This document shows, piece by piece, positions 1-64,000 of a stretch of DNA of 64,000 nt. The translations under genes and the position numbers were made by a program. This DNA comes from an uncultured Candidatus Actinomarina sp. Lineage in GTDB: Bacteria > Actinomycetota > Acidimicrobiia > Actinomarinales > Actinomarinaceae. The DNA is taken from the NCBI GenBank assembly GCA_902635945.1, contig CACPPU010000001.1, positions 431,216-495,215 on the forward strand, written 5' to 3'. The notes under the pieces are model-generated. The model was not told the origin of the DNA and searched no databases. It worked only from the letters and a program-made list of their open reading frames with translations. Positions within the stretch are counted from its first letter, which is position 1, and each line of letters begins with the position of its first letter.

Positions 1-603
1 AGTTGTATTTATCCTCTTAATTCTCCAAACCCGATTAACGAAGAAAGTTTTATGAATGGAAAGCTTGAACCAACAAACTCGCCTTATGCAATAGCAAAAA
101 TAGCATCAATTGAGTTGGGAAGAGAGGTTTCAAAACAATTTGGTAACAGTGTCTTAAATTTGATGCCAACAAACCTCTATGGACCAAATGATAATTTTAG
201 CGATATGAACAGCCATGTAATCCCTGGTTTAATTTTTAGGATGCACAAAGCTAAAGAGGAAAATGATAAAGAATTTAAAATATGGGGAAGTGGAAAACCG
301 CTTAGAGAGTTTATGTATGTCGACGATTTATCAAATTGTATAGAATTTCTATTGGGAAAACAAACTGACGAAGACCTTATCAATGTTGGGACGGGTGAAG
401 AAATTTCAATTTTAGATTTAGCGAAGTTAATAAAAGACGTCATCGGATTTAGTGGTGAAATAATTAATGACTTAAATATGCCTGATGGAAACCCTAGAAA
501 GCTTTTAGATTCTTCCCTAATTAATCAACTTGGATGGAAAAGCTCAATAAGGCTTGAAGTTGGATTAAAAAATACTTACGAGTGGTTTCTTAATAACAAT
601 TAA
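1..603 (+). CDS. fcl: GDP-L-fucose synthase (GDP-4-keto-6-deoxymannose 3,5-epimerase/4-reductase), 5' end cut by window edge
   Basis: Frame 1 is open from nt 1 (SCIYPLNSPNPINEESF precedes the listed Met). LEPTNSPYAIAKI, MPTNLYGPNDNF, NSHVIPGL and WGSGKPLREFMYVDDL match the Fcl/WcaG SDR family closely. Confidence 0.85.
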   Translation, partial: SCIYPLNSPNPINEESFMNGKLEPTNSPYAIAKIASIELGREVSKQFGNSVLNLMPTNLYGPNDNFSDMNSHVIPGLIFRMHKAKEENDKEFKIWGSGKPLREFMYVDDLSNCIEFLLGKQTDEDLINVGTGEEISILDLAKLIKDVIGFSGEIINDLNMPDGNPRKLLDSSLINQLGWKSSIRLEVGLKNTYEWFLNNN

Positions 604-1902
604 TTAACTTTTTAAAGTTTTGTGATAACTTATTAAGAAATAATACAAAAAAGGAAACTGTATGCTTTCCATAGTTGTATCAAACGATGATACTAAAAAT
701 AAAGGTAATAAATAAATAAAAGCATCCTTTTTAAAACTCTTAATCAATTTAAATTGGAATAAAAGATATAAAAATAATCCCAAAATACCCATTCTTCCCA
801 ATAGGGTAAAAAGGTGATTATGAACATTCTCATTCAGGCCATCTCTACCAAGTCTGCCAGGCTTATTTGGATCCTTCATAATTTCAAATATTTCATTAAA
901 TCCAAAACCAAAAGATATTTTTCCATTATCATTTTGGTCATACATCAAGTCAAACCAAATATCTAATCGCCAATCAAGGGTATTATCTTCGGAGCAAAGC
1001 CTACCTTCACAAATATATAAACCAAAATACTTATTGACCTGTTTTCTTTCAACAACTTCAGATACAGACTCTTGAATGACAACAATTGGTTCTGTGCTCC
1101 TCTGATTTAAATCAGGTAATCCAGCAACTCTGATTGTTGACAGAGCGAATATTACTAAAGTAACAAATAACACACCGATGTATTTTTTGAATATCGTTTT
1201 AATAATTTTATAATTTGATAAGTTTACAGAAACTATCAGCAACACTGAAGAGAAAAAAGAGGCTCTGCTTAAAGACAAGAATAATGGAAGCAATAATGCA
1301 CCAACAAAATTTATATAGTAAAGAATATATTGTTCATTTTTAAATTGTTCTTTCAAAAAAAATGCGCAAAATATAAAGGCCATTAAAACATCCGATCCCT
1401 TTATAAATTGAAATTTATCACCATAATCTTTAAAAAACTGCATTATAAAATTTGGATAATTTCCCGAATTAAATATATATATTATTATTGGTGTCAAACC
1501 TACAACTAATAATTGAAAATTGTTGTACTCAATATTTCGATAATATACAGCACCAATAAAAACATAGCCTATCATCCAAAGAAATGAGGAAGATTTATAT
1601 GTATACATCTCAAAAAATGAACCGCTATTAATAAGCAAAGTTGTTATAAAAAAGGCTAGCAAAAGCAATAAATAATTATTTGGGAAAAAATTAAAATAGT
1701 CACGATTTATAAATGTGTTATAAAATACAAAGAAAATGATTAACACTAATCCAAAAGCAACCATTAATTCACCAAATCTAAAACCCAAAATTTTAAGACC
1801 CATAAATGATCTTGTAAATATCATTATTAATATGGATGTTACAAATACTGAATAAGTTAAGAATCTAATAAAATATTTGTTCATATTACTTTTTAACATC
1901 AA
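604..1902 (-). CDS. O-antigen ligase/polymerase family (Wzy_C-like) polytopic membrane protein
   Basis: About 10 hydrophobic helices. An extracytoplasmic loop is followed by NENVHNHLFTLLGRMGILGL, resembling the His/Gly signature of WaaL/Wzy_C proteins. Its stop abuts the fcl stop. Confidence 0.55.
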   Translation of the reverse strand: MMLKSNMNKYFIRFLTYSVFVTSILIMIFTRSFMGLKILGFRFGELMVAFGLVLIIFFVFYNTFINRDYFNFFPNNYLLLLLAFFITTLLINSGSFFEMYTYKSSSFLWMIGYVFIGAVYYRNIEYNNFQLLVVGLTPIIIYIFNSGNYPNFIMQFFKDYGDKFQFIKGSDVLMAFIFCAFFLKEQFKNEQYILYYINFVGALLLPLFLSLSRASFFSSVLLIVSVNLSNYKIIKTIFKKYIGVLFVTLVIFALSTIRVAGLPDLNQRSTEPIVVIQESVSEVVERKQVNKYFGLYICEGRLCSEDNTLDWRLDIWFDLMYDQNDNGKISFGFGFNEIFEIMKDPNKPGRLGRDGLNENVHNHLFTLLGRMGILGLFLYLLFQFKLIKSFKKDAFIYLLPLFLVSSFDTTMESIQFPFLYYFLISYHKTLKS

Positions 1903-1956
1903 AATCTACTTGAAAGTCTAATAAATTATAGAAAGTAAGCAAGTAAAGGAATTAAT

Positions 1957-3093
1957 ATGGCAGTTGTGAAGTCTAAAAATTCTTTAATTACTTATATATT
2001 TGGATTTGGAAGAAACGATCTAATAACATCTAACAAAAAATATGCTGATGAATTTTTCTATGGATATTTTTACTTTAAAAATAATTTAAAGAATATTGAA
2101 TATATAGAATTTAAAAATGAAATAAATAAAAATATAATTAGTAGTTTATTGATATTTTTATCAAAAGTTTTAAGAAAGATTTCAAAATTATCATTTTTTA
2201 TTGAAAATATTTGTACTTATAAAAACTTTAAAATACTCCTAAAAACAAAACACATAGTCATAACAAATGACAGGATGGGGCTGTCACTCCTTCCTTTTTT
2301 AATAATTTTTAAAATACTTAAAACAAATAAATCGTCAGTAATCGTAATGGGTCTTTTAGCAAAAGAAACTAAGAATTTATTTTCTCATTTTATACAAAGA
2401 GCTATATTAAATTTGTTTTTCTTTACTGCAGATAACTTAATTTTTTTAAGTAAAAGTGAATGGCAACAAGCAAATATGTCTTATAAAAATTTTAAAGAAA
2501 AGTTTTATTTTGTACCTTTTTGTATTGACACAGGATTTTGGAATAAAAAAAATTCTAATAAACCAAAAAATAATATAATATTTATCGGTAATGATGGCCG
2601 GAGAGAATTTGAACTTGTTAAAAAAATTGCAGAAGAGCTTAAAGAATACAATTTTATTTTTGTAACTTCTGAAATAAAAAAAGAAGAGATTAAAAGTAGT
2701 AATATTCATTTATACCAAGGAAGTTGGAACAAGCAAATTTTAAGTGATCATGAGCTTAAAGACATATATTCTGAAGCAATATTGTCAATAATACCAATTA
2801 AAAATTCATATCAACCATCTGGTCAAAGTGTTGCGCTTCAATCCATGTCTATGAATGTGCCCGTCATGATTACAGACACTGTCGGTTTTTGGGATAAAGA
2901 AGTTTTTACTGATAAAAATAACATATATTTTATTAAAAAAAATACTTTGAATTTATGGGTAGAAAGTATCAGGTCAGCATTAAGTGATAAGGATGAGTTA
3001 AAAAAAGTATCTGTGAATGGTAATAAAGCTGTTAAAGAAATATATAATTCAGAAAACTTTTACAAATCTCTTAAAAATATTGTTTTAAAATAA
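1957..3093 (+). CDS. GT-B fold glycosyltransferase (GT4-like)
   Basis: The C-terminal half (IFIGNDGRREFELV ... PSGQSVALQSMSMNVPVMITD) has the GT-B retaining-transferase pattern. Confidence 0.55.
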   Translation: MAVVKSKNSLITYIFGFGRNDLITSNKKYADEFFYGYFYFKNNLKNIEYIEFKNEINKNIISSLLIFLSKVLRKISKLSFFIENICTYKNFKILLKTKHIVITNDRMGLSLLPFLIIFKILKTNKSSVIVMGLLAKETKNLFSHFIQRAILNLFFFTADNLIFLSKSEWQQANMSYKNFKEKFYFVPFCIDTGFWNKKNSNKPKNNIIFIGNDGRREFELVKKIAEELKEYNFIFVTSEIKKEEIKSSNIHLYQGSWNKQILSDHELKDIYSEAILSIIPIKNSYQPSGQSVALQSMSMNVPVMITDTVGFWDKEVFTDKNNIYFIKKNTLNLWVESIRSALSDKDELKKVSVNGNKAVKEIYNSENFYKSLKNIVLK

Positions 3094-3095
3094 AT

Positions 3096-4133
3096 TTATT
3101 TCAATATTTGCTTTAATTTATATATTTTTTTACCTATTACAGAACCTTTATCTATATCACGTTCAAGTAAAATAGTTTTTTTATTTTTTATCATTTCTGT
3201 AAATAGATTTAAAAAATCTTCAGACATTAAATCTGAGTTAAAAGGGTACTTTGACATTCTATTTGAATATTTTTCATAATTACTTAATACATCGAGAAGC
3301 ACTTGCTCAAAATTGAAAATTTCATACTCTATACCAAAATTGTTACAATATTCTTTTACACCACCGCTATTAATATACATTACGGGAAGTCCACATTGAG
3401 ATGCTTCTATATGATGATTTCCTGATGGCTCATTTAGAGATCCCGTTATGTAAATATGATGTTTTTTTATTTCTTTTGCTAACTCTAATCCTGACATTGG
3501 ACTTATGTGTTCAGAATTTTTAAATTGAAATTTTTTTGGTATATTTCCAATATATGTAAATGAAATTTTATTTTTCCACATATCGATTCCAAGTAAATCA
3601 TCTAATTTTTGATAAATCTCAAAACCCTTATTCCAATTAGCACCCCAGTGATGTGTTACAATTTTTAATTTTGAATTTCCGTCCCAAACTGACTTACCCT
3701 CTGAATTAAATATTTTATTATTTGCTCCCGCAAGAATTACATAATTATTTTTTCTATTTATGCCCTGTACAGTATATAAATTTTTTAGCCAGTTGCTGAC
3801 AAAGATGGTGTAGTCTGCAATTTTATTTGCTTCGATTAAATACTTATTTACAAAATTTGTATTTTTTCTTTCATCACATTCATTTATTCTATGGGCTACA
3901 AGTGTTGACGGATTAATATAATTCAAATAATTTTTAACATCTAAATGTGTAAACGCAGAAGATTCTGATGTTTTACGCGGTTCAGTAATTAAAATTATAT
4001 CTATATCTTCATCTTCTAAATTATTAATTACTTGATGTCCCTTAGATAAAAGATGTTCTCGAAGATTTATAGCAAATAAATTACCTCCACCCCAAGGGCC
4101 CTCTTTAATATTTGTACCAATGCTAACTTTCAT
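3096..4133 (-). CDS. GT-B fold glycosyltransferase
   Basis: NEPSGNHHIEASQCGLPVMYINSGGVKEY is a GT1/GT4-type C-terminal motif. I moved the start to the internal ATG at 4133 (MKVSIGTN...), leaving an 11-nt overlap with the upstream gene rather than 50 nt. Confidence 0.55.
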   Translation of the reverse strand: MKVSIGTNIKEGPWGGGNLFAINLREHLLSKGHQVINNLEDEDIDIILITEPRKTSESSAFTHLDVKNYLNYINPSTLVAHRINECDERKNTNFVNKYLIEANKIADYTIFVSNWLKNLYTVQGINRKNNYVILAGANNKIFNSEGKSVWDGNSKLKIVTHHWGANWNKGFEIYQKLDDLLGIDMWKNKISFTYIGNIPKKFQFKNSEHISPMSGLELAKEIKKHHIYITGSLNEPSGNHHIEASQCGLPVMYINSGGVKEYCNNFGIEYEIFNFEQVLLDVLSNYEKYSNRMSKYPFNSDLMSEDFLNLFTEMIKNKKTILLERDIDKGSVIGKKIYKLKQILK

Positions 4134-5046
4134 TAATTTTATCCAAAAGACTATTGAACTGTTTAAATCCATATGGAATTCTATATCTTTCTACATTTTC
4201 ATATGCAAAATCTATGTTTGGAGTTGCATTTTGAAAGTTATTCATATCGAAAATTGATACTGGATCTAATATTTCACTTGCTATACCTACATCAGTTGAA
4301 ATCAATGGTGTTTTGCTCAATCCGCATTCCATAATTGCCGCCGGACCACCTTCATATCTAGATGAAACTATGTATAAATCTAAAATATTATATAGTTCAT
4401 TAATTTCACTAAAAGAAGCCATTTCAAAGTAATGAAATGGTATTTTTTCTTTTTTTAACTGTTCAATTATATAATTACGTCTTTTCCCAGCCAAAATTAT
4501 ATTGAGGTTTTCTTTTTCTATGTTTATATGTTTTATTATTTCAATGAACCTATCTGGACCTTTCGATAGTTTAGGAGAAATTAAATCATGTCCTTCTGTA
4601 TCGCGCTGAAAAGAGCCAATAAAGTAACCCCTATTGTCTAAATTATACTTTTCATACAACTTTTTTTTATTTTCAATTTGAAACCAGATATTTTGATTTA
4701 CCCAAAATGGTATTTTAGTTATTGGTTTTGAAGTAAGTTTTTTGACTTGATTGTATGTTTTGTCTGAAATCACATGATAATGATCAACATAGTTATCCCT
4801 AGATTTAAATTCCTCATACTGTGAATTATCAAATTTTTCTTCATCTATATGATGAACTGTACATAATACCTTGGTTTTTTTCAGAGATACAATTGGCACT
4901 TTTCTCCATGTCCAAGGAGCAATTAGCCAAATAATATCATTTCCAACATATGGTTGTTTCGTTTGTTTAAAATTATAGGTATTCCACTCATCAATAAATC
5001 GATCAACAACCCAATTTTCTTTTGCATTATTTATAAATATTTTCAT
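4123..5046 (-). CDS. GT-B fold glycosyltransferase
   Basis: LYIVSSRYEGGPAAIMECGLSKTPLISTDVGIASEIL is a typical E-x7-E-region GT4 motif. It overlaps both neighbours, so it is in an operon. Confidence 0.55.
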   Translation of the reverse strand: MKIFINNAKENWVVDRFIDEWNTYNFKQTKQPYVGNDIIWLIAPWTWRKVPIVSLKKTKVLCTVHHIDEEKFDNSQYEEFKSRDNYVDHYHVISDKTYNQVKKLTSKPITKIPFWVNQNIWFQIENKKKLYEKYNLDNRGYFIGSFQRDTEGHDLISPKLSKGPDRFIEIIKHINIEKENLNIILAGKRRNYIIEQLKKEKIPFHYFEMASFSEINELYNILDLYIVSSRYEGGPAAIMECGLSKTPLISTDVGIASEILDPVSIFDMNNFQNATPNIDFAYENVERYRIPYGFKQFNSLLDKINES

Positions 5047-5744
5047 ATCTTTAACAAAGGTTTAATTTTTTTTCTTACACATTTTGCATAATATTTCTGC
5101 TCTGATTTTTTATTACTTGAAATATTGTTTTTAGTATTTAAAGTATATAAGATTTCATCTGTGAATTTATATTTAAACCCTTTATTTAAAAGTTCAGTCA
5201 TTAATTTATAATCTTGTGAGTAATAAAAATCATTATCATAACCACCAATTTCATCTATTGCTTTTTTTGTGATTAACAATGATCCGTGTATAAAAGGATT
5301 TTTGTATTTTATTAATAATTTTTTAGGAAGATAAAATGAGAAACCTGGAATCTTTCTGTTCTTATCAATTGTAAAAGCTCTGGAAGAACAAAAATCTAAA
5401 TTTAATCTCTCTATCAACTCAACTTGTTTTTTAATTCTATCTAAATGACTTATATCATCATCGTCTTGCCTAGCTATATATTTACCTTGTGATTTTTTAA
5501 TTAAAAAATTTAATGATTTTGTTAAGCCGATATTTTTCATATTTTTATATAACTTTATATTTTTATTTTCTTTAATAAATGTTTCTACAACATGTGATGT
5601 GGAGTCAGTAGAACCATCGTCAACTATTAATAATTCTATATTTTTATAAGACTGATTGATTATGCTTTCAATTGAATATTTGATTTTGTCTTTAGAATTA
5701 TAAGTGCTCATTATTACAGAGACTAATTCATGATTATTATTCAT
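5043..5744 (-). CDS. Family 2 glycosyltransferase
   Basis: VSVIMSTYNSKDKIKYSIESIINQSYKNIELLIVDDGSTDST plus ARQDDDDIS is a canonical GT2 N-terminal domain. Confidence 0.8.
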   Translation of the reverse strand: MNNNHELVSVIMSTYNSKDKIKYSIESIINQSYKNIELLIVDDGSTDSTSHVVETFIKENKNIKLYKNMKNIGLTKSLNFLIKKSQGKYIARQDDDDISHLDRIKKQVELIERLNLDFCSSRAFTIDKNRKIPGFSFYLPKKLLIKYKNPFIHGSLLITKKAIDEIGGYDNDFYYSQDYKLMTELLNKGFKYKFTDEILYTLNTKNNISSNKKSEQKYYAKCVRKKIKPLLKI

Positions 5745-6888
5745 CTAATATCATATTAAATCTATCAAACATTTTATTTTCATTTAAATATGTAAAGATA
5801 AATTCTCTATTTTCAGTTCCTATTTTTTTTAATCTTTGTTTATCTTCAACAATTTTTAATTTATTCATTAAATCTTCGTAATCAAATTGATCAAATGCTA
5901 ATTTATATTTTTCAGGGAAAAATTCATGAATTCCTCCAGTTCTTGGATATATTGATGGAATACCAAGGTAAGAAGCTTCACAAAGCAAAGTTGGCTGACC
6001 TTCGTAAAGTTTAGTTGCTGTAACCACTGCTAACGAATTATAAATTAATTTTATTACCTTATCATTTGATATTGGACCTTCAAAGTAGATATTGGAATTG
6101 TTTTTATACTTTTTTTTCAACATATTTAAAATTGGCCCTTCGCCAACAATTTTAAGATTAATTTCATTGATATTTGAACTAACAAAACTTTTTATAAGCT
6201 CTTCTACTCCTTTTTCTTCAGAAACCCTCCCAGCATAAATTATGTAATCTTCTTGAGAGTCTTCATTTTTATTTATCTCTATATTTATTGGATTTGGATG
6301 CACAAAGATTTTTGACTTAGAAATGTCTAGTTTTAATAAAAATTTCTTATGAAACTCTGTTAAAACTAAAATCTTCAAGTCTGAATTTTTTAATATATTG
6401 AAGTATTTCCTTCCATAAATAAGTATTAATAAAGACTTGATTAAAGATTCTTTAAAATAATTATTGAAGATAACAAATCTTTTTTTTCTAAAACCGCAAG
6501 CTTCACAAAATTCTTTACCTTTTAAATGATCTGAAATATATATAGATCGTGTACAAAAATAGCGAAAATTATGAAGTTTAAGAATTACATCTAACTTGTG
6601 CCTATCAGCGACTTTGAATATTCCTAGAGATGCTTTAAACCAAGTATTGTGAATGTATATTGCATCTGGTTTAAATTCTTTTATTTTCTTTTCAAGAATG
6701 TATGTACTTTTAGTATTTTTATTGGTTATAAAAGTGAAAAAATCAAAAAAATAATTTGTAATTTTATTTTCAAAGTATAAATACTCTACTTTATAATTTT
6801 TTTTTAAAAATTTTATTTCATTTTCAACTGCAATATCTTCGCCACCAATTTGTTGATATTTGTTATGTATAACTAAAAGTTTTTTCAT
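5737..6888 (-). CDS. GT-B fold glycosyltransferase (GT4-like)
   Basis: GGEDIAVENE near the N-terminus and YEGQPTLLCEASYLGIPSIYPRTGGIHEF near the C-terminus. Confidence 0.65.
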   Translation of the reverse strand: MKKLLVIHNKYQQIGGEDIAVENEIKFLKKNYKVEYLYFENKITNYFFDFFTFITNKNTKSTYILEKKIKEFKPDAIYIHNTWFKASLGIFKVADRHKLDVILKLHNFRYFCTRSIYISDHLKGKEFCEACGFRKKRFVIFNNYFKESLIKSLLILIYGRKYFNILKNSDLKILVLTEFHKKFLLKLDISKSKIFVHPNPINIEINKNEDSQEDYIIYAGRVSEEKGVEELIKSFVSSNINEINLKIVGEGPILNMLKKKYKNNSNIYFEGPISNDKVIKLIYNSLAVVTATKLYEGQPTLLCEASYLGIPSIYPRTGGIHEFFPEKYKLAFDQFDYEDLMNKLKIVEDKQRLKKIGTENREFIFTYLNENKMFDRFNMILDE

Positions 6889-7027
6889 GATTCTTTATTA
6901 ATATATTTAATCATAACCAACGAAGGCAATTAAATTATTCACCTATTAAATTTAACTTGATCATATTGGAAGCTTTGAATCGAATTAAAGATTAAAAAAC
7001 CTATAAAATAATATATGTGGATAAGTT

Positions 7028-7888
7028 ATGACAAATAAAAAATTAGCATTGGTAGACATTATGGGTGGATTGGGAAATCAATTACACCAAGTAAACTTTG
7101 CAAATTATCTAAAAGAAAATAACTATAATGTTTTAGTCAGTACAGAATGGTATAGCTTTAAACAACTTGATGATAAAACAACTAAAAGAAATCTTGAATT
7201 AAATATTGAAGATTTTAATTTAATAAAAGCAGATGAGAAAATACTTAAAAAATTTGACCGACTTAACAATTTAATTAAAATACAGCCATTAAAGAGAGTT
7301 TACAGATCAAGAATTAATAAATTTTATAAACTACACAAAGGTGACGTTTTATTAGATAATTCAAAATACTTAAATAATAGATATACCGGTTACTGGCAAG
7401 ATGCAAAATATCTTTTAGATAGAAAAAACTATTTTATAGAGGCACTGTGTAAAAACTCAGAATTCAAAAACAACTTAAATAATCAATCAAAAGATGTCAA
7501 CACTGTTATTCATATAAGAAAAGGTGATTACATTAACTGGGGAGAAGATTTACCAAGCAATTATTACTTAAATGCTTTACAAAGTTTAAGAAAATTTGAA
7601 GAAACGATAAAATATGATATATTTACCGACGAACAAAATGTAGACATTAATAAAAAAATTTTTAAGGAAGCAGAAAACATATTTAACAATTTAAATGAAA
7701 AACCCCTAATAACACTTTCAAGAATGCAAGGTTATAAAAACTTTATAATATCTAACAGCAGCTTTTCATTTTTTGCTGCCTATTTAAGTCGTTCAAAAGA
7801 CAAAAAAGTACTCTATCCTAATCCTTGGTTTAAGACAGTTAGCCATGTTCCTTATACAAATTCAGACTGGTTAGAAATAAGTTATTAA
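7028..7888 (+). CDS. GT11-type alpha-1,2-fucosyltransferase-like protein
   Basis: The N-terminal GGLGNQLHQVNFA motif plus HIRKGDY and SNSSFSFFAAYL match the GT11 motifs. The GDP-fucose synthase gene is in the same cluster. Confidence 0.65.
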   Translation: MTNKKLALVDIMGGLGNQLHQVNFANYLKENNYNVLVSTEWYSFKQLDDKTTKRNLELNIEDFNLIKADEKILKKFDRLNNLIKIQPLKRVYRSRINKFYKLHKGDVLLDNSKYLNNRYTGYWQDAKYLLDRKNYFIEALCKNSEFKNNLNNQSKDVNTVIHIRKGDYINWGEDLPSNYYLNALQSLRKFEETIKYDIFTDEQNVDINKKIFKEAENIFNNLNEKPLITLSRMQGYKNFIISNSSFSFFAAYLSRSKDKKVLYPNPWFKTVSHVPYTNSDWLEISY

Positions 7889-7895
7889 ATTTGAA

Positions 7896-8924
7896 CTATA
7901 AAAACCATTCTTTATTGGTTGTATGAAAATCAATTACGTTTTTTAAGCCCAAGTTAAATTCTCTGTCATACGCTCCACCAAGACTTTCTAACAAATTTGT
8001 ATCCAAACCGTATTTAATATCATGTCCAGGTCTTGCTGGATCATTTTGCATAAGCTTGTATTTATATTTCTTATTTAAGTTTTTTGATATCAATTCAACA
8101 ATCTCGAGATTACTAATTAAATTGTTTCCAGAAATATTTACTTTTGGCGGGCTTTTTTTATATATTTCAAAGCTCTTTTTTTCAACCATTTTATAGTTTT
8201 GAACTAAAAATAGGATTGATTTAGCCAAATCATCATTGTACAAATAGTATCTACTACCAGGATTGTTATTAGAGTCCGTATGAACTATTATTTCCTCATC
8301 ATTTAGTATTTTCTTAATTGTATTAGGTATAAATTTTTCGTAGTGCTGTCTTTCTCCATACACATTAGAACAATGTGAAATAAGTGATGGCAAGGAATAT
8401 GTATTGGCATACGCAATTGTTAGCTCTTCGCCCGCTGCTTTAGTTGCTGAATAAGGATTTTTAGAATTATACCTGTCCCATTCTTTAAACTCTTCTACTT
8501 CTATAGATGGTCCAAAAACTTCATCTGTACTAAAGTAATAGAACAAATCAAGGTTATCTAATTTTCTTGCTGCTTCTAATAAGTTAAATGTTCCTACTAC
8601 ATTATCTTGTACAAAAGTACCAGGATCAGATACAGAATTTGTTACGTGAGAAGATGCTCCTATATGTACTATGTAATTAATATCTTTTATTTGTTGGATT
8701 AATTCATTATGAATAGGTGCTTTGAAATCATGGTAAATGAATTTAATTCTTTTTTCAGCGTCACTCCCTGATGTCTCTGTAACATATTTTAATCTTTTTA
8801 GATCTCCAGCATAACTTAGCCTGTCAAAAGTAATGACTTCCCAATCAGTTGAAGATATGATTTCTTTTATTGCAAGATGCCCTATAAAACCTGCACCACC
8901 AGTTAGAAGTACTTTTTTGCTCAT
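7896..8924 (-). CDS. Extended-SDR NDP-sugar dehydratase/epimerase (dTDP-glucose 4,6-dehydratase-like)
   Basis: GGAGFIGHL Rossmann motif, DRLSYAGDLKRL (RfbB-like), and the STDEVFG ... YSATKAAGE catalytic triad region. Confidence 0.65.
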   Translation of the reverse strand: MSKKVLLTGGAGFIGHLAIKEIISSTDWEVITFDRLSYAGDLKRLKYVTETSGSDAEKRIKFIYHDFKAPIHNELIQQIKDINYIVHIGASSHVTNSVSDPGTFVQDNVVGTFNLLEAARKLDNLDLFYYFSTDEVFGPSIEVEEFKEWDRYNSKNPYSATKAAGEELTIAYANTYSLPSLISHCSNVYGERQHYEKFIPNTIKKILNDEEIIVHTDSNNNPGSRYYLYNDDLAKSILFLVQNYKMVEKKSFEIYKKSPPKVNISGNNLISNLEIVELISKNLNKKYKYKLMQNDPARPGHDIKYGLDTNLLESLGGAYDREFNLGLKNVIDFHTTNKEWFL

Positions 8925-9017
8925 ATTTAAAAATTATAACTGCTTTAAATTGATAATATTATTTTTAAATATTATGTTAGTTTATTTTAAAAAGTGTAAA
9001 GCATGTTAATAACACTT

Positions 9018-10427
9018 TTATTTTGATAATTCCTCATGATATTCGCCATCAACATTTACTACCCAAGGGTCATAATCTCCAAGTCCCAGTAAGTTTCTCG
9101 CAGCATATAAGCCAGTGGCCATTGCGTGGTCTTGGTTATTGTATTTAAACATACCAGATCTTCCGATTGCAAATAAATTTTCTTTTTTACTTAACCAGTC
9201 TCTGATTATTTTGATTTTATTTTCATAACCTGTTTGAATAACAGGATATGCCTTTGGGTTACGAGTAATTTCTGAATGTATAACATTAAAATTAATGTCA
9301 AAGATTTCTCGCAGTTCTTTGATTGCAAAGTTGATAATATTTTCATTTTTATTATTCCAAATTTCATCATACTCGTAACAGAAATATTCTAACGTAAGAG
9401 GGTACGTATTGTCCGGACTCATATCTAAAGAAAAATTTGAAAAATCAGCAATTCTTGCAAGCTTTAATTCTGGAGAGTGTATGTATATCCAATTATCATC
9501 AAATAATTTTTTATCAATTGTTAAATGAACACTAATGTGATTTCTATAGTTTAGATCCTCTGCTGAAGTAATAACATTGTCTGGAATTTCAGATTTAAAT
9601 ATTTTAATAAATTCTAACAAGGGGCTACTAAATAAAATACTTTTAGTTTTTAGTTTATTTTTAACACCTTCACTGTCTAAATATGTAACTTCATAAATTT
9701 CTGATGAATATTCTATTTCACAAACGTTTGATTGTTTTAATATTTGGATATTTTTTTTAATTAAGAAGCTTTCAAACTTCTCCCACAACATACCAGCACC
9801 CATTCTTGGATAATAAAATTCATCAATTAATGTCTTTGGTCTTTTTTTACTATTAGGAAAAAGTGCAAATCTTATTGCAGTTGACAAACTGAGCCCTTTT
9901 ATACGCTGCGCTGCCCAATCTTTACCAATATTCTTACAATCTATCCCCCAAACTTTTTCTGTGTAATTCTTAAAAAAGTTTTTATAAAGCTTGTATCCAA
10001 ATCTATCTACTACCCAATCTTCAAAATTTTCAATCTTAACAATCCGCAAATAACTTTTAATTCTTGCATATATGTATGAAAAACCAATTTTAAAAGATTC
10101 GATAACGCCAAGACCAAATAAAGCATTTAATGGAGTGAGAGGATAATCAAAATAACTATTTTCAAATAATATTCTTGTTTTTCTATTAACTTTTATTGCA
10201 TCTTCACCAAGCATTTTTAAAAATAAATCATAAACTTCTTCATTTTTAGTAAAAAACCTGTGAGGGCCAATGTCATATCTGTAATCCCCAAACACTTTTG
10301 TTTCAGCTAGGCCACCTACTTGGTTTTTTTTCTCCAAAACAAGTACTTTTTTATTTGTTTTAGATAACTCATAAGCGGCAGTAAGCCCAGCTGGGCCAGC
10401 ACCTATAATAATTGAATCATAAAGCAT
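9018..10427 (-). CDS. FAD-dependent oxidoreductase (amine-oxidase / UDP-galactopyranose-mutase-like fold)
   Basis: The N-terminal IIIGAGPAGLTAAYEL...VLVLEKKNQVGG dinucleotide-binding motif. The specific activity cannot be assigned from sequence by eye. Confidence 0.55.
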   Translation of the reverse strand: MLYDSIIIGAGPAGLTAAYELSKTNKKVLVLEKKNQVGGLAETKVFGDYRYDIGPHRFFTKNEEVYDLFLKMLGEDAIKVNRKTRILFENSYFDYPLTPLNALFGLGVIESFKIGFSYIYARIKSYLRIVKIENFEDWVVDRFGYKLYKNFFKNYTEKVWGIDCKNIGKDWAAQRIKGLSLSTAIRFALFPNSKKRPKTLIDEFYYPRMGAGMLWEKFESFLIKKNIQILKQSNVCEIEYSSEIYEVTYLDSEGVKNKLKTKSILFSSPLLEFIKIFKSEIPDNVITSAEDLNYRNHISVHLTIDKKLFDDNWIYIHSPELKLARIADFSNFSLDMSPDNTYPLTLEYFCYEYDEIWNNKNENIINFAIKELREIFDINFNVIHSEITRNPKAYPVIQTGYENKIKIIRDWLSKKENLFAIGRSGMFKYNNQDHAMATGLYAARNLLGLGDYDPWVVNVDGEYHEELSK

Positions 10428-10625
10428 AACTGCAAGTTTAATTTAAATAAATTCAAACGCATAACTTTTAATCTAGGATATTCACAAAAAGATAATTGAT
10501 ATTAATTTAATTAAATATAACTAATACATATTTTCAAAAAATAAAACTTTTTGCTATATTATTCAAATTTTATATTTAAAAATATGTACCTCTTTATAGT
10601 TGACGCCTTAGTTAATATTACTTTA

Positions 10626-11738
10626 ATGAATATAATTCTGTTTTTTACATACGGTGTGTCTCTTAAAAATTGGAAATCCTCTGGCTTATTCGATAGAGAA
10701 ATCAAGCTATACAAACATCTCTCAAAAAATCATGATTTAAATATTACCTTTGTAACTTACGGTGATGAAGGTGATTTGATTTATTCTGACGAGTTACCTG
10801 AAATTGAAATTGTTCCTTTATACAAATATTTTAAAAATTTTAATAATAAAATTCTAAATTTATTTTATTCCCTATTTATTGGTTTTAAATTAAAAACTAT
10901 TTTAAAAAAAGAGAAATCATTAATAAAAACAAATCAACTTTGGGGTTCATGGGTTGCAATTATTTTTAAAATAGTTACAAATAACTTATTAATTGTTAGA
11001 ACAGGGTACGATTTAATTAGTTTCAAAAAAAAAGAAAATAAATCTAATTTCATAATTTTTTTCTATTATTTGCTCACACAATTATCATTAATTTTTTCTA
11101 ATTTTTACTTAGTGTCTAGCAAAGCCGATCAAGAGTTTTTAATGAATAGTAAATTAGTACATAAGAAAAAAATAGAATTAATGCCTAATTGGGTGAGTGT
11201 AAGTCAGATTAATTATGATTCTCCTAGAAAAGACATAATTGCAGTTGGGAGACTTGAACACCAAAAGAATTTTGAATATTTAATTAAATCCTTTGCTAAT
11301 TCGGATAAAAAAATTAATTTAGTTGGGGATGGGACACTAAAAATTAAGTTACAAATGATGGCAAAGAACCTTAACTGTAATGTGAATTTTTTAGGAAAGA
11401 TGAGCAATAGAGAAGTGTTGGGCTTAATTGCTAAACACAAATACTATATCTTGACATCACACTATGAGGGCAATCCAAAATCTCTATTAGAAGCAATGAG
11501 TGCAGGTTGCATAGTTATTGCACCAAATAATAAAAATATTGCAGAAATAATTAAAAATGGATTTAACGGTTTTATTTATAGTTCAGAAATTGATGATTTA
11601 AACAAACTAATTGACAAATTAGATTCTATGGATTTGTTTGAAATCAAAAAAAATGCATTTGAATATGTAAAAACAAATAATTCATTAGAAAAAATATCAA
11701 AAAAAGAAGTTGAGATTTACAAAAAAGCGCTAGGTTAA
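10626..11738 (+). CDS. GT-B fold glycosyltransferase (GT4-like)
   Basis: VGRLEHQKNFEYLI and SHYEGNPKSLLEAMSAGCIVIAPN motifs. I prefer the ATG at 10626 (MNIILFFTYG...) over the upstream ORF start at 10551. Confidence 0.6.
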   Translation: MNIILFFTYGVSLKNWKSSGLFDREIKLYKHLSKNHDLNITFVTYGDEGDLIYSDELPEIEIVPLYKYFKNFNNKILNLFYSLFIGFKLKTILKKEKSLIKTNQLWGSWVAIIFKIVTNNLLIVRTGYDLISFKKKENKSNFIIFFYYLLTQLSLIFSNFYLVSSKADQEFLMNSKLVHKKKIELMPNWVSVSQINYDSPRKDIIAVGRLEHQKNFEYLIKSFANSDKKINLVGDGTLKIKLQMMAKNLNCNVNFLGKMSNREVLGLIAKHKYYILTSHYEGNPKSLLEAMSAGCIVIAPNNKNIAEIIKNGFNGFIYSSEIDDLNKLIDKLDSMDLFEIKKNAFEYVKTNNSLEKISKKEVEIYKKALG

Positions 11739-13346
11739 ATTTACAAACAGTCTTTGTTCATCTTCATATTCAATTTTTATATGTTCATCATATTCAAACT
11801 CTTGATGATTATGGGTAGAATTTATTATTGTTATATTTTGATCTTTGAGAATATTAAAAATCATATCTCTTGTTTTAGCATCAAGATTTGATGTTGACTC
11901 ATCAAGTAAAAGTAGTTCCGTATTAGCAAGCAAAGCTCTCATAAATGATATTTTTTGCATTTGACCGGATGACAAAGTTCTGTTGGAAATTTCAAATTCT
12001 AAATCATAGTCTTCATTTTTAAACAAATTAAATGTATTTAAAATATTGAGAAGCTCTTGATCGGTTATAGATTTATCAAAATTTCCATAAAGTAAATTTT
12101 CTCTAAGTGTTCCATCAATGATAAGTGGAGTAACACCAACATATCCTATTTTGTTAGTAAAAATGTCTATTGTGCCTTTTTCGGGATAGTAAATTTGAGA
12201 AATAATGCCAAGAAGTGTGCTTTTGCCAGAACCATTAGCACCTGTAATTACAGTATGCTTTCCCTTTTGTATATTTAAATTTAAGTTTTCAAATATGTAT
12301 TCATCAGAGTTGAAATATTTAAAATTTAAATTTTTTAAAGAAACAGCTTGGTCAATATCGGCATCTATATTGTAATAGTCTCCATCAACTTTTAATTTAT
12401 CTCCCTCAAACTGCATAAACTTTTCAATATGTACTGATGAATTTACCAACATATTCAATGTATTATTTGTATTTCCAATTGTTTGAACAAGTCTTAAGGT
12501 TATGCCTAAGAACTCTAAAGTAATACGTGATGCAAAGTTGAAAAATGCTACAAGAGCTGAAATAGTAAAAACCGTTAAAAAGTTTGGCAACAATGAATTT
12601 ATTGTTCCGTAAGCTAAGTTTCTATATTGTGATTCCTGTAAACTTAATAATGATTTTTTATATAAATCCAGCTCATACTTGCTAGTTTTTAGTATTTTAA
12701 TAAGAAATAAGTTTTGAATTACTCTTTGTATGTCTCTTCCAACTTCTTGATTATAAACCCATGATTCATGCATATATTTTCTAGACTTTAACAACAAATA
12801 TCTAGTTGGGAAAAATAATATAAAGCCACCGATACCAAAAGCTGAAATAGTTTGGAAATCTGTATATAAAAGAAAAGATGAATAAACGGCAATTTGAATT
12901 AAGTTATTTAGCATTCCAGCAAGTGCGCCGTAGAAGTATGAGAGATGTCCGCTTAATGCGTTGGTGTAAAAAGTTGCATCAGCAATAGAATAATTTCCCT
13001 TTTTATAAACTTCAGTTAAAACGTATGCTTTTAAATTTCTTTCTACATGAAGTTGCAAATCATGAATATTAACTTTTTCAACTAAAACAATAACAGTTCT
13101 AAAGACAACAATAAATGGGAGCAGATAAATATTGTTTACAATAAATTCAATAAATATAAAGTATGTGGATTCTTCATTTCCTTCACCTCCCAGTAAATAT
13201 GCAAAAACAAGGATTATCAAAATATCAAAAAAGACAGTAATGTTTGCAAGTAAAACAGAAAATAACAACCTAATTTTCTTCTTAGTAACTTTTGTTACTC
13301 TAGATATGTAAATTACTTCATTGTAAAGTTTTCTATATTTTTTCAT
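11730..13346 (-). CDS. Fused ABC exporter (6-TM permease + ATPase), MsbA/PglK-like
   Basis: An N-terminal hydrophobic domain, then Walker A GANGSGKST, signature LSSGQMQK and Walker B LLLLDEST. Confidence 0.8.
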   Translation of the reverse strand: MKKYRKLYNEVIYISRVTKVTKKKIRLLFSVLLANITVFFDILIILVFAYLLGGEGNEESTYFIFIEFIVNNIYLLPFIVVFRTVIVLVEKVNIHDLQLHVERNLKAYVLTEVYKKGNYSIADATFYTNALSGHLSYFYGALAGMLNNLIQIAVYSSFLLYTDFQTISAFGIGGFILFFPTRYLLLKSRKYMHESWVYNQEVGRDIQRVIQNLFLIKILKTSKYELDLYKKSLLSLQESQYRNLAYGTINSLLPNFLTVFTISALVAFFNFASRITLEFLGITLRLVQTIGNTNNTLNMLVNSSVHIEKFMQFEGDKLKVDGDYYNIDADIDQAVSLKNLNFKYFNSDEYIFENLNLNIQKGKHTVITGANGSGKSTLLGIISQIYYPEKGTIDIFTNKIGYVGVTPLIIDGTLRENLLYGNFDKSITDQELLNILNTFNLFKNEDYDLEFEISNRTLSSGQMQKISFMRALLANTELLLLDESTSNLDAKTRDMIFNILKDQNITIINSTHNHQEFEYDEHIKIEYEDEQRLFVNLT

Positions 13347-13395
13347 AAAATTACTGTATTTTCCTTTGCATGTTAAATCCTATTAATATTTCTTT

Positions 13396-14181
13396 TTAAT
13401 TGATAAACTTTTTAAAATTTAATTTTTTATCATTAATTAACAATTTTTCTATATCGTAATTTTTTTGAGCTAAGTCTATTAAATTTTTATTCAACACTTC
13501 TAAGCCGTACCTAATTTCAACAACGGTTCTCTCAATTTCTTGACTGCTATTCTTTACTGTGCTCAAGCCTTTCCCAGCATTTAGATAGTAACCTAAATTA
13601 AAATTAATATGTTTTCCTTTAAATTTCCTTGCTAGTCTCATGGCAAAATCATAATCTGCACCAGAAATTAGTTGTTCATCAAATTTACCAATAGATTCTA
13701 AAACATTTCTTCTGAACATAAAGAATGGTCCCAAGATCATGCCAGTTTTCAATTCATTTTCTCTTCCTTGTTCGTTTATAAATGATCCTTTTCTCTTTTT
13801 ATACTTATCGACAATAAAATAGTTTCCGTATACAAAGCTTATACTTTTATCGCTCTCTAGCTCGTTTACCATTATTTCGAGAGAATCCTTTGTTCTTAAA
13901 TCATCAATGTTCCAAATACATATATATTTACCAGAAGACCTATCAATCATATTATTCCATGCTGCAGGCAAGGAAATCTTTTCACTTTGTACAAAATAAT
14001 TCAACTTATTCTTTTCTACAATCAACTTATTTACTTTTCTAATTTCTTTAGGGGTAGGAAGAATATGCTCAATACAAAGTTCATAATTTTTATAAGATTG
14101 TTCTGCCACATTTTGTAAAAAATATTTTATAAATTTATTAGCTTTATAAGCAGATGTTAAGATTGACAAAGATATCATCAT
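13396..14181 (-). CDS. Family 2 glycosyltransferase-like protein
   Basis: LSILTSAYKANKFIKYFLQNVAEQSYKNYEL and IWNIDD (DxD-like) give a GT-A fold pattern. Confidence 0.6.
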   Translation of the reverse strand: MMISLSILTSAYKANKFIKYFLQNVAEQSYKNYELCIEHILPTPKEIRKVNKLIVEKNKLNYFVQSEKISLPAAWNNMIDRSSGKYICIWNIDDLRTKDSLEIMVNELESDKSISFVYGNYFIVDKYKKRKGSFINEQGRENELKTGMILGPFFMFRRNVLESIGKFDEQLISGADYDFAMRLARKFKGKHINFNLGYYLNAGKGLSTVKNSSQEIERTVVEIRYGLEVLNKNLIDLAQKNYDIEKLLINDKKLNFKKFIN

Positions 14182-14231
14182 AGTGTTTTATTTTAGTAAG
14201 AATAATTTATGATATATCAAGTTGTTAATTG

Positions 14232-15143
14232 TTATCTTTTTAATTGATAGAACACATTTTTCATATAGTAAAAATACTCTTTACTAAAAAATATTTTATG
14301 AATGTTATTAGTAAAAAATTTTATTGCATTATATATACTTGTTTTATTTAGATTCAAATCACCATTATTAAATTCTTTTATTAAATCATGGTAAAAAAAT
14401 GAGTTTAATTTCAACATACCAGAATTTATCCATGGTTTTTCAGCACCAACATAATGAACAAATATTGCTTTACTACTTAATTCCTCTTTGTAAGTCTTTA
14501 TAGTTTTGTTATCTAAATTTATGTGTAAATTTAAATAGTCATAAATATTTAAAAAATTATCTTTAAAGTAATTATTCATCAAATCTTGATCATGATATTT
14601 TAGATTTGAATTTTTCTCATACTCTAGTAACAACATCTTTGTAATATTCTGACTTGTCCATTTTTCATAATCAATGAAGAGAACCCCTGCATTAAAGTAA
14701 GGTTTCAAATTTGTATTCTTGTTGTAATTTACTACATCATACGCACCTATAACTAAATCTGAATCATTTAATTCTGAAAAGGTTTCAAATACAATTTCTT
14801 CAAAACTATTTACAGCAAATACATCTGCATCTAAATAAAGTATATTCTTAATTGAGTCTTCAAGATAATTTGAAATATATAAGCGATAGTAAGTTGCCTC
14901 GCTTAAGTGTCTGTCAAGTTTGGAACTAAATTCTGGGAAGTTCAAATTTGCTTCTAGTTGGTACAATTTAATTGTTATATTATTGTTCGAGTTTGATAAT
15001 TTTGAAATAAAAGGTTTAAATGATTCTTTTTCCTTATGAATAATATGCACTGTTAAATCTTTATCTGAAAACTTAAGCAATGAACATATCGAAATATAGC
15101 ACTGAAGATTGTAGTTACTGTCAATACAATATAAAAAATTCAA
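14232..15143 (-). CDS. Family 8 glycosyltransferase (LgtC/RfaJ-like)
   Basis: YYRLYI, LYLDADVF (DxD), YFNAGVLFID, HDQDLMN and HYVGAEKPW are the GT8 hallmark motifs in the correct order. Confidence 0.75.
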   Translation of the reverse strand: MNFLYCIDSNYNLQCYISICSLLKFSDKDLTVHIIHKEKESFKPFISKLSNSNNNITIKLYQLEANLNFPEFSSKLDRHLSEATYYRLYISNYLEDSIKNILYLDADVFAVNSFEEIVFETFSELNDSDLVIGAYDVVNYNKNTNLKPYFNAGVLFIDYEKWTSQNITKMLLLEYEKNSNLKYHDQDLMNNYFKDNFLNIYDYLNLHINLDNKTIKTYKEELSSKAIFVHYVGAEKPWINSGMLKLNSFFYHDLIKEFNNGDLNLNKTSIYNAIKFFTNNIHKIFFSKEYFYYMKNVFYQLKR

Positions 15144-15144
15144 C

Positions 15145-16263
15145 TTATTTTATCTCACGTTTCGATTCAACAGATAATGCTTGTTTAACTAAATCTTGAT
15201 ATTTATTTAATATCACATCAGATGAAAATCTTTCATTATAGATAAGCTTTGCTTCCTTAGACTTTTCTTCATAATATAACTTATCAAAGCACAGCTTTTT
15301 CATCTCTTTAGAATATGAATAAATATTTTTATTACTAAAAACACGACCAGCATTTCCAATAACCTCTTGTTGTGCATTGGATTCTGCTCTATGGCTAATT
15401 ACCGGTAATCCGTAACTCATTGCTTCTGTAATAACTAATCCCATTGTTTCCCCATATTTTCTTCCATGAGTAAATACATCTAGTGTATTCAAAAATTTAT
15501 CAATTACCTCTGGACTTGCCGAACTATCAAGTTGTTTAAAATTTTTTATTCCTAGTTCTTCTGATTGAGAGGAGTATAATTTTGATCCACCAAGCATTAG
15601 GAAATAGTTATTTTTGTTTTCTACTTTTTTATATGCCTTTAATGGAATCTCTGAAAAAATTGAGTCATCGTTTCTTTGATGGAACCCATAAATAAATTTA
15701 GTATCTAGATTAAATTTTTTTCTAAAATCATTATTACTTTTTCTTAACTCTTTTCTGCAAACCGGTATGATTTCATATCTACTATTATCTCCACCTTGTT
15801 TAAGCCACTTTGTTGCGGAGTCTTTAGAAATAAGTATTGTCCTAAAAATATTATCTTGATTATTAATACCTGCATTTACAGTAACGATATTTATTATTTT
15901 TGTATTCTTTATATGCACAAATGGGTATTCTGGAAATCCTGCTGATGAAGTAATTATTAGTGAATACTTATCCTCAGTGAAAAGTTCCCAAAAATTTGTA
16001 TTGACCCAGGTGTGGAATTTATCAGTAACATCTTTGCGCCCAACTTTAAACTTAATTAATCTAACTTTTGATTTTTCAATAATATTTTTTCTATAATTAT
16101 CAGTATCAGGATGCACCCAATCTGAACCTATGTAGGGTGCTGAGTCGCAGTAATAAAAATCTACTTCGTAATTTTTGGATAAACTAATAGATACATCCTG
16201 AAGGTTTACCTCTGTTCCCCCTGAAGAAAGTCCCCCGAATTTAATAAAAGCAATTTTTTTCAA
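15145..16263 (-). CDS. GT-B fold glycosyltransferase
   Basis: The C-terminal GETMGLVITEAMSYGLPVISH motif. Confidence 0.55.
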   Translation of the reverse strand: MKKIAFIKFGGLSSGGTEVNLQDVSISLSKNYEVDFYYCDSAPYIGSDWVHPDTDNYRKNIIEKSKVRLIKFKVGRKDVTDKFHTWVNTNFWELFTEDKYSLIITSSAGFPEYPFVHIKNTKIINIVTVNAGINNQDNIFRTILISKDSATKWLKQGGDNSRYEIIPVCRKELRKSNNDFRKKFNLDTKFIYGFHQRNDDSIFSEIPLKAYKKVENKNNYFLMLGGSKLYSSQSEELGIKNFKQLDSSASPEVIDKFLNTLDVFTHGRKYGETMGLVITEAMSYGLPVISHRAESNAQQEVIGNAGRVFSNKNIYSYSKEMKKLCFDKLYYEEKSKEAKLIYNERFSSDVILNKYQDLVKQALSVESKREIK

Positions 16264-16325
16264 TAATTAAAGTATAAATAATAAAATTCTTAATTAAAAA
16301 GTTTATTAATAATAGAATTAATTAT

Positions 16326-17234
16326 GTGAGAGATAAGTACTCGATTCATTTTATAACTTATGGAGATAAGAATTACAAAATTCAAAAAAAAAGATTATCT
16401 TATCAAGCTAAACAATTAAATTGTTTTAGAACCATTAATTCTTACGGTTTTGAATCTCTTTCAGAAGAGTTTAAAAACAAGTATTCAAAAATATTAGGAT
16501 CTGATACTGGTGGTGGTTTTTGGATTTGGAAATCTTACATTTTATTAAAAGCATTAGAAGAAACTAATGAAAATGATATTATTTTGTATCTTGATGCGGG
16601 TAGTAGTTTAAATCCTGGTGGTAAAAAACGGTTGTATGAATATTTTGAAAAACTATATGTATCTGAACACTCTTTCTTAAGGTTTGATATTGGGTTGAAA
16701 GAAAAGTATTGGACATCCGGTGAAGTGTTTAATTATTTTAATATTGATATTGATTCTGAATTTGGAAATAGCAATCAACTAGCAGGAGGGATTTTATTTG
16801 TTAAAAATACAGAAAAATCAAAGAGGTTTTTTAAAGAATTTTTAGAAGTAATAGATTATGATCCAAAATTAGTTGATAATAATTATACAAAAAATCAGAT
16901 TGAGGGCTTTAGAAAACCTCGTCATGACCAAAGTATTTTTAGCCTTATGGGGAAAATTTATGGTTCAATTATTATTCCTGATGAAACGTATTTTCATGAG
17001 AATCCAAAAGACCAATATCACTTCCCGATACTTACAGTTAGAGACGGAAAATATAATCTTTGGCAACAAGTTAAATACTATATCCTCTATTTTCAAAATA
17101 TTAAAAAAGTTATTTACTTTGGCGAAAAGCAATATTATTTTAAACGTTCTTCAATATATAAAAGAGCAAAAATTAAATTCGTTACAAAATTAAATAAGTT
17201 TTTTAATTTAAAGACAATACTTTTTTTACCATAA
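16326..17234 (+). CDS. Hypothetical protein, possible glycan-modifying enzyme
   Basis: Long ORF with a GTG start inside the glycan cluster (FITYGDKNY, GGGFWIWKSYIL). I cannot name a family. Confidence 0.4.
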   Translation: MRDKYSIHFITYGDKNYKIQKKRLSYQAKQLNCFRTINSYGFESLSEEFKNKYSKILGSDTGGGFWIWKSYILLKALEETNENDIILYLDAGSSLNPGGKKRLYEYFEKLYVSEHSFLRFDIGLKEKYWTSGEVFNYFNIDIDSEFGNSNQLAGGILFVKNTEKSKRFFKEFLEVIDYDPKLVDNNYTKNQIEGFRKPRHDQSIFSLMGKIYGSIIIPDETYFHENPKDQYHFPILTVRDGKYNLWQQVKYYILYFQNIKKVIYFGEKQYYFKRSSIYKRAKIKFVTKLNKFFNLKTILFLP

Positions 17235-17236
17235 AT

Positions 17237-18343
17237 ATGATGAAAGAAATAAAAAATTACTATGATGCTCTAAGTAAATTAACAGATGAAGAGTTTCTAA
17301 CTGGAAATAATTTTGCCCTGAATGCAGACTTGATATATGCAGAAGCAATTTCATCTAAAAATTTTGAAAGTTTAAATAAAGAAAATCTTCGATATAAATA
17401 TGTTGATGAAAATATTGTGATTTACTCAATTAAAGATTTTGAGATTAAAGAAAATGATGTAATTTTTTGTAAAACAGATTACCTACTTGAGTTATTTTCT
17501 AAATTATATCAAATAAACAATCTTCATAATTTAAAACTAATAACTCACCAAGCAGCAACTCCTTATATTGATAAAAAATTATATGAATTTAAACCAAATT
17601 GTATATCTGAATGGTATTCAATAAATATAGATTTTAAAGAAAAGGGCTTGTTTCCAATTCCTTTGGGAATAGCTAATAATTTTTCAAAACCAAATCTTCA
17701 TGCCGCCAATTTCATGGATCTGTATCAAAACTATAAAGTGGTAAATAAAAAAAATATGCTTTATTGCAATTTCAGAACTAATACTAACCCTTTAAGGAAT
17801 TCTTATTTGCAGCTTATGGAAAATAGCAGTTTCTGTAAAATTACAATGCCAAATTTATCAAAAAAAGAATACTTGACTGATTTAACAAATTATAAGTATA
17901 TTTTTTGTCCCGAGGGTGTGGGCCTTGATACACATAGGTTTTGGGAAGCATTGTATGCTGGAAGTATTCCAGTTGCTAAAAAATATTTATTACACAAAAA
18001 ATATGAAAAATATTATCAAGAGTTTTTATTCAATAAAGATATTCAAATTGAAAACTATAAAGATGTAAGTTTTGACGCTGAATTAATTAAAATGCTGAAT
18101 GTAAGTTTTTGGATGACAAAAATAAAAAAAAGAAAAATTAGCTCTAATAATAAATTTTATATATCTGAGAAAAACAATGATTATAAATTAAGTGAGAAAA
18201 ATCTTTCAAAAAAATATACTAGACATAAAATTTTACAATCAAATTTGAGTCTGTTTTATAAAATTAAATTTTTATTTCAATCTTTAGTGAATTTTAATGA
18301 AAGTTTGGAAAAAAGATTTTGGTATGAAACTACTGGTAATTAG
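17237..18343 (+). CDS. Exostosin (GT47)-like glycosyltransferase
   Basis: YKYIFCPEGVGLDTHRFWEALYAGSIPV resembles the exostosin C-terminal motif (F-C-x-P-x-G-x4-R-x2-E-A-x3-G-x-I-P-V). Confidence 0.5.
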   Translation: MMKEIKNYYDALSKLTDEEFLTGNNFALNADLIYAEAISSKNFESLNKENLRYKYVDENIVIYSIKDFEIKENDVIFCKTDYLLELFSKLYQINNLHNLKLITHQAATPYIDKKLYEFKPNCISEWYSINIDFKEKGLFPIPLGIANNFSKPNLHAANFMDLYQNYKVVNKKNMLYCNFRTNTNPLRNSYLQLMENSSFCKITMPNLSKKEYLTDLTNYKYIFCPEGVGLDTHRFWEALYAGSIPVAKKYLLHKKYEKYYQEFLFNKDIQIENYKDVSFDAELIKMLNVSFWMTKIKKRKISSNNKFYISEKNNDYKLSEKNLSKKYTRHKILQSNLSLFYKIKFLFQSLVNFNESLEKRFWYETTGN

Positions 18344-18728
18344 AGTATGATTTTTCTTCAACTATATCTGAGCTAAATTTCTTATTAATTTGATTTTTGA
18401 TTTCAAACCTTAAGTCATTTTTTATGTAAATGCTTCTTGATAAATCAATAAATTCTTGATCAAACTTTTTTCTTTTTTCACAATCACGAACATTTTCTTC
18501 TATGTCCCAAAGCTCTAAGTTAATTTCTTTCAGTTGTACAAAGTAATTTTCTATTTCTAAATTTAATTCTTTGACTTTAAAGTATTTACTATTTAGTAAA
18601 TCTAATTCGTGTTTTATATTCTGTTTTTTTTCAATATCTTCAATTTTTTGGTATTTTATTTCTAAGATTGTTATTTTATCTAGTAATTCACCTAGTGATA
18701 TTGATACATTAATTCCCATAAAGTTCAA
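18330..18728 (-). CDS. Small conserved-looking helical protein of unknown function
   Basis: 132 aa, charged and coiled-coil-like (GELLDKITILEIK ... ELWDIEE). It overlaps both neighbours. I have a vague recollection of a DUF family seen in polysaccharide loci but cannot verify it. Confidence 0.4.
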   Translation of the reverse strand: MNFMGINVSISLGELLDKITILEIKYQKIEDIEKKQNIKHELDLLNSKYFKVKELNLEIENYFVQLKEINLELWDIEENVRDCEKRKKFDQEFIDLSRSIYIKNDLRFEIKNQINKKFSSDIVEEKSYSNYQ

Positions 18729-19486
18729 TCATAGTCTACAAACTCCCATTTCTTGTTAAAGACTGTTATATTTTTTACTGAAGATTCTCTTTTTGTGTTG
18801 TGAAAATACAAATTTCCTTTTACAGGTATACGTTCTACAAGTGTAAAAATACTTGAATTAATACAGTGGACTTCCTTTGCGTTTTTAATAACATCTAGAT
18901 AAAAGAAGATATTACTAAATATATCTGTTTTTTTCTCAATGAGAATTTTTGGTAATCTGCTTTCTAATTTAACAGAATTTAAATCAAAACTGCCTGAAGA
19001 TCCCTCTAGGTGTAATATTATATATTCTTCTTCGCATCCGTATTGTTTTTTTAAATGCGTTTCAAGTTCTTTATTTTTTTGTGAGTTGTAATTGGGATTA
19101 AAATAGTCAAAAGATATTTTGTAATCTAAATCTAGTTGTGTATAAAAAGATTCGTTATATTTATGTAGAGATTCTAGTTTTTCAAACCCTACTTTGAGTA
19201 TTTGCAATCTATTTGCTTTTGCATAATTATCTATTTCTTCATATTCATTAATGCCCTGTATGCTAAAAACGTTTATTTTACTATTATTTTCATACATAAA
19301 TCTTACTGTTTGGTAATTATTTGGCTTAGAAGGTATGTATATTCTCTCAAATCTTTCCGATAAGTAATTAACCATACCATTTAAGGTAATGTGATCACCC
19401 AAGCCTAAATGGTGGTGAAGAATAAAACTTTTTTCAGTCAAATCTTCAATTTTGTACTTTATTTTGTTTTTTTTTGAAAACAGCAT
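18725..19486 (-). CDS. Hypothetical protein
   Basis: 253-aa ORF translationally coupled to 18330-18728. HHHLGLGDHITLNG lies near the N-terminus. No family recognised. Confidence 0.35.
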   Translation of the reverse strand: MLFSKKNKIKYKIEDLTEKSFILHHHLGLGDHITLNGMVNYLSERFERIYIPSKPNNYQTVRFMYENNSKINVFSIQGINEYEEIDNYAKANRLQILKVGFEKLESLHKYNESFYTQLDLDYKISFDYFNPNYNSQKNKELETHLKKQYGCEEEYIILHLEGSSGSFDLNSVKLESRLPKILIEKKTDIFSNIFFYLDVIKNAKEVHCINSSIFTLVERIPVKGNLYFHNTKRESSVKNITVFNKKWEFVDYD

Positions 19487-19559
19487 GACAATATAAATAA
19501 TATTAAGATTTTTTATTTCTGTATAAAAAATTGAGTAAATAAATTATTAATATTATTTT

Positions 19560-20387
19560 ATGATTATTGCTGAAAAATTTATAAAAAATATATCTTTAGA
19601 TATTTTTTGGGGTGGTTTGGGAAATCATTTACAACAAATTGCTTTAGCAATTATGTATTCAGACAAGTACAACAAAAACTTTTTTTTACACGACCACCAG
19701 TATGTTGGAGATATTGAAAATTGTAAAACTTCTAAAATTTATAGAAAATTTTATCCAACATTTAGGGGTAGATTTTTTTATTTCGGTAGTGAGCAATTTG
19801 AAGACTATGGGACTGATTATCCTATAAATGTAAATGACTTTAAATACTATAAAGAAAACTTTCATAAAGTTATTAAAGAAAGAATTAAACCAAAAATAAA
19901 TTTCTTAGAGAATATTAATTTAGATGAAGATTTATTAGTTGTTCATATAAGAAATTTAGAAGGCCATCCAGACTATGTATCAAATCCAATTAGTTATTAC
20001 AAATTTTTGTTTGAAAAGTATGAAAAAATATTGGTGGTAACAGATAATGAAAAAATGCCAATAATTAATAAATTAAAGAAGTTAAAAAAATTTGAAATAC
20101 AATCAACAACTTTAGAAAATGATTTTAATACGTTAATGTCAGCTTCAAATTTAGCTACATCAGGTGTGGGTACCTTCTCAATCTCAGCTGCAATGATGTC
20201 TGATAATCTTATAAACTTTTACTACTCAAATTATTATTTAGATAGACACTTAAACCCAAAAATGCTTAATGATAAAATCAACAAGTATGAAATTAAATTA
20301 ATTAATTATTTTGGTTATGGTCATTGGAACAAAAAAATTGAAATCTTAGAAAAATATTTATATTCTGACGTAGAAATTAAATCATGA
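19560..20387 (+). CDS. GT11-like (fucosyltransferase-like) protein, divergent
   Basis: The N-terminal WGGLGNHLQQIALA mirrors the GGLGNQ motif of the gene at 7028-7888. HIRNLEG and SGVGTFSISAA occupy the equivalent later motif positions. Confidence 0.4.
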   Translation: MIIAEKFIKNISLDIFWGGLGNHLQQIALAIMYSDKYNKNFFLHDHQYVGDIENCKTSKIYRKFYPTFRGRFFYFGSEQFEDYGTDYPINVNDFKYYKENFHKVIKERIKPKINFLENINLDEDLLVVHIRNLEGHPDYVSNPISYYKFLFEKYEKILVVTDNEKMPIINKLKKLKKFEIQSTTLENDFNTLMSASNLATSGVGTFSISAAMMSDNLINFYYSNYYLDRHLNPKMLNDKINKYEIKLINYFGYGHWNKKIEILEKYLYSDVEIKS

Positions 20388-20404
20388 GTGCCTAAAAATT
20401 ATTT

Positions 20405-21037
20405 TTAAATATTTTTAGTTTTTATATAAAGAGCGTCACCCCAGTCTTCCTTGTCCCCCCACCATTCCGTTTCAACTCTTTTGAAGTCATACTTATCCAA
20501 ATAAATATCGATGTCTTGAACTAAAGCACAATTTTTATACTGCTCAGTTCTATTAACTTCTACAATAATGCTATTAATACTACTTAGTGTATTACTTGCA
20601 CCTTTCAAGACTTCAAGTTCATATCCTTGAACATCAATAGATAAGAAATCAACAGGATCATTTTTAAAAAGAATATCTAATGTTGTTATTTCAACATCAA
20701 CCGTTTCGCTACCGATATAAGGATGTAAGTACGGTTCCAAAAGAGACGAGGATTGCCCAGTATTTTCTTCTACTTCATGAAGGTGTAGCTTACCCTTTGA
20801 TATTTCAGCACCTAGTGCTACATATTCACATCTTACATTTTTGAAATTACCTATATTTTTGTCTATAAAAGGTTTTAGTTTTTTGTTTGCTTCAACAAAA
20901 ACAACAGGTATATCGCCGAATAAATTTTTATAATTTTTAACTTCCCTAGCTTTCCATGCTCCTATATGTCCAACACAATTACTTTTTAAATTGTGTTTAT
21001 CTACAATTGTCTCTAATTTCATAACTTTCCAAGCCAT
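20405..21037 (-). CDS. FkbM-family methyltransferase
   Basis: HIGAWKAREV and FLSIDVQGYELEVLKGA match FkbM-type (Methyltransf_21) motifs. Confidence 0.65.
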   Translation of the reverse strand: MAWKVMKLETIVDKHNLKSNCVGHIGAWKAREVKNYKNLFGDIPVVFVEANKKLKPFIDKNIGNFKNVRCEYVALGAEISKGKLHLHEVEENTGQSSSLLEPYLHPYIGSETVDVEITTLDILFKNDPVDFLSIDVQGYELEVLKGASNTLSSINSIIVEVNRTEQYKNCALVQDIDIYLDKYDFKRVETEWWGDKEDWGDALYIKTKNI

Positions 21038-21912
21038 TAGAGAATTTTAATATCTTTCATAAATTTACTAATAAAACTTGAGTTTAGAATATTGAGTTTT
21101 GCAAATTTTTCTTCTCCAAGTTCATTCACCATTGCTTTAATTTCATTTACATACCAAATATCTGAGATTTCAAAATTTTCTATCTTACTATTCAAATTAA
21201 CCCCTTCAGTCCAATTCTTTTTTAATTTTTTATATTTAATGTTTTCTTCATTTGATGCCTCTTTGTATTTATTATTAATTTCATCTATATCATTTCCATT
21301 AGCTACTTCCATGCATTGATACCATAATTGTTTAATCTGAGACCGCTCCCAATTAACGAATTGTAAATGTATAAGGGGTATTTTTAAACTAATAGATTTT
21401 TTTACATTAATTTCTGGAATTCTGGAAACATGGTCAATAAATAACGGTGTTCTTTCATAGTCTATTTTTCCGTTATCAATAAACATGAAGGGTTTTCTGT
21501 TTGTAGCTGGATTCCAAATACCTTTATCAGATCTGTATTGCGTCACTTTTCTCCAAACTTGTACCCATGGAGAGGAAAAAACTGTACCTGGAATATTTGT
21601 TAAAATTTTTTCCTTATTTTTTTCAAAAAGTGCCGGTGGAATAATTTCATCTGCATCTATACATATGATTAGATTATTTGGTCCGTACCTTTCTCTAGCA
21701 GTATCAAAAAGTTTCCAACGAATTGTATTAGATGGAGTGGAACTGTCATTACTTATAATCTCAACATCATATTTTTTTAATAATTTACTTGAATCATCAG
21801 TAGAATTGTTGTCAGCAACAATTATTTTGTCAGCAACTCTTCTTAATGGCGGAAAAGTGGTGTCGATTATCCACTCTTCGTTTTTTACTGTCATTAATGC
21901 TATAGTTTTCAT
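21037..21912 (-). CDS. GT-A fold (family 2-like) glycosyltransferase
   Basis: IALMTVKNEEWII ... IIVADNNSTDDS ... ICIDADE. Confidence 0.55.
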   Translation of the reverse strand: MKTIALMTVKNEEWIIDTTFPPLRRVADKIIVADNNSTDDSSKLLKKYDVEIISNDSSTPSNTIRWKLFDTARERYGPNNLIICIDADEIIPPALFEKNKEKILTNIPGTVFSSPWVQVWRKVTQYRSDKGIWNPATNRKPFMFIDNGKIDYERTPLFIDHVSRIPEINVKKSISLKIPLIHLQFVNWERSQIKQLWYQCMEVANGNDIDEINNKYKEASNEENIKYKKLKKNWTEGVNLNSKIENFEISDIWYVNEIKAMVNELGEEKFAKLNILNSSFISKFMKDIKIL

Positions 21913-22147
21913 AAATCTGTGTATTTAAACATATACTATATTTAGAAATAATTTAAGAATAATACCTGCGTTTTAACCAATAGATTATTAATAAACTATT
22001 TATTATATAAATGAGGTAAAAATTATTAAAAAATTAGTAAATAATAGAAAGTTTTTTCTATTTATATTAGCTTCAATATTTATTGTAAATTTAATAACAT
22101 TATTATTCTCTTTTTCAGAATTTAGCAATATTCAATGTAATGAATAT

Positions 22148-23854
22148 TTGGTTATTGAAATAAATGAAACAGATGTTAAAAATTATTTTCAGACTAATCA
22201 ATATTCATTAAAACATGGAGTCGGATACATTGAATTAGATTTATTTCCGGATATAAATTCATTAAAATGTATAGGTAAAAGTGTGGATACTTTTTTATCG
22301 TCAACTACTTATTTAGAAATATTCGCAACTTCTAGCTCTTTATACAAACTTATATCGTTTATATATCCTTTGATATTATTTTCATTATTTATATTTTTTA
22401 AAGAAAAAAATATATTTTTACTAACGTTTTTATTAATACAAAACTATTTAACAATTAGTTTCTTCTTTTTTAAAAGTAATGTAATTAATTTTCAATTATT
22501 TATTTATATTTTTGTATTGATACTTTACAAAAATTCCTCTAAAAATAACTTTCGAGAATGCTTATTCGAGATTGTGTTTGCATTAACTGTTAATTTATTG
22601 CTTTTTAATTATGATCTATATAGCAAGTTACAAATTATTTTAATTTTTCTTTTGTTCAAATATTTTAAAGACATTAAGTTAACAAAGAATCATATAAAAG
22701 TTTTGACATTTGCTCCAATTACCTACTATTTGTTAAGGCAGGTATCTGGACCAATAAGTGTTTTCGGAGAACTCTGGGAAAGTCTCTCATCTGGAATGTA
22801 TCGTGGACCAGCAAGGTTTGCTGATATGTTCTATACATATGGAGTAATTTATTGCAATAAAAATAATTGTGATACTACAAATAACTATGGCCCGCTTTTT
22901 GAAATTATATCATTTAATTTAAATATCAAATTTTTTACTTTCATTACTAGTTTAGGAATAATTTTGATTGCACAATTTTATTACTACAAAATTATGAAAG
23001 AATTGAATAAGAACTACTTTACAGTTTTTTTGATATACACTTGTGGCCCTATTACATTTTTAATTGAGAGGATGAATTTCGATATTGTAGTTATTATCTT
23101 TTCATATTTGGCTATTTACATTTATGAAAAAAACTATAAAACGGTTTCATTATTTATACTATCTTTGCTCACATTAATAAAAGTTTTTCCAATTATTTTT
23201 ATCATCGGAATTATAGTTTATGAAGTTAAGAACAAAGACAAAAAACAAATCATACTGAACACAATACTGGCAGTATCTCTCTCAATTGCATATGTGTATT
23301 ATTACACTAATGATATACAGTCTGGCTTCACTCCTAACCCTTATGGTATAACTTGGACTTTTGGAATTTTGTCTGATTTTCAAAATTATAGAAACTATCT
23401 TGGTTTATTTGCATTTGCTCCTTACGTGCTAATTGGATCTTCTATATTTATTATCAAAAAAGTAAATAAATATAGAGAAACATTAATACTTAATTCCAAT
23501 GACCAACTTTTAGAATTCTGTTTTCTCATTACTTTTCTTGCAATATCTTTTTACTATAATTTTGACTATCGCCTTGGGTTTCTAATTCTCCCAACTATCT
23601 TACTTGTAAAAAACTATGGTAATAATTTTTTAACATTTTGCAGTACGATATTTTTATGTACTAGCGTTTCACCTTTTCTTATTGTTGAAAACATATCATC
23701 AAATATTATTAGCTTCATGATTTCTTTTATTTATATTCTGATAAACCATCTTTCTTTTTACATATTGATTTTCTACATAACCCTTACAGTCTTTAACTAT
23801 TTAAAAATTGAATTTAACAAATTAAGTCTTGGAAGAAAAAATTACATGCTGTGA
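22148..23854 (+). CDS. Large polytopic membrane protein (GT-C / polymerase-like), 5' end uncertain
   Basis: At least 12 hydrophobic helices. The frame stays open upstream to 21995 and encodes a further TM helix, but without a canonical start codon (see finding). Confidence 0.5.
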   Translation: MVIEINETDVKNYFQTNQYSLKHGVGYIELDLFPDINSLKCIGKSVDTFLSSTTYLEIFATSSSLYKLISFIYPLILFSLFIFFKEKNIFLLTFLLIQNYLTISFFFFKSNVINFQLFIYIFVLILYKNSSKNNFRECLFEIVFALTVNLLLFNYDLYSKLQIILIFLLFKYFKDIKLTKNHIKVLTFAPITYYLLRQVSGPISVFGELWESLSSGMYRGPARFADMFYTYGVIYCNKNNCDTTNNYGPLFEIISFNLNIKFFTFITSLGIILIAQFYYYKIMKELNKNYFTVFLIYTCGPITFLIERMNFDIVVIIFSYLAIYIYEKNYKTVSLFILSLLTLIKVFPIIFIIGIIVYEVKNKDKKQIILNTILAVSLSIAYVYYYTNDIQSGFTPNPYGITWTFGILSDFQNYRNYLGLFAFAPYVLIGSSIFIIKKVNKYRETLILNSNDQLLEFCFLITFLAISFYYNFDYRLGFLILPTILLVKNYGNNFLTFCSTIFLCTSVSPFLIVENISSNIISFMISFIYILINHLSFYILIFYITLTVFNYLKIEFNKLSLGRKNYML

Positions 23855-23885
23855 AATTTATTTACTTTTAAGTATTATCTGAATA

Positions 23886-25862
23886 TTGAAAAAAATACTA
23901 AACCTATTTGATATTTCTAACATTAAGAGGATTTCGTTTAGAAATGACATCAACGGCCTAAGAGCTATTGCTGTAATGGCAGTCGTTTTTTACCATGCTG
24001 AATTTAGTTTATTTAAAGGAGGCTGGCTTGGTGTTGATGTTTTTTTTGTTATATCTGGTTATTTAATTTCAAATATTATTATTTCGGAATTAAACAGTAA
24101 AACTTTTTCTTTTAAGAGTTTTTACAAAAGAAGGGCAAAAAGAATCCTTCCCGCATTGTTCTCAATAATATTAATTACAATACCTTTTGCCTATTTTTTA
24201 ATGAGTCCAAAGGCTATGGCGGAATATATAAGTTCCATTTTTGCCTCAGTTTTCTTTTTTGCTAATTTTCATTTCCAGAACTTAGATTTCTATGTATCTG
24301 AATCTGCAAAAGTAATGCCATTGCTTCATACCTGGAGTCTTGCTGTCGAGGAGCAATTCTATATAATTTTTCCTGTTTTTACAGTGCTAGTTTATAGATA
24401 TTTAAAAAAATACTTTACAGCATTAATTCTAATAATGACAGTTGTTTCAATTTATATAAATACATTGGTTGATGGAGTTTACAAATTCTATCAGCTTCAC
24501 TTTAGAGCTTGGGAATTACTGTTGGGTGTTCTTGTAATGATTTTTAGCAGCAATTTATCAATAAAGCATTTAGAAAAAGTTGGTTTCCCATTGTTAGTAA
24601 TTCCTATGTTTTACTTTGACGATGCTTGGATTAACGATATTGAACCAAAATTGATTTCATTAACGGGAGTTGCATTATTAATATTTTCTAATTCAAGAAA
24701 TACGGTTACAACCAAATTGCTTAGTATAAAAGCCTTGTCAATAATTGGTCTTAGTTCATACTCTATTTACTTACTTCATCAACCAATATTTGTTTTTTTT
24801 AGACTATTTAATATAAATAAACACCTATATTTTCAATCATATAGTGATTCGATAGACATAATAAATGATCCCCCTGTAATCAGTGAAAATCCTTACGGTA
24901 CCGTTTTCTTAATTTGTATAATACTAATACTCTTTTTAGTGGGCACCCAGTTATATAAATATGTAGAAATAAACAAAAAAAGGAGTTTAATTGCTCTAAT
25001 TAATTTAATATTTTTACTAATTTTTTCAATAAGTCAAACAATCAAAATCGATGTTTATAATCAAAAATTTGATCAAACCAGATTAACAAAAAATGAAGCT
25101 GTTTTTACAGACTATGGTTGCTGGGGTAACTTTTCAGACTGGAACGGGACTGCTGATATTGACAACTGCTTCATAGACAATGGTTTTAGTGAAAATTTAG
25201 TTTTTATAGGAGACTCTAGTACTGCAGCTATCGTAAAAAACTTTACTAAAGAAAATGAATTAAATTATAAATTTAACTATTTATTTTTAACACCTGCATC
25301 TCACAAAATATTTTTTTCCGAAATAGATTTTGAAGACCAATGCAATGACTGTGTTGTTGAACTATTTCGAAACAAAAAATACGTTAACACCTTTATTATT
25401 TCTTTAGAGCTACATAGATTTATTGAAGACAATACAAGTGTTTACTATACCGATAGATACTCTGAAAACAATAATTCAGAAATATTGTTTTCAAATTTAG
25501 AGCAACTCTCTTTATATGGAAAAGAAATAATTTTTATTGAACCCTTCCCAACAATGTTAGCTAATAAGCCAACTCATTTAGAAATAATACTCTCAAAAAA
25601 TATTGAAAGTATTCAAGAGATTTATATTCCATATTCAGATTGGAAAAAAAATATAAATAAAACAGATAATTTTATAGAACAGCTCAACTCCAGCATTCCT
25701 AATTTACATACGATTGAAACTCAAAATATTTTTTGTGGAACAGAATCAAATAAATGTGTTGTATATAAAAGTCCAATAACTTTCTATTTAGATCGTTACC
25801 ACCTAACTTCTAACGGTGGATTGAAAATAGCAAACGAAATAATTAAATATATAGACAAGTAA
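23886..25862 (+). CDS. Acyltransferase-3 family O-acyltransferase with C-terminal SGNH-like domain (OafA/YrhL-like)
   Basis: NGLRAIAVMAVVFYHA, GVDVFFVISGY and HTWSLAVEEQFY are acyltransferase_3 signatures. A roughly 250-aa extracytoplasmic C-terminal domain carries GDSS. TTG start. Confidence 0.8.
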   Translation: MKKILNLFDISNIKRISFRNDINGLRAIAVMAVVFYHAEFSLFKGGWLGVDVFFVISGYLISNIIISELNSKTFSFKSFYKRRAKRILPALFSIILITIPFAYFLMSPKAMAEYISSIFASVFFFANFHFQNLDFYVSESAKVMPLLHTWSLAVEEQFYIIFPVFTVLVYRYLKKYFTALILIMTVVSIYINTLVDGVYKFYQLHFRAWELLLGVLVMIFSSNLSIKHLEKVGFPLLVIPMFYFDDAWINDIEPKLISLTGVALLIFSNSRNTVTTKLLSIKALSIIGLSSYSIYLLHQPIFVFFRLFNINKHLYFQSYSDSIDIINDPPVISENPYGTVFLICIILILFLVGTQLYKYVEINKKRSLIALINLIFLLIFSISQTIKIDVYNQKFDQTRLTKNEAVFTDYGCWGNFSDWNGTADIDNCFIDNGFSENLVFIGDSSTAAIVKNFTKENELNYKFNYLFLTPASHKIFFSEIDFEDQCNDCVVELFRNKKYVNTFIISLELHRFIEDNTSVYYTDRYSENNNSEILFSNLEQLSLYGKEIIFIEPFPTMLANKPTHLEIILSKNIESIQEIYIPYSDWKKNINKTDNFIEQLNSSIPNLHTIETQNIFCGTESNKCVVYKSPITFYLDRYHLTSNGGLKIANEIIKYIDK

Positions 25863-25880
25863 AAAAATAAATTAAGTTAA

Positions 25881-26699
25881 TTAACTTAAATGTGCAGCGT
25901 AATTTAAATGTTTTTTCGAATTAGGCTTGTCTAAGTTGTGTGGTAGTGATAATACTTTCTTATTAACATTACATTTGGCAAATGTTAGCTCAACTACCTT
26001 TGGGCAATCATTTGAGGTCAGACCTCCAACATTATTTATGTGTGTATGTACAAGCTTCAAAGAAAATAATTCAATAAATTTTTTTATTTCCTCTAAATGT
26101 TCCTGAATTTCATGAAACTCTATAACTAATCCTATTATTTTGTTTTGGTGATTTAGTAACTCGCTTAAAATAGAATATTCTCCTCCCTCAATATCTATCT
26201 GGAAAAATATTTTATCAAATGTACTACTTGGATCAAATTTTTCTAATATGCTTAAGATACTTATTTCAGAGTGCTTTGTTCCAACAAATTTTTTTACAAA
26301 TTTTCTATAATTCCCATTAAGCCTAGAGTTTCTAAAATTCTTAAAAAAGAAATAGAATTTAAATAGGTATGAAAAATAATACATAGAGTCTAAAAAATAT
26401 TTAAAGTCTTTTTTTATAAATATTTGCTTTAATCTAAATTTAATTTTCTTTAAAGTACTTATGATTCCAGCAGAACCATCGAATGCTAGAAGAGGCACTT
26501 TATTTATTTTTAAAAAACTTTTTTCAAAATCAAAACTCCAACCAACTCCAATTGAAATTAGCAAGTTAGAATCAAGCAATGAATTTTTATCTATCAAGTA
26601 TGAGCCATCTTGAGTATTTCCTATTCTAATTAAATCTTTAGTATCATATGGAAATAAAAAATGGGGCAAATTAACTATTTTTATTGAATCATTAACCAT
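25881..26699 (-). CDS. FkbM-like methyltransferase
   Basis: FQIDIEGGEYSIL matches the FkbM C-terminal motif. The N-terminal part is divergent. Confidence 0.5.
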   Translation of the reverse strand: MVNDSIKIVNLPHFLFPYDTKDLIRIGNTQDGSYLIDKNSLLDSNLLISIGVGWSFDFEKSFLKINKVPLLAFDGSAGIISTLKKIKFRLKQIFIKKDFKYFLDSMYYFSYLFKFYFFFKNFRNSRLNGNYRKFVKKFVGTKHSEISILSILEKFDPSSTFDKIFFQIDIEGGEYSILSELLNHQNKIIGLVIEFHEIQEHLEEIKKFIELFSLKLVHTHINNVGGLTSNDCPKVVELTFAKCNVNKKVLSLPHNLDKPNSKKHLNYAAHLS

Positions 26700-26744
26700 G
26701 TCGTAATATTTATCTTATGAATTATATTTATTTATTCAATTCTT

Positions 26745-27551
26745 TTATTTTTTTGTAATGACAGCAAGACTCCCGGCAGAAAGTTTTGAATTTTTTGAAC
26801 CTTCATTTCTTATTGTATGATAACCGTTTTCAATATTTTGTTTTTTAGTTCGAGGAGCATAAATAATGTCTATACTTTTTATGTTTTCTGATAAAAAATT
26901 ATTCTCAAAATCACTTAAATATTCCGAAAAGAATATCTTTTCTTCGTTAAATTTCTCAAAACAATAGTGAAGCGTATCACTAAAGAGTTCTTTACTTGGT
27001 AAATTTTCGAAATCTATATCCTCTTCACTTAGCTTATACTTTTGTCCCCAATTACTGCCAGTTTGAAAGTCCCATAATGTACACATGTCTTCAATAACAT
27101 AAACACCATTATGATTTAATTTCTGAAATAATATCCCAAGACTTTGAATTGATTCTTTTTGAAAATGTGATGCATCATCAATGATAAAATCAAAGTTTAT
27201 GTCTTGAAAAATTTCATTTAATTTAACTGAATCATTCTGTTCACATAAATAAGGGTATATTTTATGACTCTCTTTTTTTAAATTATTTATAACTTCTTCA
27301 GAAAAAATTGTGTTGTTAGTCAGTGGATTTTCCGTACCTAAATGATCTATGCAGTATATGTTTCCTTTTTTGAAATATTTATCCCACATTTTTATAGATG
27401 CTCCCTTAAAAATGCCGAGCTCTAATAAATTTATTTCTTTGTTTTTTTTATTACCAAATAATTCATCATAATAATGTACATATCCATGGGAACTTTTATC
27501 TGTACCATATTTCTCGGATAATTTATAAAGTTTATTACTCGTTAATTTCAT
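26745..27551 (-). CDS. Class I SAM-dependent methyltransferase
   Basis: KYGTDKSSHGYVHYYDELF, then the LLELGIFKGASIKMW (motif I-like) and FIIDDASH pattern. Its start codon lies 8 nt from a tRNA-Phe fragment. Confidence 0.55.
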   Translation of the reverse strand: MKLTSNKLYKLSEKYGTDKSSHGYVHYYDELFGNKKNKEINLLELGIFKGASIKMWDKYFKKGNIYCIDHLGTENPLTNNTIFSEEVINNLKKESHKIYPYLCEQNDSVKLNEIFQDINFDFIIDDASHFQKESIQSLGILFQKLNHNGVYVIEDMCTLWDFQTGSNWGQKYKLSEEDIDFENLPSKELFSDTLHYCFEKFNEEKIFFSEYLSDFENNFLSENIKSIDIIYAPRTKKQNIENGYHTIRNEGSKNSKLSAGSLAVITKK

Positions 27552-27558
27552 ATTTTTT

Positions 27559-27603
27559 GTGGCCAGAGGCAGAATCGAACTGCCGACCCCTTGTTTTTCA
27601 GAC
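27559..27603 (-). repeat. Partial tRNA-Phe copy A (3' 45 nt: anticodon loop to first C of CCA), att-like direct repeat
   Basis: Exact 45-nt identity with 33102-33146 of the intact tRNA-Phe gene, in the same orientation. Confidence 0.9.
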
Positions 27604-27721
27604 TAGGGCAAACCTTGTGACCTAAGAGAATTATAACTTATTCGACACTACTAAACAGTACTTTCACAGACACAAATTTTAGGGACTGAGTATGTAAAAT
27701 ATCGTATTGTCTTCTATTGAG

Positions 27722-27742
27722 TGGACGACGTTTGGACGACGT
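27722..27742 (+). repeat. Tandem direct repeat TGGACGACGT x2 (11-nt period)
   Basis: Read directly: tggacgacgt-t-tggacgacgt. It is GC-rich in an AT-rich non-coding stretch. Confidence 0.7.
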
Positions 27743-27772
27743 CAGAATTCACAGTTCAGAGTTATGCAAAGC

Positions 27773-28621
27773 TTAGGTAAAAGTTAGTAATTTATTATTT
27801 TTATGTGATTGAGGGTTTTCTTCCAGAACTATTAAATTAGGAATAATTTCTTTTAATTCATCTATTGTGTAAAAGTTGTATTTTTTTAAAAAAAAGTCTT
27901 TCTCAAGGTTGTGACTATTAACAATCATATATCCACTCCTAGATTTGTTGATTATTTTATTTAATGCAAGGTTTTGAAGATTTCTAGGAAGTTCACTAAA
28001 TGCATAATTGGAAATTATTAAATCGAATTCAAAATCATCTTGAAAATCATCTTCTAAGCTTTTAAAAGAATAATTAAAATTTACTTTAAAATTATTTAGG
28101 AATCTATCTATCAAAAGATTAACCTCTTTTAAGTCAACAAAAAGATAATTTTCAATATTAATAATTTTATCAAGTATTACTGATTGACCACCATAGCCTG
28201 CACCAATTTCAACTACATTTATTTTTTCAGTTATATTGAGCTTACTTTTTATGTCTAATCCTGTGTATAAGTATCTTAAAGATGAACCAGTAAGCTCAGT
28301 TGTAGAATCACTAAATTTAATTTTTTTAGGATTTCCAGGTTGGTCTAGAATTTTACAAATTGAATAAATATAATCATCTGAATAATTTAAATTTTTTAAA
28401 GCTTGATAATATTCCTTAGAAAGTTCAGGTGAAACATGTTCAAGAACGCTCGTATATGAACTATTATTTCTAAAATTTTGAAACACTTCATTGTCTTCTG
28501 AGGCGATTTTACAATATTCAGGATACCTTTTATTTGAAGAACGTGATAATTTAAAGTCAGACGTTAAATACTCAATGATTTTATAGATTAACTTTAAAAC
28601 TCTGTTTTTAAGTTTTCTCAT
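27773..28621 (-). CDS. Class I SAM-dependent methyltransferase (sugar O-methyltransferase-like)
   Basis: VVEIGAGYGGQSVIL (motif I) and LIISNYAFSELP. Confidence 0.5.
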   Translation of the reverse strand: MRKLKNRVLKLIYKIIEYLTSDFKLSRSSNKRYPEYCKIASEDNEVFQNFRNNSSYTSVLEHVSPELSKEYYQALKNLNYSDDYIYSICKILDQPGNPKKIKFSDSTTELTGSSLRYLYTGLDIKSKLNITEKINVVEIGAGYGGQSVILDKIINIENYLFVDLKEVNLLIDRFLNNFKVNFNYSFKSLEDDFQDDFEFDLIISNYAFSELPRNLQNLALNKIINKSRSGYMIVNSHNLEKDFFLKKYNFYTIDELKEIIPNLIVLEENPQSHKNNKLLTFT

Positions 28622-28671
28622 ATATATTATTTTAAAGACAATATTAATTCAGTTCTTTAAAATTAGAATCA

Positions 28672-30309
28672 ATGAACATTGTTATTTATTTAATCTTTTA
28701 TTTAACTCTCTTCACGCTTGGTGAAGTAATCAGAAGTTTGGTTTTTAAAGATCAAACTAAAATTTTCGGGGTAAATATATCAGTTTTTAATCCACTCTTT
28801 TTTTTGTTTTTTGCCGCAAATACAGTATTTCTTTTAAATTTCTTTTTACCAGGACTTAATATAGTTTACGGAGTATGGGTTTTTTCATTCCTAATATTAT
28901 TTTTAAAATTAAAAACAATTAATATTGATTTTGTATTTTTAATTCCTCCTTTAATTATTTCAGCTCTCTTGGGTTTTTCGATTTATGGAATTGACTTTCA
29001 TTACGATGCAGGTTTCTATCATCTCTTAAATCAAAGCTGGATTATCAGGGAAAAGGTTGTCTTTGGTTTAAGCAATATAATGTTTCCATTAGGTAATCAA
29101 AGTTTATATGAGTATTTATCAACATTGTTTTGGATTTCGGATAATTTTATAAATCTTCATTATTTAAATTTATCTTTTATAACTGTATTTTTTCACTTTA
29201 TTTTTGAGATTACTAAAAATGGTAACTCAAATTTTTTGAGACTTGCTGGAATAACCATAACAGTGTTTGGTTTTTTAGATAATGTAGGGTACAGGGGCGG
29301 TGCAAATGGTTTCCCAAACCTCCAGCACATTGGCAAACCAGATATTACTGTTGCAGTTCTTGTAATTATTTTTAATATATTAATAATTAATTATCTGGTT
29401 TCAAATGATACATCTCACATAAATATGAAGTTAATCTTATTCTTTGGCATTTTTTTAATTCAAATAAAGCCAACCAGTATGTACATACTCTTAATAATTT
29501 TTATTCATTTTTTTAGTACTAATTTTTCTTTTTTAAAGGCCAAATCTAACTTTAGATTTATAATTTCAGCAGTAGCACTGAATTTTTTTTGGGTATTAAA
29601 AAATGTTATTACAACAGGATGCCTTCTTTTTCCTGTGTCATTTACATGTTTTTATAGTTTACCTTGGTCAAATCAAAACTTAGTAAATGAAGCAAACAAA
29701 CACTATAGCGATGCATATTTGCCATACAAGATTGGTACTAATCCAATTGAATGGTTTGACAGTTGGAGAGAAGTAAATGTAAATAATCAAATTATGATAA
29801 ATTTTTTATTAAGTTTTGTGTGTATTTATTTTCTATTGAAATTGTTTACAGTTAAATCTAATAAAAAATCTTCTAAAAGCTTTGCTGTCAAAACGTACCT
29901 GTGGATTTCTTTAATATCTTTCTTTATATCGGTGCCATTATTTAGATACTCTTACGGAATACTGTCTTCACTTATTCTAGTTTTAGTAGTAGATAGATCT
30001 CTAAAGTTTGATTTAAGCCAAAAAAGAATATTGAACAATTTGTTGTTAATTATAATTTTAATCAGCCCTGGTCTTGTTGTTCGAGGGTACAGCTATATAA
30101 ACTTTATAAATATGCCCACAAATTATATAGAGCTAAAAATTCCATCTATCCAGTTCACAAAGAGCCAGTTTTATGGCGAATTACCAATTAAAGAAACCCT
30201 AAATCCAAATAAGAAATGCTGGATTAATGTTGAGTGCAATCCGGAAGACAAACAAATTTCAAAGAGAGAATATTTTGGTTATGTTTTTTTATCAGAAGAA
30301 AACGATTAA
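28672..30309 (+). CDS. Large polytopic membrane protein (polymerase / GT-C-like)
   Basis: 545 aa with at least 12 hydrophobic helices. No soluble catalytic domain recognised. Confidence 0.45.
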   Translation: MNIVIYLIFYLTLFTLGEVIRSLVFKDQTKIFGVNISVFNPLFFLFFAANTVFLLNFFLPGLNIVYGVWVFSFLILFLKLKTINIDFVFLIPPLIISALLGFSIYGIDFHYDAGFYHLLNQSWIIREKVVFGLSNIMFPLGNQSLYEYLSTLFWISDNFINLHYLNLSFITVFFHFIFEITKNGNSNFLRLAGITITVFGFLDNVGYRGGANGFPNLQHIGKPDITVAVLVIIFNILIINYLVSNDTSHINMKLILFFGIFLIQIKPTSMYILLIIFIHFFSTNFSFLKAKSNFRFIISAVALNFFWVLKNVITTGCLLFPVSFTCFYSLPWSNQNLVNEANKHYSDAYLPYKIGTNPIEWFDSWREVNVNNQIMINFLLSFVCIYFLLKLFTVKSNKKSSKSFAVKTYLWISLISFFISVPLFRYSYGILSSLILVLVVDRSLKFDLSQKRILNNLLLIIILISPGLVVRGYSYINFINMPTNYIELKIPSIQFTKSQFYGELPIKETLNPNKKCWINVECNPEDKQISKREYFGYVFLSEEND

Positions 30310-30412
30310 TCTAGAGCCCATTTAAAAAAAGTCTTCTAAAGTATTTGGGGTAGTAAAACTACTCCCCAGAAAAAAAATATACCCCCCACGTTTATTGGGT
30401 TTATGGATAGGT

Positions 30413-30422
30413 TGGACGACGT
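30413..30422 (+). repeat. Third copy of TGGACGACGT
   Basis: An exact 10-mer (11-mer TTGGACGACGT shared with 27732-27742), 26 nt left of tRNA-Phe fragment B. Confidence 0.7.
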
Positions 30423-30447
30423 TTTGTTTTTAAGAGGAAAAAACCCT

Positions 30448-30491
30448 GTGGCCAGAGGCAGAATCGAACTGCCGACCCCTTGTTTTTCAGA
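30448..30491 (-). repeat. Partial tRNA-Phe copy B (3' 44 nt), att-like direct repeat
   Basis: Exact 44-nt identity with 33102-33145 and 27559-27602. Confidence 0.9.
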
Positions 30492-30634
30492 TAAGGGTAA
30501 ACCTTTAAGGCCTACTTAATTTTACCTTATTCATTATTAATGTTCGCTCGTTGTTAGACACCCATATAACGTGAGTTAGCGGTAAATAAATAGGAATAAT
30601 TTATTGAGCTGAGGGCAGAATGTGGGCAGTTTTA

Positions 30635-30919
30635 TTAGTCATCTATTTCGAGCCACAAAATAATGAAACCGACAAGAATAAACGCTCCACCGAAATAGCC
30701 AAAAAAGTATTTGGATAACAGAGAAAAGGTATCCCAATAATAGATTAAGTAAACACCAGCCGCAGCCATAGTAAAAGGTAGATTTTTTCTGTCAGTGAGA
30801 ATATTAGCTATCACTTCAAATGGACCACTTACGTTGTGTTTGACCTTAAAATCATAATATCTGATTCCAAAAAAAAGAATTAATGCAGCAATCAGATATA
30901 TCATAATTTTACCTTTCAC
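30635..30919 (-). CDS. Small integral membrane protein (about 3 TM), unknown function
   Basis: 94 aa. Hydrophobic segments are IYLIAALILFFGI, AAAGVYLIYYW and GAFILVGFIILWL. It overlaps the upstream gene by 11 nt. Confidence 0.5.
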   Translation of the reverse strand: MKGKIMIYLIAALILFFGIRYYDFKVKHNVSGPFEVIANILTDRKNLPFTMAAAGVYLIYYWDTFSLLSKYFFGYFGGAFILVGFIILWLEIDD

Positions 30920-31202
30920 TTAAAACAGTTAGTAATGAAAATACATAAGCTAACCCTAAGCCTGCAAATGTACCGATATACCAAAACCAAATATTTGGGT
31001 CTGAGTACCCATACATTTCTCTTGCCCAAAATGGAAATGAAGCAACACCTAAGGGCATTGGGAATGTCCAGATTAAAGCCCAAAATGTTCCAACTAAATA
31101 TGACATTGCCCAAAAGGCTTTCCAGAGATATACTGTCCCGGAAATAAGCGGACCGGCAATCATAGAGGTGTACATCAACACTCTGAAAATTAAAGAAAAC
31201 AC
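30909..31202 (-). CDS. Small Trp/Phe-rich integral membrane protein (about 3 TM), unknown function
   Basis: 97 aa, with MIAGPLISGTVYLW, YLVGTFWALIWTF and IGTFAGLGLAYVFSLL. Confidence 0.5.
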   Translation of the reverse strand: MFSLIFRVLMYTSMIAGPLISGTVYLWKAFWAMSYLVGTFWALIWTFPMPLGVASFPFWAREMYGYSDPNIWFWYIGTFAGLGLAYVFSLLTVLSER

Positions 31203-31232
31203 TTTGTACCTTTTATACTTCTTAAGTAATTA

Positions 31233-32255
31233 TTATTTGGAAAATTTGATAACACAAACACTATCTGCATATAAATCATAATCATTCCTGACAATCAGCT
31301 CGATTTTAAATTCTGGATTTTCCGATTCAACATATCTCTCTATCAACTGACCATAAAGGGTTGTAGTATTAGCCTCTGGAAAAGGAAAGACGTCATCATT
31401 AAAACCTTTTTCAAAATATGCACGACTATAATTTTCCCCATCTTTTTGTATAAAGGTTCCAAAATATGCAAGACCAGCATTACCAGTATTTATATTAAAT
31501 TTAATTTCATAAGAATCTTCAGTTATTTCTTCTGCTGGACAGTCAAGCATATCTATTTCTGGAGGTAAGGCATCAATAACCCACTCTTTATAGGTACTTT
31601 CAAAACCTTCTAACTCAGTTCGAGTTGCTAAATATGTATACCAAATTGGAACATCCATTGGGACAGGTTCCCAATCTTTTTCAATATAAGCCCACCAAGT
31701 TCCGTTTTGATAAAATGGAAGTCCATATAGATATGTCCACTCAGGGTAATCTGAATTATCGTCAAGAAACTTACAGTTATAGCTCACTGTTAAGAAATAT
31801 CCGTATCTTTTATTGCTTTCATCAATAACTATATGCATAGAGTCCGCGTAATAATCATTTGCTTCGTTTAGTTCTAAGTATTCGTCTAGCAAAGCTTCGT
31901 GTACAGTACCTCTTTCTTTTCTAAAACATTCATAATTATTAAATACAAAATATTTAGGTTCTCTTTTGTTTAGTAAAAGTGTTTTATTAGCTTCTTCATA
32001 CTTAAAAACTACATAATTATTAATTCTATTTGCTTTGTAATAGGCAAGAAAATTATCACCCAGTTTATTAATATCAACTTCGGTTGTGGTAGTTGAGTTA
32101 GAGATTATTTGAGAAACTTCAGTAATTTCAATATCATTTTCTGTGAGATTAGGTTCATCTCGAAACCAAATTAATGTTGATGCTAATGCAATAGATATAA
32201 CTAAAACAAAAGCAAAAGTAGCATCAGTGATTTTAGTCATTAAATAATCTTTCAA
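31233..32255 (-). CDS. N-terminally membrane-anchored exported protein, unknown function
   Basis: 340 aa with a single N-terminal helix FAFVLVISIALASTLIW, followed by an acidic, Tyr/Trp-rich domain with 4 Cys. No family recognised. Confidence 0.5.
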   Translation of the reverse strand: MKDYLMTKITDATFAFVLVISIALASTLIWFRDEPNLTENDIEITEVSQIISNSTTTTEVDINKLGDNFLAYYKANRINNYVVFKYEEANKTLLLNKREPKYFVFNNYECFRKERGTVHEALLDEYLELNEANDYYADSMHIVIDESNKRYGYFLTVSYNCKFLDDNSDYPEWTYLYGLPFYQNGTWWAYIEKDWEPVPMDVPIWYTYLATRTELEGFESTYKEWVIDALPPEIDMLDCPAEEITEDSYEIKFNINTGNAGLAYFGTFIQKDGENYSRAYFEKGFNDDVFPFPEANTTTLYGQLIERYVESENPEFKIELIVRNDYDLYADSVCVIKFSK

Positions 32256-32769
32256 TCAACACTTCTAAGAATGACTTTACAATTATTGGCTCGTCACAAC
32301 TATTAAAGAAAGAAAAATTTTCTGCTAATTCAAGAAGTTCATCATTTACCTCTTCATATGAATAATACAAATCCATATTTCCAGTACTCACAAAACCAAA
32401 TAAATATGCCGAAGAAGTTGATAAAAGTTCAAAAGATTTCACTGTATCCTCATTATGCTTTTCGTTTTTATAATTAGGTTCAAGCAATAGTGACTGATTG
32501 TAAATTTCTTCAAATTCAAGTACTGCGTCAGCAAATATATCAACTAATCCTAAAATTAAATCTTCATCTCCACTTGTAATAGCATCATTAAACAAACCAA
32601 AAGCTAGGGTACTCTTACTTGCCTTTTCATCTAAAAACTTGAAATCTTCTTCATATTGAAGACATTTTTCATATTCTTCTGCATAACTACTATCTTCAGG
32701 AATAAATTGAATTTCAGATGGACCACACGAAGTAATAAGAAGTGAAATAATTAATACTTTTTTAAGCAC
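32233..32769 (-). CDS. Putative lipoprotein, acidic helical, unknown function
   Basis: A signal peptide with lipobox-like LLITSC at residues 10-15. It overlaps its neighbours by 8 and 23 nt. Confidence 0.5.
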   Translation of the reverse strand: MLKKVLIISLLITSCGPSEIQFIPEDSSYAEEYEKCLQYEEDFKFLDEKASKSTLAFGLFNDAITSGDEDLILGLVDIFADAVLEFEEIYNQSLLLEPNYKNEKHNEDTVKSFELLSTSSAYLFGFVSTGNMDLYYSYEEVNDELLELAENFSFFNSCDEPIIVKSFLEVLIERLFND

Positions 32770-33004
32770 TATTGTTTAATTTTCTTTTAATCCACTTGAA
32801 CATGCTTGTTATGAGTCTAATTATTACTGTTGGAAATACATAAAGAAAAATATAAGTAAGCACAATAAATAAGAGATATTCACCAACTCCTGCCCTAACT
32901 TCAGAAAATACTGGGACATCAGTGTAAGTATTAAAAATAGAAAAACCGATTATGAATACAACGTATATTTTCCCACCAGTAGATTCAGGAATTAAATTTT
33001 TCAT
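32762..33004 (-). CDS. Small membrane protein (2 TM), unknown function
   Basis: 80 aa, with IYVVFIIGFSIF and LLFIVLTYIFLYVFPTVII. It is the first gene of the islet-2 operon. Confidence 0.45.
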   Translation of the reverse strand: MKNLIPESTGGKIYVVFIIGFSIFNTYTDVPVFSEVRAGVGEYLLFIVLTYIFLYVFPTVIIRLITSMFKWIKRKLNNSA

Positions 33005-33010
33005 AAAAAA

Positions 33011-33054
33011 ATTTTATCATTAACGAATTTTTGATGTCGCCAAAGTTGTCGCCA
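33011..33054 (-). promoter_or_regulatory. Putative leaderless promoter with duplicated TGGCGACA element
   Basis: On the minus strand: TGGCGACA-actt-TGGCGACA-(18 nt)-TAAAAT (preceded by TGa, an extended -10)-tttttt-ATG. The -10 lies 6 nt from the start codon. Confidence 0.35.
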
Positions 33055-33099
33055 TTTAAGAAAGTTCGTGTTCTGACTTCTGTAAACACCAATAGTTAT

Positions 33100-33175
33100 T
33101 GGTGGCCAGAGGCAGAATCGAACTGCCGACCCCTTGTTTTTCAGACAAGTGCTCTACCGACTGAGCTATCTGGCC
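33100..33175 (-). tRNA. tRNA-Phe (GAA), CCA encoded
   Basis: The reverse complement folds as a cloverleaf: GGCCAGA/TCTGGCC acceptor, GCTC/GAGC D stem, CTTGT-CTGAAAA-ACAAG anticodon arm, GGCAG-TTCGATT-CTGCC T arm, A-CCA. Confidence 0.95.
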
Positions 33176-33178
33176 AAA

Positions 33179-33256
33179 TGGCGGGGACGACGGGATTCGA
33201 ACCCGCGACCTCCTGCGTGACAGGCAGGCGTGAACTCCAGACTTCACCACGCCCCC
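33179..33256 (-). tRNA. tRNA-Asp (GTC), CCA encoded
   Basis: Reverse complement: GGGGGCG acceptor, CCTGC-CTGTCAC-GCAGG anticodon arm, GCGGG-TTCGAAT-CCCGT T arm, G-CCA. It sits 3 nt from tRNA-Phe. Confidence 0.9.
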
Positions 33257-33321
33257 GTAAGAATTGAGTATACATATAAAAAAAACTCAAACAAAACAAA
33301 TAGTTGCAATATTATAGAGAT

Positions 33322-34785
33322 ATGAAGTTAAGTAGTATTGTAAAATATGCCGTAAGGTTCTTTTCTTTACAGTTAATCCTTACATACCTACTTATTTTTT
33401 ATTTCAATAATTTTTTAATTTCTAAAGCAATCTGTGATTACTGTGCCGGATCTAGTTTTAGAATGCAAATTGAAAATAATTTGTGGGAAGACAGAAATAG
33501 GTTTTTTTCCTTTATTGATGAAAGATTCATAACTATTGAATCATTTATTATTTTATTTGTATTTCTTTTCTTAATTATTTTGTATTCAACAAAGTTTTAT
33601 ACGTATGTTAACGAACTTTCTTATTCATTAGATAGAAGCTATATAGATGAGTTTTTTTCAATTTATTTACTTTGGACAAGTAGTTTTGTTGTATTTTTAA
33701 CAATTTTTAGAATTGCAAATCTAATTTCAAGAGGATACCTAGTGTTACTTACTCTTCTAGTACCACTGATACTATTAGTTTTTAGAAACAGTGAATTTTT
33801 ATCTTCACTGCTTGGTAGATCAGTAACAGGAGAAAACTATATAACTTTTAATTTAGAGGAGGATTCAGGATACAGAAATCTTAGAATTATGACTTTTAGA
33901 AATAATGTTGAGTCTTTTCTAAATATTGATTTAGAAGATAGTGATCAGGTTATTGAAAAAATTGATAAGATAAATAAATCGATTAACTTAAATCTGATAA
34001 TTTTAAATTTTAATAATCAAAACAAGATTGATAAGAAATTAGAAGAATACTTGGTAAATCTTAATAAGAAAATTCTTATAATTTGTAAAAAACAAATGTC
34101 TTTTACAAATAACTTCTTGTACAGACAAGAAGAAGTTTCTGGAAGATATTTGGCTTATTTTAATAACGACGTTCAGTATGGCTCTAAATATATTCTTAAA
34201 CGTTTCATAGATATTTTTCTAGCTTCTTTTGGAATTATGGTATTTTCTCCTTTATTTTTATTTATCTATTTATACATTTTATATCTTGATGGCAGTCCTT
34301 CAATAATAAAGCAAAACAGAGTTGGCCTTCATGGGATGCCTTTTACTATGTACAAATTTAGAACCATGAAGAATAATGCGCATGATCTTAGGGGTGAACT
34401 TGAAGACTTGAATAAAAATGATGAAGTTATATTTAAAATAGAAAATGATCCAAGAATTATTAAAGGTACTCAAGTTTTAAGAAATTTTAGTCTTGATGAA
34501 CTGCCTCAGTTATTTAATGTATTAAAGGGCAACATGTCTCTAGTTGGTCCGCGACCTTTATTTGAAGAAGATACAAATTATTTTGATAAAAATTATATGC
34601 GTAGATTAAATGTTTTACCAGGTATAACTGGATTGTTACAAATAAATGAGAGGAATACTTCTGATTTTGAAACTTGGTACAAATATGATATTGAGTACAT
34701 AGATAACTGGACTCTGTATTTAGACTTAAAAATTATTTTAATGACCCCATTTGCGTTGTTTAGTTCAAAAATAAAAGGGATTTAG
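33322..34785 (+). CDS. Polyprenyl-phosphate glycosylphosphotransferase (WbaP/bacterial sugar transferase family), initiating enzyme
   Basis: The C-terminal domain has KRFIDIFLASFGIMVFSPLFL, QNRVG, FTMYKFRTM and DELPQLFNVLKGNMSLVGPRP. N-terminal TM helices are present. I took the ATG at 33322; an alternative TTG is at 33304. Confidence 0.85.
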   Translation: MKLSSIVKYAVRFFSLQLILTYLLIFYFNNFLISKAICDYCAGSSFRMQIENNLWEDRNRFFSFIDERFITIESFIILFVFLFLIILYSTKFYTYVNELSYSLDRSYIDEFFSIYLLWTSSFVVFLTIFRIANLISRGYLVLLTLLVPLILLVFRNSEFLSSLLGRSVTGENYITFNLEEDSGYRNLRIMTFRNNVESFLNIDLEDSDQVIEKIDKINKSINLNLIILNFNNQNKIDKKLEEYLVNLNKKILIICKKQMSFTNNFLYRQEEVSGRYLAYFNNDVQYGSKYILKRFIDIFLASFGIMVFSPLFLFIYLYILYLDGSPSIIKQNRVGLHGMPFTMYKFRTMKNNAHDLRGELEDLNKNDEVIFKIENDPRIIKGTQVLRNFSLDELPQLFNVLKGNMSLVGPRPLFEEDTNYFDKNYMRRLNVLPGITGLLQINERNTSDFETWYKYDIEYIDNWTLYLDLKIILMTPFALFSSKIKGI

Positions 34786-34787
34786 AG

Positions 34788-34860
34788 TGGGTCGGGTGGG
34801 AATCGAACCCACGACCTTGAGCTTAAAAGGCTCCTGCTCTGCCGATTGAGCTACCGACCC
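34788..34860 (-). tRNA. tRNA-Lys (TTT), no encoded CCA
   Basis: Reverse complement: GGGTCGG/CCGACCC acceptor, anticodon loop CTTTTAA, GTGGG-TTCGATT-CCCAC T arm. It begins 2 nt after the stop of the upstream CDS. Confidence 0.9.
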
Positions 34861-34922
34861 AGAATTAATAATTAAATATTAAGAATAATGTCAAATCAGT
34901 CTAATGAGATAAGAATTTTATT

Positions 34923-35621
34923 TTAAATATACCATTCACCATGCTCACGCATTAACTCTAACTTTTTATCACCCCTGACATAATTGAAGTGGATTAAGCT
35001 TGGCGTCAGTGATTCATAATACTGGTAATAATGTGCACCATTTGGGTATTGGTCTAAAGGAAGTATTGAATAGCTAAATTTTTTTCTATTTTTGTTTATA
35101 TATGATTGGTCATGAGTTTTATATTTAGTAAATTTTTTAACAAGTTTTTTTGTTGGTTTAAAAAATTCTTGAGTTGTTTCATTAGATTTTATGTACATAA
35201 ATCCTGCACAAACCCATTCACGATTTGGTTTTGACGGTCTTAAATCATTTTGAAAAACTATATCTACATTTGGAGAGAATTTAGATAAATCATTTACAAA
35301 GTCTTTCTTAAAGACAATGTCTCCGTCAACGTAAACTACATTGTCTTTTTTTAATAATTCTCTATAAATTAGTTCAAATTTTACAAGCATCAAATTACCA
35401 AAATTCTCATCTGCTTGACTAAAGTAATTATTTGCAAAATCTTCTTTTTCAAATAGCTCAACATTGTCGTGAATTTTAGAAAAATAGTTAAAAGAAGACT
35501 CGTCTAAAGCATAAACTTTAATATCTGTGTTCGCGTTGTTAAATTTATTTGAAGCAAGTAGGTTTTCTGTATAATCTACATATCCTGCGTTTGTAAAAGT
35601 TATAAAGTTCAATTCTGACAA
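34923..35621 (-). CDS. Nucleotide-diphospho-sugar transferase-like (GT-A fold) protein
   Basis: FITFTNAGYVDYTENLL and VYVDGDIVF (DxD) resemble the stand-alone nucleotide-diphospho-sugar transferase family. Confidence 0.45.
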   Translation of the reverse strand: MSELNFITFTNAGYVDYTENLLASNKFNNANTDIKVYALDESSFNYFSKIHDNVELFEKEDFANNYFSQADENFGNLMLVKFELIYRELLKKDNVVYVDGDIVFKKDFVNDLSKFSPNVDIVFQNDLRPSKPNREWVCAGFMYIKSNETTQEFFKPTKKLVKKFTKYKTHDQSYINKNRKKFSYSILPLDQYPNGAHYYQYYESLTPSLIHFNYVRGDKKLELMREHGEWYI

Positions 35622-35626
35622 GCTAA

Positions 35627-35941
35627 TTATTCTTCCTCTTGTGCATTATTAATATTTATGTACTCACCAACTTTGTTTTTTGTTTTAGTTAATGTTGCTT
35701 CAAATTCATCATTTATAGTCTTAATAAGTTCTTTTGAAGCTTGTTTAATTTCCTCATCTTTAGTAGTTGATTCTATTATTTCAGACAATGTTTTAAATAT
35801 ACCCTTTGTATTTTCCACGATTGAAAATAGTGATTCTTTTAGATCGTTGACTAACTCTTCTTCTTCAAATTTTTCATGAATCTTTTCTGAAATTTCAGAG
35901 AGTTCTTTGTTGAGTTTTGACCAATTATCTTTATCTGTCAT
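35627..35941 (-). CDS. Small acidic helical protein, unknown function
   Basis: 104 aa, Glu/Lys-rich with no TM. It sits 5 nt upstream of the next gene. Confidence 0.35.
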   Translation of the reverse strand: MTDKDNWSKLNKELSEISEKIHEKFEEEELVNDLKESLFSIVENTKGIFKTLSEIIESTTKDEEIKQASKELIKTINDEFEATLTKTKNKVGEYININNAQEEE

Positions 35942-35961
35942 AAGAGAATTATAAATAGAAT

Positions 35962-36804
35962 TTAAATATTAATTTTATCTTGAAATTTTAAATTAGGGTT
36001 TTTTGTAATTCGTTGACGTGCCCATCTTGCTGGTGCAATAAGTCTAAAAAATGGTGGGAGAAAAGGTCTTGTAAATTTTAATAAGGATAAGTTAAAGCCT
36101 AGTAAATACTTTTTTACAGTCGTTGTTTTTATATCATAAATTTTTTTAAATTCAGGAGGGAGTGTGTGAAATGCTGTAAAAGCTATGAATGGCCAGATAG
36201 GTTTGATATGAGTTGGGACTGGCCCTCCGGCAATAATTTCTTGAACATCTTTAGCGACATCTGTATAAACCAAGTAGTTTTTTTCATTAGATTTTTCGAT
36301 TACCCAATTTTTCAGCTCCTCATGTGTGTTTGGCATCAAATTTTTGTCTACTAATACCATTTCTGCAGCAATCATATTTTCTAAATGATAAAGATTTTTT
36401 TCTTGAGTAGATAATTTTTTTACCGTTTTTTCATAAAAATAAAGAGATGATATTTGCAAACAAGCATGTACCCAAAGTAACTGTTCATGGTCAAGCGCAT
36501 CATAAGTTCCACCTGAGACTTCATCCTTTCCATTAATTACCTCATGTAGTTTGTTAATTCTGTGAGCACTTTCATCTGCTTCCTGCTTTGTTCCAAAAGT
36601 TACAGAGTTTTGTAAAGACAGAGTTCTAATTAATCTTTTCCAAGGATCTCTCTGGTAAAAAGATGTTTGCCTTGCCCCCGCAGCAATTAATGGATGTGCT
36701 GCATGCATTAGTAAGGCCCTTGCTCCTCCAAAGAGAACAGTGATTTCCTTGTTTACTTTCCACATCATTGAATTTGGGCCAAAATACCCTGGATCAGATT
36801 TCAT
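35962..36804 (-). CDS. MpaB/DUF2236-family oxygenase-like protein
   Basis: GPNSMMWKVNKEITVLFGGARALLMHAAHPLIAAG is the characteristic N-terminal block of DUF2236. Confidence 0.55.
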   Translation of the reverse strand: MKSDPGYFGPNSMMWKVNKEITVLFGGARALLMHAAHPLIAAGARQTSFYQRDPWKRLIRTLSLQNSVTFGTKQEADESAHRINKLHEVINGKDEVSGGTYDALDHEQLLWVHACLQISSLYFYEKTVKKLSTQEKNLYHLENMIAAEMVLVDKNLMPNTHEELKNWVIEKSNEKNYLVYTDVAKDVQEIIAGGPVPTHIKPIWPFIAFTAFHTLPPEFKKIYDIKTTTVKKYLLGFNLSLLKFTRPFLPPFFRLIAPARWARQRITKNPNLKFQDKINI

Positions 36805-36930
36805 ACAGAAATTTTATCAAAATGTTTATGTAATATTAAATTAAATTATTAAACAAATTGGCTTGAGGTTAATTAAAAATTAACTACTAAGGAATTAATT
36901 ATTAATATACTTTATATTTGATAGCTTTAT

Positions 36931-37248
36931 ATGAATAATAATACAGGCAATATTGAAGAAGTATGCGGTTTAAGCCCTGAAGGAGTTGTTTACACTGACC
37001 CAGGAAATGATCCAAACTTTGTATTTACTCAAGATTCTAACTTTGAAACTTTACCTCTTTATGACATAGAAAATAATGTAATAAATGTTAATTCATGGTT
37101 TGAGTGTGCACATTATGTAAATGGCGGATGGTCTAACTCTCAAATTATTGAAACTTTTCCAGGTGACAAATATATCTTTTTTGCAGCACTTGCTCTCACT
37201 GCTTTATATGGTTCGTATATGTATTTTGCAAAAATGTTGAACAAATGA
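36931..37248 (+). CDS. Small C-terminally anchored protein, unknown function
   Basis: 105 aa with a C-terminal helix IFFAALALTALYGSYMYF. Its stop overlaps the next start (ATGA at 37245-37248). Confidence 0.4.
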   Translation: MNNNTGNIEEVCGLSPEGVVYTDPGNDPNFVFTQDSNFETLPLYDIENNVINVNSWFECAHYVNGGWSNSQIIETFPGDKYIFFAALALTALYGSYMYFAKMLNK

Positions 37249-39272
37249 TTTCTCGAGCAACTAAATTACGAACACTGTTTTTGATTCTTTTGCTTATATT
37301 ACCTTTTTGGGTGCATAACTCCTCAGACAGCATTGAGCCGCAAAGAATAACTAATGAGTTTGTTGGATACTATCAATCAAATACATGTGAAATTTCACTT
37401 CTTGAGGTTTACTTAGCAAACCTTGGTAATAAAAATAATATCTCTTACAGTAATAACTATTACGCGGGTGCTGAGTGTTTTGGAAAGGTAACAGGTCTTG
37501 ATAAAGTAAACGATAAATTCATAGTTTCAATAGGAACTAACACCAGTTTACTTTTTCTGATTCAATCAATATTATGGCTTACTTTATTATCATTTATTAA
37601 ACCAAAAGATAGAAAAAGACATAATTTAAATTTATTGTATCTTTTCCTCCCTTTGCTCTTTACATATCAACACATTTCCGAGAGTAGATTTTATGAAAGA
37701 TTAAACATCTATCATACAGGTCTTAGCGAAGGTTTTGTTGATAATTTTTACTTACTCGGAATATTTTTTACTTACATTTTTTTATTTCTTGTTATGAAAG
37801 ATTTTCTGTCTAATAGAGAGTCAGATGTTGTAAATTATTTACCATACGGATTCCTTTTTATTTTTACATTTGGAGGAATGAATATTAATTTTTATTTGAT
37901 GATTTTTTCATATTTTGGTCTTAGAAATATAATTGAACGAAATAGTAATTTTAAGCTGAATCTAGTTTACTTACTATTTTCATCAATTTGGCTTTTATTA
38001 TCTAGTAGAGACACTAACAGCTTCTTTGATACAGATAAATTGAGAGGAAATATAAATTCATCCAATAATATTGAATCATTATTTTTTTGGACTGTTGTTT
38101 TTTATTTATGTTTATATGGAGCACTCTTTATTTTCAAAAATTCAAAATTAGACATTACAATGCTGAGAACTAATTTTATCAAATGTGGATCATTAACATT
38201 TTTGTTTGGACTGATTGGAAGTATTTCGCCACTTTTTAATTTTTATTTTAATCATTTATTTGGTCAAAATAAAAGAGGTATAACTGACTTATCAAGTATT
38301 GCAGGCAACACTTGGAGAGGGTTTTCTTCAAGTGCAGAGTCAATTGGAGAGTTTTATGCATTTATTATTCTTTTTACAATTATTACAAGATTTCTATTTA
38401 AAATACCTTTTAGCAAACTCGAAATCTATATGCTTTTGTTAATACTTTTTGGTCTATATAGGTCAAATAATTTTGCAGCTTTTTCTTCGTTACTACTGAT
38501 TGGCATTGTTTTTATAATTGAAAATTTTATTCATACGAGAAAAACAAAAAATATTATTTATGCAAGTTTTACCTTAACTACATTAATTGCACTTTACTAT
38601 TTAATTAAATTCCTAAATTATGAATATTTAAGTACCCAATTGCTTTATGAAGCTTCCTTGCAATCAAACTTTTTTACCTATGCTGATAACTATGGAAAAT
38701 CAATAAGAATTGAATCACTATTTAACGAGGAAAGAATTTATTACCTAATAAACATAGAAGGTGCTGATTCAGTTTCAACTTCTTTAAGAAGATTGTCAGG
38801 TATGTTTTATCAGAAATTCAATATTCCGTTAATTCCAAATTTTGTTGCCTTGTTAAGTATGACTTCAGTTTTAATAAATCGTTCCGAGATGTGGGGAATA
38901 TTTTTTGCTAAATTTTCTCCTAACACTATAGAAGCAATATTTGGATATGGACCAAATCAATTTAACGGTTATCTATATAATCAAAAAGTAAGATTGGATC
39001 TGCCACCTGAAAAGTTAACAGGACTATTTTTACCTCATTCATCATTTCTTGATATCTTGATATTTTTTGGATTAGTAGGTTTTGCTTTATTTTTAGTGTT
39101 AATCGTTAAAACCTTGATATATAAATCAAATGAGAACTCTTTTAAATTTTTATTTGTTTTCTTAATTATCAATTTTTTAAAAAGTGATTCACTGCTTTAT
39201 ATAAACTCTATAATGCTTTTGCTTCTGTCAATTTCTTTAGTTTTTAGCAAGGAAGAACTTAATGTTAAGTGA
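37245..39272 (+). CDS. Large O-antigen-ligase-like (Wzy_C-like) polytopic membrane protein
   Basis: 675 aa with more than 12 helices. The late motif LFLPHSSFLDILIFFGLVGF resembles the Wzy_C/WaaL His-containing signature. Confidence 0.5.
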   Translation: MISRATKLRTLFLILLLILPFWVHNSSDSIEPQRITNEFVGYYQSNTCEISLLEVYLANLGNKNNISYSNNYYAGAECFGKVTGLDKVNDKFIVSIGTNTSLLFLIQSILWLTLLSFIKPKDRKRHNLNLLYLFLPLLFTYQHISESRFYERLNIYHTGLSEGFVDNFYLLGIFFTYIFLFLVMKDFLSNRESDVVNYLPYGFLFIFTFGGMNINFYLMIFSYFGLRNIIERNSNFKLNLVYLLFSSIWLLLSSRDTNSFFDTDKLRGNINSSNNIESLFFWTVVFYLCLYGALFIFKNSKLDITMLRTNFIKCGSLTFLFGLIGSISPLFNFYFNHLFGQNKRGITDLSSIAGNTWRGFSSSAESIGEFYAFIILFTIITRFLFKIPFSKLEIYMLLLILFGLYRSNNFAAFSSLLLIGIVFIIENFIHTRKTKNIIYASFTLTTLIALYYLIKFLNYEYLSTQLLYEASLQSNFFTYADNYGKSIRIESLFNEERIYYLINIEGADSVSTSLRRLSGMFYQKFNIPLIPNFVALLSMTSVLINRSEMWGIFFAKFSPNTIEAIFGYGPNQFNGYLYNQKVRLDLPPEKLTGLFLPHSSFLDILIFFGLVGFALFLVLIVKTLIYKSNENSFKFLFVFLIINFLKSDSLLYINSIMLLLLSISLVFSKEELNVK

Positions 39273-40389
39273 AATTAAAAACTTATATTATATAACTTAT
39301 CAGTCATTTCCTTCTGAAAAAGCAAATACTCTCCAAACTATATCCAACATAAAATACCTTGTTAAAGCTGGCGTCAATGTATCACTATTTTTCCCTTTGA
39401 GAGAAAAGACTAGTTCAGGTGACTTAAGCACAATTCAGTCAAAATACTCTTTAAAGGAAGAATTTTTTATCTACCCTATAGTTCATAACCTACCATTTGG
39501 AAAGGTTCAGTTTTTTAATAGTTTTTTCTTTTTGATTAGCCACTTTTTGTGGTCTAGAAGTGTAGTAAAAAATATATTAAAAAACTATAAGGATCCCGAT
39601 TTATTTTTTACAAGATCAGAATGGATCTTTTATTTTTTATCTAAACATAGGCTTAATGTAATATTCGAATGTCATCAATTTTCAAAACTAAGAAATCTTC
39701 TAATGAAAATGGCTTTGAAAAGTAGCCGTTCTAAAGTAGTTTTTTTAAATGATAATCTTTATGCGGATTTTAAATTTAAAACGTTATTGAAAGAAAATTT
39801 TAGTATTCTTCATAACGGAGTTGACTACGAATACTTTCAAGAATTGCCTAAAAAAAATAATAATGAGATTGTTTTTGTAGGCGGTCTACAAAGATTTGGA
39901 GAATCAAGAGATATTGAATTCATCATAGAATCTTTAAATAGCTCCAACTCAGAATATAAATTAAAAATAATTGGAGGAAGCACTAAAGAAATTCAAAGTT
40001 TAAAAAATAAGTACCCCGATGCATTTGCTACAAACAATATTTCAATTTCTGAGAGACTCTCACGAAGTGCAACTATAGAAGAAATAAAGTCATCAGAAGT
40101 AGGGCTACTTATAAATTCCGATAAAAATATACATTCCACAAAATATACTTCTCCATTAAAATATTTTGAATACTTAGCAGCTAAGCTAAAAATAATTGCT
40201 GTAGACTTTGACTCGCATAGAAAATTACCTTTTTCGGACAAAATAGTGTTTTTCAAACATAAGGATAGTAAAAGTTTTATTGATGGTCTTAATGAGTTAG
40301 CGAATCTGGAAGTTGCAGACATTGATTTAAAAAACCACATATCACTTGAGAAAAGAGTAAATGAAATACTTGAACTGGGTAAAAAATAG
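39262..40389 (+). CDS. GT-B fold glycosyltransferase
   Basis: IVFVGGLQRFGESRDIEFII and TSPLKYFEYLAAKLKIIA. It overlaps the upstream gene by 11 nt. Confidence 0.5.
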   Translation: MLSEIKNLYYITYQSFPSEKANTLQTISNIKYLVKAGVNVSLFFPLREKTSSGDLSTIQSKYSLKEEFFIYPIVHNLPFGKVQFFNSFFFLISHFLWSRSVVKNILKNYKDPDLFFTRSEWIFYFLSKHRLNVIFECHQFSKLRNLLMKMALKSSRSKVVFLNDNLYADFKFKTLLKENFSILHNGVDYEYFQELPKKNNNEIVFVGGLQRFGESRDIEFIIESLNSSNSEYKLKIIGGSTKEIQSLKNKYPDAFATNNISISERLSRSATIEEIKSSEVGLLINSDKNIHSTKYTSPLKYFEYLAAKLKIIAVDFDSHRKLPFSDKIVFFKHKDSKSFIDGLNELANLEVADIDLKNHISLEKRVNEILELGKK

Positions 40390-40463
40390 CACGCCTGGAG
40401 GGACTCGAACCCCCAACCCTCTGATCCGAAGTCAGATGCTCTATCCAGTTGAGCCACAGGCGC
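40390..40463 (-). tRNA. tRNA-Arg (TCG), no encoded CCA
   Basis: Reverse complement: GCGCCTG acceptor (G1-U72 wobble), TCTGA-CTTCGGA-TCAGA anticodon arm, GGGGG-TTCGAGT-CCCTC T arm. It directly abuts the stop codon at 40387-40389. Confidence 0.85.
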
Positions 40464-40511
40464 TAGATTTTCTTATAATCTAAATTTAATACTTATATAA
40501 TAGTTACAAGA

Positions 40512-41246
40512 ATGAAAACTACTAAGGTGCTTCAAACAAACATAAGTGAGACAAATATAAAACAAGTTTCCGAAATGCTCAATACTTCAACAAAAAACCG
40601 AGTAGCAATTTGTAATGCAAACACATTAGTGAGAAGTGTTCGTAATACTGAGGTCAGAACCTCTATCAACAACTTTACAATTAAAGCCCCTGATGGGTTC
40701 CCTGTTGCCAAAGCACTTTCTTTTTTAACTAAACAAAAATTTTCAAGAGTTGATGGCTACAAAGTTTTTTTACAAACAATTCAAAAAGGATTAAGCCGTG
40801 GCACGAGGCATTATTTTTTTGGTAATAATGATGAAATAACACAATTAATGATTAATAAATTAACCCAAAAATTTCCTGATATGAATATTGTAGGTTATCT
40901 ATGTCCAGAAGTGATGAGTGCTGATGATCTTGTTGAAAGATATAAAAAAGAAATACAAAGTATTAATGCGGATATAATTTGGGTCTCTCTAGGATTTCCT
41001 AAACAAGAACTGTTCATAGATACGCTTTGTAATGAAATAGAAACTTCAATTAACTTCGTTGGTGTAGGAGCAGTTTTTGAGTGGGTAGCGGGAACAAAAA
41101 AGAAAGCACCTGAGTGGATTGCTGATTTGGGGTTCGAATGGCTTCTTAGATTATTTCAAGACCCAAAAAGACTTTATAAAAGATATTTAATCGACAACAC
41201 TTTATTTATTCTTTACTTTTTGAGACAAGTGTTCTTTCGTATATAA
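40512..41246 (+). CDS. WecB/TagA/CpsF family (GT26) glycosyltransferase
   Basis: NANTLV, PDGFPV, VDGYKVF, GFPKQELF, GVGAVFEWVAG, KKAPEW and GFEWLLRLFQDPKRLYKRY are GT26 hallmarks. Confidence 0.8.
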   Translation: MKTTKVLQTNISETNIKQVSEMLNTSTKNRVAICNANTLVRSVRNTEVRTSINNFTIKAPDGFPVAKALSFLTKQKFSRVDGYKVFLQTIQKGLSRGTRHYFFGNNDEITQLMINKLTQKFPDMNIVGYLCPEVMSADDLVERYKKEIQSINADIIWVSLGFPKQELFIDTLCNEIETSINFVGVGAVFEWVAGTKKKAPEWIADLGFEWLLRLFQDPKRLYKRYLIDNTLFILYFLRQVFFRI

Positions 41247-41274
41247 ACAGTAAAATAAGATAAGAAAAAGCTAT

Positions 41275-42915
41275 ATGAATAATATTTTTAATAATTTAAC
41301 AAATTCTCTATCACAAGAGTTTAAAAAATTTGAGCTGGATGAAGTAATACAGTTAAGCTTGTCAAAAATAGCAGGACATGATTTACAAATTAATAACTTA
41401 GTAAAATATAATAAATCAGACTTCTTTGATGAACTACAAGAAAACATAATAGAAAAAATCAATTCATCAAATATTTTCTTGCCAGTAGTGAAAAACGACA
41501 TGGGATTTCTAAATTTAAGCCTTAATCATATTTATATCATGAAAAATATAACAAATACACAAAGTGATTTTGAAAATGAGCAGAGAAGTAAAATTATTTT
41601 TGATTACGGTGGGCCAAATATTGGCAAACCATTGCATGTTGGACATATGCGTACATTAAATATTGGAAGAAGTTTGTACAAAATCCACTCATTTATTGGT
41701 AATGAGGTAGTAAGCGATATACATCTTGGAGACTGGGGTATGCCGATAGCTCAAATTATTACCTACTTAGAAAAAGAAGAAATAGAGTTAAAAAGTTTGG
41801 ACTCAAGCCAATTAGAAATCATTTACCCGAAAGCAAGTGAGGAATATAAACAAAACAATGAATTCAAAATTCGAGCTCAAGAAATAAATAAGCTCCTAAA
41901 TAATAATGATCAAGAACTATTAGAAATGTGGGAGTTAATTAAAAAAATCTCTATACAAAGCCTTGAAGAAAATTTTGAAATATTTGGCCACAGCTTTGAT
42001 TATTGGTTGGGCGAGAGTGATGTGAATAATTTAATTCCAGAAATGATTGAGGAATTGTTAAAAGATGAAAAAATCATATACGACGATGGGGCTTTGATTA
42101 GTGCGGAAGATACAGATCCAAAAATCTTAATTACAAAGTCAGATGGATCTTACCTATACATAACTACAGATCTGGCAACTATTTTATTTAGACAAAAAAA
42201 TATAGGATATGATAAAACTTACTATATTGTCGACAATCGTCAATCACTTCACTTTGAACAATTATTTAGTTCAATTAAGTATTTTGAATTTAACAACCAC
42301 GAACATGAACATATTTCCTATGGAACTTTAAATGATAGTGAAGGAAACCCGTTTAAAACTAGGGAAGGTGGCACGAAGCCTTTAAGTGAATTATTTAAAG
42401 AAACTTATGAATATATTGAAAAAATTAATAATGATTTAGACAAGTCTATAGTTTCACAATTAGCAAATTCGGTGCTTACCTTCAGTGATTTAATTACCAA
42501 TAGAAAAACAGACTATAAGTTTGATTTAGAAAAATTTACCAATGTAAATGGAAAAACAGGTATCTATGTTCAATACTCACAAGTTAGGGCAAAAAAGCTT
42601 TTGGAAAACATTGCAAATAAAAACAGTGAACTAAGTAATTTAATTCTTAGTGATGTAGATAAGGAACTGCTTTCTAAATTGTATTTGTTTAGTTACTTTT
42701 TAGAACAATCAGCTGTTCTTAACGAACCTCATCATCTGGCAAATTATTTGTATGAAATTTCAAATTTGTTTAATCAATTTTACGAAAGCGAAAAAATATT
42801 AGAAATCGACGAATCGGACCAACTATCTTCAAAAATGTATATAACCAATTTATTTCTGACAACTAGTCAAAATGTAATGTGGTGTTTGGGAATAACACCA
42901 GTAAACCAAATGTAA
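41275..42915 (+). CDS. argS: Arginine--tRNA ligase
   Basis: GGPNIGKPLHVGHMRT (HIGH region), the overall 546-aa length, and a C-terminal anticodon-binding region (HHLANYLYEISNLFNQFY). Confidence 0.9.
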   Translation: MNNIFNNLTNSLSQEFKKFELDEVIQLSLSKIAGHDLQINNLVKYNKSDFFDELQENIIEKINSSNIFLPVVKNDMGFLNLSLNHIYIMKNITNTQSDFENEQRSKIIFDYGGPNIGKPLHVGHMRTLNIGRSLYKIHSFIGNEVVSDIHLGDWGMPIAQIITYLEKEEIELKSLDSSQLEIIYPKASEEYKQNNEFKIRAQEINKLLNNNDQELLEMWELIKKISIQSLEENFEIFGHSFDYWLGESDVNNLIPEMIEELLKDEKIIYDDGALISAEDTDPKILITKSDGSYLYITTDLATILFRQKNIGYDKTYYIVDNRQSLHFEQLFSSIKYFEFNNHEHEHISYGTLNDSEGNPFKTREGGTKPLSELFKETYEYIEKINNDLDKSIVSQLANSVLTFSDLITNRKTDYKFDLEKFTNVNGKTGIYVQYSQVRAKKLLENIANKNSELSNLILSDVDKELLSKLYLFSYFLEQSAVLNEPHHLANYLYEISNLFNQFYESEKILEIDESDQLSSKMYITNLFLTTSQNVMWCLGITPVNQM

Positions 42916-42916
42916 G

Positions 42917-43459
42917 CTATAAAAATATTTGAGTAGAAATAATCCAAATTATAAGAATCAAACTATATGAGTAATTGTTTATAAAGCTCAAATTTTTTCC
43001 AAAATTGTGAAATAAAAATAGTACTAACGGAATTGCTATAAATCCGGAAAATGAAACTGCTCTAGCGATTACAAGATATTCATTCACAAATACATTTTGA
43101 TTTCTTAACAAAATCTGAAACAAGACTAGAAAAAATAATGAAACAAATATTACCGATACTACATTTGTAAGTAAATTTCTAAAAGATCTGTTCTCTATAA
43201 AATATTCATTAAAAAATTCAACAGGAACAAATAAAACAAATAAAGAAACAAAAAGGGTAATAAACGACCAAAATAGACCTTGGCCACTCCAGCTTATAAG
43301 CGCTTCATTTACTATTCCTGATGACTCTAAAAATAAATAAACTGAGAAGCCTAGTAAAGATGTACCAAGAACAAAACAATACAATCCCAATACGGAGATA
43401 ATCTGACTGCGGTTTATAGATATATTGTTTTTCGTAAGTTTGCTAACATCGTATTGCAT
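42917..43459 (-). CDS. Integral membrane protein (about 5 TM), unknown function
   Basis: 180 aa, strongly hydrophobic. Confidence 0.4.
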   Translation of the reverse strand: MQYDVSKLTKNNISINRSQIISVLGLYCFVLGTSLLGFSVYLFLESSGIVNEALISWSGQGLFWSFITLFVSLFVLFVPVEFFNEYFIENRSFRNLLTNVVSVIFVSLFFLVLFQILLRNQNVFVNEYLVIARAVSFSGFIAIPLVLFLFHNFGKNLSFINNYSYSLILIIWIISTQIFL

Positions 43460-43501
43460 ACAGACATATTAACTGTTTTTATATTAAAATATTATTTAAA
43501 T

Positions 43502-43744
43502 ATGGATTTAATAGACACTCCAAACCCAAACGCTAAAAAAGTATTAGTTGAACACGACTATGAAATAGCAATTTACATTAAAAAAGATGCTCAAGAAGTT
43601 GATGGTATTGCAAAAAAAATAATAGGGATCAACGGAGTTGAATCTATATTCACAGGTCCTGGTTTTTTAACTCTTACAAAAGAGGAAAATAGTGATTGGA
43701 ATATCATTAATAACGATATATTAAATAAGTTTGATACAATATAG
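43502..43744 (+). CDS. Nfu/NifU N-terminal-domain-like small protein
   Basis: MDLIDTPNPNAKKV ... GVESIFTGPGFLTLTK resembles the Nfu_N scaffold domain. I chose the ATG at 43502 because the longer ORF start overlaps the divergent gene. Confidence 0.5.
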   Translation: MDLIDTPNPNAKKVLVEHDYEIAIYIKKDAQEVDGIAKKIIGINGVESIFTGPGFLTLTKEENSDWNIINNDILNKFDTI

Positions 43745-43746
43745 CT

Positions 43747-44358
43747 ATGGAAACCTTTAATCCAGATCCTAAACCAGGAAGAATCGTACTTCCTCTTGTT
43801 TTAATTGGTATGATTGCAACAACATATACTTTTATCAATAGAGTTTCAACAAATAACAACCTAGAAATAGTTGCTGAAGAAACCCCAGTAGAAACGGTTG
43901 CTGAAGAAACAAGTGTTGAAGACACTTCTACAACAACTACAACCACGACACTTCCTGATAATTATGTTGCTTATCTTGAAGAATTAAGTGCAGAAAAGAT
44001 CCAAGCTACTGAACTTGGTAAAGATGTTTTGGAAGCAAATGACAATTGGGACAATCAAAGTGTTGCATACCAAGAAGCCAAAGATGAGTTTAAGGCAAAC
44101 ATTTCAAGCGCAGAGCAATTTGTTACAACTGTTTCAGAACCAGGACCACCAAATGAATTTGCTAACCTAGTAACAAGCCATGAGGAGTTAAAAACTCTCG
44201 TAAATTTAATTTACGAAGACACTGTCGAATTGCTTGCTGGTCTTGAATCTTCTGATACAGGAGAACAGAGAGCAGCAGCCCTTGATTCGTTTAATAGAAA
44301 CTTAGATCAGTTTATTAAAAAGATTGAAGAAGTGGTTGCCTCAGCAACTTCTAGCTAG
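43747..44358 (+). CDS. Membrane-anchored protein with Thr-run linker, unknown function
   Basis: An N-terminal helix IVLPLVLIGMIATTY, the repeat VAEETPVETVAEETSVE, and TSTTTTTTT. Confidence 0.4.
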   Translation: METFNPDPKPGRIVLPLVLIGMIATTYTFINRVSTNNNLEIVAEETPVETVAEETSVEDTSTTTTTTTLPDNYVAYLEELSAEKIQATELGKDVLEANDNWDNQSVAYQEAKDEFKANISSAEQFVTTVSEPGPPNEFANLVTSHEELKTLVNLIYEDTVELLAGLESSDTGEQRAAALDSFNRNLDQFIKKIEEVVASATSS

Positions 44359-45379
44359 AAGCTGCTGAACAAACAGTATCAATCATTAACATAGCAATCA
44401 CGTAAGGATCGCCATTAGCGTTAGGCCTTCTATCTTCTAGATAACCTTTTTTATCTACTTCAACCTGCCATGGAATTCTGATTGATGCTCCTCTATCGCT
44501 AACTCCATAAGAAAAAGTATCAAAACTTTGAGTTTCATGGTCGCCTGTTAGCCTGTCTTCAATATTTGCACCATAATTTTTTACATGCAAATCAGCATTT
44601 TTACCAAGAGCTTCACATCCTGCAACAATTGCATCGTATCCGCCATCTTCTCTCATTTGTTTAGTCGAAAAGTTAGTGTGCATACCAGCACCATTCCAAT
44701 CACCTTTTACAGGTTTTGGATCTAGTGTTGCAGAAATATTCCAATCTTCAGCTATTCTATAAAGCAACCATCTTGCTATCCAAATTTGATCACCAATGTC
44801 TGGTGCACCTACAGGTCCAATTTGGAACTCCCACTGACCAGGCATAACTTCAGCATTTGTACCAGAAATACCTAGTCCGGCTTCCATGCAAGCAGTTGCA
44901 TGAGCTTCAGATATTTCTCTTCCATAAACTTCGTCTGCACCGACGCCACAATAATAACCACCTTGAGGTGCTGGATAACCTGATGGAGGAAATCCTAAAG
45001 GTTGGCCGTATTTAAGTGAGTCATAAGACTGTTCGTAAAATGTATACTCTTGTTCCATTCCAAACCAAGGCTCAAATTCACCAAAATTTTCAGATGATTC
45101 TACTAATGCAGCTCTAGTATTGGATGCATGTGGAGTCATGTCTACATTCATTACTTCACACATAACCAAAATATTTTCGCCGCCTCGAATTGGATCAGGA
45201 AATTGTGCAACTGGTTTTAACACACAATCAGATTGGTCACCTGTTGCTTGTTGAGTACTAGAACCATCAAAACCCCAGATAGGAGGCTCAGTTCCTTGAT
45301 CGATTATTTTTGTTTTACTCCTTAACTTTGCGGTCGGAGTCAGACCGTCAATCCATATATATTCTGCTTTTATCTTCAT
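44351..45379 (-). CDS. glnII: Glutamine synthetase, type II
   Basis: A 342-aa protein starting KAEYIWIDG...LRSKTK, with FDGSST, GWFGMEQEY-like WFGMEQEYTF, and HTNFST. Confidence 0.85.
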   Translation of the reverse strand: MKIKAEYIWIDGLTPTAKLRSKTKIIDQGTEPPIWGFDGSSTQQATGDQSDCVLKPVAQFPDPIRGGENILVMCEVMNVDMTPHASNTRAALVESSENFGEFEPWFGMEQEYTFYEQSYDSLKYGQPLGFPPSGYPAPQGGYYCGVGADEVYGREISEAHATACMEAGLGISGTNAEVMPGQWEFQIGPVGAPDIGDQIWIARWLLYRIAEDWNISATLDPKPVKGDWNGAGMHTNFSTKQMREDGGYDAIVAGCEALGKNADLHVKNYGANIEDRLTGDHETQSFDTFSYGVSDRGASIRIPWQVEVDKKGYLEDRRPNANGDPYVIAMLMIDTVCSAASS

Positions 45380-45442
45380 GAAAATAATGTAATATATATT
45401 TCAAGCAATGTTGTTACAGAATTATTAAATAATTGTTTCGAG

Positions 45443-46072
45443 ATGATGGATACATATATAAACATAGATAAAGAGCATAAGAACTTCGAAGACTTATTAA
45501 AGTCTTCTGGTGTAAAGAAACTCGCCATTAAGAATATACAAACCCCAAAGCAAATACACTTAGTTGTAACATCACTTTCTAAATATGGGGAAACAAAGAA
45601 AAATTTGTCAGATTTAGAATCCTCCACTAAACCTTTCCCTACATTAATTATCGTTAATGACGTAGATTTTGAACAAACAGTAGACCTAATTCAAAACCCT
45701 CAAATTGAATTAATTTCGAGTAATAGCAAATTAGAAGAAGTGGGTGCAAGAGTTCATGCACTAGTAGGTGATAGTGCTTCAGAAATACTTGAATTCAAAG
45801 ACCTCAGTATTAACTTAAAAACTTATGAAGCAAAAGCGGGTGATGTGTTACTCGACCTAACTTTCATGGAGTATGAATTATTAAAGTTTTTTGTTGTAAA
45901 CCAAGAAAATGTTTGGTCCAGAGAACAACTTCTTGAAAAAGTTTGGGGTTACGATTATTTTGGTGGTGCAAGAACAGTTGATGTTCATGTTAGAAGACTA
46001 AGAGCAAAACTTGGTGACCAGAGAAATGATTGGATTAAAACAGTACACTCAGTCGGTTACAAATTTAACTAA
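45443..46072 (+). CDS. OmpR/PhoB-type winged-helix transcriptional regulator with degenerate receiver (GlnR-like)
   Basis: The C-terminal LTFMEYELLKFF ... VWSREQLLEKVWGYDYFGGARTVDVHVRRLRAKLG ... IKTVHSVGYKF is a canonical OmpR DNA-binding domain. The N-terminal half lacks the acidic pocket. It is divergent from glnII. Confidence 0.7.
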   Translation: MMDTYINIDKEHKNFEDLLKSSGVKKLAIKNIQTPKQIHLVVTSLSKYGETKKNLSDLESSTKPFPTLIIVNDVDFEQTVDLIQNPQIELISSNSKLEEVGARVHALVGDSASEILEFKDLSINLKTYEAKAGDVLLDLTFMEYELLKFFVVNQENVWSREQLLEKVWGYDYFGGARTVDVHVRRLRAKLGDQRNDWIKTVHSVGYKFN

Positions 46073-46412
46073 AACTGTTACCGCAACCACAGGTTCTGGA
46101 TACATTTGGATTATCAATGGAGAAACCTGTTTCCATTAATCCTTCTTTATAATCTAGAGTTGCACCTTTGATATGTTCTAGGCTTTGGCCATCAACAACA
46201 ATATTGACCCCGTCATACTCTTCTATTACATCACCATCAAATTTGTCTGTGTCAAAGAACATTTCGTAAGAATAGCCAGAACAACCTCCTGGTTTTACTC
46301 CCATTCTGAGAAAGCTATCTTCTGATGTCTCTTCTGATTTTAGTTCTACAAGCTTTTTTACAGCACTGTCAGTTGCAAGAACTGCTCTTGATGATTTTAT
46401 TTGTATATCCAT
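46065..46412 (-). CDS. HesB/IscA/SufA-family iron-sulfur cluster insertion protein
   Basis: GCSGYSY and the C-terminal CGCGNSFS motifs. Confidence 0.85.
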   Translation of the reverse strand: MDIQIKSSRAVLATDSAVKKLVELKSEETSEDSFLRMGVKPGGCSGYSYEMFFDTDKFDGDVIEEYDGVNIVVDGQSLEHIKGATLDYKEGLMETGFSIDNPNVSRTCGCGNSFS

Positions 46413-46489
46413 AGTCGAATTATAACAAGAAAACGGATATTCAATAAATTAATAATTACATCTTTCACAAATGTACTTAGAATATTCGT

Positions 46490-47617
46490 ATGACACAAAG
46501 TGATATATTGCTAAAACACTTATCTACAGTGTTTGATCCTGAGCTAGGAGCTAATATTGTTGAGCTTGGGATGGTTAAAAAAGTGGATCATGAAGGATCT
46601 ACTGTCAAAATAGACCTGGCTTTAACGATTGCAGATTGTCCCATGAGAAGTCAAATTGAAAAAGAAATAACTAGAAAACTGAAGTTACTTGAAAATGTTG
46701 AAACAGTTGAAATTAATGTTGTTGCTATGGATCAAAAAGATAGAACTGCTGTTATGGAAAAAGCAAGAAAAAAAGCAAGGGAAAACGCCCAACCAACAAA
46801 GATTGATCCAAGAACTAGAGTAATTGCAATAGGTAGCGGTAAAGGCGGTGTCGGAAAGTCTACTTTGTCAACAAACATTGCACTTGGGTTGTCAAAAAAA
46901 GGATTTAAAACAGGGCTTCTAGATGCTGATATTTGGGGATTTTCGATTCCTAGACTTCTAGGAATTAAAGGAAGAATCGAAGCAAACGAAGATAAACTAA
47001 TGGTTCCATTTGTGTATGACAATTTAAAAGTTATTTCAACCGGACTTATTACTAGTGACGAAGATACTGCACTTATGTGGCGCGGATTAATGTTGAGCAA
47101 GGCATTGGAACAATTTCTAACAAATGTGGAGTGGGGAGATCTTGATTACTTAATAATTGACCTTCCACCGGGTACAGGCGATATTCAAATGGCCCTAAGT
47201 AGATTACTTCCACAAGCTGAACTTATAGTTGTTACAACTCCTCAACTTATGGCACAAAAAGTAGCAACTAGAGTTGCTGATATGGCAAAAAGAAGTTTTA
47301 TTCCGCTTTTAGGTGTAATCGAAAACATGTCGTACTTTGAAACAAATGCTGGTGACAAATTTAATATATTTGGCCAAGGTGGAGGAGATGCACTAGCAGA
47401 ACAGTTCGCCCTTCCTGTGCTGGGTAAAATACCTATTAGTGAAGACACGAATGATATTGCAGATGATGGGACACCTTTAATACTTCAAGAAAAAAATACC
47501 CCTACTAAAACAGAAATTGAAAAACTCATTTCTGTGATAGCTGAAAAGCTACCTCCAATAGTTGATGAAACCTGTACTGGTCGTTTAGCAAAGGTTTTTG
47601 AAGAGCTTTCAAAGTAA
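46490..47617 (+). CDS. apbC: Mrp/NBP35/ApbC-family Fe-S cluster carrier ATPase with N-terminal DUF59 domain
   Basis: VFDPELGANIVELGMV (DUF59), the GSGKGGVGKST deviant Walker A, and DLPPGTGD. Confidence 0.85.
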   Translation: MTQSDILLKHLSTVFDPELGANIVELGMVKKVDHEGSTVKIDLALTIADCPMRSQIEKEITRKLKLLENVETVEINVVAMDQKDRTAVMEKARKKARENAQPTKIDPRTRVIAIGSGKGGVGKSTLSTNIALGLSKKGFKTGLLDADIWGFSIPRLLGIKGRIEANEDKLMVPFVYDNLKVISTGLITSDEDTALMWRGLMLSKALEQFLTNVEWGDLDYLIIDLPPGTGDIQMALSRLLPQAELIVVTTPQLMAQKVATRVADMAKRSFIPLLGVIENMSYFETNAGDKFNIFGQGGGDALAEQFALPVLGKIPISEDTNDIADDGTPLILQEKNTPTKTEIEKLISVIAEKLPPIVDETCTGRLAKVFEELSK

Positions 47618-48912
47618 TGGAAAATATTTCAGTAAATAACTTAGTTGAATCAACAAACTCAAATCTTCCTCGAGATATAAAGATTGAATTCGCAAAAAAT
47701 ATTCTCTCTTCAATTAAAAATCCTGATGATGCAAAAAAAGAGTTCGAGTTGTTAATCAACAAACTAAGTTTGAAAAAACAAAGAGAAATTATAAATGCAA
47801 CCGGTACTGTGCTTCATACAAATTTAGGCAGATCTCCAGTAAATGTATCTTTTTCAGGAATGTACACAAATATAGAATACGACTTAACAACTGCTTCAAG
47901 GGGTAATCGTAATGATTATTTAACAGAGTCTATGAAGGTTTTATTAGGTGTTGAAAATGTAGCTTTTGTTAACAACAATGCTTCCTCTCTATACCTATCT
48001 TTACTGTGTCTAGCAAAAAAACATAGCAAAGATACAGTCATAGTGTCCAGAGGTGAAATCATTGAAATTGGAGGTTCTTACAGGCTTCCAGATATAATAT
48101 CTGAAACTGGTATGAATTTAATAGAGGTTGGTACAACAAATAAAACTCGTTTAAGTGATTATGAGGGTGCCTTGAAGGAATATCCTAACTCTGTTGTGTT
48201 AAAAGTTCATAGAAGCAATTTTTCAATTAGTGGATTTACTGAAGAAGTTGGAATTGCTGAACTTGCTGAATTAAAAAATAAATATGATACATTACTAATC
48301 CATGATCTGGGTAGTGGCCTAGTGATTGAAAGCTCTTTTTTAACAAAACACAGTTTATCAATTTTTGAAAAAGAGCCTAGAGTTCAACAATCCATAAGAG
48401 ATGGTGTTGATATTGTGATGTTCTCTGGAGATAAGTTATTTGGCTCAGTGCAATCAGGAATTATTGCAGGAAAAGAAGGATTGATTAATTCAATAAAAAA
48501 CTTCAGCATCTTCAGAACTTACAGATGCTCAGATATAGTTTTATATGAACTTCAAAAAACTACAGAATTATATATTCAAAAAAATGAAGAGAATATTCCA
48601 TTTTGGAATCTTTTAAAAAAGACATATTCAGAGCTAGAAAGTAGATTTGAAAAAATTACTGAAAAAAGCAATATTAAATACAAAATAATTAACGGTGAAA
48701 GCCTGATTGGAGGTGGAACACTGCCGAATATAACTCTAAGTTCTCCTGTAATGGTTCTAGATGTTGATAAATCAGAAAATGTTTTGATGAAACTAATTAG
48801 GAATGAATATCCAATTATTCCAAGAGTAGTTGATGGAAAAATAAATATTGATTTGAGGAGTGTATTCGAAAATCAAGATGATGAAATTGCTAAATTTCTA
48901 CATTCTTTATGA
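47617..48912 (+). CDS. selA: L-seryl-tRNA(Sec) selenium transferase
   Basis: INATGTVLHTNLGRSP and FSGDKLFGSVQSGIIAGK (PLP-lysine region) are SelA signatures. The start overlaps the apbC stop (TAATG). Confidence 0.8.
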   Translation: MENISVNNLVESTNSNLPRDIKIEFAKNILSSIKNPDDAKKEFELLINKLSLKKQREIINATGTVLHTNLGRSPVNVSFSGMYTNIEYDLTTASRGNRNDYLTESMKVLLGVENVAFVNNNASSLYLSLLCLAKKHSKDTVIVSRGEIIEIGGSYRLPDIISETGMNLIEVGTTNKTRLSDYEGALKEYPNSVVLKVHRSNFSISGFTEEVGIAELAELKNKYDTLLIHDLGSGLVIESSFLTKHSLSIFEKEPRVQQSIRDGVDIVMFSGDKLFGSVQSGIIAGKEGLINSIKNFSIFRTYRCSDIVLYELQKTTELYIQKNEENIPFWNLLKKTYSELESRFEKITEKSNIKYKIINGESLIGGGTLPNITLSSPVMVLDVDKSENVLMKLIRNEYPIIPRVVDGKINIDLRSVFENQDDEIAKFLHSL

Positions 48913-50588
48913 CCGTATTAGCTACAGCTGGTCATGTGGATCATGGCAAGTCCACATTAGTTAATTTCTTAACAGGACAAGAAACTGACCGCTTAAAAGA
49001 AGAAAAGCAAAGAGGCCTAACCATTAGTCTTGGCTATACATACTTTGATTATGAAGAAAGTAGATTTTCAATTGTTGATGTGCCGGGTCACTCTGATTAT
49101 TTTAAAAATACAATTAGTGGTTTTTCCAATGTTGATGGAGTTTTGTTTTGTGTTGACTCAACCCAGGGTTGGTCTCAACAATCAGAAGAGCATTTTTTGT
49201 CACTTATAAATCTAGGAATTAATAATCTACTATTTTTCCTGACTAAAACAGATAAAAAAGATATCGTGTTTGGCAAAAATGAATTGATAAATAAATTAAT
49301 TGACCATGAAGAGATTAATTACTCGTTGGTTGAGTTTAGTTCAATAAATAGTAATAAAAAATCAGTACAAAAAATTATTTATGAATTTTTTAATAAATCT
49401 GAATCAAATATAAATCCTCCTTCTTTGTGGGTTGATAGAGTATTTTCTATTGAAGGGATAGGAAAAGTAATTACTGGAACAGCAAGTAAAAATATGAGTT
49501 TTGACAAGGTATTTGTAAATGATCAACAAACTCAATTAGATATAAGAGAAGTAGAGTCAGTGGGTCAAAAATTGAATACTTTAATTACCTCATCTTCAAG
49601 AATTGCAATATCTTTAAAAAATAATAAAAGTGATCCAGGAAAAGGGAGTTTGTTAACTAATCAATTAATTGAAAAAACTACTTACATGCTTATAAGACAA
49701 AATACAGATTCGGCTTTATTTTTGGAAAAAGGAACTTTAAGAATTTATGTTGGCACACACACTCAAATTATTAAGAAATGTAGAACCATTAAAATCGACA
49801 ACAAAATGTTCTTGCTAGTGCAATTAGAAAAAAGTATTCCTGTCCTGAGTTTACAAAAAGTTTTAGTACATAACCTGTCTAAAAAAATGTTCATCGGAGG
49901 AAGTGTTGTTCACTCAACGAATAATCGTTATTTAATAAAAAAATTAAACAGAGATTTTCGGATGAAAGATAATATAAATTCAGAAGAGATATTTACATTA
50001 ATTCCTGAAAACCTAATAGCCAGTAACAGCGAGGAGTTTAAAAAAATTGGAAAATTCTTCATTAAAAACAACGATTTAAAAACTTTAGAAGAAAATATTA
50101 AATCAAATATTATCGAAATTAATAAGTCTGGTGTTGGTAGTTATTTTTATAAAAATTTTTATATAGAGGAAAAAGAATTAAAAAAACTTATTGTTGACTT
50201 CAAATCCATAAAAATTCAGAAGGATCAAATTGTTGAAAATAAGATATTAGATATAGATAGCCAGCTTCTTGCGGAACTTAAATCCCAATTGGGTGATGCA
50301 CTAAATGTTAATGAAGTGGACTTAAGGAAATACGATACAGAAGCAATTAAATCTTTATTTATGAATGGTTGTCTGTTTAGAGTTACAAAAAACATAGTTA
50401 TTTCGGAAGACCATAAAAATCAACTAACCGAAATTATCGATTCTTTACCAGATAAATTTTCAGTAACAGATTTTAAAGAACAGTCATCTCTTACGAGAAA
50501 ATATGCCATTCCATATTTAGAATTTTTAGATAAAGAGTTGGTGACACAAAAAATAGACTCTAGTGGTTTAAGAACAAAAATAAATTAG
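48909..50588 (+). CDS. selB: Selenocysteine-specific translation elongation factor
   Basis: ATAGHVDHGKSTLV, TDRLKEEKQRGLTI and DVPGH form the GTPase domain. A long C-terminal extension follows. The start overlaps the selA stop (ATGA). Confidence 0.8.
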   Translation: MTVLATAGHVDHGKSTLVNFLTGQETDRLKEEKQRGLTISLGYTYFDYEESRFSIVDVPGHSDYFKNTISGFSNVDGVLFCVDSTQGWSQQSEEHFLSLINLGINNLLFFLTKTDKKDIVFGKNELINKLIDHEEINYSLVEFSSINSNKKSVQKIIYEFFNKSESNINPPSLWVDRVFSIEGIGKVITGTASKNMSFDKVFVNDQQTQLDIREVESVGQKLNTLITSSSRIAISLKNNKSDPGKGSLLTNQLIEKTTYMLIRQNTDSALFLEKGTLRIYVGTHTQIIKKCRTIKIDNKMFLLVQLEKSIPVLSLQKVLVHNLSKKMFIGGSVVHSTNNRYLIKKLNRDFRMKDNINSEEIFTLIPENLIASNSEEFKKIGKFFIKNNDLKTLEENIKSNIIEINKSGVGSYFYKNFYIEEKELKKLIVDFKSIKIQKDQIVENKILDIDSQLLAELKSQLGDALNVNEVDLRKYDTEAIKSLFMNGCLFRVTKNIVISEDHKNQLTEIIDSLPDKFSVTDFKEQSSLTRKYAIPYLEFLDKELVTQKIDSSGLRTKIN

Positions 50589-50839
50589 GTGTAGATTGCT
50601 TCTCTTTTTCTTTCTACCTCATTAAGGCCTCCCCAAACCCCAAAAGGTTCGGAAATTTCATTTGCTTCTTCAAGACACTCAAATTTTACCGGACACCCAC
50701 TACAAACAGCTTTTGCTTTGGCCTCCCTTTTTTCACGATCTTCTTTTTTTTCAAAAGTTGCAGGTGGGAAGAATAGGTTGCTACTGTGTTGCCTGCAGAG
50801 AGCATCGTACTGCCAAGTTGAAACTTTAATTTGAAGCAT
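50585..50839 (-). CDS. WhiB-family (Wbl) Fe-S transcriptional regulator
   Basis: Four Cys in the pattern C-x(n)-C-x2-C-x5-C (ALCRQ ... CSGCPVKFEC), followed by GVWGG. This family is specific to Actinobacteria and their phages. Confidence 0.85.
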   Translation of the reverse strand: MLQIKVSTWQYDALCRQHSSNLFFPPATFEKKEDREKREAKAKAVCSGCPVKFECLEEANEISEPFGVWGGLNEVERKREAIYT

Positions 50840-50898
50840 ATGTAAACAGTAAACGCTGAAATCTATCTGTAAAAAGATTTTTTTCGCGAAGTAAACCT

Positions 50899-52059
50899 TT
50901 AAATTATGAGTTTTCCATCCTCTTCGACAAGTTTGTACTCATTTTTTAAAGTATAAGAATTGCTTTCAGCCCTATCTACAACAATTTTTTTTCCGTTCAA
51001 TCTAACTAGTGCTTGATTGTTGTTAATTAATTCCAGTAAGGTAACTTGGGAATTTACCAATGATGACATAGCGCTTGTATCAGTAGTTAGTCGAGATCTA
51101 ATAACGGTAGGTATTGCAACAAAGTAGAAAAAAGCAATTATTGACGAGGAGCCGAATAATAGAAAGTGATTAATTCGGAGTAAATAATCTGAAAACATAA
51201 TTAATGACGATCCGTGCATAACAAACAAAGCAGCAACTCCTAGTGGTCCAAAAAAACCTCTAGATAGGACTTTAATAAACATTAAGAATGAGGCTAAGAA
51301 AATTAGTAAACCAATGTAATTTAAGTTGTACTCATAAAATGTCATTGAAGAAAAAGCTATTAACAATGCACCATTAAATGCCATTAAGCCAGGGCCTATT
51401 GCAAAGAGTTCTAGGCCTATTAATGCAAAACCAAGTGCAAAAAATAAATAGGTAAATACAGGATTTGATATAGCAATATAAAACCTTTCAAAAAGCGAAG
51501 GTTTAATAAATCTAATTTGATTGATTTCCTCAGAGCTTAAATCAAAACTTAAAGATATTTGCCTAATTCTTGACGGTATCTCTTGACTGCCTAAGTTTTC
51601 CACAAATGCTCCTATAGAACCAACGATTAAATAATCCTTATAAATACCTTCCTCAGCTGAAACTAAAACATCATTGTTGGTACAAGTATTTGTTTCACAA
51701 ATGGTTTCAAATAAACCTGGGCCTTTATTATTTGTAATAATTGTTCCAGGAGATAAACCTACAAAATCAAAATTAAGTAAAACACTCAAATCTACTTCTC
51801 TTTTGTTTGGTCCGACCCAAATTGCTTTTGGAGCATCCATGTTGTTTAGAATTACTTGTAATTCATCTATTGAATTTACATTTACATCTGAGGCATTGTA
51901 CTGCACAACAAAAAGGTTCTTTTCTTTCTCACTATTTTCATCGACATATCTTTCAAGAGCATTGATATGGCCACTAGAAAAAACACCTTCAATTTCAAAT
52001 ATATTGACATTCGCAGTATTTATCACTGCCAGAAATAATATGGGTAATAGTTTTAACAT
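50899..52059 (-). CDS. NfeD-like membrane protein (ClpP-class N-terminal domain, TM core, C-terminal OB-like domain)
   Basis: A signal/anchor, a periplasmic-type domain, 4-5 TM helices and a soluble C-terminal tail give an architecture typical of long NfeD proteins. Confidence 0.5.
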   Translation of the reverse strand: MLKLLPILFLAVINTANVNIFEIEGVFSSGHINALERYVDENSEKEKNLFVVQYNASDVNVNSIDELQVILNNMDAPKAIWVGPNKREVDLSVLLNFDFVGLSPGTIITNNKGPGLFETICETNTCTNNDVLVSAEEGIYKDYLIVGSIGAFVENLGSQEIPSRIRQISLSFDLSSEEINQIRFIKPSLFERFYIAISNPVFTYLFFALGFALIGLELFAIGPGLMAFNGALLIAFSSMTFYEYNLNYIGLLIFLASFLMFIKVLSRGFFGPLGVAALFVMHGSSLIMFSDYLLRINHFLLFGSSSIIAFFYFVAIPTVIRSRLTTDTSAMSSLVNSQVTLLELINNNQALVRLNGKKIVVDRAESNSYTLKNEYKLVEEDGKLII

Positions 52060-52100
52060 TTTATATACTTAAATATATAGGATAGTAGTCTTTTAAAACT

Positions 52101-52424
52101 GTGAAAATTTGCATAATAACCGACAATACATGGGTAAAAGATTCACTCATTAAATTAATTGATTTTGAGTGTAATTTTACTCACTTAGAAGATGCAAATA
52201 ATATGAATATTTCATATGATTACATTTTTGTAGACATGCAAGTAAACAATAACGGTGGGCCTTCTATTGTAAGAGAGCTAAAAAGAAGTGAAAAAGTTAT
52301 TGATTCAACTATTGTGCTATTAATTGACCGTGAAGCAGATAGTTTTCAAGCAAAACGAGTTGGAGCAGATAGCTATTTACTTAAACCTCTTGAAAAAACT
52401 AAATTAAAAAACCTTTTTACTTAA
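52101..52424 (+). CDS. Single-domain response-regulator receiver protein
   Basis: 107 aa with a GTG start. FVDMQV (putative phospho-Asp) and GADSYLLKPL (conserved Lys). No kinase gene is in the window. Confidence 0.5.
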   Translation: MKICIITDNTWVKDSLIKLIDFECNFTHLEDANNMNISYDYIFVDMQVNNNGGPSIVRELKRSEKVIDSTIVLLIDREADSFQAKRVGADSYLLKPLEKTKLKNLFT

Positions 52425-52455
52425 ACGAATAATATTCTAAAATCAATAATACATA

Positions 52456-53703
52456 TTGAGTACTAACCTAATAATCGCACTTATAGCAATTTGCTTGTTT
52501 TTCTCTGCTTTACTTTCAGGCTCAGAAACTGCAATAACCTATGTTCCTAGGGAAAAAATTCATCAACTGTCTGATTCAAAAAGAAATAATAAAATTAAAA
52601 AGGCTAAAGATGACTTAGAGCAAACAATTGGTGGAATTCTTGTTGCTAATAACTTTGTTAACATATTAATGGCTTCTTTATCTACAATTTTATTTGTTAA
52701 TTTTCTAGATGGCGATGAAACTGCTGGGTCTGCATTATCAACTATAGTTATTACTCTTCTCGTATTAGTTGCAGGAGAGATTACTCCAAAAACTATTGCC
52801 TCTAGAAACCCAATTAAGTTTTTATCAAGAACTGCTTTTATAATAGATTTCTTATCGAGAGTCTTTGCTCCTTTTACAAGCTTGATAACTAAATCAATTG
52901 ATAGAACATCTAGGGATGGGGATATGGATGGTGACGGTGAAATAACTGAAGCTGATATACAGGCACTAACTGCTTTGGGTGAAATGGAGGGTCAGATATT
53001 ACCCGCAGAAAGAGAAATAATTGATTCATTGCTAGATTTTTCAGATCGTCCAATTAAAGAAATTATGACACCGAGAGTTGATGTGTTGTTTTTATCACTT
53101 CCTATTGAAATAAACGATATAAAACAAATAGTAGATGAAAAGAGAATATCTAGAATGCCGGTGTCTAAGTCTGAATCATTAGATGACACATTTGGAATTG
53201 TATACGTAAAAGACCTGTTTAACTTGAAAGCAAGTTCTGATTCAGTAGAGGTAGAGAATTTAGTTAAAGATGTTATATATCTACCAGAGTACACAACAGT
53301 TTTATCCGCACTAAATATCTTGAGAGAAAACAAAGCAAGCTTTGCATGTGTTATTGATGAAAACGGTGGTATTGAGGGTGTGATAACAATTAAAGATGTC
53401 CTTTCAGAATTTGTGGGTGACCTACCTGATGAGCATGACCAAAGGTTCTTGGGAATTAGAAGAATAGGCCCTGGTCAATGGAGAGTAGATGGCAAAACAG
53501 ACATTGATGATTTTGAAGAATTTTTTGGTTTAGAAGAAAGTGATAAAGATATCGCTACAGTTGGTGGATTGTTTTTAAGTCATTCCGAACAGCTTCCTGC
53601 AGAAGGTGAAAAAATAATTATTGACGGTTTAGAAGTAACGGTAACTGAGCTAGACAACAGAAGAATAGAATCTTTTATAGTAAAAAAAATAGCAAAGAAA
53701 TAA
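52456..53703 (+). CDS. CNNM/HlyC-CorC family transporter (DUF21 + CBS pair + CorC_HlyC)
   Basis: SGSETA in the first helix, EITPKT, a CBS pair (IKEIMTPRVD ... RMPV) and a C-terminal transporter-associated domain. TTG start. Confidence 0.85.
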   Translation: MSTNLIIALIAICLFFSALLSGSETAITYVPREKIHQLSDSKRNNKIKKAKDDLEQTIGGILVANNFVNILMASLSTILFVNFLDGDETAGSALSTIVITLLVLVAGEITPKTIASRNPIKFLSRTAFIIDFLSRVFAPFTSLITKSIDRTSRDGDMDGDGEITEADIQALTALGEMEGQILPAEREIIDSLLDFSDRPIKEIMTPRVDVLFLSLPIEINDIKQIVDEKRISRMPVSKSESLDDTFGIVYVKDLFNLKASSDSVEVENLVKDVIYLPEYTTVLSALNILRENKASFACVIDENGGIEGVITIKDVLSEFVGDLPDEHDQRFLGIRRIGPGQWRVDGKTDIDDFEEFFGLEESDKDIATVGGLFLSHSEQLPAEGEKIIIDGLEVTVTELDNRRIESFIVKKIAKK

Positions 53704-53730
53704 TTTAGGCAAATCAACTAACATTATTCC

Positions 53731-54012
53731 ATGGAAGTAATTTACGCATTAGTCCCCTTACTTGGTGGTTGGCTTGTATACGGTTTAATTGCTTCATTAT
53801 TTCTTAAAAGAGCAAGTAGTCGTGATTACTTACTCCTTATATCTTCGGGTTTAGTTGGTGGACTAATTGGTGGTTCTATTGGAAACAATATGGATATTCC
53901 ACAAAATCTCTGGTGGATGAGAGAAATAATCAAAATAGGCGTGACGATTGTCGCTATGTATACAATTCAAATTATTAAATTACAAATTTATAATTTTAGG
54001 AATAATACTTAA
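53731..54012 (+). CDS. Small membrane protein (GlsB/YeaQ/YmgE-like?)
   Basis: 93 aa with 3 hydrophobic helices and Gly-rich GGLIGGSIGN. Confidence 0.4.
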   Translation: MEVIYALVPLLGGWLVYGLIASLFLKRASSRDYLLLISSGLVGGLIGGSIGNNMDIPQNLWWMREIIKIGVTIVAMYTIQIIKLQIYNFRNNT

Positions 54013-54293
54013 TTTTTAGGCACTCTTGCGGCTTTTAACAAATTGCCATTTTCATCTATTAGCCCACATCGTTTTGATAGTAATTTAGTATTAAAGGCAA
54101 ACAAATTTTTTCTCCATGTTGCAATATAGCCATATCCACCAACTTCATCTAGTTTGGATAATGCGCCATCTAAAGTTGCAGTAGATTCTGCAATTACAAC
54201 TGGGAGAGAATCATACTCTGCATCCCACTTTTCTGAATCTGTAATTTTGTTTGATTGCAAGAGTACGTTTTTAAGCTCATCACTCATTTTCAA
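54009..54293 (-). CDS. Hypothetical protein, last gene of the mannitol PTS operon
   Basis: A 94-aa soluble ORF that overlaps the ptsH 3' end by 14 nt. Confidence 0.4.
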   Translation of the reverse strand: MKMSDELKNVLLQSNKITDSEKWDAEYDSLPVVIAESTATLDGALSKLDEVGGYGYIATWRKNLFAFNTKLLSKRCGLIDENGNLLKAARVPKN

Positions 54294-54564
54294 TCAAATC
54301 CTCAAACTTTGACATATAAACCTCTTCTTCATTTCCATCCAAAACAAGGGTAAATGGTTTATCTTTAGCAATACCCAAACTTAAAATACCGATCATACTC
54401 TTCCCGTCTTTTTCAATTACCTCTTCTTCACCAGTTTCTTTATTTACTTTGTTAAATTTAACTAAAACTGTTCCATCAAATTCTTGCGCTAATTTTACAA
54501 ACAAACTTGCAGGCCTAGCATGTAATCCCACTTCATCTTTAACAGACAATATTTTTTCTATCAT
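54280..54564 (-). CDS. ptsH: Phosphocarrier protein HPr
   Basis: VGLHARPASLFVK (His-15 site) and GKSMIGILSLG (Ser-46 region). Confidence 0.85.
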   Translation of the reverse strand: MIEKILSVKDEVGLHARPASLFVKLAQEFDGTVLVKFNKVNKETGEEEVIEKDGKSMIGILSLGIAKDKPFTLVLDGNEEEVYMSKFEDLIENE

Positions 54565-55638
54565 TTAATTCCCTAATGCTTGAATGTATTTATCACTATA
54601 ATTATAAACTTTCCAAAATTCATTATAAAAATAACTTTTATCATTTGATAGTTGCCTCTTTTTAAATTCAGTAAATCCATCTACATCTTCAAAGCTATTT
54701 TTGAAAACAATATCTAATACTTCTTTAAATGTCTCTACCTGTTCATTTGCTGAGATTAAAAGTCGTAGTGGTCTTTCAAATCTTTCGTCTTTTGAAAATT
54801 TAATTTCTGGGTTTCTCGCAATTCTTGTCACCTCATCTTGAATTTCAGGTAATGAAAACCTATTTAATATAGTTTGTTTAAAATCATTTAAATCTTCAGT
54901 ACTGTTCGAAAATAATCTATAAGCTTTTGAAAGTGAATCTATAGATTTCTCTGCAAACTCTAGTCCTTCGTGATTATTCAAAATTTCATGAATGTATTTA
55001 ATTTGTCTTGATAAACCAAAATATGCTAATTTTAAATGCAAGCCATTGAGTAACCACAACTTTTTGTAAAACTCGTGCTCATAATTTCTATAAGACACAA
55101 CTTTTGATTCATTTAATGGTTTTATATCTTTGCTTTCATCTAATACTATTGAGCCGTATTCTTCAACTGTTACATCTAATGAAGTTGTGTTTTGCGGTGG
55201 AACAATTTTATCAACTACAGCATCAATTAATACGAGTTGACTTAGACTCTTTTCGTTTGAATTACTAGTTGATGCCCTGTACATATTTTCAAAAGCAATA
55301 AATGGTTTAGTTTTTTCGGTTTTTATATTAGATACCAAATCAAAAATATCTTTTACAAACTTGGGTCCAACTGATGTGGTTATCAAATCAGCTTGTGCTA
55401 TTTTCTTGCAAAGAGGGTCTTTATCTTCTAAAAGTAAACCACTAATGTTTTCTACTAATGAATCTGTTGATGAATTTAAACTAATAGAGCTAACTCTATA
55501 TTTTTTTAGTAAATTTATTTGTTCAATCAGTTGTTTGTTTACATCGACAAATATTACTTCATAATTATTGTCTTGAAGAACAGGAGCAATAAAACCTCTC
55601 CCTATGTTTCCAGCACCAAAATGAATGGCTAATTTCAT
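54565..55638 (-). CDS. mtlD: Mannitol-1-phosphate 5-dehydrogenase
   Basis: KLAIHFGAGNIGRGFI at the N-terminus and VDKIVP further in. Confidence 0.85.
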   Translation of the reverse strand: MKLAIHFGAGNIGRGFIAPVLQDNNYEVIFVDVNKQLIEQINLLKKYRVSSISLNSSTDSLVENISGLLLEDKDPLCKKIAQADLITTSVGPKFVKDIFDLVSNIKTEKTKPFIAFENMYRASTSNSNEKSLSQLVLIDAVVDKIVPPQNTTSLDVTVEEYGSIVLDESKDIKPLNESKVVSYRNYEHEFYKKLWLLNGLHLKLAYFGLSRQIKYIHEILNNHEGLEFAEKSIDSLSKAYRLFSNSTEDLNDFKQTILNRFSLPEIQDEVTRIARNPEIKFSKDERFERPLRLLISANEQVETFKEVLDIVFKNSFEDVDGFTEFKKRQLSNDKSYFYNEFWKVYNYSDKYIQALGN

Positions 55639-56078
55639 AGATTTTCAGATAAAAGATCGAATATCTTGTCTACTGAGGTCTCACTCCAAAGTTTTTTTGC
55701 TTCTTCTAGGTCTTCTATTGCATCTGCTAATGAAGCCAAAACATTCATATGATCATCTGAATTAGCAGCAATTCCAACCACAATATAAGCCCTTTCTTCA
55801 TTCCACTCAACACCATCTGGAACCTGAATTATTGAAATTCCCGTATTCTTAACATATTTAGAGCCCTCAGCCATACCATGTGGTATTGCGACGCCGTTTC
55901 CTATGTATGTTGCAAATGATTGAGTCTCAAGTTTTTCAAGCATTGAGTCTATATACTCTTGCTCAACATAGCCATTTTCAAATAGTATGTTTCCAGCAGC
56001 TACCGTTGCCTCTTTATTATCTGTAAATGACTTTTTTGTTTGTATTGATTCTTTTATCAATACGTTTTTTTGACTCAT
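55635..56078 (-). CDS. mtlF: PTS mannitol-specific EIIA component
   Basis: GNGVAIPHG active-site His motif, at about 147 aa. Confidence 0.8.
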   Translation of the reverse strand: MSQKNVLIKESIQTKKSFTDNKEATVAAGNILFENGYVEQEYIDSMLEKLETQSFATYIGNGVAIPHGMAEGSKYVKNTGISIIQVPDGVEWNEERAYIVVGIAANSDDHMNVLASLADAIEDLEEAKKLWSETSVDKIFDLLSENL

Positions 56079-56395
56079 GAAGAGGTTATCTCATTATCCT
56101 CAGACAGATCTGTAATTAGTTTTTTTAAGTTCGGATCATTCATAAACATAGTAAATTGAATTAAAACTGAACCTTCCGGGGCTGCATTCCTAGCTGCACC
56201 AGCTAGTCCAGTATGACAAACTACTACGTCTGCATCATCAGGTATTTGAGTTGCAGGTGCATGAACAATTTCAACGTCCAGTCCAGCTTTTTTTGCTTTT
56301 TTAATTAGGCCATTTTTAACCATAAGACTTGATCCTGCTCCCGCTTCACATGCAAGACAAATTTTCTTTACTTCTGATCCTCGTATTGAGCTCAT
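56075..56395 (-). CDS. PTS mannitol-specific EIIB component
   Basis: KICLACEAGAGSSLM (phospho-Cys loop). I set the start at the ATG at 56395, which is preceded by GGAGG (56401-56405). The longer ORF would run through the terminator hairpin. Confidence 0.8.
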   Translation of the reverse strand: MSSIRGSEVKKICLACEAGAGSSLMVKNGLIKKAKKAGLDVEIVHAPATQIPDDADVVVCHTGLAGAARNAAPEGSVLIQFTMFMNDPNLKKLITDLSEDNEITSS

Positions 56396-56405
56396 ATATT
56401 CCTCC

Positions 56406-56445
56406 AAAAAAAATTGACTTGGGAGTATTACCTCCCAAGTCAATT
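56406..56445 (-). terminator. Strong intrinsic terminator/attenuator between EIIC and EIIB
   Basis: Minus-strand RNA: AAUUGACUUGGGAG-GUAAUA-CUCCCAAGUCAAUU, a perfect 14-bp stem, followed by a U run and then GGAGG-N7-AUG. Confidence 0.6.
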
Positions 56446-56463
56446 ATAACTTAATAGTTTTAG

Positions 56464-57525
56464 TTAGACAGTTGGTATATTACTCTCAATGACAGTATCT
56501 ACACCTGCGTCTGTTTCTTTGATTGGACGTGCCTTAAGCAAGAGAACACCAACTACTGCCGATGCTGCTGTTGCTATGGCTACACCAGCTAATACTGGGA
56601 ACGCCCCACCTTTTGGAAGCATAGCAATGTATGCGAAAATACTTCCTGGTGAAGGAGGTCCAACTAGACCAGCTCCAGTTGCTACGAACCAGAGGTCAGC
56701 TGAAATTCCACCTGCCCACATAGCGATGATCATAATTGGATGACCAAGGACATATGGGAAATAGATTTCGTGGATTCCTCCAAAGAAATGAATAATGATT
56801 GAGCCAGGTGCGGATTCTTTCCACATACCAGTTCCAGCAAACCAATAAGCTAGAAGCAATCCAAGTCCAGGACCTGGGTTAGTTTCTAACAAGAAATAAA
56901 TTGATTGACCAGCTTCTGCTGACTCAGCTGCACCTAGAGGTGTTAACACACCTTGGTTAACAGCATTATTCAAGAACAATACTTTAGCAACCTCAATAGG
57001 AATGTCTGCTAATGGAACTAATCCACTATCAACAAGTGCTGCTGCACCATTTCCTAATGCTTCTGTGATTGCGTCTAGTACTGGACTTATAACATTATAA
57101 GCTATGACAGAAAGACCCCAACCTAAAATACCAAGTGAGAAGTTATCATATAACATCTCAAAGCCTTCAGGAATGCTGTCTTGTAATCTGTCGTCAACTT
57201 GCTTCATTACCCAAGCTGCTGCTGGTCCCATGACCATAGCGCCTAGGAACTGAGGTGAAGAAGTTGCAACAATAATAGCTGTTGTAACAACTGCACCGAT
57301 CACACCACCTCTATGACCGTGTACCATCTTTCCACCTGTGTAACCTAACAGAAGTGGAAGGAGGGTTAGAATCATAGGTCCAACCATGGATGACAAATCT
57401 TCATTTGGTGTCCAACCAGTTGGAATATAGAGTGCTGTAATCAAACCCCAAGCGATGAATGCGCCGATGTTAGGAATAACCATTCCTGACATAGCACCGC
57501 CAACGCGTTGTATGGATTCTTTCAT
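56464..57525 (-). CDS. mtlA: PTS mannitol-specific EIIC component
   Basis: GMVIPNIGAFIAWGLITALYIPTGW and overall hydrophobicity match the MtlA EIIC domain. Confidence 0.85.
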   Translation of the reverse strand: MKESIQRVGGAMSGMVIPNIGAFIAWGLITALYIPTGWTPNEDLSSMVGPMILTLLPLLLGYTGGKMVHGHRGGVIGAVVTTAIIVATSSPQFLGAMVMGPAAAWVMKQVDDRLQDSIPEGFEMLYDNFSLGILGWGLSVIAYNVISPVLDAITEALGNGAAALVDSGLVPLADIPIEVAKVLFLNNAVNQGVLTPLGAAESAEAGQSIYFLLETNPGPGLGLLLAYWFAGTGMWKESAPGSIIIHFFGGIHEIYFPYVLGHPIMIIAMWAGGISADLWFVATGAGLVGPPSPGSIFAYIAMLPKGGAFPVLAGVAIATAASAVVGVLLLKARPIKETDAGVDTVIESNIPTV

Positions 57526-57659
57526 ATTTACAATCCCCCTAACGATTGATTTTTATATTGATTAATTTATAAAATAATCACTCTTAATTATATGAAAATT
57601 AATCCTTGGATTCAGGTAAATTTAATGAAAATTTTACATTTTATGTAACTCTAAGGAAA

Positions 57660-57695
57660 GACTTAGGTCTCATTATCCCTAAGACTTTGTATAAT
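57660..57695 (+). promoter_or_regulatory. Putative -10 (TATAAT, 57690-57695) preceded by an imperfect palindrome (gaCTTAGG-n10-CCTAAGac)
   Basis: Read directly in the 200-nt divergent region between mtlA and the thioredoxin-like gene. A GAGG lies 6 nt before the ATG at 57726. Confidence 0.3.
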
Positions 57696-57725
57696 TGTGA
57701 AATATTTAACAAAAAGTGAGGAAAA

Positions 57726-58319
57726 ATGGACGTAGAATCAACAATGTTGCCCTTAGGTACTAAATTGCCTGAGTTTAACCTAAAAGGAATTGACGAAAAA
57801 TATTATAAAAATAGCGATTTTTCCGAAAATAATGGTCTTTTAGTGATGTTTATATGTAATCACTGTCCTTTTGTAAAGCACATCAATGAAGGATTGGTTG
57901 ATTTTACTAACGATTTAATAGCTAAAAATATTGGTGTTATTGGTATTAACTCAAATGACAGCTCACAGGAAAAATATGCTGAAGACAGCATTGAAAAGAT
58001 GAAAGAGTATGCAGCTGAATTAGGGTACCAGTTTCCTTATGTAGTTGATGAAGATCAAACAGTTGCAAAGAATTTTACTGCTCAATGCACACCGGATTTT
58101 TTCCTCTTTAATAGTGATTCAGAGCTTATTTATAGAGGACAGTTTGATTTCTCTAGGCCTGGAAATGACAAACCCGTAACTGGAGAAAGTTTGGCCCAAG
58201 CAGTAGATGCTTATCTAAATTCTAATGAAACCGTATCTCCGCAATATCCAAGCATGGGATGTAACATCAAGTGGAAAATAGATGAGGAGCCTGATTACTT
58301 CTTAGAAGTTAAGGGTTAA
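57726..58319 (+). CDS. Thioredoxin-fold thiol-disulfide oxidoreductase (AhpC/TSA-like)
   Basis: LVMFICNHCPFVKH CxxC motif within a thioredoxin-like pattern. Confidence 0.65.
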   Translation: MDVESTMLPLGTKLPEFNLKGIDEKYYKNSDFSENNGLLVMFICNHCPFVKHINEGLVDFTNDLIAKNIGVIGINSNDSSQEKYAEDSIEKMKEYAAELGYQFPYVVDEDQTVAKNFTAQCTPDFFLFNSDSELIYRGQFDFSRPGNDKPVTGESLAQAVDAYLNSNETVSPQYPSMGCNIKWKIDEEPDYFLEVKG

Positions 58320-58849
58320 TTTAAATCCTGAGTCTGAACAAAAAGTCTTCTGGAGCGAGCGCAGTCTAACTCTACAAAGAAAAGCCTCTGCCATCTTCCA
58401 ATAATTAATTCAGAATTGATTATTGGTAAAGTGACTCCGGTAGATCCAATTATTGTACCTCTCACGTGTGACCTACCATTTACGTTTTCATCCTCTTGCA
58501 TATTTTCTGTTCTTAAATCCCAATCATCATGTTCATAATAAGAATCAGACGGTACAAGTTCTTCAATCTTTTTTTTAAAGTCATTGATGTATCCTGTTTC
58601 GGATTCATTAATAACAACTGCTGTAGTTGTATGAGGTGTGAAAAGTGTTACAGAACCATGTTTAATACTACTTTTAGCAACAATTTCTAAAACAGCTTGA
58701 GTGAAATCACAAAATTGATTGGTTTCTTCGGTATCAAAATGTAGTGCTAAAGTAGCTGACTTGTTACTTTCTGACTTGTAGAGATCAACTAACTCAAAAT
58801 CGAGTTCTTGAGCTCCAATTCTTTGTTTATTATTTTTCATCAGTATCAA
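58316..58849 (-). CDS. YjbQ/UPF0047-family protein (secondary thiamine-phosphate synthase-like)
   Basis: FTPHTTTAVVINESE and the HVRGTIIGS pattern. Confidence 0.7.
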   Translation of the reverse strand: MILMKNNKQRIGAQELDFELVDLYKSESNKSATLALHFDTEETNQFCDFTQAVLEIVAKSSIKHGSVTLFTPHTTTAVVINESETGYINDFKKKIEELVPSDSYYEHDDWDLRTENMQEDENVNGRSHVRGTIIGSTGVTLPIINSELIIGRWQRLFFVELDCARSRRLFVQTQDLN

Positions 58850-58873
58850 ACTTTATAATAACTCTTTGTGAAA

Positions 58874-60103
58874 TTAATCACTATCTAATATTTGATTTTG
58901 ATAGTCCCAATATTCACATAGTTCATTATCTTGTGCATCCAGTTCATCAATTGCTATTGGGTTTCCTTTTGCTATAGCTTTAGTGACAACATTGTCTTCT
59001 GCAATTCCGATTGGGAGAAGGCCCTTTGATGATGATGTCTTCTGTGCTTTTCCATATATATAGTCTCCCCCAATTGAACCAAGGTTTGTGCCTGGTTCAA
59101 TGTCTTGTTTAGCATGTGCAACAACTTCAACGTTCCAGCTTTGTGCACTCAACTTGGAATACTTTTCCAACATAATGTGTCTTATTGTTCTTGGTATTTC
59201 AAGGCTTGTTAAATGATAGGGTCTGGCTAAAGTCCAGTAGGGACCTTTGCCCATTTTTAGATACTCCATTTCATAATTTACATAATCATCCTCGGAATAG
59301 ATTACTGCAAAAACACCTGGAGCAATTCCAAAAGCGAAATCAACAACTTGTGATTCATCCAGTAAGCCTCCATCTTTTTTGGGGATGTAGAACTGATTTA
59401 TATTTTCATATGTCGCCTCTATACCATGCATGCCATCAATATCTATATTGAAACCCAGAAAATTAGCGAGTGCAGCCATCTCGACCATCGTTTTAGTTCC
59501 ATCAACAAAACTGGTTAACATTTTTGGATTCATTTTTTTTAAAGATGCTTCTTTTGTTAATGAACTCGGAGTAGCAAATGTATCAAATGGGTTATTTTTA
59601 CCTTTTCCAATTGATATAACGTCAAAAGACAACTCTCTAGCAAAGTTATATAGATCAAGAGCAGCTACGGGTTCATCGCCATCAGCAACTGTCACTATTG
59701 CATTGTTTTTTTCTGCTTCTTTTCTTAAAGCTAAGCCGATAGTTGCCTCAGTTTCCACGTTTAATAAAATTAAATTAATACCTCGATTTAAAACATTCTT
59801 AGCAACAAGAGCCCCTGCAGCAGGTGTACCTGTTGCTTCAATTACAATGTCCAGTTCAACATTATCAAGAGCTGCAATACTGTCAGAACAAAGAGGCTCA
59901 TTTTCTTTGTGTTTTTTATACCTATCAGAAGCAATATCAAGTTGTTTTTGATTCCTATCAATAATACATACGAGGTCTACTCCATACATTTTTGATACTT
60001 GGGCTACAATTCCTTGTCCCATTTGACCTGCTCCAACAAGCCCTACTTTTACATTTTCATTTCGATCTTCTATAAAATTTTTAAATTTATCTAATTGGTT
60101 CAT
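58874..60103 (-). CDS. NAD(P)-binding oxidoreductase (homoserine-dehydrogenase-like with SAF-type C-terminal domain)
   Basis: The N-terminal VGLVGAGQMGQGIV Rossmann motif. The architecture is reminiscent of COG4091-type proteins. Substrate unknown. Confidence 0.5.
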   Translation of the reverse strand: MNQLDKFKNFIEDRNENVKVGLVGAGQMGQGIVAQVSKMYGVDLVCIIDRNQKQLDIASDRYKKHKENEPLCSDSIAALDNVELDIVIEATGTPAAGALVAKNVLNRGINLILLNVETEATIGLALRKEAEKNNAIVTVADGDEPVAALDLYNFARELSFDVISIGKGKNNPFDTFATPSSLTKEASLKKMNPKMLTSFVDGTKTMVEMAALANFLGFNIDIDGMHGIEATYENINQFYIPKKDGGLLDESQVVDFAFGIAPGVFAVIYSEDDYVNYEMEYLKMGKGPYWTLARPYHLTSLEIPRTIRHIMLEKYSKLSAQSWNVEVVAHAKQDIEPGTNLGSIGGDYIYGKAQKTSSSKGLLPIGIAEDNVVTKAIAKGNPIAIDELDAQDNELCEYWDYQNQILDSD

Positions 60104-60105
60104 TT

Positions 60106-60774
60106 TTAAATAACGGCTTTCTCAATAATTTCTAAATCACTTTTATAAGTAATTTTTAAGTTATTCTCCTCACCTCTAACTACCTGGGTTTCATGTTTAT
60201 TAAAGTTGAACATGCTTTCTGTTGTGTCAACCATACCAGTAATATTGTTTTTTGATAGAAATGAATAACACTCAAACAATTCTCTATATTTATAAATTTG
60301 AGGTGTCTGAATATCTACAATTTTTTTATGAGTAACAATTTCATCATTTTCTATATCATAAAATTTACTGTTGTCTAAGTAAGGCGCTGCAGATCCATGT
60401 TCTTTCGCTGTATTAACTAAGCTTGTTAAAAGCTCAGAGGACATAAAAGAACGAGCGGCATCGTGTATTGCAATCAAACAACTGTCTGTAGCTTTACCTT
60501 GTAAATACTGCAGTGCACAGTACTCACTTTCTTGTCTCGAATCTCCACCGAGTATAATTGAAACACTTTGATGTTCAGTGAAAAGTTTTTCTAATGCGGA
60601 CTTATTTAACTTAGAAGAAACTATCAATACTTCATCAATTTCATTACTGTCTAAAAAGGTTTCAACAGGATATAAGACTAGCTCTTTGCCATTTACTTTA
60701 TAAAAAAGTTTGTTTACTTCCGCATCAAAGCGGGTGCTATCACCTGCTGCAAGTATTACGCCATAAGTTTTCAA
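60106..60774 (-). CDS. IspD/TarI-family sugar(alditol)-phosphate cytidylyltransferase
   Basis: GVILAAGDSTRF, GGDSRQESE and IHDAARSF match IspD-family motifs. Confidence 0.75.
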   Translation of the reverse strand: MKTYGVILAAGDSTRFDAEVNKLFYKVNGKELVLYPVETFLDSNEIDEVLIVSSKLNKSALEKLFTEHQSVSIILGGDSRQESEYCALQYLQGKATDSCLIAIHDAARSFMSSELLTSLVNTAKEHGSAAPYLDNSKFYDIENDEIVTHKKIVDIQTPQIYKYRELFECYSFLSKNNITGMVDTTESMFNFNKHETQVVRGEENNLKITYKSDLEIIEKAVI

Positions 60775-60781
60775 TATAAAA

Positions 60782-62401
60782 CTATATTATGAACTTTCGT
60801 ACACTTTGTGAATTTTTTTGAGATAGTATTTCGTCTATATTTATATTTTTCAATGCTTCTTTTGCTTTTAGCAAAGATGAGACTATTGCTGGAGCTTGTG
60901 ATGGAGCTAGGCTAAATATTCTTAACCCCAAAAGATAAAGCATATAAGCTCCTTCTGTATCTGAGGCCATATCACCACAGACTGATACTTCAATATCATT
61001 TTTGTTAGCAGTATTAATGATGTTGTGTAGTAGCTTTAAAAAAGAAGGGTTTAGTGCATCATGATATTTATTTAAAGATGTAATACCTCTATCAGCTGCA
61101 AATGAATACTGGAGTAAATCATTAGTTCCAATTGAGAAAAAATCAACCTCATCGATATATATTTCTGGGGATATAGCAACTGACGGTGTTTCTACCATAA
61201 TCCCTATTTTGGGAATTTCGGCTCCTAATTTTCCTGCTACAGATACCACCACTTCTTTTGCTTCTTGAAAGTCCTCAAGAGTTGCAACCATTGGAAACAT
61301 TATTTTTACTTTTCCACTAATATTCGAATTCAAAATAGAACTGATTTGAGTTTCAAATAGTTGACTATTTTCTAAAGTAAGCCTAACCCCTCTTACTCCT
61401 AAAAATGGGTTCTCTTCCTGAGGTAGGTTTAAGTAATCAACTTGCTTGTCTCCACCAATATCTAATGTTCTATAAACAATAGTTTCCTCAAACTTTTCAT
61501 TAAGTAGGTTGTTTGAATTAATTAAGCTATCTAATTCAGGTTCTGATGATTCTTCTATGTAAAGAAATTCGGAACGAAACAAACCTATTGATTTAATTAA
61601 TGAATCTTTAAAACTTTTAATTTCATCCGTTGAGCCAATGTTTGCCCTAAGTTCAACGCCTAATTTATTCAAGTTTTCTTCTGTGTAGTTTTCAAGCTGT
61701 TTAGTTGTGGTTGCTTTATACTCTTCAACAATTTTTAATGAGCTTTCATCAGGATTAATAGTTAATTCCCCAGTTGAACCATTGATAATAACTTCTTCAA
61801 CATTATCTATATCAAAGTCAGCAATACTAATCCCTAAAATACATGGGATGCCGTAATTTTTAGCCACAATTACAGCATGAGAAGTTGGACCACCTTCTTT
61901 TACAACAAACCCTTTAACAAGATTTAAATTCATCGATGATGTTTCATTTGGTGTCAGCTCATTTGCAAAGATAACTTGAGGAACATCTGCATCAAACTCT
62001 ATAGATATATCTTGGAGGGTAAATATTAATTCTTTACCGATTGCTTCAATATCCTCCGATCTTTGTTGAAAATACTCATCATCCATTTGTTTAAATACTT
62101 CTGATTGTTCCAAAAATACGTCATAAATTTTCTCTAAGTTTGCTTCATTTAATTCGGATAAACTATTTATTAATTCAGGATCATTAAGAATTAAGATATA
62201 TGCTTCAAGAACTTCTGCTTCTATTTCTCGAGATGATGAATTATATTTCTCAATAATATTTTTATATTTTGCAGTTAATTCTTTTATTCCTTCATCAAGT
62301 GGGATAGCTGCAGCAATAGAAAAATCCAGCGTTCGTTCTATATTTATTGGCTTTCCAGCGTTAACTCCAGGCGATACTCCAGTGCCTTGTAAAACTCTCA
62401 T
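60782..62401 (-). CDS. ptsI: Phosphoenolpyruvate-protein phosphotransferase (PTS Enzyme I)
   Basis: GGPTSHAVIVAKNYGIPC (phospho-His), FRSEFLY, and FFSIGTNDLLQY. Confidence 0.9.
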   Translation of the reverse strand: MRVLQGTGVSPGVNAGKPINIERTLDFSIAAAIPLDEGIKELTAKYKNIIEKYNSSSREIEAEVLEAYILILNDPELINSLSELNEANLEKIYDVFLEQSEVFKQMDDEYFQQRSEDIEAIGKELIFTLQDISIEFDADVPQVIFANELTPNETSSMNLNLVKGFVVKEGGPTSHAVIVAKNYGIPCILGISIADFDIDNVEEVIINGSTGELTINPDESSLKIVEEYKATTTKQLENYTEENLNKLGVELRANIGSTDEIKSFKDSLIKSIGLFRSEFLYIEESSEPELDSLINSNNLLNEKFEETIVYRTLDIGGDKQVDYLNLPQEENPFLGVRGVRLTLENSQLFETQISSILNSNISGKVKIMFPMVATLEDFQEAKEVVVSVAGKLGAEIPKIGIMVETPSVAISPEIYIDEVDFFSIGTNDLLQYSFAADRGITSLNKYHDALNPSFLKLLHNIINTANKNDIEVSVCGDMASDTEGAYMLYLLGLRIFSLAPSQAPAIVSSLLKAKEALKNINIDEILSQKNSQSVRKFII

Positions 62402-62471
62402 AGAATAAAGTTAGTTAATTAATTAATTATTGCAATAGTTGTAATTTTAATAATTAATTAATGTTCAAAAT

Positions 62472-62876
62472 ATGGAATATAATTTTTTATTACTTGAAGA
62501 CAACAAATTGTCTATTAAAAAAAATAAAACCTTTTTGCAATTAACCCAAGAAAATATAGATAACCTCAAAGCAGATTACTCACTGATTTCAATCAATGAA
62601 ATTAAAGGCAATAACCCTCTTTCCTCAAAAGTGATAGAACTTCTCAAAAATAATGAAGTTGTAATAAATTTTGAAAAAGTGTCTAGCGCATTGAAAGAAT
62701 TGGAGCGCAATAAAATCATAGCTCATTTAAGTCGTGAAAATTTTAGAAAAATTTCTTTTCCAATTTTTGTTCAATCTGAATATTTAAAAACCTATTTAAA
62801 AGATTCTGGCCTACAATTTGAACTCAGTTTATTTTTAGAAAATTCTAATTTTCTGAAGATTGAGCTTGATTCTTAG
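62472..62876 (+). CDS. Hypothetical protein
   Basis: A 134-aa ORF in an otherwise empty gap. Its 3' end overlaps the convergent EamA gene by 32 nt. Confidence 0.3.
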   Translation: MEYNFLLLEDNKLSIKKNKTFLQLTQENIDNLKADYSLISINEIKGNNPLSSKVIELLKNNEVVINFEKVSSALKELERNKIIAHLSRENFRKISFPIFVQSEYLKTYLKDSGLQFELSLFLENSNFLKIELDS

Positions 62877-63699
62877 TATCAAAAATAACTTGGGCAATTC
62901 CAATAAGTAACACAATAGCAAATCCAACATACTGAGATACTCTTAATGATTCATTTAAAATCATTGCTCCAATAATTACTCCTGTTACGGGTTCAAGATA
63001 AGTTATTGTTCCAATAGATACAGGTGGTATAAATTTGATTACATACCAATAAGTCGTTAATCCAACCCCTGTTAGAAAAAATCCAAGGAACACGCTAACC
63101 AATAAATTGTCTAGCATCCAAGAAAATCCTTCATAGGTAAATGGAGATAGAATTATTGCTGCAAAAAATACTTGGACAAATGCAACATTAAGTCCTCCAA
63201 ATTGGACTGACTTTGAAGATCCATAAATTATTAAGATCGCCAAAGAAATTGCACTAACTAGTCCATAAACTACACCTAAAGCTGATGATATTGTAGAAAA
63301 ATCTAGAAGAAGATATAAGCCAAAAAAACCAATAAAGATAAGTGCCACTTGAAGTAGTTTGATATTTTTTCCACGGAATAATTCAATTATCAAAATAAAT
63401 ATTGGATATGAAAAAACTAGTCCAATTCCTACAGCTACTGTATTCAACTCTATAGATTTGAACATTGTTGACCAATGTATAGCTAGTAAGGGGCCTAGAA
63501 AAATTCCAGAATAAAGTAAATCTTTTGTAATCTGTCTTTTCTTAAGAACAAAAATTAGCAGGAACATAGTACCAAGAAAAGTTCTTATACCTACTAATGA
63601 CATAGAGCTAACATCAGATGTTCTAATGATTAGGGGAATAGATCCCCAGCAAATTGCTAATGAGCTAATGAGGAGATAGGCCCTAAGTTTTTTATTCAA
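62845..63699 (-). CDS. EamA/DMT-family transporter
   Basis: 10 TM helices in two EamA-like halves. TTG start 3 nt after the dnaB stop. Confidence 0.7.
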   Translation of the reverse strand: MNKKLRAYLLISSLAICWGSIPLIIRTSDVSSMSLVGIRTFLGTMFLLIFVLKKRQITKDLLYSGIFLGPLLAIHWSTMFKSIELNTVAVGIGLVFSYPIFILIIELFRGKNIKLLQVALIFIGFFGLYLLLDFSTISSALGVVYGLVSAISLAILIIYGSSKSVQFGGLNVAFVQVFFAAIILSPFTYEGFSWMLDNLLVSVFLGFFLTGVGLTTYWYVIKFIPPVSIGTITYLEPVTGVIIGAMILNESLRVSQYVGFAIVLLIGIAQVIFDTKNQAQSSEN

Positions 63700-63701
63700 A
63701 C

Positions 63702-64000
63702 TTATTGTTGGTCTTGTTTAGAGTAATTACTAAATTGTGTAAATTCTTTACTAAAGAAAAGATCGACTTTTCCAGTTTGTCCGGATCTGTTTTTGACAAT
63801 ATTTACTTCTGCAACACCCGGTGTTTCAGTACCTGGGTTGTAATAATCGTCTCTATAAAGCATCATAACTATATCTGCATCCTGCTCAATTGCTCCAGAC
63901 TCCCTTAAGTCACCTAAACGAGGTCTTTTGTCTTCTCTAGCCTCGGCCGCTCTGTTTAACTGCGAAAGTGCAAATATTGGAACTTTGAGTTCTCTTGCTA
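63702..64000 (-). CDS. dnaB: Replicative DNA helicase DnaB, C-terminal end (5' part outside window)
   Basis: Not in the ORF track. My reverse-complement translation gives ARELKVPIFALSQLNRAAEAREDKRPRLGDLRESGAIEQDADIVMMLYRDDYYNP...KQDQQ*, the conserved DnaB C-terminal motifs. Confidence 0.85.
   Translation of the reverse strand, partial: ARELKVPIFALSQLNRAAEAREDKRPRLGDLRESGAIEQDADIVMMLYRDDYYNPGTETPGVAEVNIVKNRSGQTGKVDLFFSKEFTQFSNYSKQDQQ

Follow-up and report, generated by a model that had tools for sequence, protein, structure and literature searches.

Gene cassettes bounded by tRNA direct repeats are known from the flexible genomic island fGI1 of 'Ca. Actinomarinales' (Lopez-Perez et al. 2020, PMC7771536), where the tRNA-repeat-bounded cassettes of the Actinomarina island were reported without an agent being named and no identifiable mobile elements were found in the genomes. 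'Actinomarina, resolved' (bioRxiv 10.64898/2026.04.03.716425) describes the same region as hypervariable and tRNA-bounded and calls the cassette mechanism unknown. Among other marine systems, the tycheposons of Prochlorococcus use seven tRNA targets, tRNA-Phe not among them (Hackl et al., bioRxiv 10.1101/2020.12.28.424599), marine Synechococcus carries tycheposon-like insertions at tRNA-Phe(GAA) (Grebert et al. 2022, PMC8995045), and VEIMEs have been described as virion-encapsidated integrative mobile elements (Eppley et al. 2022, PMC9618062).

The window analyzed here, a stretch of 64 kb of Candidatus Actinomarina DNA, contains the tRNA-Phe/Asp/Lys/Arg boundary of the cell-envelope ('glycotype') island. 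The islets lie in an envelope island of the typical replacement type. The junctions at this boundary are as follows, with strand given where a feature has one.

26745-27551, minus strand: methyltransferase-like gene of the glycotype island (ORF list, Pfam), its ATG 7 nt from copy A
27559-27602: core copy A, exact 44-mer; outermost attR-type junction (islet 1 P arm, core, chromosomal island flank)
27603-30447: islet 1, between copies A and B, interior 2845 nt
30448-30491: core copy B, exact 44-mer; attR/attL hybrid junction (islet 2 P arm, core, islet 1 P' arm)
30492-33101: islet 2, between copy B and the tRNA-Phe core, interior 2610 nt
33100-33175, minus strand: intact tRNA-Phe(GAA) (ARAGORN; Rfam RF00005, 75.3 bits; exact 44-mer)
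33179-33256, minus strand: tRNA-Asp(GTC) (ARAGORN, Rfam), conserved upstream neighbor of tRNA-Phe

The 44-mer, GTGGCCAGAGGCAGAATCGAACTGCCGACCCCTTGTTTTTCAGA, has three exact occurrences on the plus strand (27559-27602, 30448-30491 and 33102-33145), all in direct orientation, and within tRNA-Phe(GAA) it begins at the final base of the 5' strand of the anticodon stem and ends at the first C of CCA. None would be expected by chance (0/100 shuffles), and the whole 64 kb holds no further copy when up to 14 mismatches are allowed. An earlier note on this DNA had described three exact 44-nt copies in direct orientation that extend from the anticodon loop as far as the first C of CCA, with copy A matching for 45 nt; the exact-match search bears this out, while the gap that separates copy A from the methyltransferase-like gene's ATG, given there as 8 nt, is 7 nt (27552-27558). 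Start-to-start distances of 2889 and 2654 nt between cores give the interior lengths listed. The tRNA-Phe gene, identical across ~45 Ca. Actinomarina genomes, is an attL-type junction in which a native 5' half meets the core, tRNA-Asp marks the fixed side of the hotspot, and a sugar transferase gene comes next after the Asp-Phe pair in most related loci. To their right, copies A and B have similar flanks that both resemble a degenerate tRNA 5' half, and past copy A toward the island flank, arm or word motifs are absent. Copy B with its flank (30448-30526) was also called by ARAGORN as a 79-nt 'tRNA-Phe'; this candidate, for which there is no Rfam call, was rejected as a tRNA-like attP arm.

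The 44-mer is present in 58 loci, nearly all of them in Ca. Actinomarina/OCS155 genomes, the only exceptions being contigs of three MAGs labeled Gammaproteobacteria or Pelagibacteraceae (L001, L002 and L049). About 20 of the 58 loci have two to three copies, 208-4077 nt apart. That the duplications are assembly artefacts, which the earlier note had raised as a caveat, has next to no credibility: a SAG and metagenomes of other projects yielded the two-copy architecture in independent assemblies, and arrays in ~20 further genomes complete the refutation. In every copy the identity block stops sharply at the anticodon loop and the flanks diverge, and this is the signature of a site-specific crossover, the integrase presumably cutting within the 44-mer and probably at the anticodon loop.

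Differences in occupancy are apparent among close relatives, loci L059 to L062 having been retrieved with a protein identical to that encoded at 26745-27551. Two of these relatives, the SAG L059 and the metagenome contig L060, match the window at 99.93-100% identity on either side and lack 30492-33101; their islet 2-less junction falls inside the 44-mer, tRNA-Phe is intact at the L059 junction, and copy B is the exact breakpoint of this presence/absence polymorphism. L062 is 99.86% identical to the window up to copy A, past which 105 of 105 nt are those of the P arm of an integrase-bearing element (L183/L184), pointing to a different occupant. As the earlier note had anticipated, both single and double occupancy are seen in near-identical genomes, and the junctions coincide exactly with the 44-mer. 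L059 and L060 do not tell a gain of islet 2 from its loss; RecA-dependent deletion between the 44-nt direct repeats would leave an identical junction.

A search of metagenomes with the truncated integrase of L008 as the query retrieved 80 loci with relatives, about 50 of which have the 44-mer, exact or with one mismatch; this integrase-based scan returned no attP-type junction of islet 1 or 2 themselves. Six contigs of the set have k-mer-sized terminal overlaps. Circular contigs of ~6-8.4 kb from marine metagenomes encode an integrase, an excisionase and a helicase, and L209 and L210, from two TARA samples, are one and the same circle of 5977 bp opened at different breakpoints, with 0 differences between the two and no whole tRNA. 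Domain matches are to Phage_integrase (E 3e-17, 4e-22), an HTH_17 excisionase and AAA_25 (E 1e-26). The tyrosine integrase has a predicted lambda-like N-terminal arm-binding domain (an AP2-like match on its N terminus lies under the Pfam cut-off, at 25.9 vs 33.3 bits), a protein of 250-330 aa is encoded upstream of it, and the helicase is AAA_25/DnaB-like, with PHROG matches in phage primase/helicase families.

In the attP of these elements, a P' arm on one side and a P arm on the other flank a 44-bp core whose sequence is identical to that of the tRNA 3' part, and the attP shares a box, a hairpin, GTAAATAA and tandem words with the arms in the window. Circular attP-bearing elements, of the kind sought through circular junctions, do exist, and they combine a tyrosine integrase with the exact 44-mer. 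Most elements have a word common to both attP arms. The 8-nt words are putative arm-type binding sites; their covariation is weak with the integrase N-domain (Spearman -0.18) and the excisionase (-0.22) and about 0 with the helicase, and L164 and L166 have integrases 100% identical and different P-arm words. The circular contigs could in principle reflect integrated copies in tandem instead of free circles. A related Actinomarina-type contig (L192) has an integrated integrase-bearing copy at tRNA-Asp/tRNA-Phe, with the tRNA at one end and a partial copy at the other, and an integrase-less islet comes after it. The circular elements are the likely agent of the cassettes.

It is very improbable that no site-specific recombinase ever acted here and that the tRNA fragments are homology anchors or duplication products, with general recombination shuffling the cassettes. 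The replacement-type envelope island around the islets would suit such a history, as would the lack of mobile elements in PMC7771536 and the unknown mechanism in bioRxiv 10.64898/2026.04.03.716425, but it is largely refuted by circles that combine a tyrosine integrase and an excisionase with an exact 44-mer attP, by the integrated copy in L192 between tRNA and partial copy, and by the sharp end of the identity block at the anticodon loop.

The gene content of the circles raises another explanation, namely that they are phage satellites (PICI/VEIME-like) packaged and moved by an Actinomarina helper phage and that the islets are satellite remnants, not elements that transfer themselves. Small size, a tyrosine integrase, an AlpA/excisionase-type HTH, a primase/helicase-type ATPase matching phage primase/helicase families in PHROG and the lack of capsid genes are shared with marine VEIMEs (PMC9618062), and the gene set is also that of the PICI-like tycheposons (bioRxiv 10.1101/2020.12.28.424599). 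VEIMEs, however, are defined by virion packaging; the 44-mer is missing from IMG/VR (2.9 million contigs) and from the INPHARED phage set, IMG/VR relatives of the integrase are just 29-39% identical, and no terminase, capsid or packaging genes were seen among the elements with Pfam and PHROG. We regard a satellite identity as unlikely, although it would be compatible with integrase-mediated origin of the islets, because it is about the vehicle and not the integration mechanism.

The two islets retain the arms of such elements. Islet 1 is organized as follows.

27603-27772: P arm, with a tRNA-5'-half-like start, CTAGGGCAAACCTTGTGACC
27633-27643: box ATAACTTATTC in the P arm
27723-27730 and 27734-27741: words GGACGACG in the P arm
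27742-27762: three 7-mers, TCAGAAT/TCACAGT/TCAGAGT, in the P arm
27773-30309: cargo, two ORFs
27773-28621, minus strand: 282-aa protein, weakly SAM-methyltransferase-like (Pfam Methyltransf_31, E 4.5e-4, under the gathering cut-off)
28672-30309, plus strand: 545-aa multi-pass membrane protein (DUF8201; precomputed Pfam PF26626 on the identical L059 protein)
30310-30447: P' arm, with a single word GGACGACG at 30414-30421, terminating in ..AAAAACCCT

The P arm of islet 1 is a mosaic, as it shares its initial 21 nt without a difference with the L183-type autonomous element, while the stretch that follows is 92% identical to L153. Triple repeats like those of this arm come just before the integrase stop codon in autonomous elements. 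The P' arm has CCCCCC..GTTTATTGGGTTT, a motif typical of P' arms in the elements, its class adjoins the tRNA or partial copies in many genomes (L024, L036, L047, L050 and others), and the arm word GGACGACG is common to both ends of the islet. The island of L010 encodes a homologue 28% identical to an islet 1 cargo protein. A 665-bp islet cargo is present in L010 with another P arm.

Islet 2 differs in its words.

30492-30634: P arm at the distal end, with a tRNA-5'-half-like stretch at 30492-30521
30522-30532: box TTACCTTATTC in the P arm
about 30545-30582: hairpin region in the P arm
30582-30589: GTAAATAA in the P arm
30613-30618 and 30624-30629: tandem words GGGCAG in the P arm
30635-33004, minus strand: cargo, five ORFs in the orientation of the tRNA
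30635-30919, minus strand: small membrane protein, 94 aa
30909-31202, minus strand: small membrane protein, 97 aa
31233-32255, minus strand: 340-aa protein
32233-32769, minus strand: 178-aa protein with a lipoprotein-like N terminus
32762-33004, minus strand: 80-aa protein
33005-33101: tRNA-proximal P' arm, with tandem words TGTCGCC at 33035-33041 and 33047-33053

Within the P arm, 30545-30611 has a 100% match in L179, in the P arm behind the integrase stop, but with different words, and the word stretch is identical in the P arms of L161/L222. The P' arm is 94-97% identical to that of the L220 attP, words excepted, and its GTCGCC words also occur in integrase-bearing L149 and in L225-227. The cargo ORFs match no family in Pfam or PHROG. 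In L225-227, whose lineage has flanks 67-74% identical, the block 31229-33040 is 93% identical, and a 51% identical homologue of the 340-aa protein is cargo of integrase-bearing L181. The arm words are mismatched (GGGCAG in P vs GTCGCC in P'), and islet 2 is a chimera of two element lineages, a GGGCAG-word remnant joined to a GTCGCC-word remnant. Both islets are delimited by 44-mers, but islet 2 is not a single element and fuses two lineages. If the words confer specificity, the mismatch argues against islet 2 being a clean substrate.

Neither the islets nor the rest of the 64-kb window yielded a recombinase, excisionase or replication gene when Pfam was applied to the seven islet ORFs, a family-specific integrase HMM to all six frames of the window, and tblastn with 736 stop-to-stop frames of >=70 aa from integrase-bearing relatives. 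No integrase of any kind was found in the 64 kb, and the 2.8-kb and 2.6-kb segments are as devoid of such genes as the earlier note had held. Its proposal of decayed remnants gains from intermediates in L008 and L063, in which cargo and a 5'-truncated integrase adjoin a similar P arm; all 13 of 13 database homologues of that integrase fragment are also truncated, some merely by the end of a short contig.

Because of the occupancy polymorphism, the attP circles, the mobility of islets and the chimerism of islet 2, we are fairly confident that the islets are integrase-less derivatives of tRNA-Phe-targeting circular elements, formed via serial site-specific integration. Serial tyrosine-recombinase integration into a tRNA 3' half had been suggested from the window alone, and occupancy at the 44-mer, the L062 occupant and the attP circles now agree with it. 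A family of small integrative elements would target tRNA-Phe(GAA); recombination in the core would rebuild the tRNA and leave a 44-nt copy at the far end, and a newcomer would insert at the rebuilt tRNA and shift older occupants outward, islet 2 presumably being the most recent arrival. Both islets would have kept their arms and lost integrase, excisionase and helicase, with only envelope-related cargo remaining.

A tentative alternative accepts the same origin and takes the islets to be inert scars, with present strain differences arising solely from homologous recombination, through RecA deletion between 44-nt repeats and through replacement of arrays after uptake, the tRNA genes, cores and arms serving as homology. 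An integrase is absent from the window and nearly all 58 genomic arrays, array integrase genes are truncated, and the islet 2 words are mismatched; the mosaic arms (part L183-like and part L153-like in the islet 1 P arm, another P arm in L010) show homologous exchange between arms. However, certain integrase-less islets are 98.8-99.6% identical where the adjacent chromosome is 69-73% identical, at differing array positions, and at such identities integrase-less islets must have spread horizontally between lineages, and recently. Inertness is hard to reconcile with identical single-gene islets in lineages only ~70% identical, whose boundaries lie exactly at the core and for which 44 nt are distally the sole shared homology, with paired-word arms that remain intact though drift should erase them, and with the common arrays of complete elements and integrase-less islets (L192), and we consider it possible but doubtful. 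The integrase-less islets would be moved by the integrase of a helper element, either in trans or by co-excision with a complete neighbor (accretion-mobilization). The idea of cargo-only modules mobilized in trans gains from integrase-less islets that are 99% identical between lineages with flanks of ~70%, and that such mobilization continues is plausible.

Elements of this type probably build the variable cell-surface island of Actinomarina. The islets invite comparison with CIMEs, which have att sites related to those of a complete element, lack integrase/excisionase and lie in tandem with complete elements at a shared tRNA or gene 3' end, where the recombinase of the neighbor is proposed to mobilize them; CIMEs and the accretion-mobilization model reportedly go back to Pavlovic 2004 and Bellanger 2011 and the ICESt1/ICESt3 family of Streptococcus thermophilus. 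Related att sites, the lack of integrase/excisionase, tandem placement at a tRNA and a proposed mobilization would all be shared by the Actinomarina islets, but a conjugation module is absent from these elements and islets, unlike in the ICESt1/ICESt3-CIME system. Among actinomycete integrative elements, pSE211, whose attB lies in the tRNA-Phe of Saccharopolyspora erythraea, and pSAM2 resemble the Actinomarina elements in their actinobacterial host, int-xis pair, attP identity over the tRNA 3' part and a circular form, which is free and replicative in pSE211/pSAM2 and seen as circular contigs here. In contrast to these, the Actinomarina elements are roughly half the size and have an AAA_25/DnaB-like ATPase as the replication protein, and neither an FtsK-like Tra nor a RepSA/RepAM-type initiator was found among the ten proteins scanned in L209 and L146.

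Tycheposons, to which the earlier note had compared the locus, share with the Actinomarina elements a tRNA-targeting tyrosine recombinase, an optional excisionase, a primase/helicase-type module and cargo, and in both, serial integration gives arrays with partial tRNAs between and degenerate remnants in islands; the Synechococcus insertions (PMC8995045) likewise have the recombinase at the distal end beside a tRNA remnant. The Actinomarina elements belong to another phylum (Actinomycetota), are smaller, and carry envelope/glycosylation genes rather than the nutrient-uptake genes of tycheposons. The likeness holds as analogy and not as membership, because the host is Ca. Actinomarina and not a picocyanobacterium.

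The fGI1 cassettes (PMC7771536) match the window in organism group, island and observation, including small fragments that distinguish close strains and a single-copy tRNA-Phe. Beyond the fGI1 papers, we document the exact 44-nt core, the P/P' arm architecture, integrase-bearing circular elements, decay intermediates and one specific pair of single and double occupancy. What is thereby added to the published description is a set of occupancy differences, a likely agent, movement of integrase-less islets between lineages and the chimerism of islet 2.

Our analysis centers on a 44-nt core, GTGGCCAGAGGCAGAATCGAACTGCCGACCCCTTGTTTTTCAGA, which is present in exactly three copies in the window, all on the plus strand, where none is expected by chance. 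The three exact direct copies described in the earlier note are thereby confirmed at their coordinates. In the tRNA sense, the core opens with the final base on the 5' side of the anticodon stem, takes in the anticodon loop, variable loop, T arm, and 3' acceptor strand, and closes with the first C of CCA.

Core copies and tRNA gene in the window
27559-27602, plus strand, core copy A, exact 44-mer
30448-30491, plus strand, core copy B, exact 44-mer
33102-33145, plus strand, core copy C, exact 44-mer within the intact tRNA-Phe(GAA)
33100-33175, minus strand, intact tRNA-Phe(GAA), called by ARAGORN and Rfam

The copies delimit islet 1 (between A and B) and islet 2 (between B and C), with interiors of 2845 and 2610 nt, respectively. 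A search of the window for weaker tRNA-Phe fragments found no fourth copy, even at 14 mismatches, and extra copies of the 3' halves of tRNA-Asp, tRNA-Lys, and tRNA-Arg were likewise not found there. The right flanks of copies A and B are alike for ~15 nt past the 44-mer, where the intact tRNA differs, a first hint that both islets come from related elements. ARAGORN also calls a second "tRNA-Phe" of 79 nt (30448-30526, anticodon at position 39), composed of copy B and the tRNA-like P arm, the element-derived flank to its right; Rfam, run on the window, does not call it a tRNA. P arms keep partial acceptor-stem and anticodon-stem complementarity. A spacer of 7 nt (27552-27558), not 8 nt as first reported, separates copy A from the start codon (ATG) of the methyltransferase gene at 26745-27551. 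Cargo genes often begin 1 to 10 nt from a tRNA 3' end or partial copy, as at this spacer and at the 44-mer loci L011, L025, L048, and L036. Speculatively, islet cargo may be expressed by read-through from the tRNA promoter.

Variation at the cores is seen in close relatives, 4 contigs that we retrieved as encoding exactly the methyltransferase that adjoins copy A. One of these, from a SAG (L059, GCA_902593885.1), is 99.98% identical to the window over 16745-30495 and 100% identical over 33102-40205, with the two alignments overlapping in the core, such that islet 1 and the intact tRNA-Phe are present and islet 2 is precisely missing. An independent metagenome contig, L060, has the same single occupancy without islet 2, a difference that either gain or loss of islet 2 would produce, and the flanks of both contigs are 99.9-100% identical to the window. 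In a TARA contig, L062, the match to the window (99.86%) extends 21 nt past copy A and stops there; the 105 nt that remain show no difference from the P arm of the integrase-bearing loci L183/L184. The earlier note had proposed comparing the repeat junctions among relatives and took invariance there as grounds to abandon its reading. Among these contigs and the window, the site holds one islet, two islets, or a different occupant, joined at the 44-mer, so that objection falls away.

The islets themselves carry cargo within an envelope-biosynthesis island, as indicated by neighbors assigned by Pfam to Bac_transf, Glycos_transf_2, Acyl_transf_3/SGNH, FkbM methyltransferase, and DUF8201 families. 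Genes for tRNA-Phe, -Asp, -Lys, and -Arg lie at 33.1-40.5 kb of the window, and GC content to the left of the tRNA is 22-29%.

Assigned genes of islet 1
27773-28621, minus strand, weakly SAM-methyltransferase-like protein (Pfam)
28672-30309, plus strand, 545-aa multi-pass membrane protein, identical to an L059 protein annotated DUF8201

Islet 2 has five ORFs of unassigned function, all in the tRNA direction and one with a lipoprotein-like N-terminus. Pfam searches of the seven islet ORFs found no recombinase, excisionase, or replication protein. Against the window, an integrase fragment from locus L008 gave no match by tblastn, an integrase-family HMM gave none in six-frame translations, and tblastn with all ORFs of the complete, integrase-bearing elements described below matched att-region and cargo sequence only. 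The claim that neither islet encodes a recombinase, excisionase, or replication function thus withstood these searches. Exact-protein look-ups of the islet 2 proteins of 80, 335, and 178 aa returned no record, and a 93% relative was reached by homology search. At 30345-30375, a G+C-rich hairpin (GGGGTAGTAAAACTACTCCCC) with an A-run behind it separates the 545-aa ORF from the P' arm of islet 1, the flank to the left of copy B.

To place the array among genomes, we scanned for the 44-mer in a database holding one genome per GTDB species. The 58 loci found are nearly all in SAGs and MAGs of Candidatus Actinomarina, OCS155, or Actinomarinales, and their stretch upstream of the tRNA (tRNA-Asp, sugar transferase, tRNA-Lys, etc.) is syntenic with the window at 65-76% identity. 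The accession series of the SAG GCA_902593885.1 also agrees with that of the Ca. Actinomarina SAGs among these loci. A picocyanobacterial origin, suggested by low GC and likeness to tycheposons, was rejected on this near confinement of the 44-mer to Ca. Actinomarina. A phage or viral source of the att sequence was also rejected, as the 44-mer is missing in IMG/VR and the copy A region is unmatched in INPHARED phages; integrase relatives in IMG/VR are just 29-39% identical, generic prophage integrases. Three contigs with the Actinomarina 44-mer come from MAGs labelled Gammaproteobacteria or Pelagibacteraceae (JBJKYB010000001.1, PAHR01000037.1, and JAYNQN010000033.1; loci L001, L002, and L049) and are probably mis-binned; the first has Actinomarina-like synteny, with 70% identity to the right flank of the window.

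Arrays are common among these loci. With all loci re-oriented and scanned at up to 8 mismatches, ~20 have two or three copies, spaced 208-4077 nt apart, and the islets between copies mostly hold 1 to 3 genes. The usual cargo comprises FkbM-type methyltransferases, glycosyltransferases, large membrane proteins, a GNAT-like protein, and small membrane proteins, and 26 of the 34 distinct islet ORFs of at least 100 aa read in the tRNA direction. No intact recombinase was found in any islet between copies in the surveyed genomic arrays. A second landing site is seen in L022, L040, L055, and L056, where a truncated tRNA-Phe (44-mer plus ~9 tRNA bases) abuts a conserved core gene (MKRIYTFGHEQV...), with element P' arms and lipoprotein cargo on the far side; on the 912-kb contig JAYQJM010000005.1, this site is inverted and 371 kb from the real tRNA-Phe (L040 versus L051).

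The flanks of the cores have a shared architecture. To the right of every partial copy, the P arm begins with a degenerate tRNA 5' half (consensus ~YAnnGGCAnACCnnTTGnCCTT), followed by a box, TTTAACTTATTC, an inverted repeat (CGCTCATT...AATGAGCAG), GTAAATAA, two tandem words, and T-runs. The words are 7-9 nt long and repeat in tandem with an 11-nt period. To the left of copies, the P' arm has tandem words 30-60 nt from the core and one of three types of end, ..AAAAACCCT, ..TTATAGnTATTG, or ..CCTATGTTTATT. Words vary among islets, and both ends of one islet usually share a word.

Words in the islet arms of the window
27723 and 27734, islet 1 P arm, GGACGACG twice
30414, islet 1 P' arm, GGACGACG once
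30613 and 30624, islet 2 P arm, GGGCAG twice
33035 and 33047, islet 2 P' arm, TGTCGCC twice

The inverted repeat between the box and GTAAATAA, conserved in the P arms of most elements (e.g., 30545-30582), is visible by eye and has apparent compensatory variants, such as ACGCT...AGCGT; as it has no T-run on either strand, it is unlike a terminator. A quick MAFFT/RNAalifold run on 10 P arms gave no consensus structure. Cargo-less minimal elements, with ~164 nt between two cores, are present in L036 (oriented 2558-2721) and also in L054, on the left flank of the tRNA. They consist of a P arm, one word pair, and a P' end and look like deletion products between the two word pairs.

To what elements could such arms belong? 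One islet, in L008, encodes a 145-aa C-terminal tyrosine recombinase fragment (HxxR...GH...Y) adjoining a P arm like that of copy A, and in L063 an FkbM methyltransferase gene, the fragment, words, and a P arm come in that order. These truncated integrases are decay intermediates. All 13 homologues of the L008 fragment in protein databases are truncated, some merely by the ends of short contigs. Full-length genes came only from a scan of metagenome DNA with an alignment of those homologues, which gave 80 loci, many with full-length genes, and in ~50 of the 80 the 44-mer, exact or with 1 mismatch, lies a few hundred nucleotides downstream of the integrase. In six contigs, the two ends overlap by an assembler k-mer length, marking them as putative circles of 5977-8351 bp; one 5977-bp circle was recovered from two TARA samples (L209 and L210) with zero differences and different breakpoints, and ARAGORN found no whole tRNA on it. 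The element integrase (380-408 aa) has Phage_integrase and SAM-like core-binding domains and a sub-threshold AP2-like N-terminus. Circles also encode a 250-330-aa protein just upstream of the integrase (orfX), an HTH_17 excisionase, a small Cys-rich protein, a 405-450-aa helicase-type AAA_25/DnaB-like ATPase, and, in some, cargo such as Thr-rich lipoproteins. Complete elements differ in cargo, from none in the 5977-bp circle to >4 kb.

The attP of these elements reads P' arm, exact 44-mer, P arm, with box, hairpin, GTAAATAA, and tandem words as in the islet arms. Triple repeats of 7-10 nt separate its words from the integrase stop codon, and in most elements one word is common to both arms. 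In L192/L193, where the element is integrated, tRNA-Asp and tRNA-Phe are followed by a complete element of 9 kb with, in order, cargo, helicase, excisionase, orfX, and integrase; beyond it come a partial copy, an integrase-less islet of 1.5 kb, and a second partial copy. A 1138-aa cargo ORF occupies 1287-4703 of the L192 locus. Our literature search found no description of Actinomarina integrase-excisionase-helicase circles. These elements are a plausible agent for the island's open integration mechanism.

Comparison of the window islets with complete elements points to specific relatives. The P arm of islet 2 at 30545-30611 is 100% identical (67 nt) to that following the L179 integrase, with words GGGCAG versus GTTGCTAG, and its GGGCAG word stretch is identical in the P arms of L161/L222. 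Its P' arm is 94-97% identical to that of L220, words excepted, and the P' words GTCGCC recur in integrase-bearing L149. As for cargo, a 340-aa protein of islet 2 has a 51% identical homologue carried by integrase-bearing L181, and a three-gene block (31229-33040) is 93% identical in L225-227, where it lies in a tRNA-Phe islet adjoining a P arm with GTCGCC words, in a lineage whose flanks are 67-74% identical to the window. Because its arms and cargo match different elements (L179 and L161/L222; L220, L149, and L225-227), islet 2 is, as judged from sequence comparison, a fusion of two element types. Its distal part, the P arm and two small membrane ORFs, comes from a GGGCAG-type element, and its proximal part, the three genes and the P' arm, from a GTCGCC-type element. 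The P arm of islet 1 matches L183 in its first 21 of 21 nt and then L153 at 92%, and it has three 7-mers where complete elements have the triple repeats and then the integrase stop.

Evidence of islet dissemination is apparent from near-identical, integrase-less islets in diverged chromosomes.

Islets shared between diverged chromosomes
665-bp islet with one 127-aa membrane protein; L019, L031, L042; islets 98.9-99.6% identical; adjacent chromosome ~72% or not alignable
992-bp islet; L030, L057; islets 98.8% identical; adjacent chromosome 70%
~800-bp islet; L018+L028, L019; islets 99.3% identical; adjacent chromosome 69-73%

Such islets point to recent spread between distant lineages, landing exactly at the core; array positions differ, the 665-bp islet taking the first place after the tRNA in L031 and L042 and the second in L019. 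Two routes can be considered. The pattern fits mobilization by a helper integrase, which could act in trans or through co-excision with an adjacent complete element. Homologous exchange through the cores and conserved arms could also spread islets and does happen, as mosaic arms (L010 and the P arm of islet 1) show. Building on helper mobilization, we tentatively propose, as a possibility less likely than not, that the Actinomarina tRNA-Phe array is a two-tier cassette system and the main diversifier of the surface. Rare ~6-kb helpers encoding integrase, excisionase, and helicase would mobilize a large pool of integrase-less, often single-gene islets, each holding a complete attP-derived arm pair, and the arm words would be an exchangeable address code pairing an islet with a helper lineage. 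Within arm sequence that is otherwise identical, both word copies on both arms switch together. If true, the array would be an integron-like gene-capture platform on a tRNA gene and the main engine of cell-surface diversity in a bacterium that ranks among the smallest free-living ones and is otherwise said to have no mobile elements.

The role of the words can be weighed further. Arms are 94-100% identical between window and complete elements (30545-30629 versus L179; 33034-33101 versus L220), yet both tandem 7-8-nt words are replaced together, which supports a role in specificity and suggests that words may be exchangeable specificity modules, not drifting sequence. Lambda-type attP sites have arm-type repeats on either side of the core, bound by an N-terminal arm-binding domain of the integrase. 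In the complete elements, tandem words lie on both arms, the same word in most attPs, and the AP2-like N-terminal match of the integrase is below the Pfam cut-off. The N-terminal ~45 residues are swapped among integrase genes otherwise 95-99% identical (L145-L214), with identities of N-terminus versus remainder of 0.70 versus 0.99 (L157/L158), 0.67 versus 0.99 (L211/L212), and 0.60 versus 0.95 (L161/L166). However, two observations argue against a simple specificity role: L164 and L166 have identical integrases and different P-arm words, and in this small sample words covaried weakly or not at all with the integrase N-domain, the remainder of the integrase, or the domains of orfX, excisionase, and helicase.

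Few bacteria of the surface ocean are as small and as abundant as Ca. Actinomarina, whose envelope island turns over fast. To its study we add concrete candidate agents, circular integrase-excisionase-helicase elements whose attP matches tRNA-Phe exactly; a natural before/after pair, window and SAG, with islet 2 as the sole difference; and evidence of integrase-less single-gene islets spreading across distant lineages. Together, these open to direct test how the island diversifies in a streamlined oligotroph, and hence how its phage receptors vary.

The setting has precedents. Lopez-Perez et al. (PMC7771536) described fGI1 of Ca. Actinomarinales, with tRNA-direct-repeat cassettes, in genomes without identifiable mobile genetic elements, and a 2026 preprint on 84 complete genomes (bioRxiv 10.64898/2026.04.03.716425) reported the same hypervariable region, bounded by Phe/Arg/Lys/Asp tRNAs; its authors say that the integration mechanism has yet to be found. 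Both treat tRNAs as hot spots and leave that mechanism open. The window shares with fGI1 cassettes (PMC7771536) the host order, the envelope-island place by the tRNA, direct repeats, and small-cassette differences between close strains. The array belongs to this published cassette pattern of Actinomarinales islands, its agent being previously unknown, and the earlier note correctly read a structure of a known kind.

Among other tRNA-associated systems, AICEs carry an FtsK/SpoIIIE-type Tra and a RepSA, RepAM, or prim-pol replication initiator. Pfam and PHROGs searches of the L209 and L146 proteins gave just Phage_integrase, HTH_17, and AAA_25/DnaB-like matches and no AICE Tra or initiator; with no Tra and no RepSA-type initiator, the element is not an AICE. 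CIMEs are flanked by att sites like those of a complete element at the same target, lack recombination genes, and are moved by a helper recombinase. The window islets resemble them, having no recombination genes of their own and arms that match those of integrase-bearing elements (L179, L220, L183, and L153, with the words of L149). Helper mobilization would be in keeping with 99%-identical islets across ~70% flanks and with co-residence with a complete element in L192.

Tycheposons target seven Prochlorococcus island genes, Pro, Ser, Ala, Thr, Arg, Met, and tmRNA (Hackl et al., bioRxiv 10.1101/2020.12.28.424599), whereas the target here is the tRNA-Phe(GAA) of an actinobacterium. In both, a full and a partial tRNA flank the element and partial tRNAs separate tandem elements. 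Tycheposons carry a tycheposon-clade tyrosine, or large serine, recombinase at one end; the window islets carry none, and related complete elements have a tyrosine integrase at the distal end. As host and target tRNA differ, the array is not a tycheposon by the published definition. The picocyanobacterial comparison of the earlier note stands in that the arrays appear to work alike but is an analogy only, given the near confinement of the 44-mer to Ca. Actinomarina. The array would work in the manner of tycheposon arrays and of CIME/ICE accretion, and tycheposon-type genome plasticity would extend from cyanobacteria to marine Actinomycetota.

What the first reader, a model, noticed from the sequence alone, without database searches (positions are those of the whole stretch)
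30635..33004. Islet 2 is a compact five-gene operon encoding only membrane, lipoprotein or exported proteins of unknown family
Five minus-strand genes are packed with 8-, 23- and 11-nt overlaps and one 30-nt gap.
- 80 aa, 2 TM.
- 178 aa, acidic lipoprotein with an LLITSC lipobox.
- 340 aa, N-terminally anchored Tyr/Trp-rich ectodomain with 4 Cys.
- 97 aa, Trp/Phe-rich, 3 TM.
- 94 aa, 3 TM.
I recognise no enzymatic, transport or regulatory motif in any of them. The whole unit is the sole cargo of a tRNA-flanked insertion within a surface-glycan island. An all-envelope, horizontally delivered module in that position is a good candidate for a novel cell-surface system, such as phage exclusion or receptor masking, an envelope-stress or adhesion complex, or an unusual small transporter.
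Basis: inference. Interest (0 to 1): 0.65.

Follow-up and report, generated by a model that had tools for sequence, protein, structure and literature searches.

The report
Mosaic tRNA-Phe cassette of surface proteins
A 2.6-kb insert beside a tRNA gene in the marine bacterium Candidatus Actinomarina carries five small envelope-protein genes, but they are a patchwork of separately mobile pieces: only the first three travel together, as cargo of a small integrating element, so this is an ordinary example of a known island-building process whose genes still have no known function.

Summary
The five minus-strand ORFs, their overlaps and their tRNA-Phe flanks are real. The genome is Candidatus Actinomarina. 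The site is its known envelope-glycan flexible island (fGI1/HVR), where cassettes ending in a partial-tRNA repeat have already been described.

The five genes are not one conserved unit.
- g1 (80 aa), g2 (178 aa) and g3 (340 aa) keep their order in at least six divergent metagenomic loci (37-52% aa identity, dN/dS 0.13-0.5). In L034+L012 they are cargo of a ~9.2-kb tRNA-Phe element with integrase, excisionase-like HTH, Cro-like HTH and an AAA_25 replication protein.
- g4 (97 aa) is a separate, strongly conserved small membrane protein. It is never next to close g3 homologues elsewhere.
- g5 (89-94 aa) occurs elsewhere as a stand-alone ~535-bp single-gene cassette.

The window cassette has mismatched arm repeats and no integrase, so it is a fused remnant.

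No known family, defence system or enzyme fold matches any of the five. g3 is a stalked, two-domain, beta-rich surface protein from a modular lipoprotein family.

The function is unknown. My best guess, at low confidence, is an element-borne surface module for exclusion or masking. No expression data could be obtained.

The parts
33100..33175 (-). Intact tRNA-Phe(GAA). Its 3' 48 nt (33102-33149) form the attL-side core of the insertion.
   Evidence: ARAGORN; Rfam tRNA, 75 bits; repeat D2.
33033..33099 (-). Left (P') arm of the cassette. It holds two copies of the arm motif GGCGACA (33047-33053 and 33035-33041). A promoter-like site (-35 GCGACA, TG-extended -10 TAAAAT, 33040-33011) points into g1.
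   Evidence: Sequence. 96% identical to the P' arm in L018. Same motif at both ends of the L001 cassette. Promoter scan, which is a consensus match only.
32762..33004 (-). g1: 80-aa basic (pI 9.6) small membrane protein, about 2 TM. Conserved N-terminus MxxLIPxxTGGKIYV and a Lys-rich C-terminal tail. First gene of the conserved triad.
   Evidence: Homologues upstream of g3 homologues in L001-3, L012, L013 and L037. dN/dS about 0.2. Superfamily link to the L018 83-aa protein: hhalign 96%, E 2.5e-9. That protein hits phrog_23647, a 'membrane protein, moron' family, at E 3.6e-5.
32233..32769 (-). g2: 178-aa acidic (pI 4.05) lipoprotein with lipobox LLITS|C. Two further Cys lie near the two ends of the mature protein. 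Second gene of the triad.
   Evidence: 42-43% identical homologues directly upstream of g3 homologues in L015 and L035. 140-148-aa lipoproteins occupy the same position in L012 and L013. dN/dS about 0.5.
31233..32255 (-). g3: 340/335-aa exported, N-terminally anchored protein. After the anchor come a Thr-rich linker (SNSTTTTEVD), an N domain (about 62-205, alpha+beta, motif LYGxPFYQxGxWW) and a C domain (about 207-340, Ig-like beta-sandwich). Four Cys are invariant. Third gene of the triad.
   Evidence: homologues P0002-6 have true lipoboxes. AF2 pLDDT 71, about 90 for the C domain. Foldseek gives only generic Ig/FN3 matches. The profile search finds 66 relatives that share one or the other domain. 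dN/dS 0.13-0.37.
30909..31202 (-). g4: 97/88-aa Trp/Phe-rich small membrane protein, about 3 TM, core motif YLWKAFWAM...WTFPMPLG...FPFWAR...IWFWY. It is a separately distributed gene family and not part of the triad.
   Evidence: 12 homologue clusters, 65% mean column identity. dN/dS 0.23-0.30. Absent from all loci with close g3 homologues. Found near other lipoproteins and in an integrase element, L016.
30635..30919 (-). g5: 94/89-aa small membrane protein, about 3 TM. Elsewhere it is a stand-alone single-gene cassette.
   Evidence: The only homologues are near-identical (96-98% aa) copies. In L038-L043 it lies between two tRNA-Phe cores about 535 bp apart, beside an oxidoreductase cassette and not g4. 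The CDS is 98% nt identical while the adjacent arm is about 60% identical.
30496..30634 (-). Right (P) arm, about 140 nt, a conserved arm family. It holds two copies of a different motif, CTGCCCACA (30621-30629) and CTGCCCTCA (30610-30618). It belongs to the g5 cassette lineage.
   Evidence: Alignment of ten P arms. Sequence. 88% match of 30427-30911 to L038.
30448..30495 (-). Partial tRNA-Phe (3' 48 nt), the attR-side core. It is followed by a terminator-like hairpin and T-run (30457-30444).
   Evidence: ARAGORN calls it a 79-nt pseudo tRNA-Phe. Rfam does not.

Best explanation
What it is (shown). The islet is a non-autonomous, integrase-less gene cassette. It sits at the 3' end of tRNA-Phe in the envelope-glycan flexible island (fGI1/HVR) of a Candidatus Actinomarina genome. 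It is a fusion of at least two, probably three, separately mobile pieces.

1. The g1-g2-g3 triad. This is a conserved three-gene envelope module: a small 2-TM protein, a small acidic Cys-pair lipoprotein, and a stalked two-domain beta-rich surface protein or lipoprotein. Elsewhere it is cargo of a ~9.2-kb tRNA-Phe-specific integrative element. That element encodes a tyrosine integrase with an AP2-like arm-binding N-terminus, an HTH_17 excisionase-like protein, a Cro-like HTH and an AAA_25 primase/helicase-like protein.
2. g4. This is a strongly conserved Trp-rich small membrane protein that recurs in other cassettes, next to other stalked lipoproteins.
3. g5. This is a small membrane protein that circulates as a ~535-bp single-gene cassette.

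How it got there (shown and inferred). Delivery was by site-specific recombination between an element attP (P arm, 48-nt tRNA-Phe core, P' arm, with paired arm-type repeats) and the tRNA. This is inferred from the att anatomy and from the integrase in L034. Later the mobility genes and one internal att junction were lost. This is inferred from the mismatched arm repeats.

How it works (inferred).
- The genes are read from a promoter in the P' arm through to the terminator-like hairpin after the partial tRNA.
- The products are exported. g2 is lipidated. The window copy of g3 has lost the lipobox of its homologues and keeps a TM or cleavable-signal anchor. All sit on the outer face of the membrane of a cell that probably has no outer membrane.
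- The Thr-rich stalk is probably O-glycosylated.
- The most likely role, at about 35%, is an element-borne surface module that changes what phages or other elements meet at the envelope: superinfection exclusion or receptor masking.
- It has no enzyme, transporter or regulator.
For: Organism and island.
- ArgS is 93% identical to that of an Actinomarina SAG.
- The flanks encode glycosyl- and sugar-transferases.
- PMC7771536 and bioRxiv 10.64898/2026.04.03.716425 describe tRNA-repeat cassettes and a Phe/Arg/Lys/Asp tRNA boundary in this island.

att anatomy.
- The 48-nt repeat occurs three times in the window.
- tRNA-Phe carries no cassette in L006, L008 and L011 and one to four in other loci.
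- Paired arm motifs match at both ends in 8 of the 11 cassettes I inspected by eye. They do not match in the window cassette.

Triad.
- Only window 31229-33040 is shared with L001-3, at 93% nt.
- g1/g2/g3 order is kept at 37-52% aa identity in L012, L013, L015, L035 and L037.
- The genes are under purifying selection.

Parent element.
- L034 gene content and Pfam/PHROG hits.
- A contiguous attP-like junction with CTGTACGCA repeats on both sides.
- L012 bridges the two ends of L034 at 99.7-100% identity.

g4 and g5 are independent.

Surface nature.
- Lipoboxes and Thr-rich linkers in g2, in g3 homologues and in family members.
- An Ig-like C domain.
- No enzyme or defence family.
Against: No expression data were found. 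The genotype is rare in the public runs (depth 2-7), and no metatranscriptome holds it.

The exclusion or masking role rests only on context: element cargo, envelope location and a glycan-island setting. There is no similarity to any known exclusion protein or PADLOC family. None of g3, g4 or the g1-like protein of L018 has a homologue in 50,697 phage genomes.

g1-like, g4-like and g3-like genes do co-occur in one other cassette type, L018-L020. A looser functional link between g4 and the stalked lipoproteins therefore cannot be excluded.

L034 could be a tandem junction rather than an excised circle. Its host is inferred only from the att core, the P-arm similarity and the low GC content. Its integrase has no close relative in GTDB representative genomes or IMG/VR.

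The g3 N-domain model is of low confidence.
Confidence: 0.6

Rival explanations
1. All five genes form one operon that encodes a single novel multi-subunit cell-surface system, whose parts need each other.
For: - The genes share a strand, overlap or lie 30 nt apart, and no terminator-like site separates g3 from g4.
- Contigs from other samples carry the window-type g3/g4 junction.
- g1-like, g4-like and g3-like genes also share a cassette in L018-L020.
- g4 homologues directly follow a large stalked lipoprotein in L016/L017 and two stalked lipoproteins, one with the g3 N-domain motif, in L031.
Against: - g4 and g5 are absent from every other locus that holds a close g3 homologue. In L001 the att repeat follows g3 directly.
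- g5 is a self-contained cassette elsewhere.
- Homology to that g5 cassette begins exactly at the g4 stop codon.
- The arm repeats at the two ends differ.
Confidence: 0.08
2. The triad is host-beneficial cargo for substrate capture. g3 and g2 would be surface-tethered binding proteins for a polymer or nutrient, by analogy with tycheposon nutrient cargo and SusE/F-like lipoproteins. It would not be an anti-phage device.
For: - The g3 N and C domains occur in other lipoproteins fused to extracellular nuclease (GmrSD_C/DUF1524 with Excalibur), fn3 and SusE modules.
- Tycheposon cargo in Prochlorococcus is mostly nutrient acquisition.
Against: - g3 itself carries no catalytic or known binding domain.
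- No transporter or enzyme accompanies the triad in any of about ten contexts.
- In the fusion proteins these domains are more simply read as stalk or spacer modules.
Confidence: 0.2
3. The genes are decaying passengers. They would be leftover cargo of dead elements with no current function, and g5 might not be a gene at all.
For: - The cassette has no integrase and has mismatched ends.
- g5 has no homologues beyond near-identical copies.
- About six ORFs of 94 or more codons are expected by chance in a window this AT-rich (my estimate).
- No expression evidence was found.
Against: - dN/dS is 0.13-0.3 for g1, g3 and g4, and gene order is kept across 40-60% protein divergence.
- All reading frames are intact.
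- The g5 CDS is 98% conserved while the adjacent arm is about 60% conserved, and it recurs in at least 13 contigs from different surveys.
Confidence: 0.07
4. The cluster is a remnant of a phage lysis cassette. g1 would be a class-II-like holin (2 TM, basic C-terminal tail) with accessory lipoproteins.
For: g1 has the size, the roughly 2-TM layout and the Lys-rich tail of a holin. A g1-superfamily member hits a PHROG membrane-protein family.
Against: - No endolysin or other lysis enzyme lies in any context.
- The PHROG family is filed under morons, not lysis.
- The parent element L034 has no virion or lysis genes.
- Neither the window g1 nor any of three other g1-superfamily members matches a holin family in Pfam or PHROGs.
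Confidence: 0.03

Closest known systems
Additive gene cassettes with a partial-tRNA direct repeat in fGI1 (the 'glycotype' island) of Ca. Actinomarinales (Lopez-Perez et al. 2020, PMC7771536); the HVR of 'Actinomarina, resolved' (bioRxiv 10.64898/2026.04.03.716425)
   Same: Same organism group, same island and same tRNA cluster (Asp/Phe/Lys/Arg). The inserted cassette ends in the same tell-tale direct repeat of the tRNA 3' part. The setting is low in GC.
   Different: In the passages I searched, those papers name no integrase (the word occurs in neither text), and the preprint calls the integration mechanism still to be identified. Here each cassette also shows a conserved ~140-nt arm and paired arm-type repeats. 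A candidate autonomous parent element (L034) is identified. This particular cassette is shown to be a fusion.
Tycheposons of Prochlorococcus (Hackl et al., bioRxiv 10.1101/2020.12.28.424599)
   Same: Both are cargo-carrying integrative elements at tRNA genes in a streamlined marine bacterium. Both leave partial tRNAs, stack in tandem and decay into island genes. Both have an integration module plus a small replication module (primase/helicase, xis) plus cargo.
   Different: - The host is an actinobacterium. The paper reports relatives only in Alpha-, Gamma- and Deltaproteobacteria.
- The L034 integrase points outward, towards att, not inward.
- Membership of the tycheposon integrase lineage and hallmark set was not tested.
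- The cargo here is envelope proteins, not nutrient-uptake operons.
CIMEs (cis-mobilisable elements): att-flanked islets without recombination genes, described in Streptococcus thermophilus ICE families (my own knowledge, not checked here)
   Same: Both are short cargo segments bounded by attL and attR of an integrative-element family but lacking an integrase. In principle they can be mobilised in trans or accreted in tandem.
   Different: Trans-mobilisation is untested here. The window cassette has non-matching arms, which argues against simple excision by one integrase.
Integron gene-cassette arrays
   Same: L038 shows four cassettes, three of them with a single called gene, in 3.9 kb next to one attachment site. 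Each ends in a conserved recombination module.
   Different: - The repeat is a tRNA 3' fragment plus an arm with double-stranded-type arm repeats.
- No IntI-type integrase is adjacent.
- No covariation supports a folded attC-like site.
Prophage- or element-encoded surface exclusion proteins, such as lipoprotein Ltp of Streptococcus phage TP-J34, Llp of T5, Sie proteins of lactococcal phages, and membrane proteins of actinobacteriophage prophages (my own knowledge, not checked here)
   Same: Both are small membrane proteins and lipoproteins encoded at the att-proximal end of an integrated element. They are plausibly expressed from the integrated state and act at the envelope.
   Different: - There is no sequence or fold similarity to any of them.
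- Function is untested.
- The parent element has no virion genes.

Membership tests
fGI1 tRNA-direct-repeat cassette of Ca. Actinomarinales | Lies in the conserved envelope-polysaccharide island of an Actinomarinales genome | tested here: met
   ArgS is 93% identical to that of an Actinomarina SAG and the tRNA order is syntenic. The flanks encode a polyprenyl glycosylphosphotransferase, a sugar O-methyltransferase and a LIC_10190-family membrane protein.
fGI1 tRNA-direct-repeat cassette of Ca. Actinomarinales | Inserted at one of the island's tRNAs and closed by a direct repeat of part of that tRNA | tested here: met
   Full tRNA-Phe at 33100-33175 and a 47/48 repeat at 30448-30495.
fGI1 tRNA-direct-repeat cassette of Ca. 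Actinomarinales | Presence, absence and content vary among related genomes | tested here: met
   No cassette in L006, L008 and L011; one to four cassettes with different cargo in L001, L004, L005, L007, L009 and L038.
Autonomous integrative element (tycheposon-like) | Encodes its own site-specific integrase | tested here: not met
   No integrase lies in the cassette, and tblastn with the L016 integrase finds none in the 64-kb window. The related element L034 does encode one.
Autonomous integrative element (tycheposon-like) | Integrase belongs to the tycheposon-specific tyrosine recombinase lineage and the element shares the hallmark gene set | not tested
   No tycheposon profiles were available. 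L034 has integrase, HTH_17 and AAA_25 only by Pfam/PHROG.
Autonomous integrative element (tycheposon-like) | [quoted passage not shown] | tested here: not met
   In L034 the integrase (5848-6993, +) is read towards the adjacent att core at about 7395.
   Only g1-g2-g3 co-occur. g4 and g5 lie elsewhere.
   No metatranscriptome holds the sequence. The promoter and terminator scan is only suggestive.
Bacterial lipoprotein (g2; g3 homologues) | N-terminal signal with a lipobox [LVI][ASTVI][GAS]C after a basic n-region and a hydrophobic h-region | tested here: met
   g2 reads MLKKVLIISLLITS|C. g3 homologues read LLLVSC, LFVSC and LILIAC. The window g3 itself lacks the Cys and has a TM or ALA|S signal instead.
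Bacterial lipoprotein (g2; g3 homologues) | Processing by Lgt and LspA, and lipid attachment | not testable with these tools
   Needs biochemistry, for example globomycin sensitivity or mass spectrometry.
Known anti-phage defence or superinfection-exclusion families | Sequence or fold homology to a described defence or exclusion protein | tested here: not met
   PADLOC gives no hits. PHROGs give none for the window proteins. BFVD and PDB folds are only generic Ig/FN3. The phage tblastn searches with g3, g4 and the g1-like protein of L018 give none.
Known anti-phage defence or superinfection-exclusion families | Blocks infection or entry when expressed | not testable with these tools
   Needs an experiment, and no cultured host exists.
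Holin (g1) | Small protein with two or more TM segments and a charged C-terminus, encoded next to an endolysin | tested here: not met
   The shape fits. No endolysin lies in any context, and no holin family is hit by the window g1 or by three other g1-superfamily members.

The most novel reading that the evidence does not exclude
The tRNA-Phe site of Actinomarina would work as an integron-like gene-capture platform. Cassettes of one to a few genes, each ending in a conserved ~190-nt module (arm repeats, P arm and a 48-nt tRNA fragment), would be captured and shuffled in trans by AP2-domain tyrosine integrases. Those integrases would be supplied by rare ~9-kb int-xis-cro-repA elements such as L034. 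The g1-g2-g3 triad, with g4-type partners, would be a new family of element-encoded envelope modules that exclude phages or rival elements. That would give the 'glycotype' island a protein-based layer of surface variation as well as a glycan one.
Probability: 0.15. Interest if true: 0.7.

Novelty: new member of a known kind. Interest (0 to 1): 0.4.

Why it matters
Actinomarina is among the smallest and most abundant surface-ocean bacteria. Its one large flexible island is thought to set phage susceptibility.

The recent complete-genome study calls the mechanism that fills this island 'likely' tRNA-targeted integration and says the integration mechanism still has to be identified. This locus and its relatives supply concrete parts for that mechanism:
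- a defined attachment core;
- a conserved arm with paired, cassette-specific repeats;
- a candidate autonomous element with integrase, excisionase-like and replication genes;
- arrays of mostly single-gene cassettes.

These make the mechanism testable.

The cargo shows that the island diversifies stalked surface lipoproteins and small membrane proteins as well as glycans. If the triad proves to be an exclusion or masking device, it would be a new envelope-level defence in a lineage that lacks CRISPR and most known systems.

As it stands, the finding is a typical cargo cassette of unknown function.

Tried and rejected
Family and structure searches.
- Pfam, PHROGs, NCBIfam and PADLOC on all five proteins gave nothing significant. 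The best hits were DUF6050 at E 0.54 and MbpB at E 0.017; I treat both as noise.
- A profile of the g3 family against PDB sequences gave nothing.
- Foldseek of the g3 model against PDB and BFVD gave only generic Ig/FN3 sandwiches with TM-scores about 0.2. I rejected the transglutaminase, RbmA and NPC2 matches as fold-class matches only.
- A separate model of the g3 N domain had pLDDT 59 and no fold hit with E below 0.7, so it is uninformative.

Searches for relatives that found none.
- g3 relatives in GTDB representative genomes and IMG/VR.
- g4 family in the same collections.
- g3, g4 and the g1-like protein of L018 in 50,697 phage genomes.
- The L034 integrase in GTDB representatives. In IMG/VR it found only 26%-identical, unrelated integrases.

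Expression. No RNA run holds the sequence, and three metatranscriptomes from a related study show only the tRNAs.

Excision. An excision or empty-site junction in reads was not seen convincingly. One 35-nt-sided joint in X3 is probably a repeat artefact.

Ideas considered and dropped.
- Pseudo-tRNA or attC-like folding of the P arm plus core. ARAGORN calls the partial copies tRNA-Phe, but Rfam does not, and RNAalifold finds no compensatory pairs.
- The holin/lysis idea for g1, because no endolysin occurs anywhere.
- Repeats of tRNA-Asp, -Lys or -Arg elsewhere in the window: none.

Full report
**Observation**

The five ORFs exist exactly as described. All lie on the minus strand:
- g1, 32762-33004, 80 aa
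- g2, 32233-32769, 178 aa
- g3, 31233-32255, 340 aa
- g4, 30909-31202, 97 aa
- g5, 30635-30919, 94 aa

They overlap by 8, 23 and 11 nt and are separated once by 30 nt. Gene callers in public data start g3, g4 and g5 at downstream ATGs, giving 335, 88 and 89 aa.

g2 is acidic (pI 4.05) with the lipobox LLITS|C. g3 has one N-terminal hydrophobic segment, 29 Tyr, 7 Trp and 4 Cys. g4 has 7 Trp and 10 Phe. The TM counts are plausible from hydropathy, but no dedicated predictor was available.

An intact tRNA-Phe lies at 33100-33175, next to tRNA-Asp. Its 3' 48 nt are repeated (47/48) at 30448-30495. They are repeated again at 27557-27609 (none expected by chance).

So there are two tandem cassettes. 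A (30496-33101) is the finding. B (27610-30447) carries a LIC_10190-family membrane protein and a sugar O-methyltransferase. Of the window's four tRNA genes (Phe, Asp, Lys, Arg), only tRNA-Phe has partial repeats.

**Organism and setting**

ArgS in the window is 93% identical to that of an uncultured Candidatus Actinomarina SAG. The tRNA-Arg/Lys/Asp/Phe order is conserved in eight related genomes.

Two papers describe this place.
- Lopez-Perez et al. 2020 (PMC7771536) report a single flexible island for envelope polysaccharide in all Actinomarinales. [quoted passage not shown]
- 'Actinomarina, resolved' places a hypervariable region between tRNA clusters, with Phe, Arg, Lys and Asp on the right. 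It says the integration mechanism remains to be identified.

The first of these papers also argues that these cells probably lack an outer membrane, so a lipoprotein here would sit on the outer face of the cytoplasmic membrane.

**Are the five genes one unit? No.**

g3 has only six homologue clusters among 5.8 billion proteins. It has none in GTDB representative genomes or IMG/VR.

The closest contigs, L001-L003, match the window at 93% nt. The match covers only 31229-33040, which is g1, g2 and g3. In L001 the partial tRNA follows g3 directly, and two other genes (DUF805 and a 195-aa ORF) precede g1.

More distant loci keep the same three-gene order:

| Locus | g1 | g2 or positional equivalent | g3 |
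|---|---|---|---|
| L012 | 47% | 148-aa lipoprotein | 52% |
| L013 | 37% | 140-aa lipoprotein | 42% |
| L015 | not seen | 42% | 48% |
| L035 | not seen | 43% | 39% |
| L037 | 46% | not examined | 51% |

One locus, L032, has g3 without g1 or g2.

dN/dS is about 0.2 for g1, about 0.5 for g2 and 0.13-0.37 for g3. The triad is a real, conserved module.

**g4**

g4 belongs to a family of about twelve clusters with a very conserved core (65% mean column identity). Its dN/dS is 0.23-0.30. None of its homologues lies beside a close g3 homologue.

They occur in these settings:
- in a tRNA-Val-adjacent element with a tyrosine integrase, directly after a 612-aa stalked lipoprotein (L016);
- beside a g1-superfamily protein, a TM-anchored F5/8-type-C protein and a distant g3-family lipoprotein (L018-L020);
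- among other Thr-rich-stalk lipoproteins (L027, L028, L030, L031).

**g5**

g5 has no homologues except near-identical copies. In at least 13 contigs from several surveys it sits alone between two tRNA-Phe cores about 535 bp apart. Its neighbour there is an oxidoreductase cassette, not g4.

Homology between the window and that mini-cassette starts exactly at the g4 stop codon. The g5 coding sequence is 98% identical, while the adjacent arm is only about 60% identical.

**Attachment-site anatomy**

I aligned the flanks of all tRNA-Phe cores in the window and in related loci. Each cassette shows the same plan:
- just 3' of a core, two tandem copies of a 7-9-nt motif (the P' arm);
- at its far end, two copies of the same motif, followed by a conserved ~130-nt arm and the next core (the P arm).

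The motif differs between cassettes:

| Motif | Cassette |
|---|---|
| GGCGACA | L001 cassette 1 |
| CGTCGTCCA | window cassette B |
| CCGCACACA | L004, L007 |
| CTGTCACA | L005 |
| CTGTGCCA | L009 |
| CTGTACGCA | L034 |
| CTACGACA | L038 cassette 1 |

It matches at both ends in 8 of the 11 cassettes I inspected by eye.

Cassette A is one of the exceptions. Its left arm carries GGCGACA, as does the L001 cassette that holds the same triad. Its right arm carries CTGCCCNCA, the g5-cassette type.

Taken with the gene distributions, this means cassette A is a fusion. An internal P arm, core and P' arm junction has been lost.

**The parent element**

L034 (8.6 kb) carries, in order:
- a g3 homologue (51%);
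- a 62-aa Cys-rich (CxxC) ORF;
- a 391-aa mucin-like lipoprotein;
- an AAA_25 protein that matches phage primase/helicase families;
- an HTH_17 (excisionase-type) protein;
- a Cro-like HTH protein;
- a 255-aa ORF;
- a 381-aa tyrosine integrase with an AP2-like N-terminus.

These are followed by a P arm, the tRNA-Phe core and a P' arm, with CTGTACGCA repeats on both sides.

After that comes a 138-aa ORF. In L012 this ORF lies just upstream of g1, the g2-position lipoprotein and g3. L012 overlaps both ends of L034 at 99.7-100% identity. The two contigs therefore close into a ~9.2-kb circle or a tandem repeat.

The triad is thus cargo of an autonomous tRNA-Phe integrative element, and the window cassette is its integrase-less remnant. 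A related integrase (69% identical to that of L016) sits in a tRNA-Ile island with a restriction-modification pair in an OCS155 SAG. This shows that such integrases do occur in the order. The window itself has none.

**What the proteins are**

g3 homologues begin with true lipoboxes. The window variant has lost the Cys and keeps a TM or cleavable signal.

The rest of g3 is laid out as follows:
- an invariant Thr-rich linker, SN(S/T)TTTTEVD;
- an alpha+beta N domain;
- a confidently predicted beta-sandwich C domain (AF2 pLDDT 71 overall, about 90 for the C domain).

Foldseek finds only generic Ig/FN3 sandwiches in PDB and in viral models.

An exhaustive profile search finds 66 relatives. Most of those I read in full are lipoproteins with Ser/Thr-rich stalks. 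They combine the N or the C domain with other modules: fn3, SusE, or a GmrSD_C/DUF1524 nuclease with Excalibur.

So g3 belongs to a modular family of stalked surface lipoproteins and has no catalytic part. g2 is a small acidic lipoprotein. Its 140-148-aa positional equivalents are only weakly similar, at 22-24% identity. g1 is a basic protein with about 2 TM segments. Its superfamily includes the L018 83-aa protein, which matches a PHROG 'membrane protein, moron' family.

**Mechanism**

Shown:
- the att anatomy;
- the mosaic structure;
- the carriage of the triad by an integrase element;
- purifying selection;
- the export signals.

Inferred:
- integration by the element's integrase at the tRNA-Phe 3' end, followed by loss of the mobility genes and an internal deletion;
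- read-through from a promoter-like site in the P' arm (33040-33011) to the hairpin and T-run after the partial tRNA (30457-30444);
- surface display, and O-glycosylation of the stalk.

Function. Small integrating elements tend to keep att-proximal membrane and lipoprotein genes that act on the envelope of the carrier cell. This is my own knowledge of Ltp-, Llp- and Sie-type proteins and was not checked here. The island itself is thought to be shaped by phage pressure. I therefore rank an exclusion or masking role first, at about 35%. A substrate-binding role comes second, at about 20%. Neither has direct support.

**What failed**

Expression could not be assessed. Public runs hold the genotype only at depth 2-7, and no metatranscriptome holds it. 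Other negative results are listed under Tried and rejected.

**Verdict**

The 'five-gene system' interpretation is not. What is there is a fused, non-autonomous tRNA-Phe cassette of a published kind. It carries one conserved three-gene envelope module of unknown function plus two unrelated small membrane-protein genes.

The by-products are of moderate interest to specialists in marine microbial genome plasticity. They are the paired arm repeats, the arrays of mostly single-gene cassettes, and a candidate autonomous element.

Noticed in passing
window 27557-30447: A second tandem tRNA-Phe cassette (B). It is bounded by the cores at 30448-30495 and 27557-27609. It carries a 545-aa LIC_10190-family membrane protein (28672-30309, +) and a 282-aa putative sugar O-methyltransferase (27773-28621, -). 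The arm motif CGTCGTCCA appears at both ends.
   Followed up: partly
window 30610-30629 and 33035-53; L034 7235-7270 and 7462-7486; L038 1-3960: Each tRNA-Phe cassette carries paired 7-9-nt repeats in both arms. The sequence is specific to the cassette and usually matches at the two ends. These look like arm-type integrase sites. The passages I searched in the two Actinomarina papers do not mention them.
   Followed up: partly
L038 1-3960: An integron-like array: tRNA-Phe followed by four cassettes in 3.9 kb. They carry a 399-aa lipoprotein, a 273-aa FAD/NAD oxidoreductase, g5, and a small TM ORF. Five cores are present. The P' motif of cassette 2 (ACGGGGACA) matches the P motif of cassette 4, which suggests nested or rearranged cassettes.
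   Followed up: partly
L034 1-8589 with L012 1-2816: A ~9.2-kb circularly permuted or tandem tRNA-Phe integrative element with int, HTH_17, Cro-like HTH and AAA_25 genes, plus envelope cargo that includes the triad. It has no close relative in GTDB representative genomes or IMG/VR.
   Followed up: yes
window 30448-30526; also L005 4143-4222 and L009 1394-1473: ARAGORN calls the partial tRNA-Phe copies, together with part of the P arm, 79-80-nt tRNA-Phe genes with a shifted anticodon. The arm can pair with the acceptor 3' strand. Rfam does not score them, and no compensatory changes support a structure.
   Followed up: partly
L016 1348-9142: An integrase-bearing element next to tRNA-Val. It carries a g4 homologue, a 612-aa stalked lipoprotein (related to the C-terminal half of P0039), a SHOCT protein, an HTH_36 protein and small Cys-pair lipoproteins.
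   Followed up: partly
L026 7814-12852: In an OCS155 (Actinomarinales) SAG, a ~4.9-kb island lies between two tRNA-Ile copies. It holds a related tyrosine integrase, an embedded tRNA-Leu, a DNA methyltransferase-like ORF, an adjacent 248-aa ORF (together read by eye as a restriction-modification pair), a vWA-like protein and a GDSL-like protein.
   Followed up: no
window 48909-50588: A divergent selB-like elongation factor (TIGR00475, 194.5 bits, below the 242 cut-off). This agrees with the report of divergent selB and universal selenocysteine machinery near the right boundary of the HVR.
   Followed up: no
L018 2052-2666; L027 1311-1883; L028 828-1394: TM-anchored proteins of about 190-200 aa recur next to g4 homologues in three different cassette types. 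The L018 and L027 copies have an F5/8-type-C (discoidin-like) domain by Pfam; the L028 copy looks like them by eye only.
   Followed up: no
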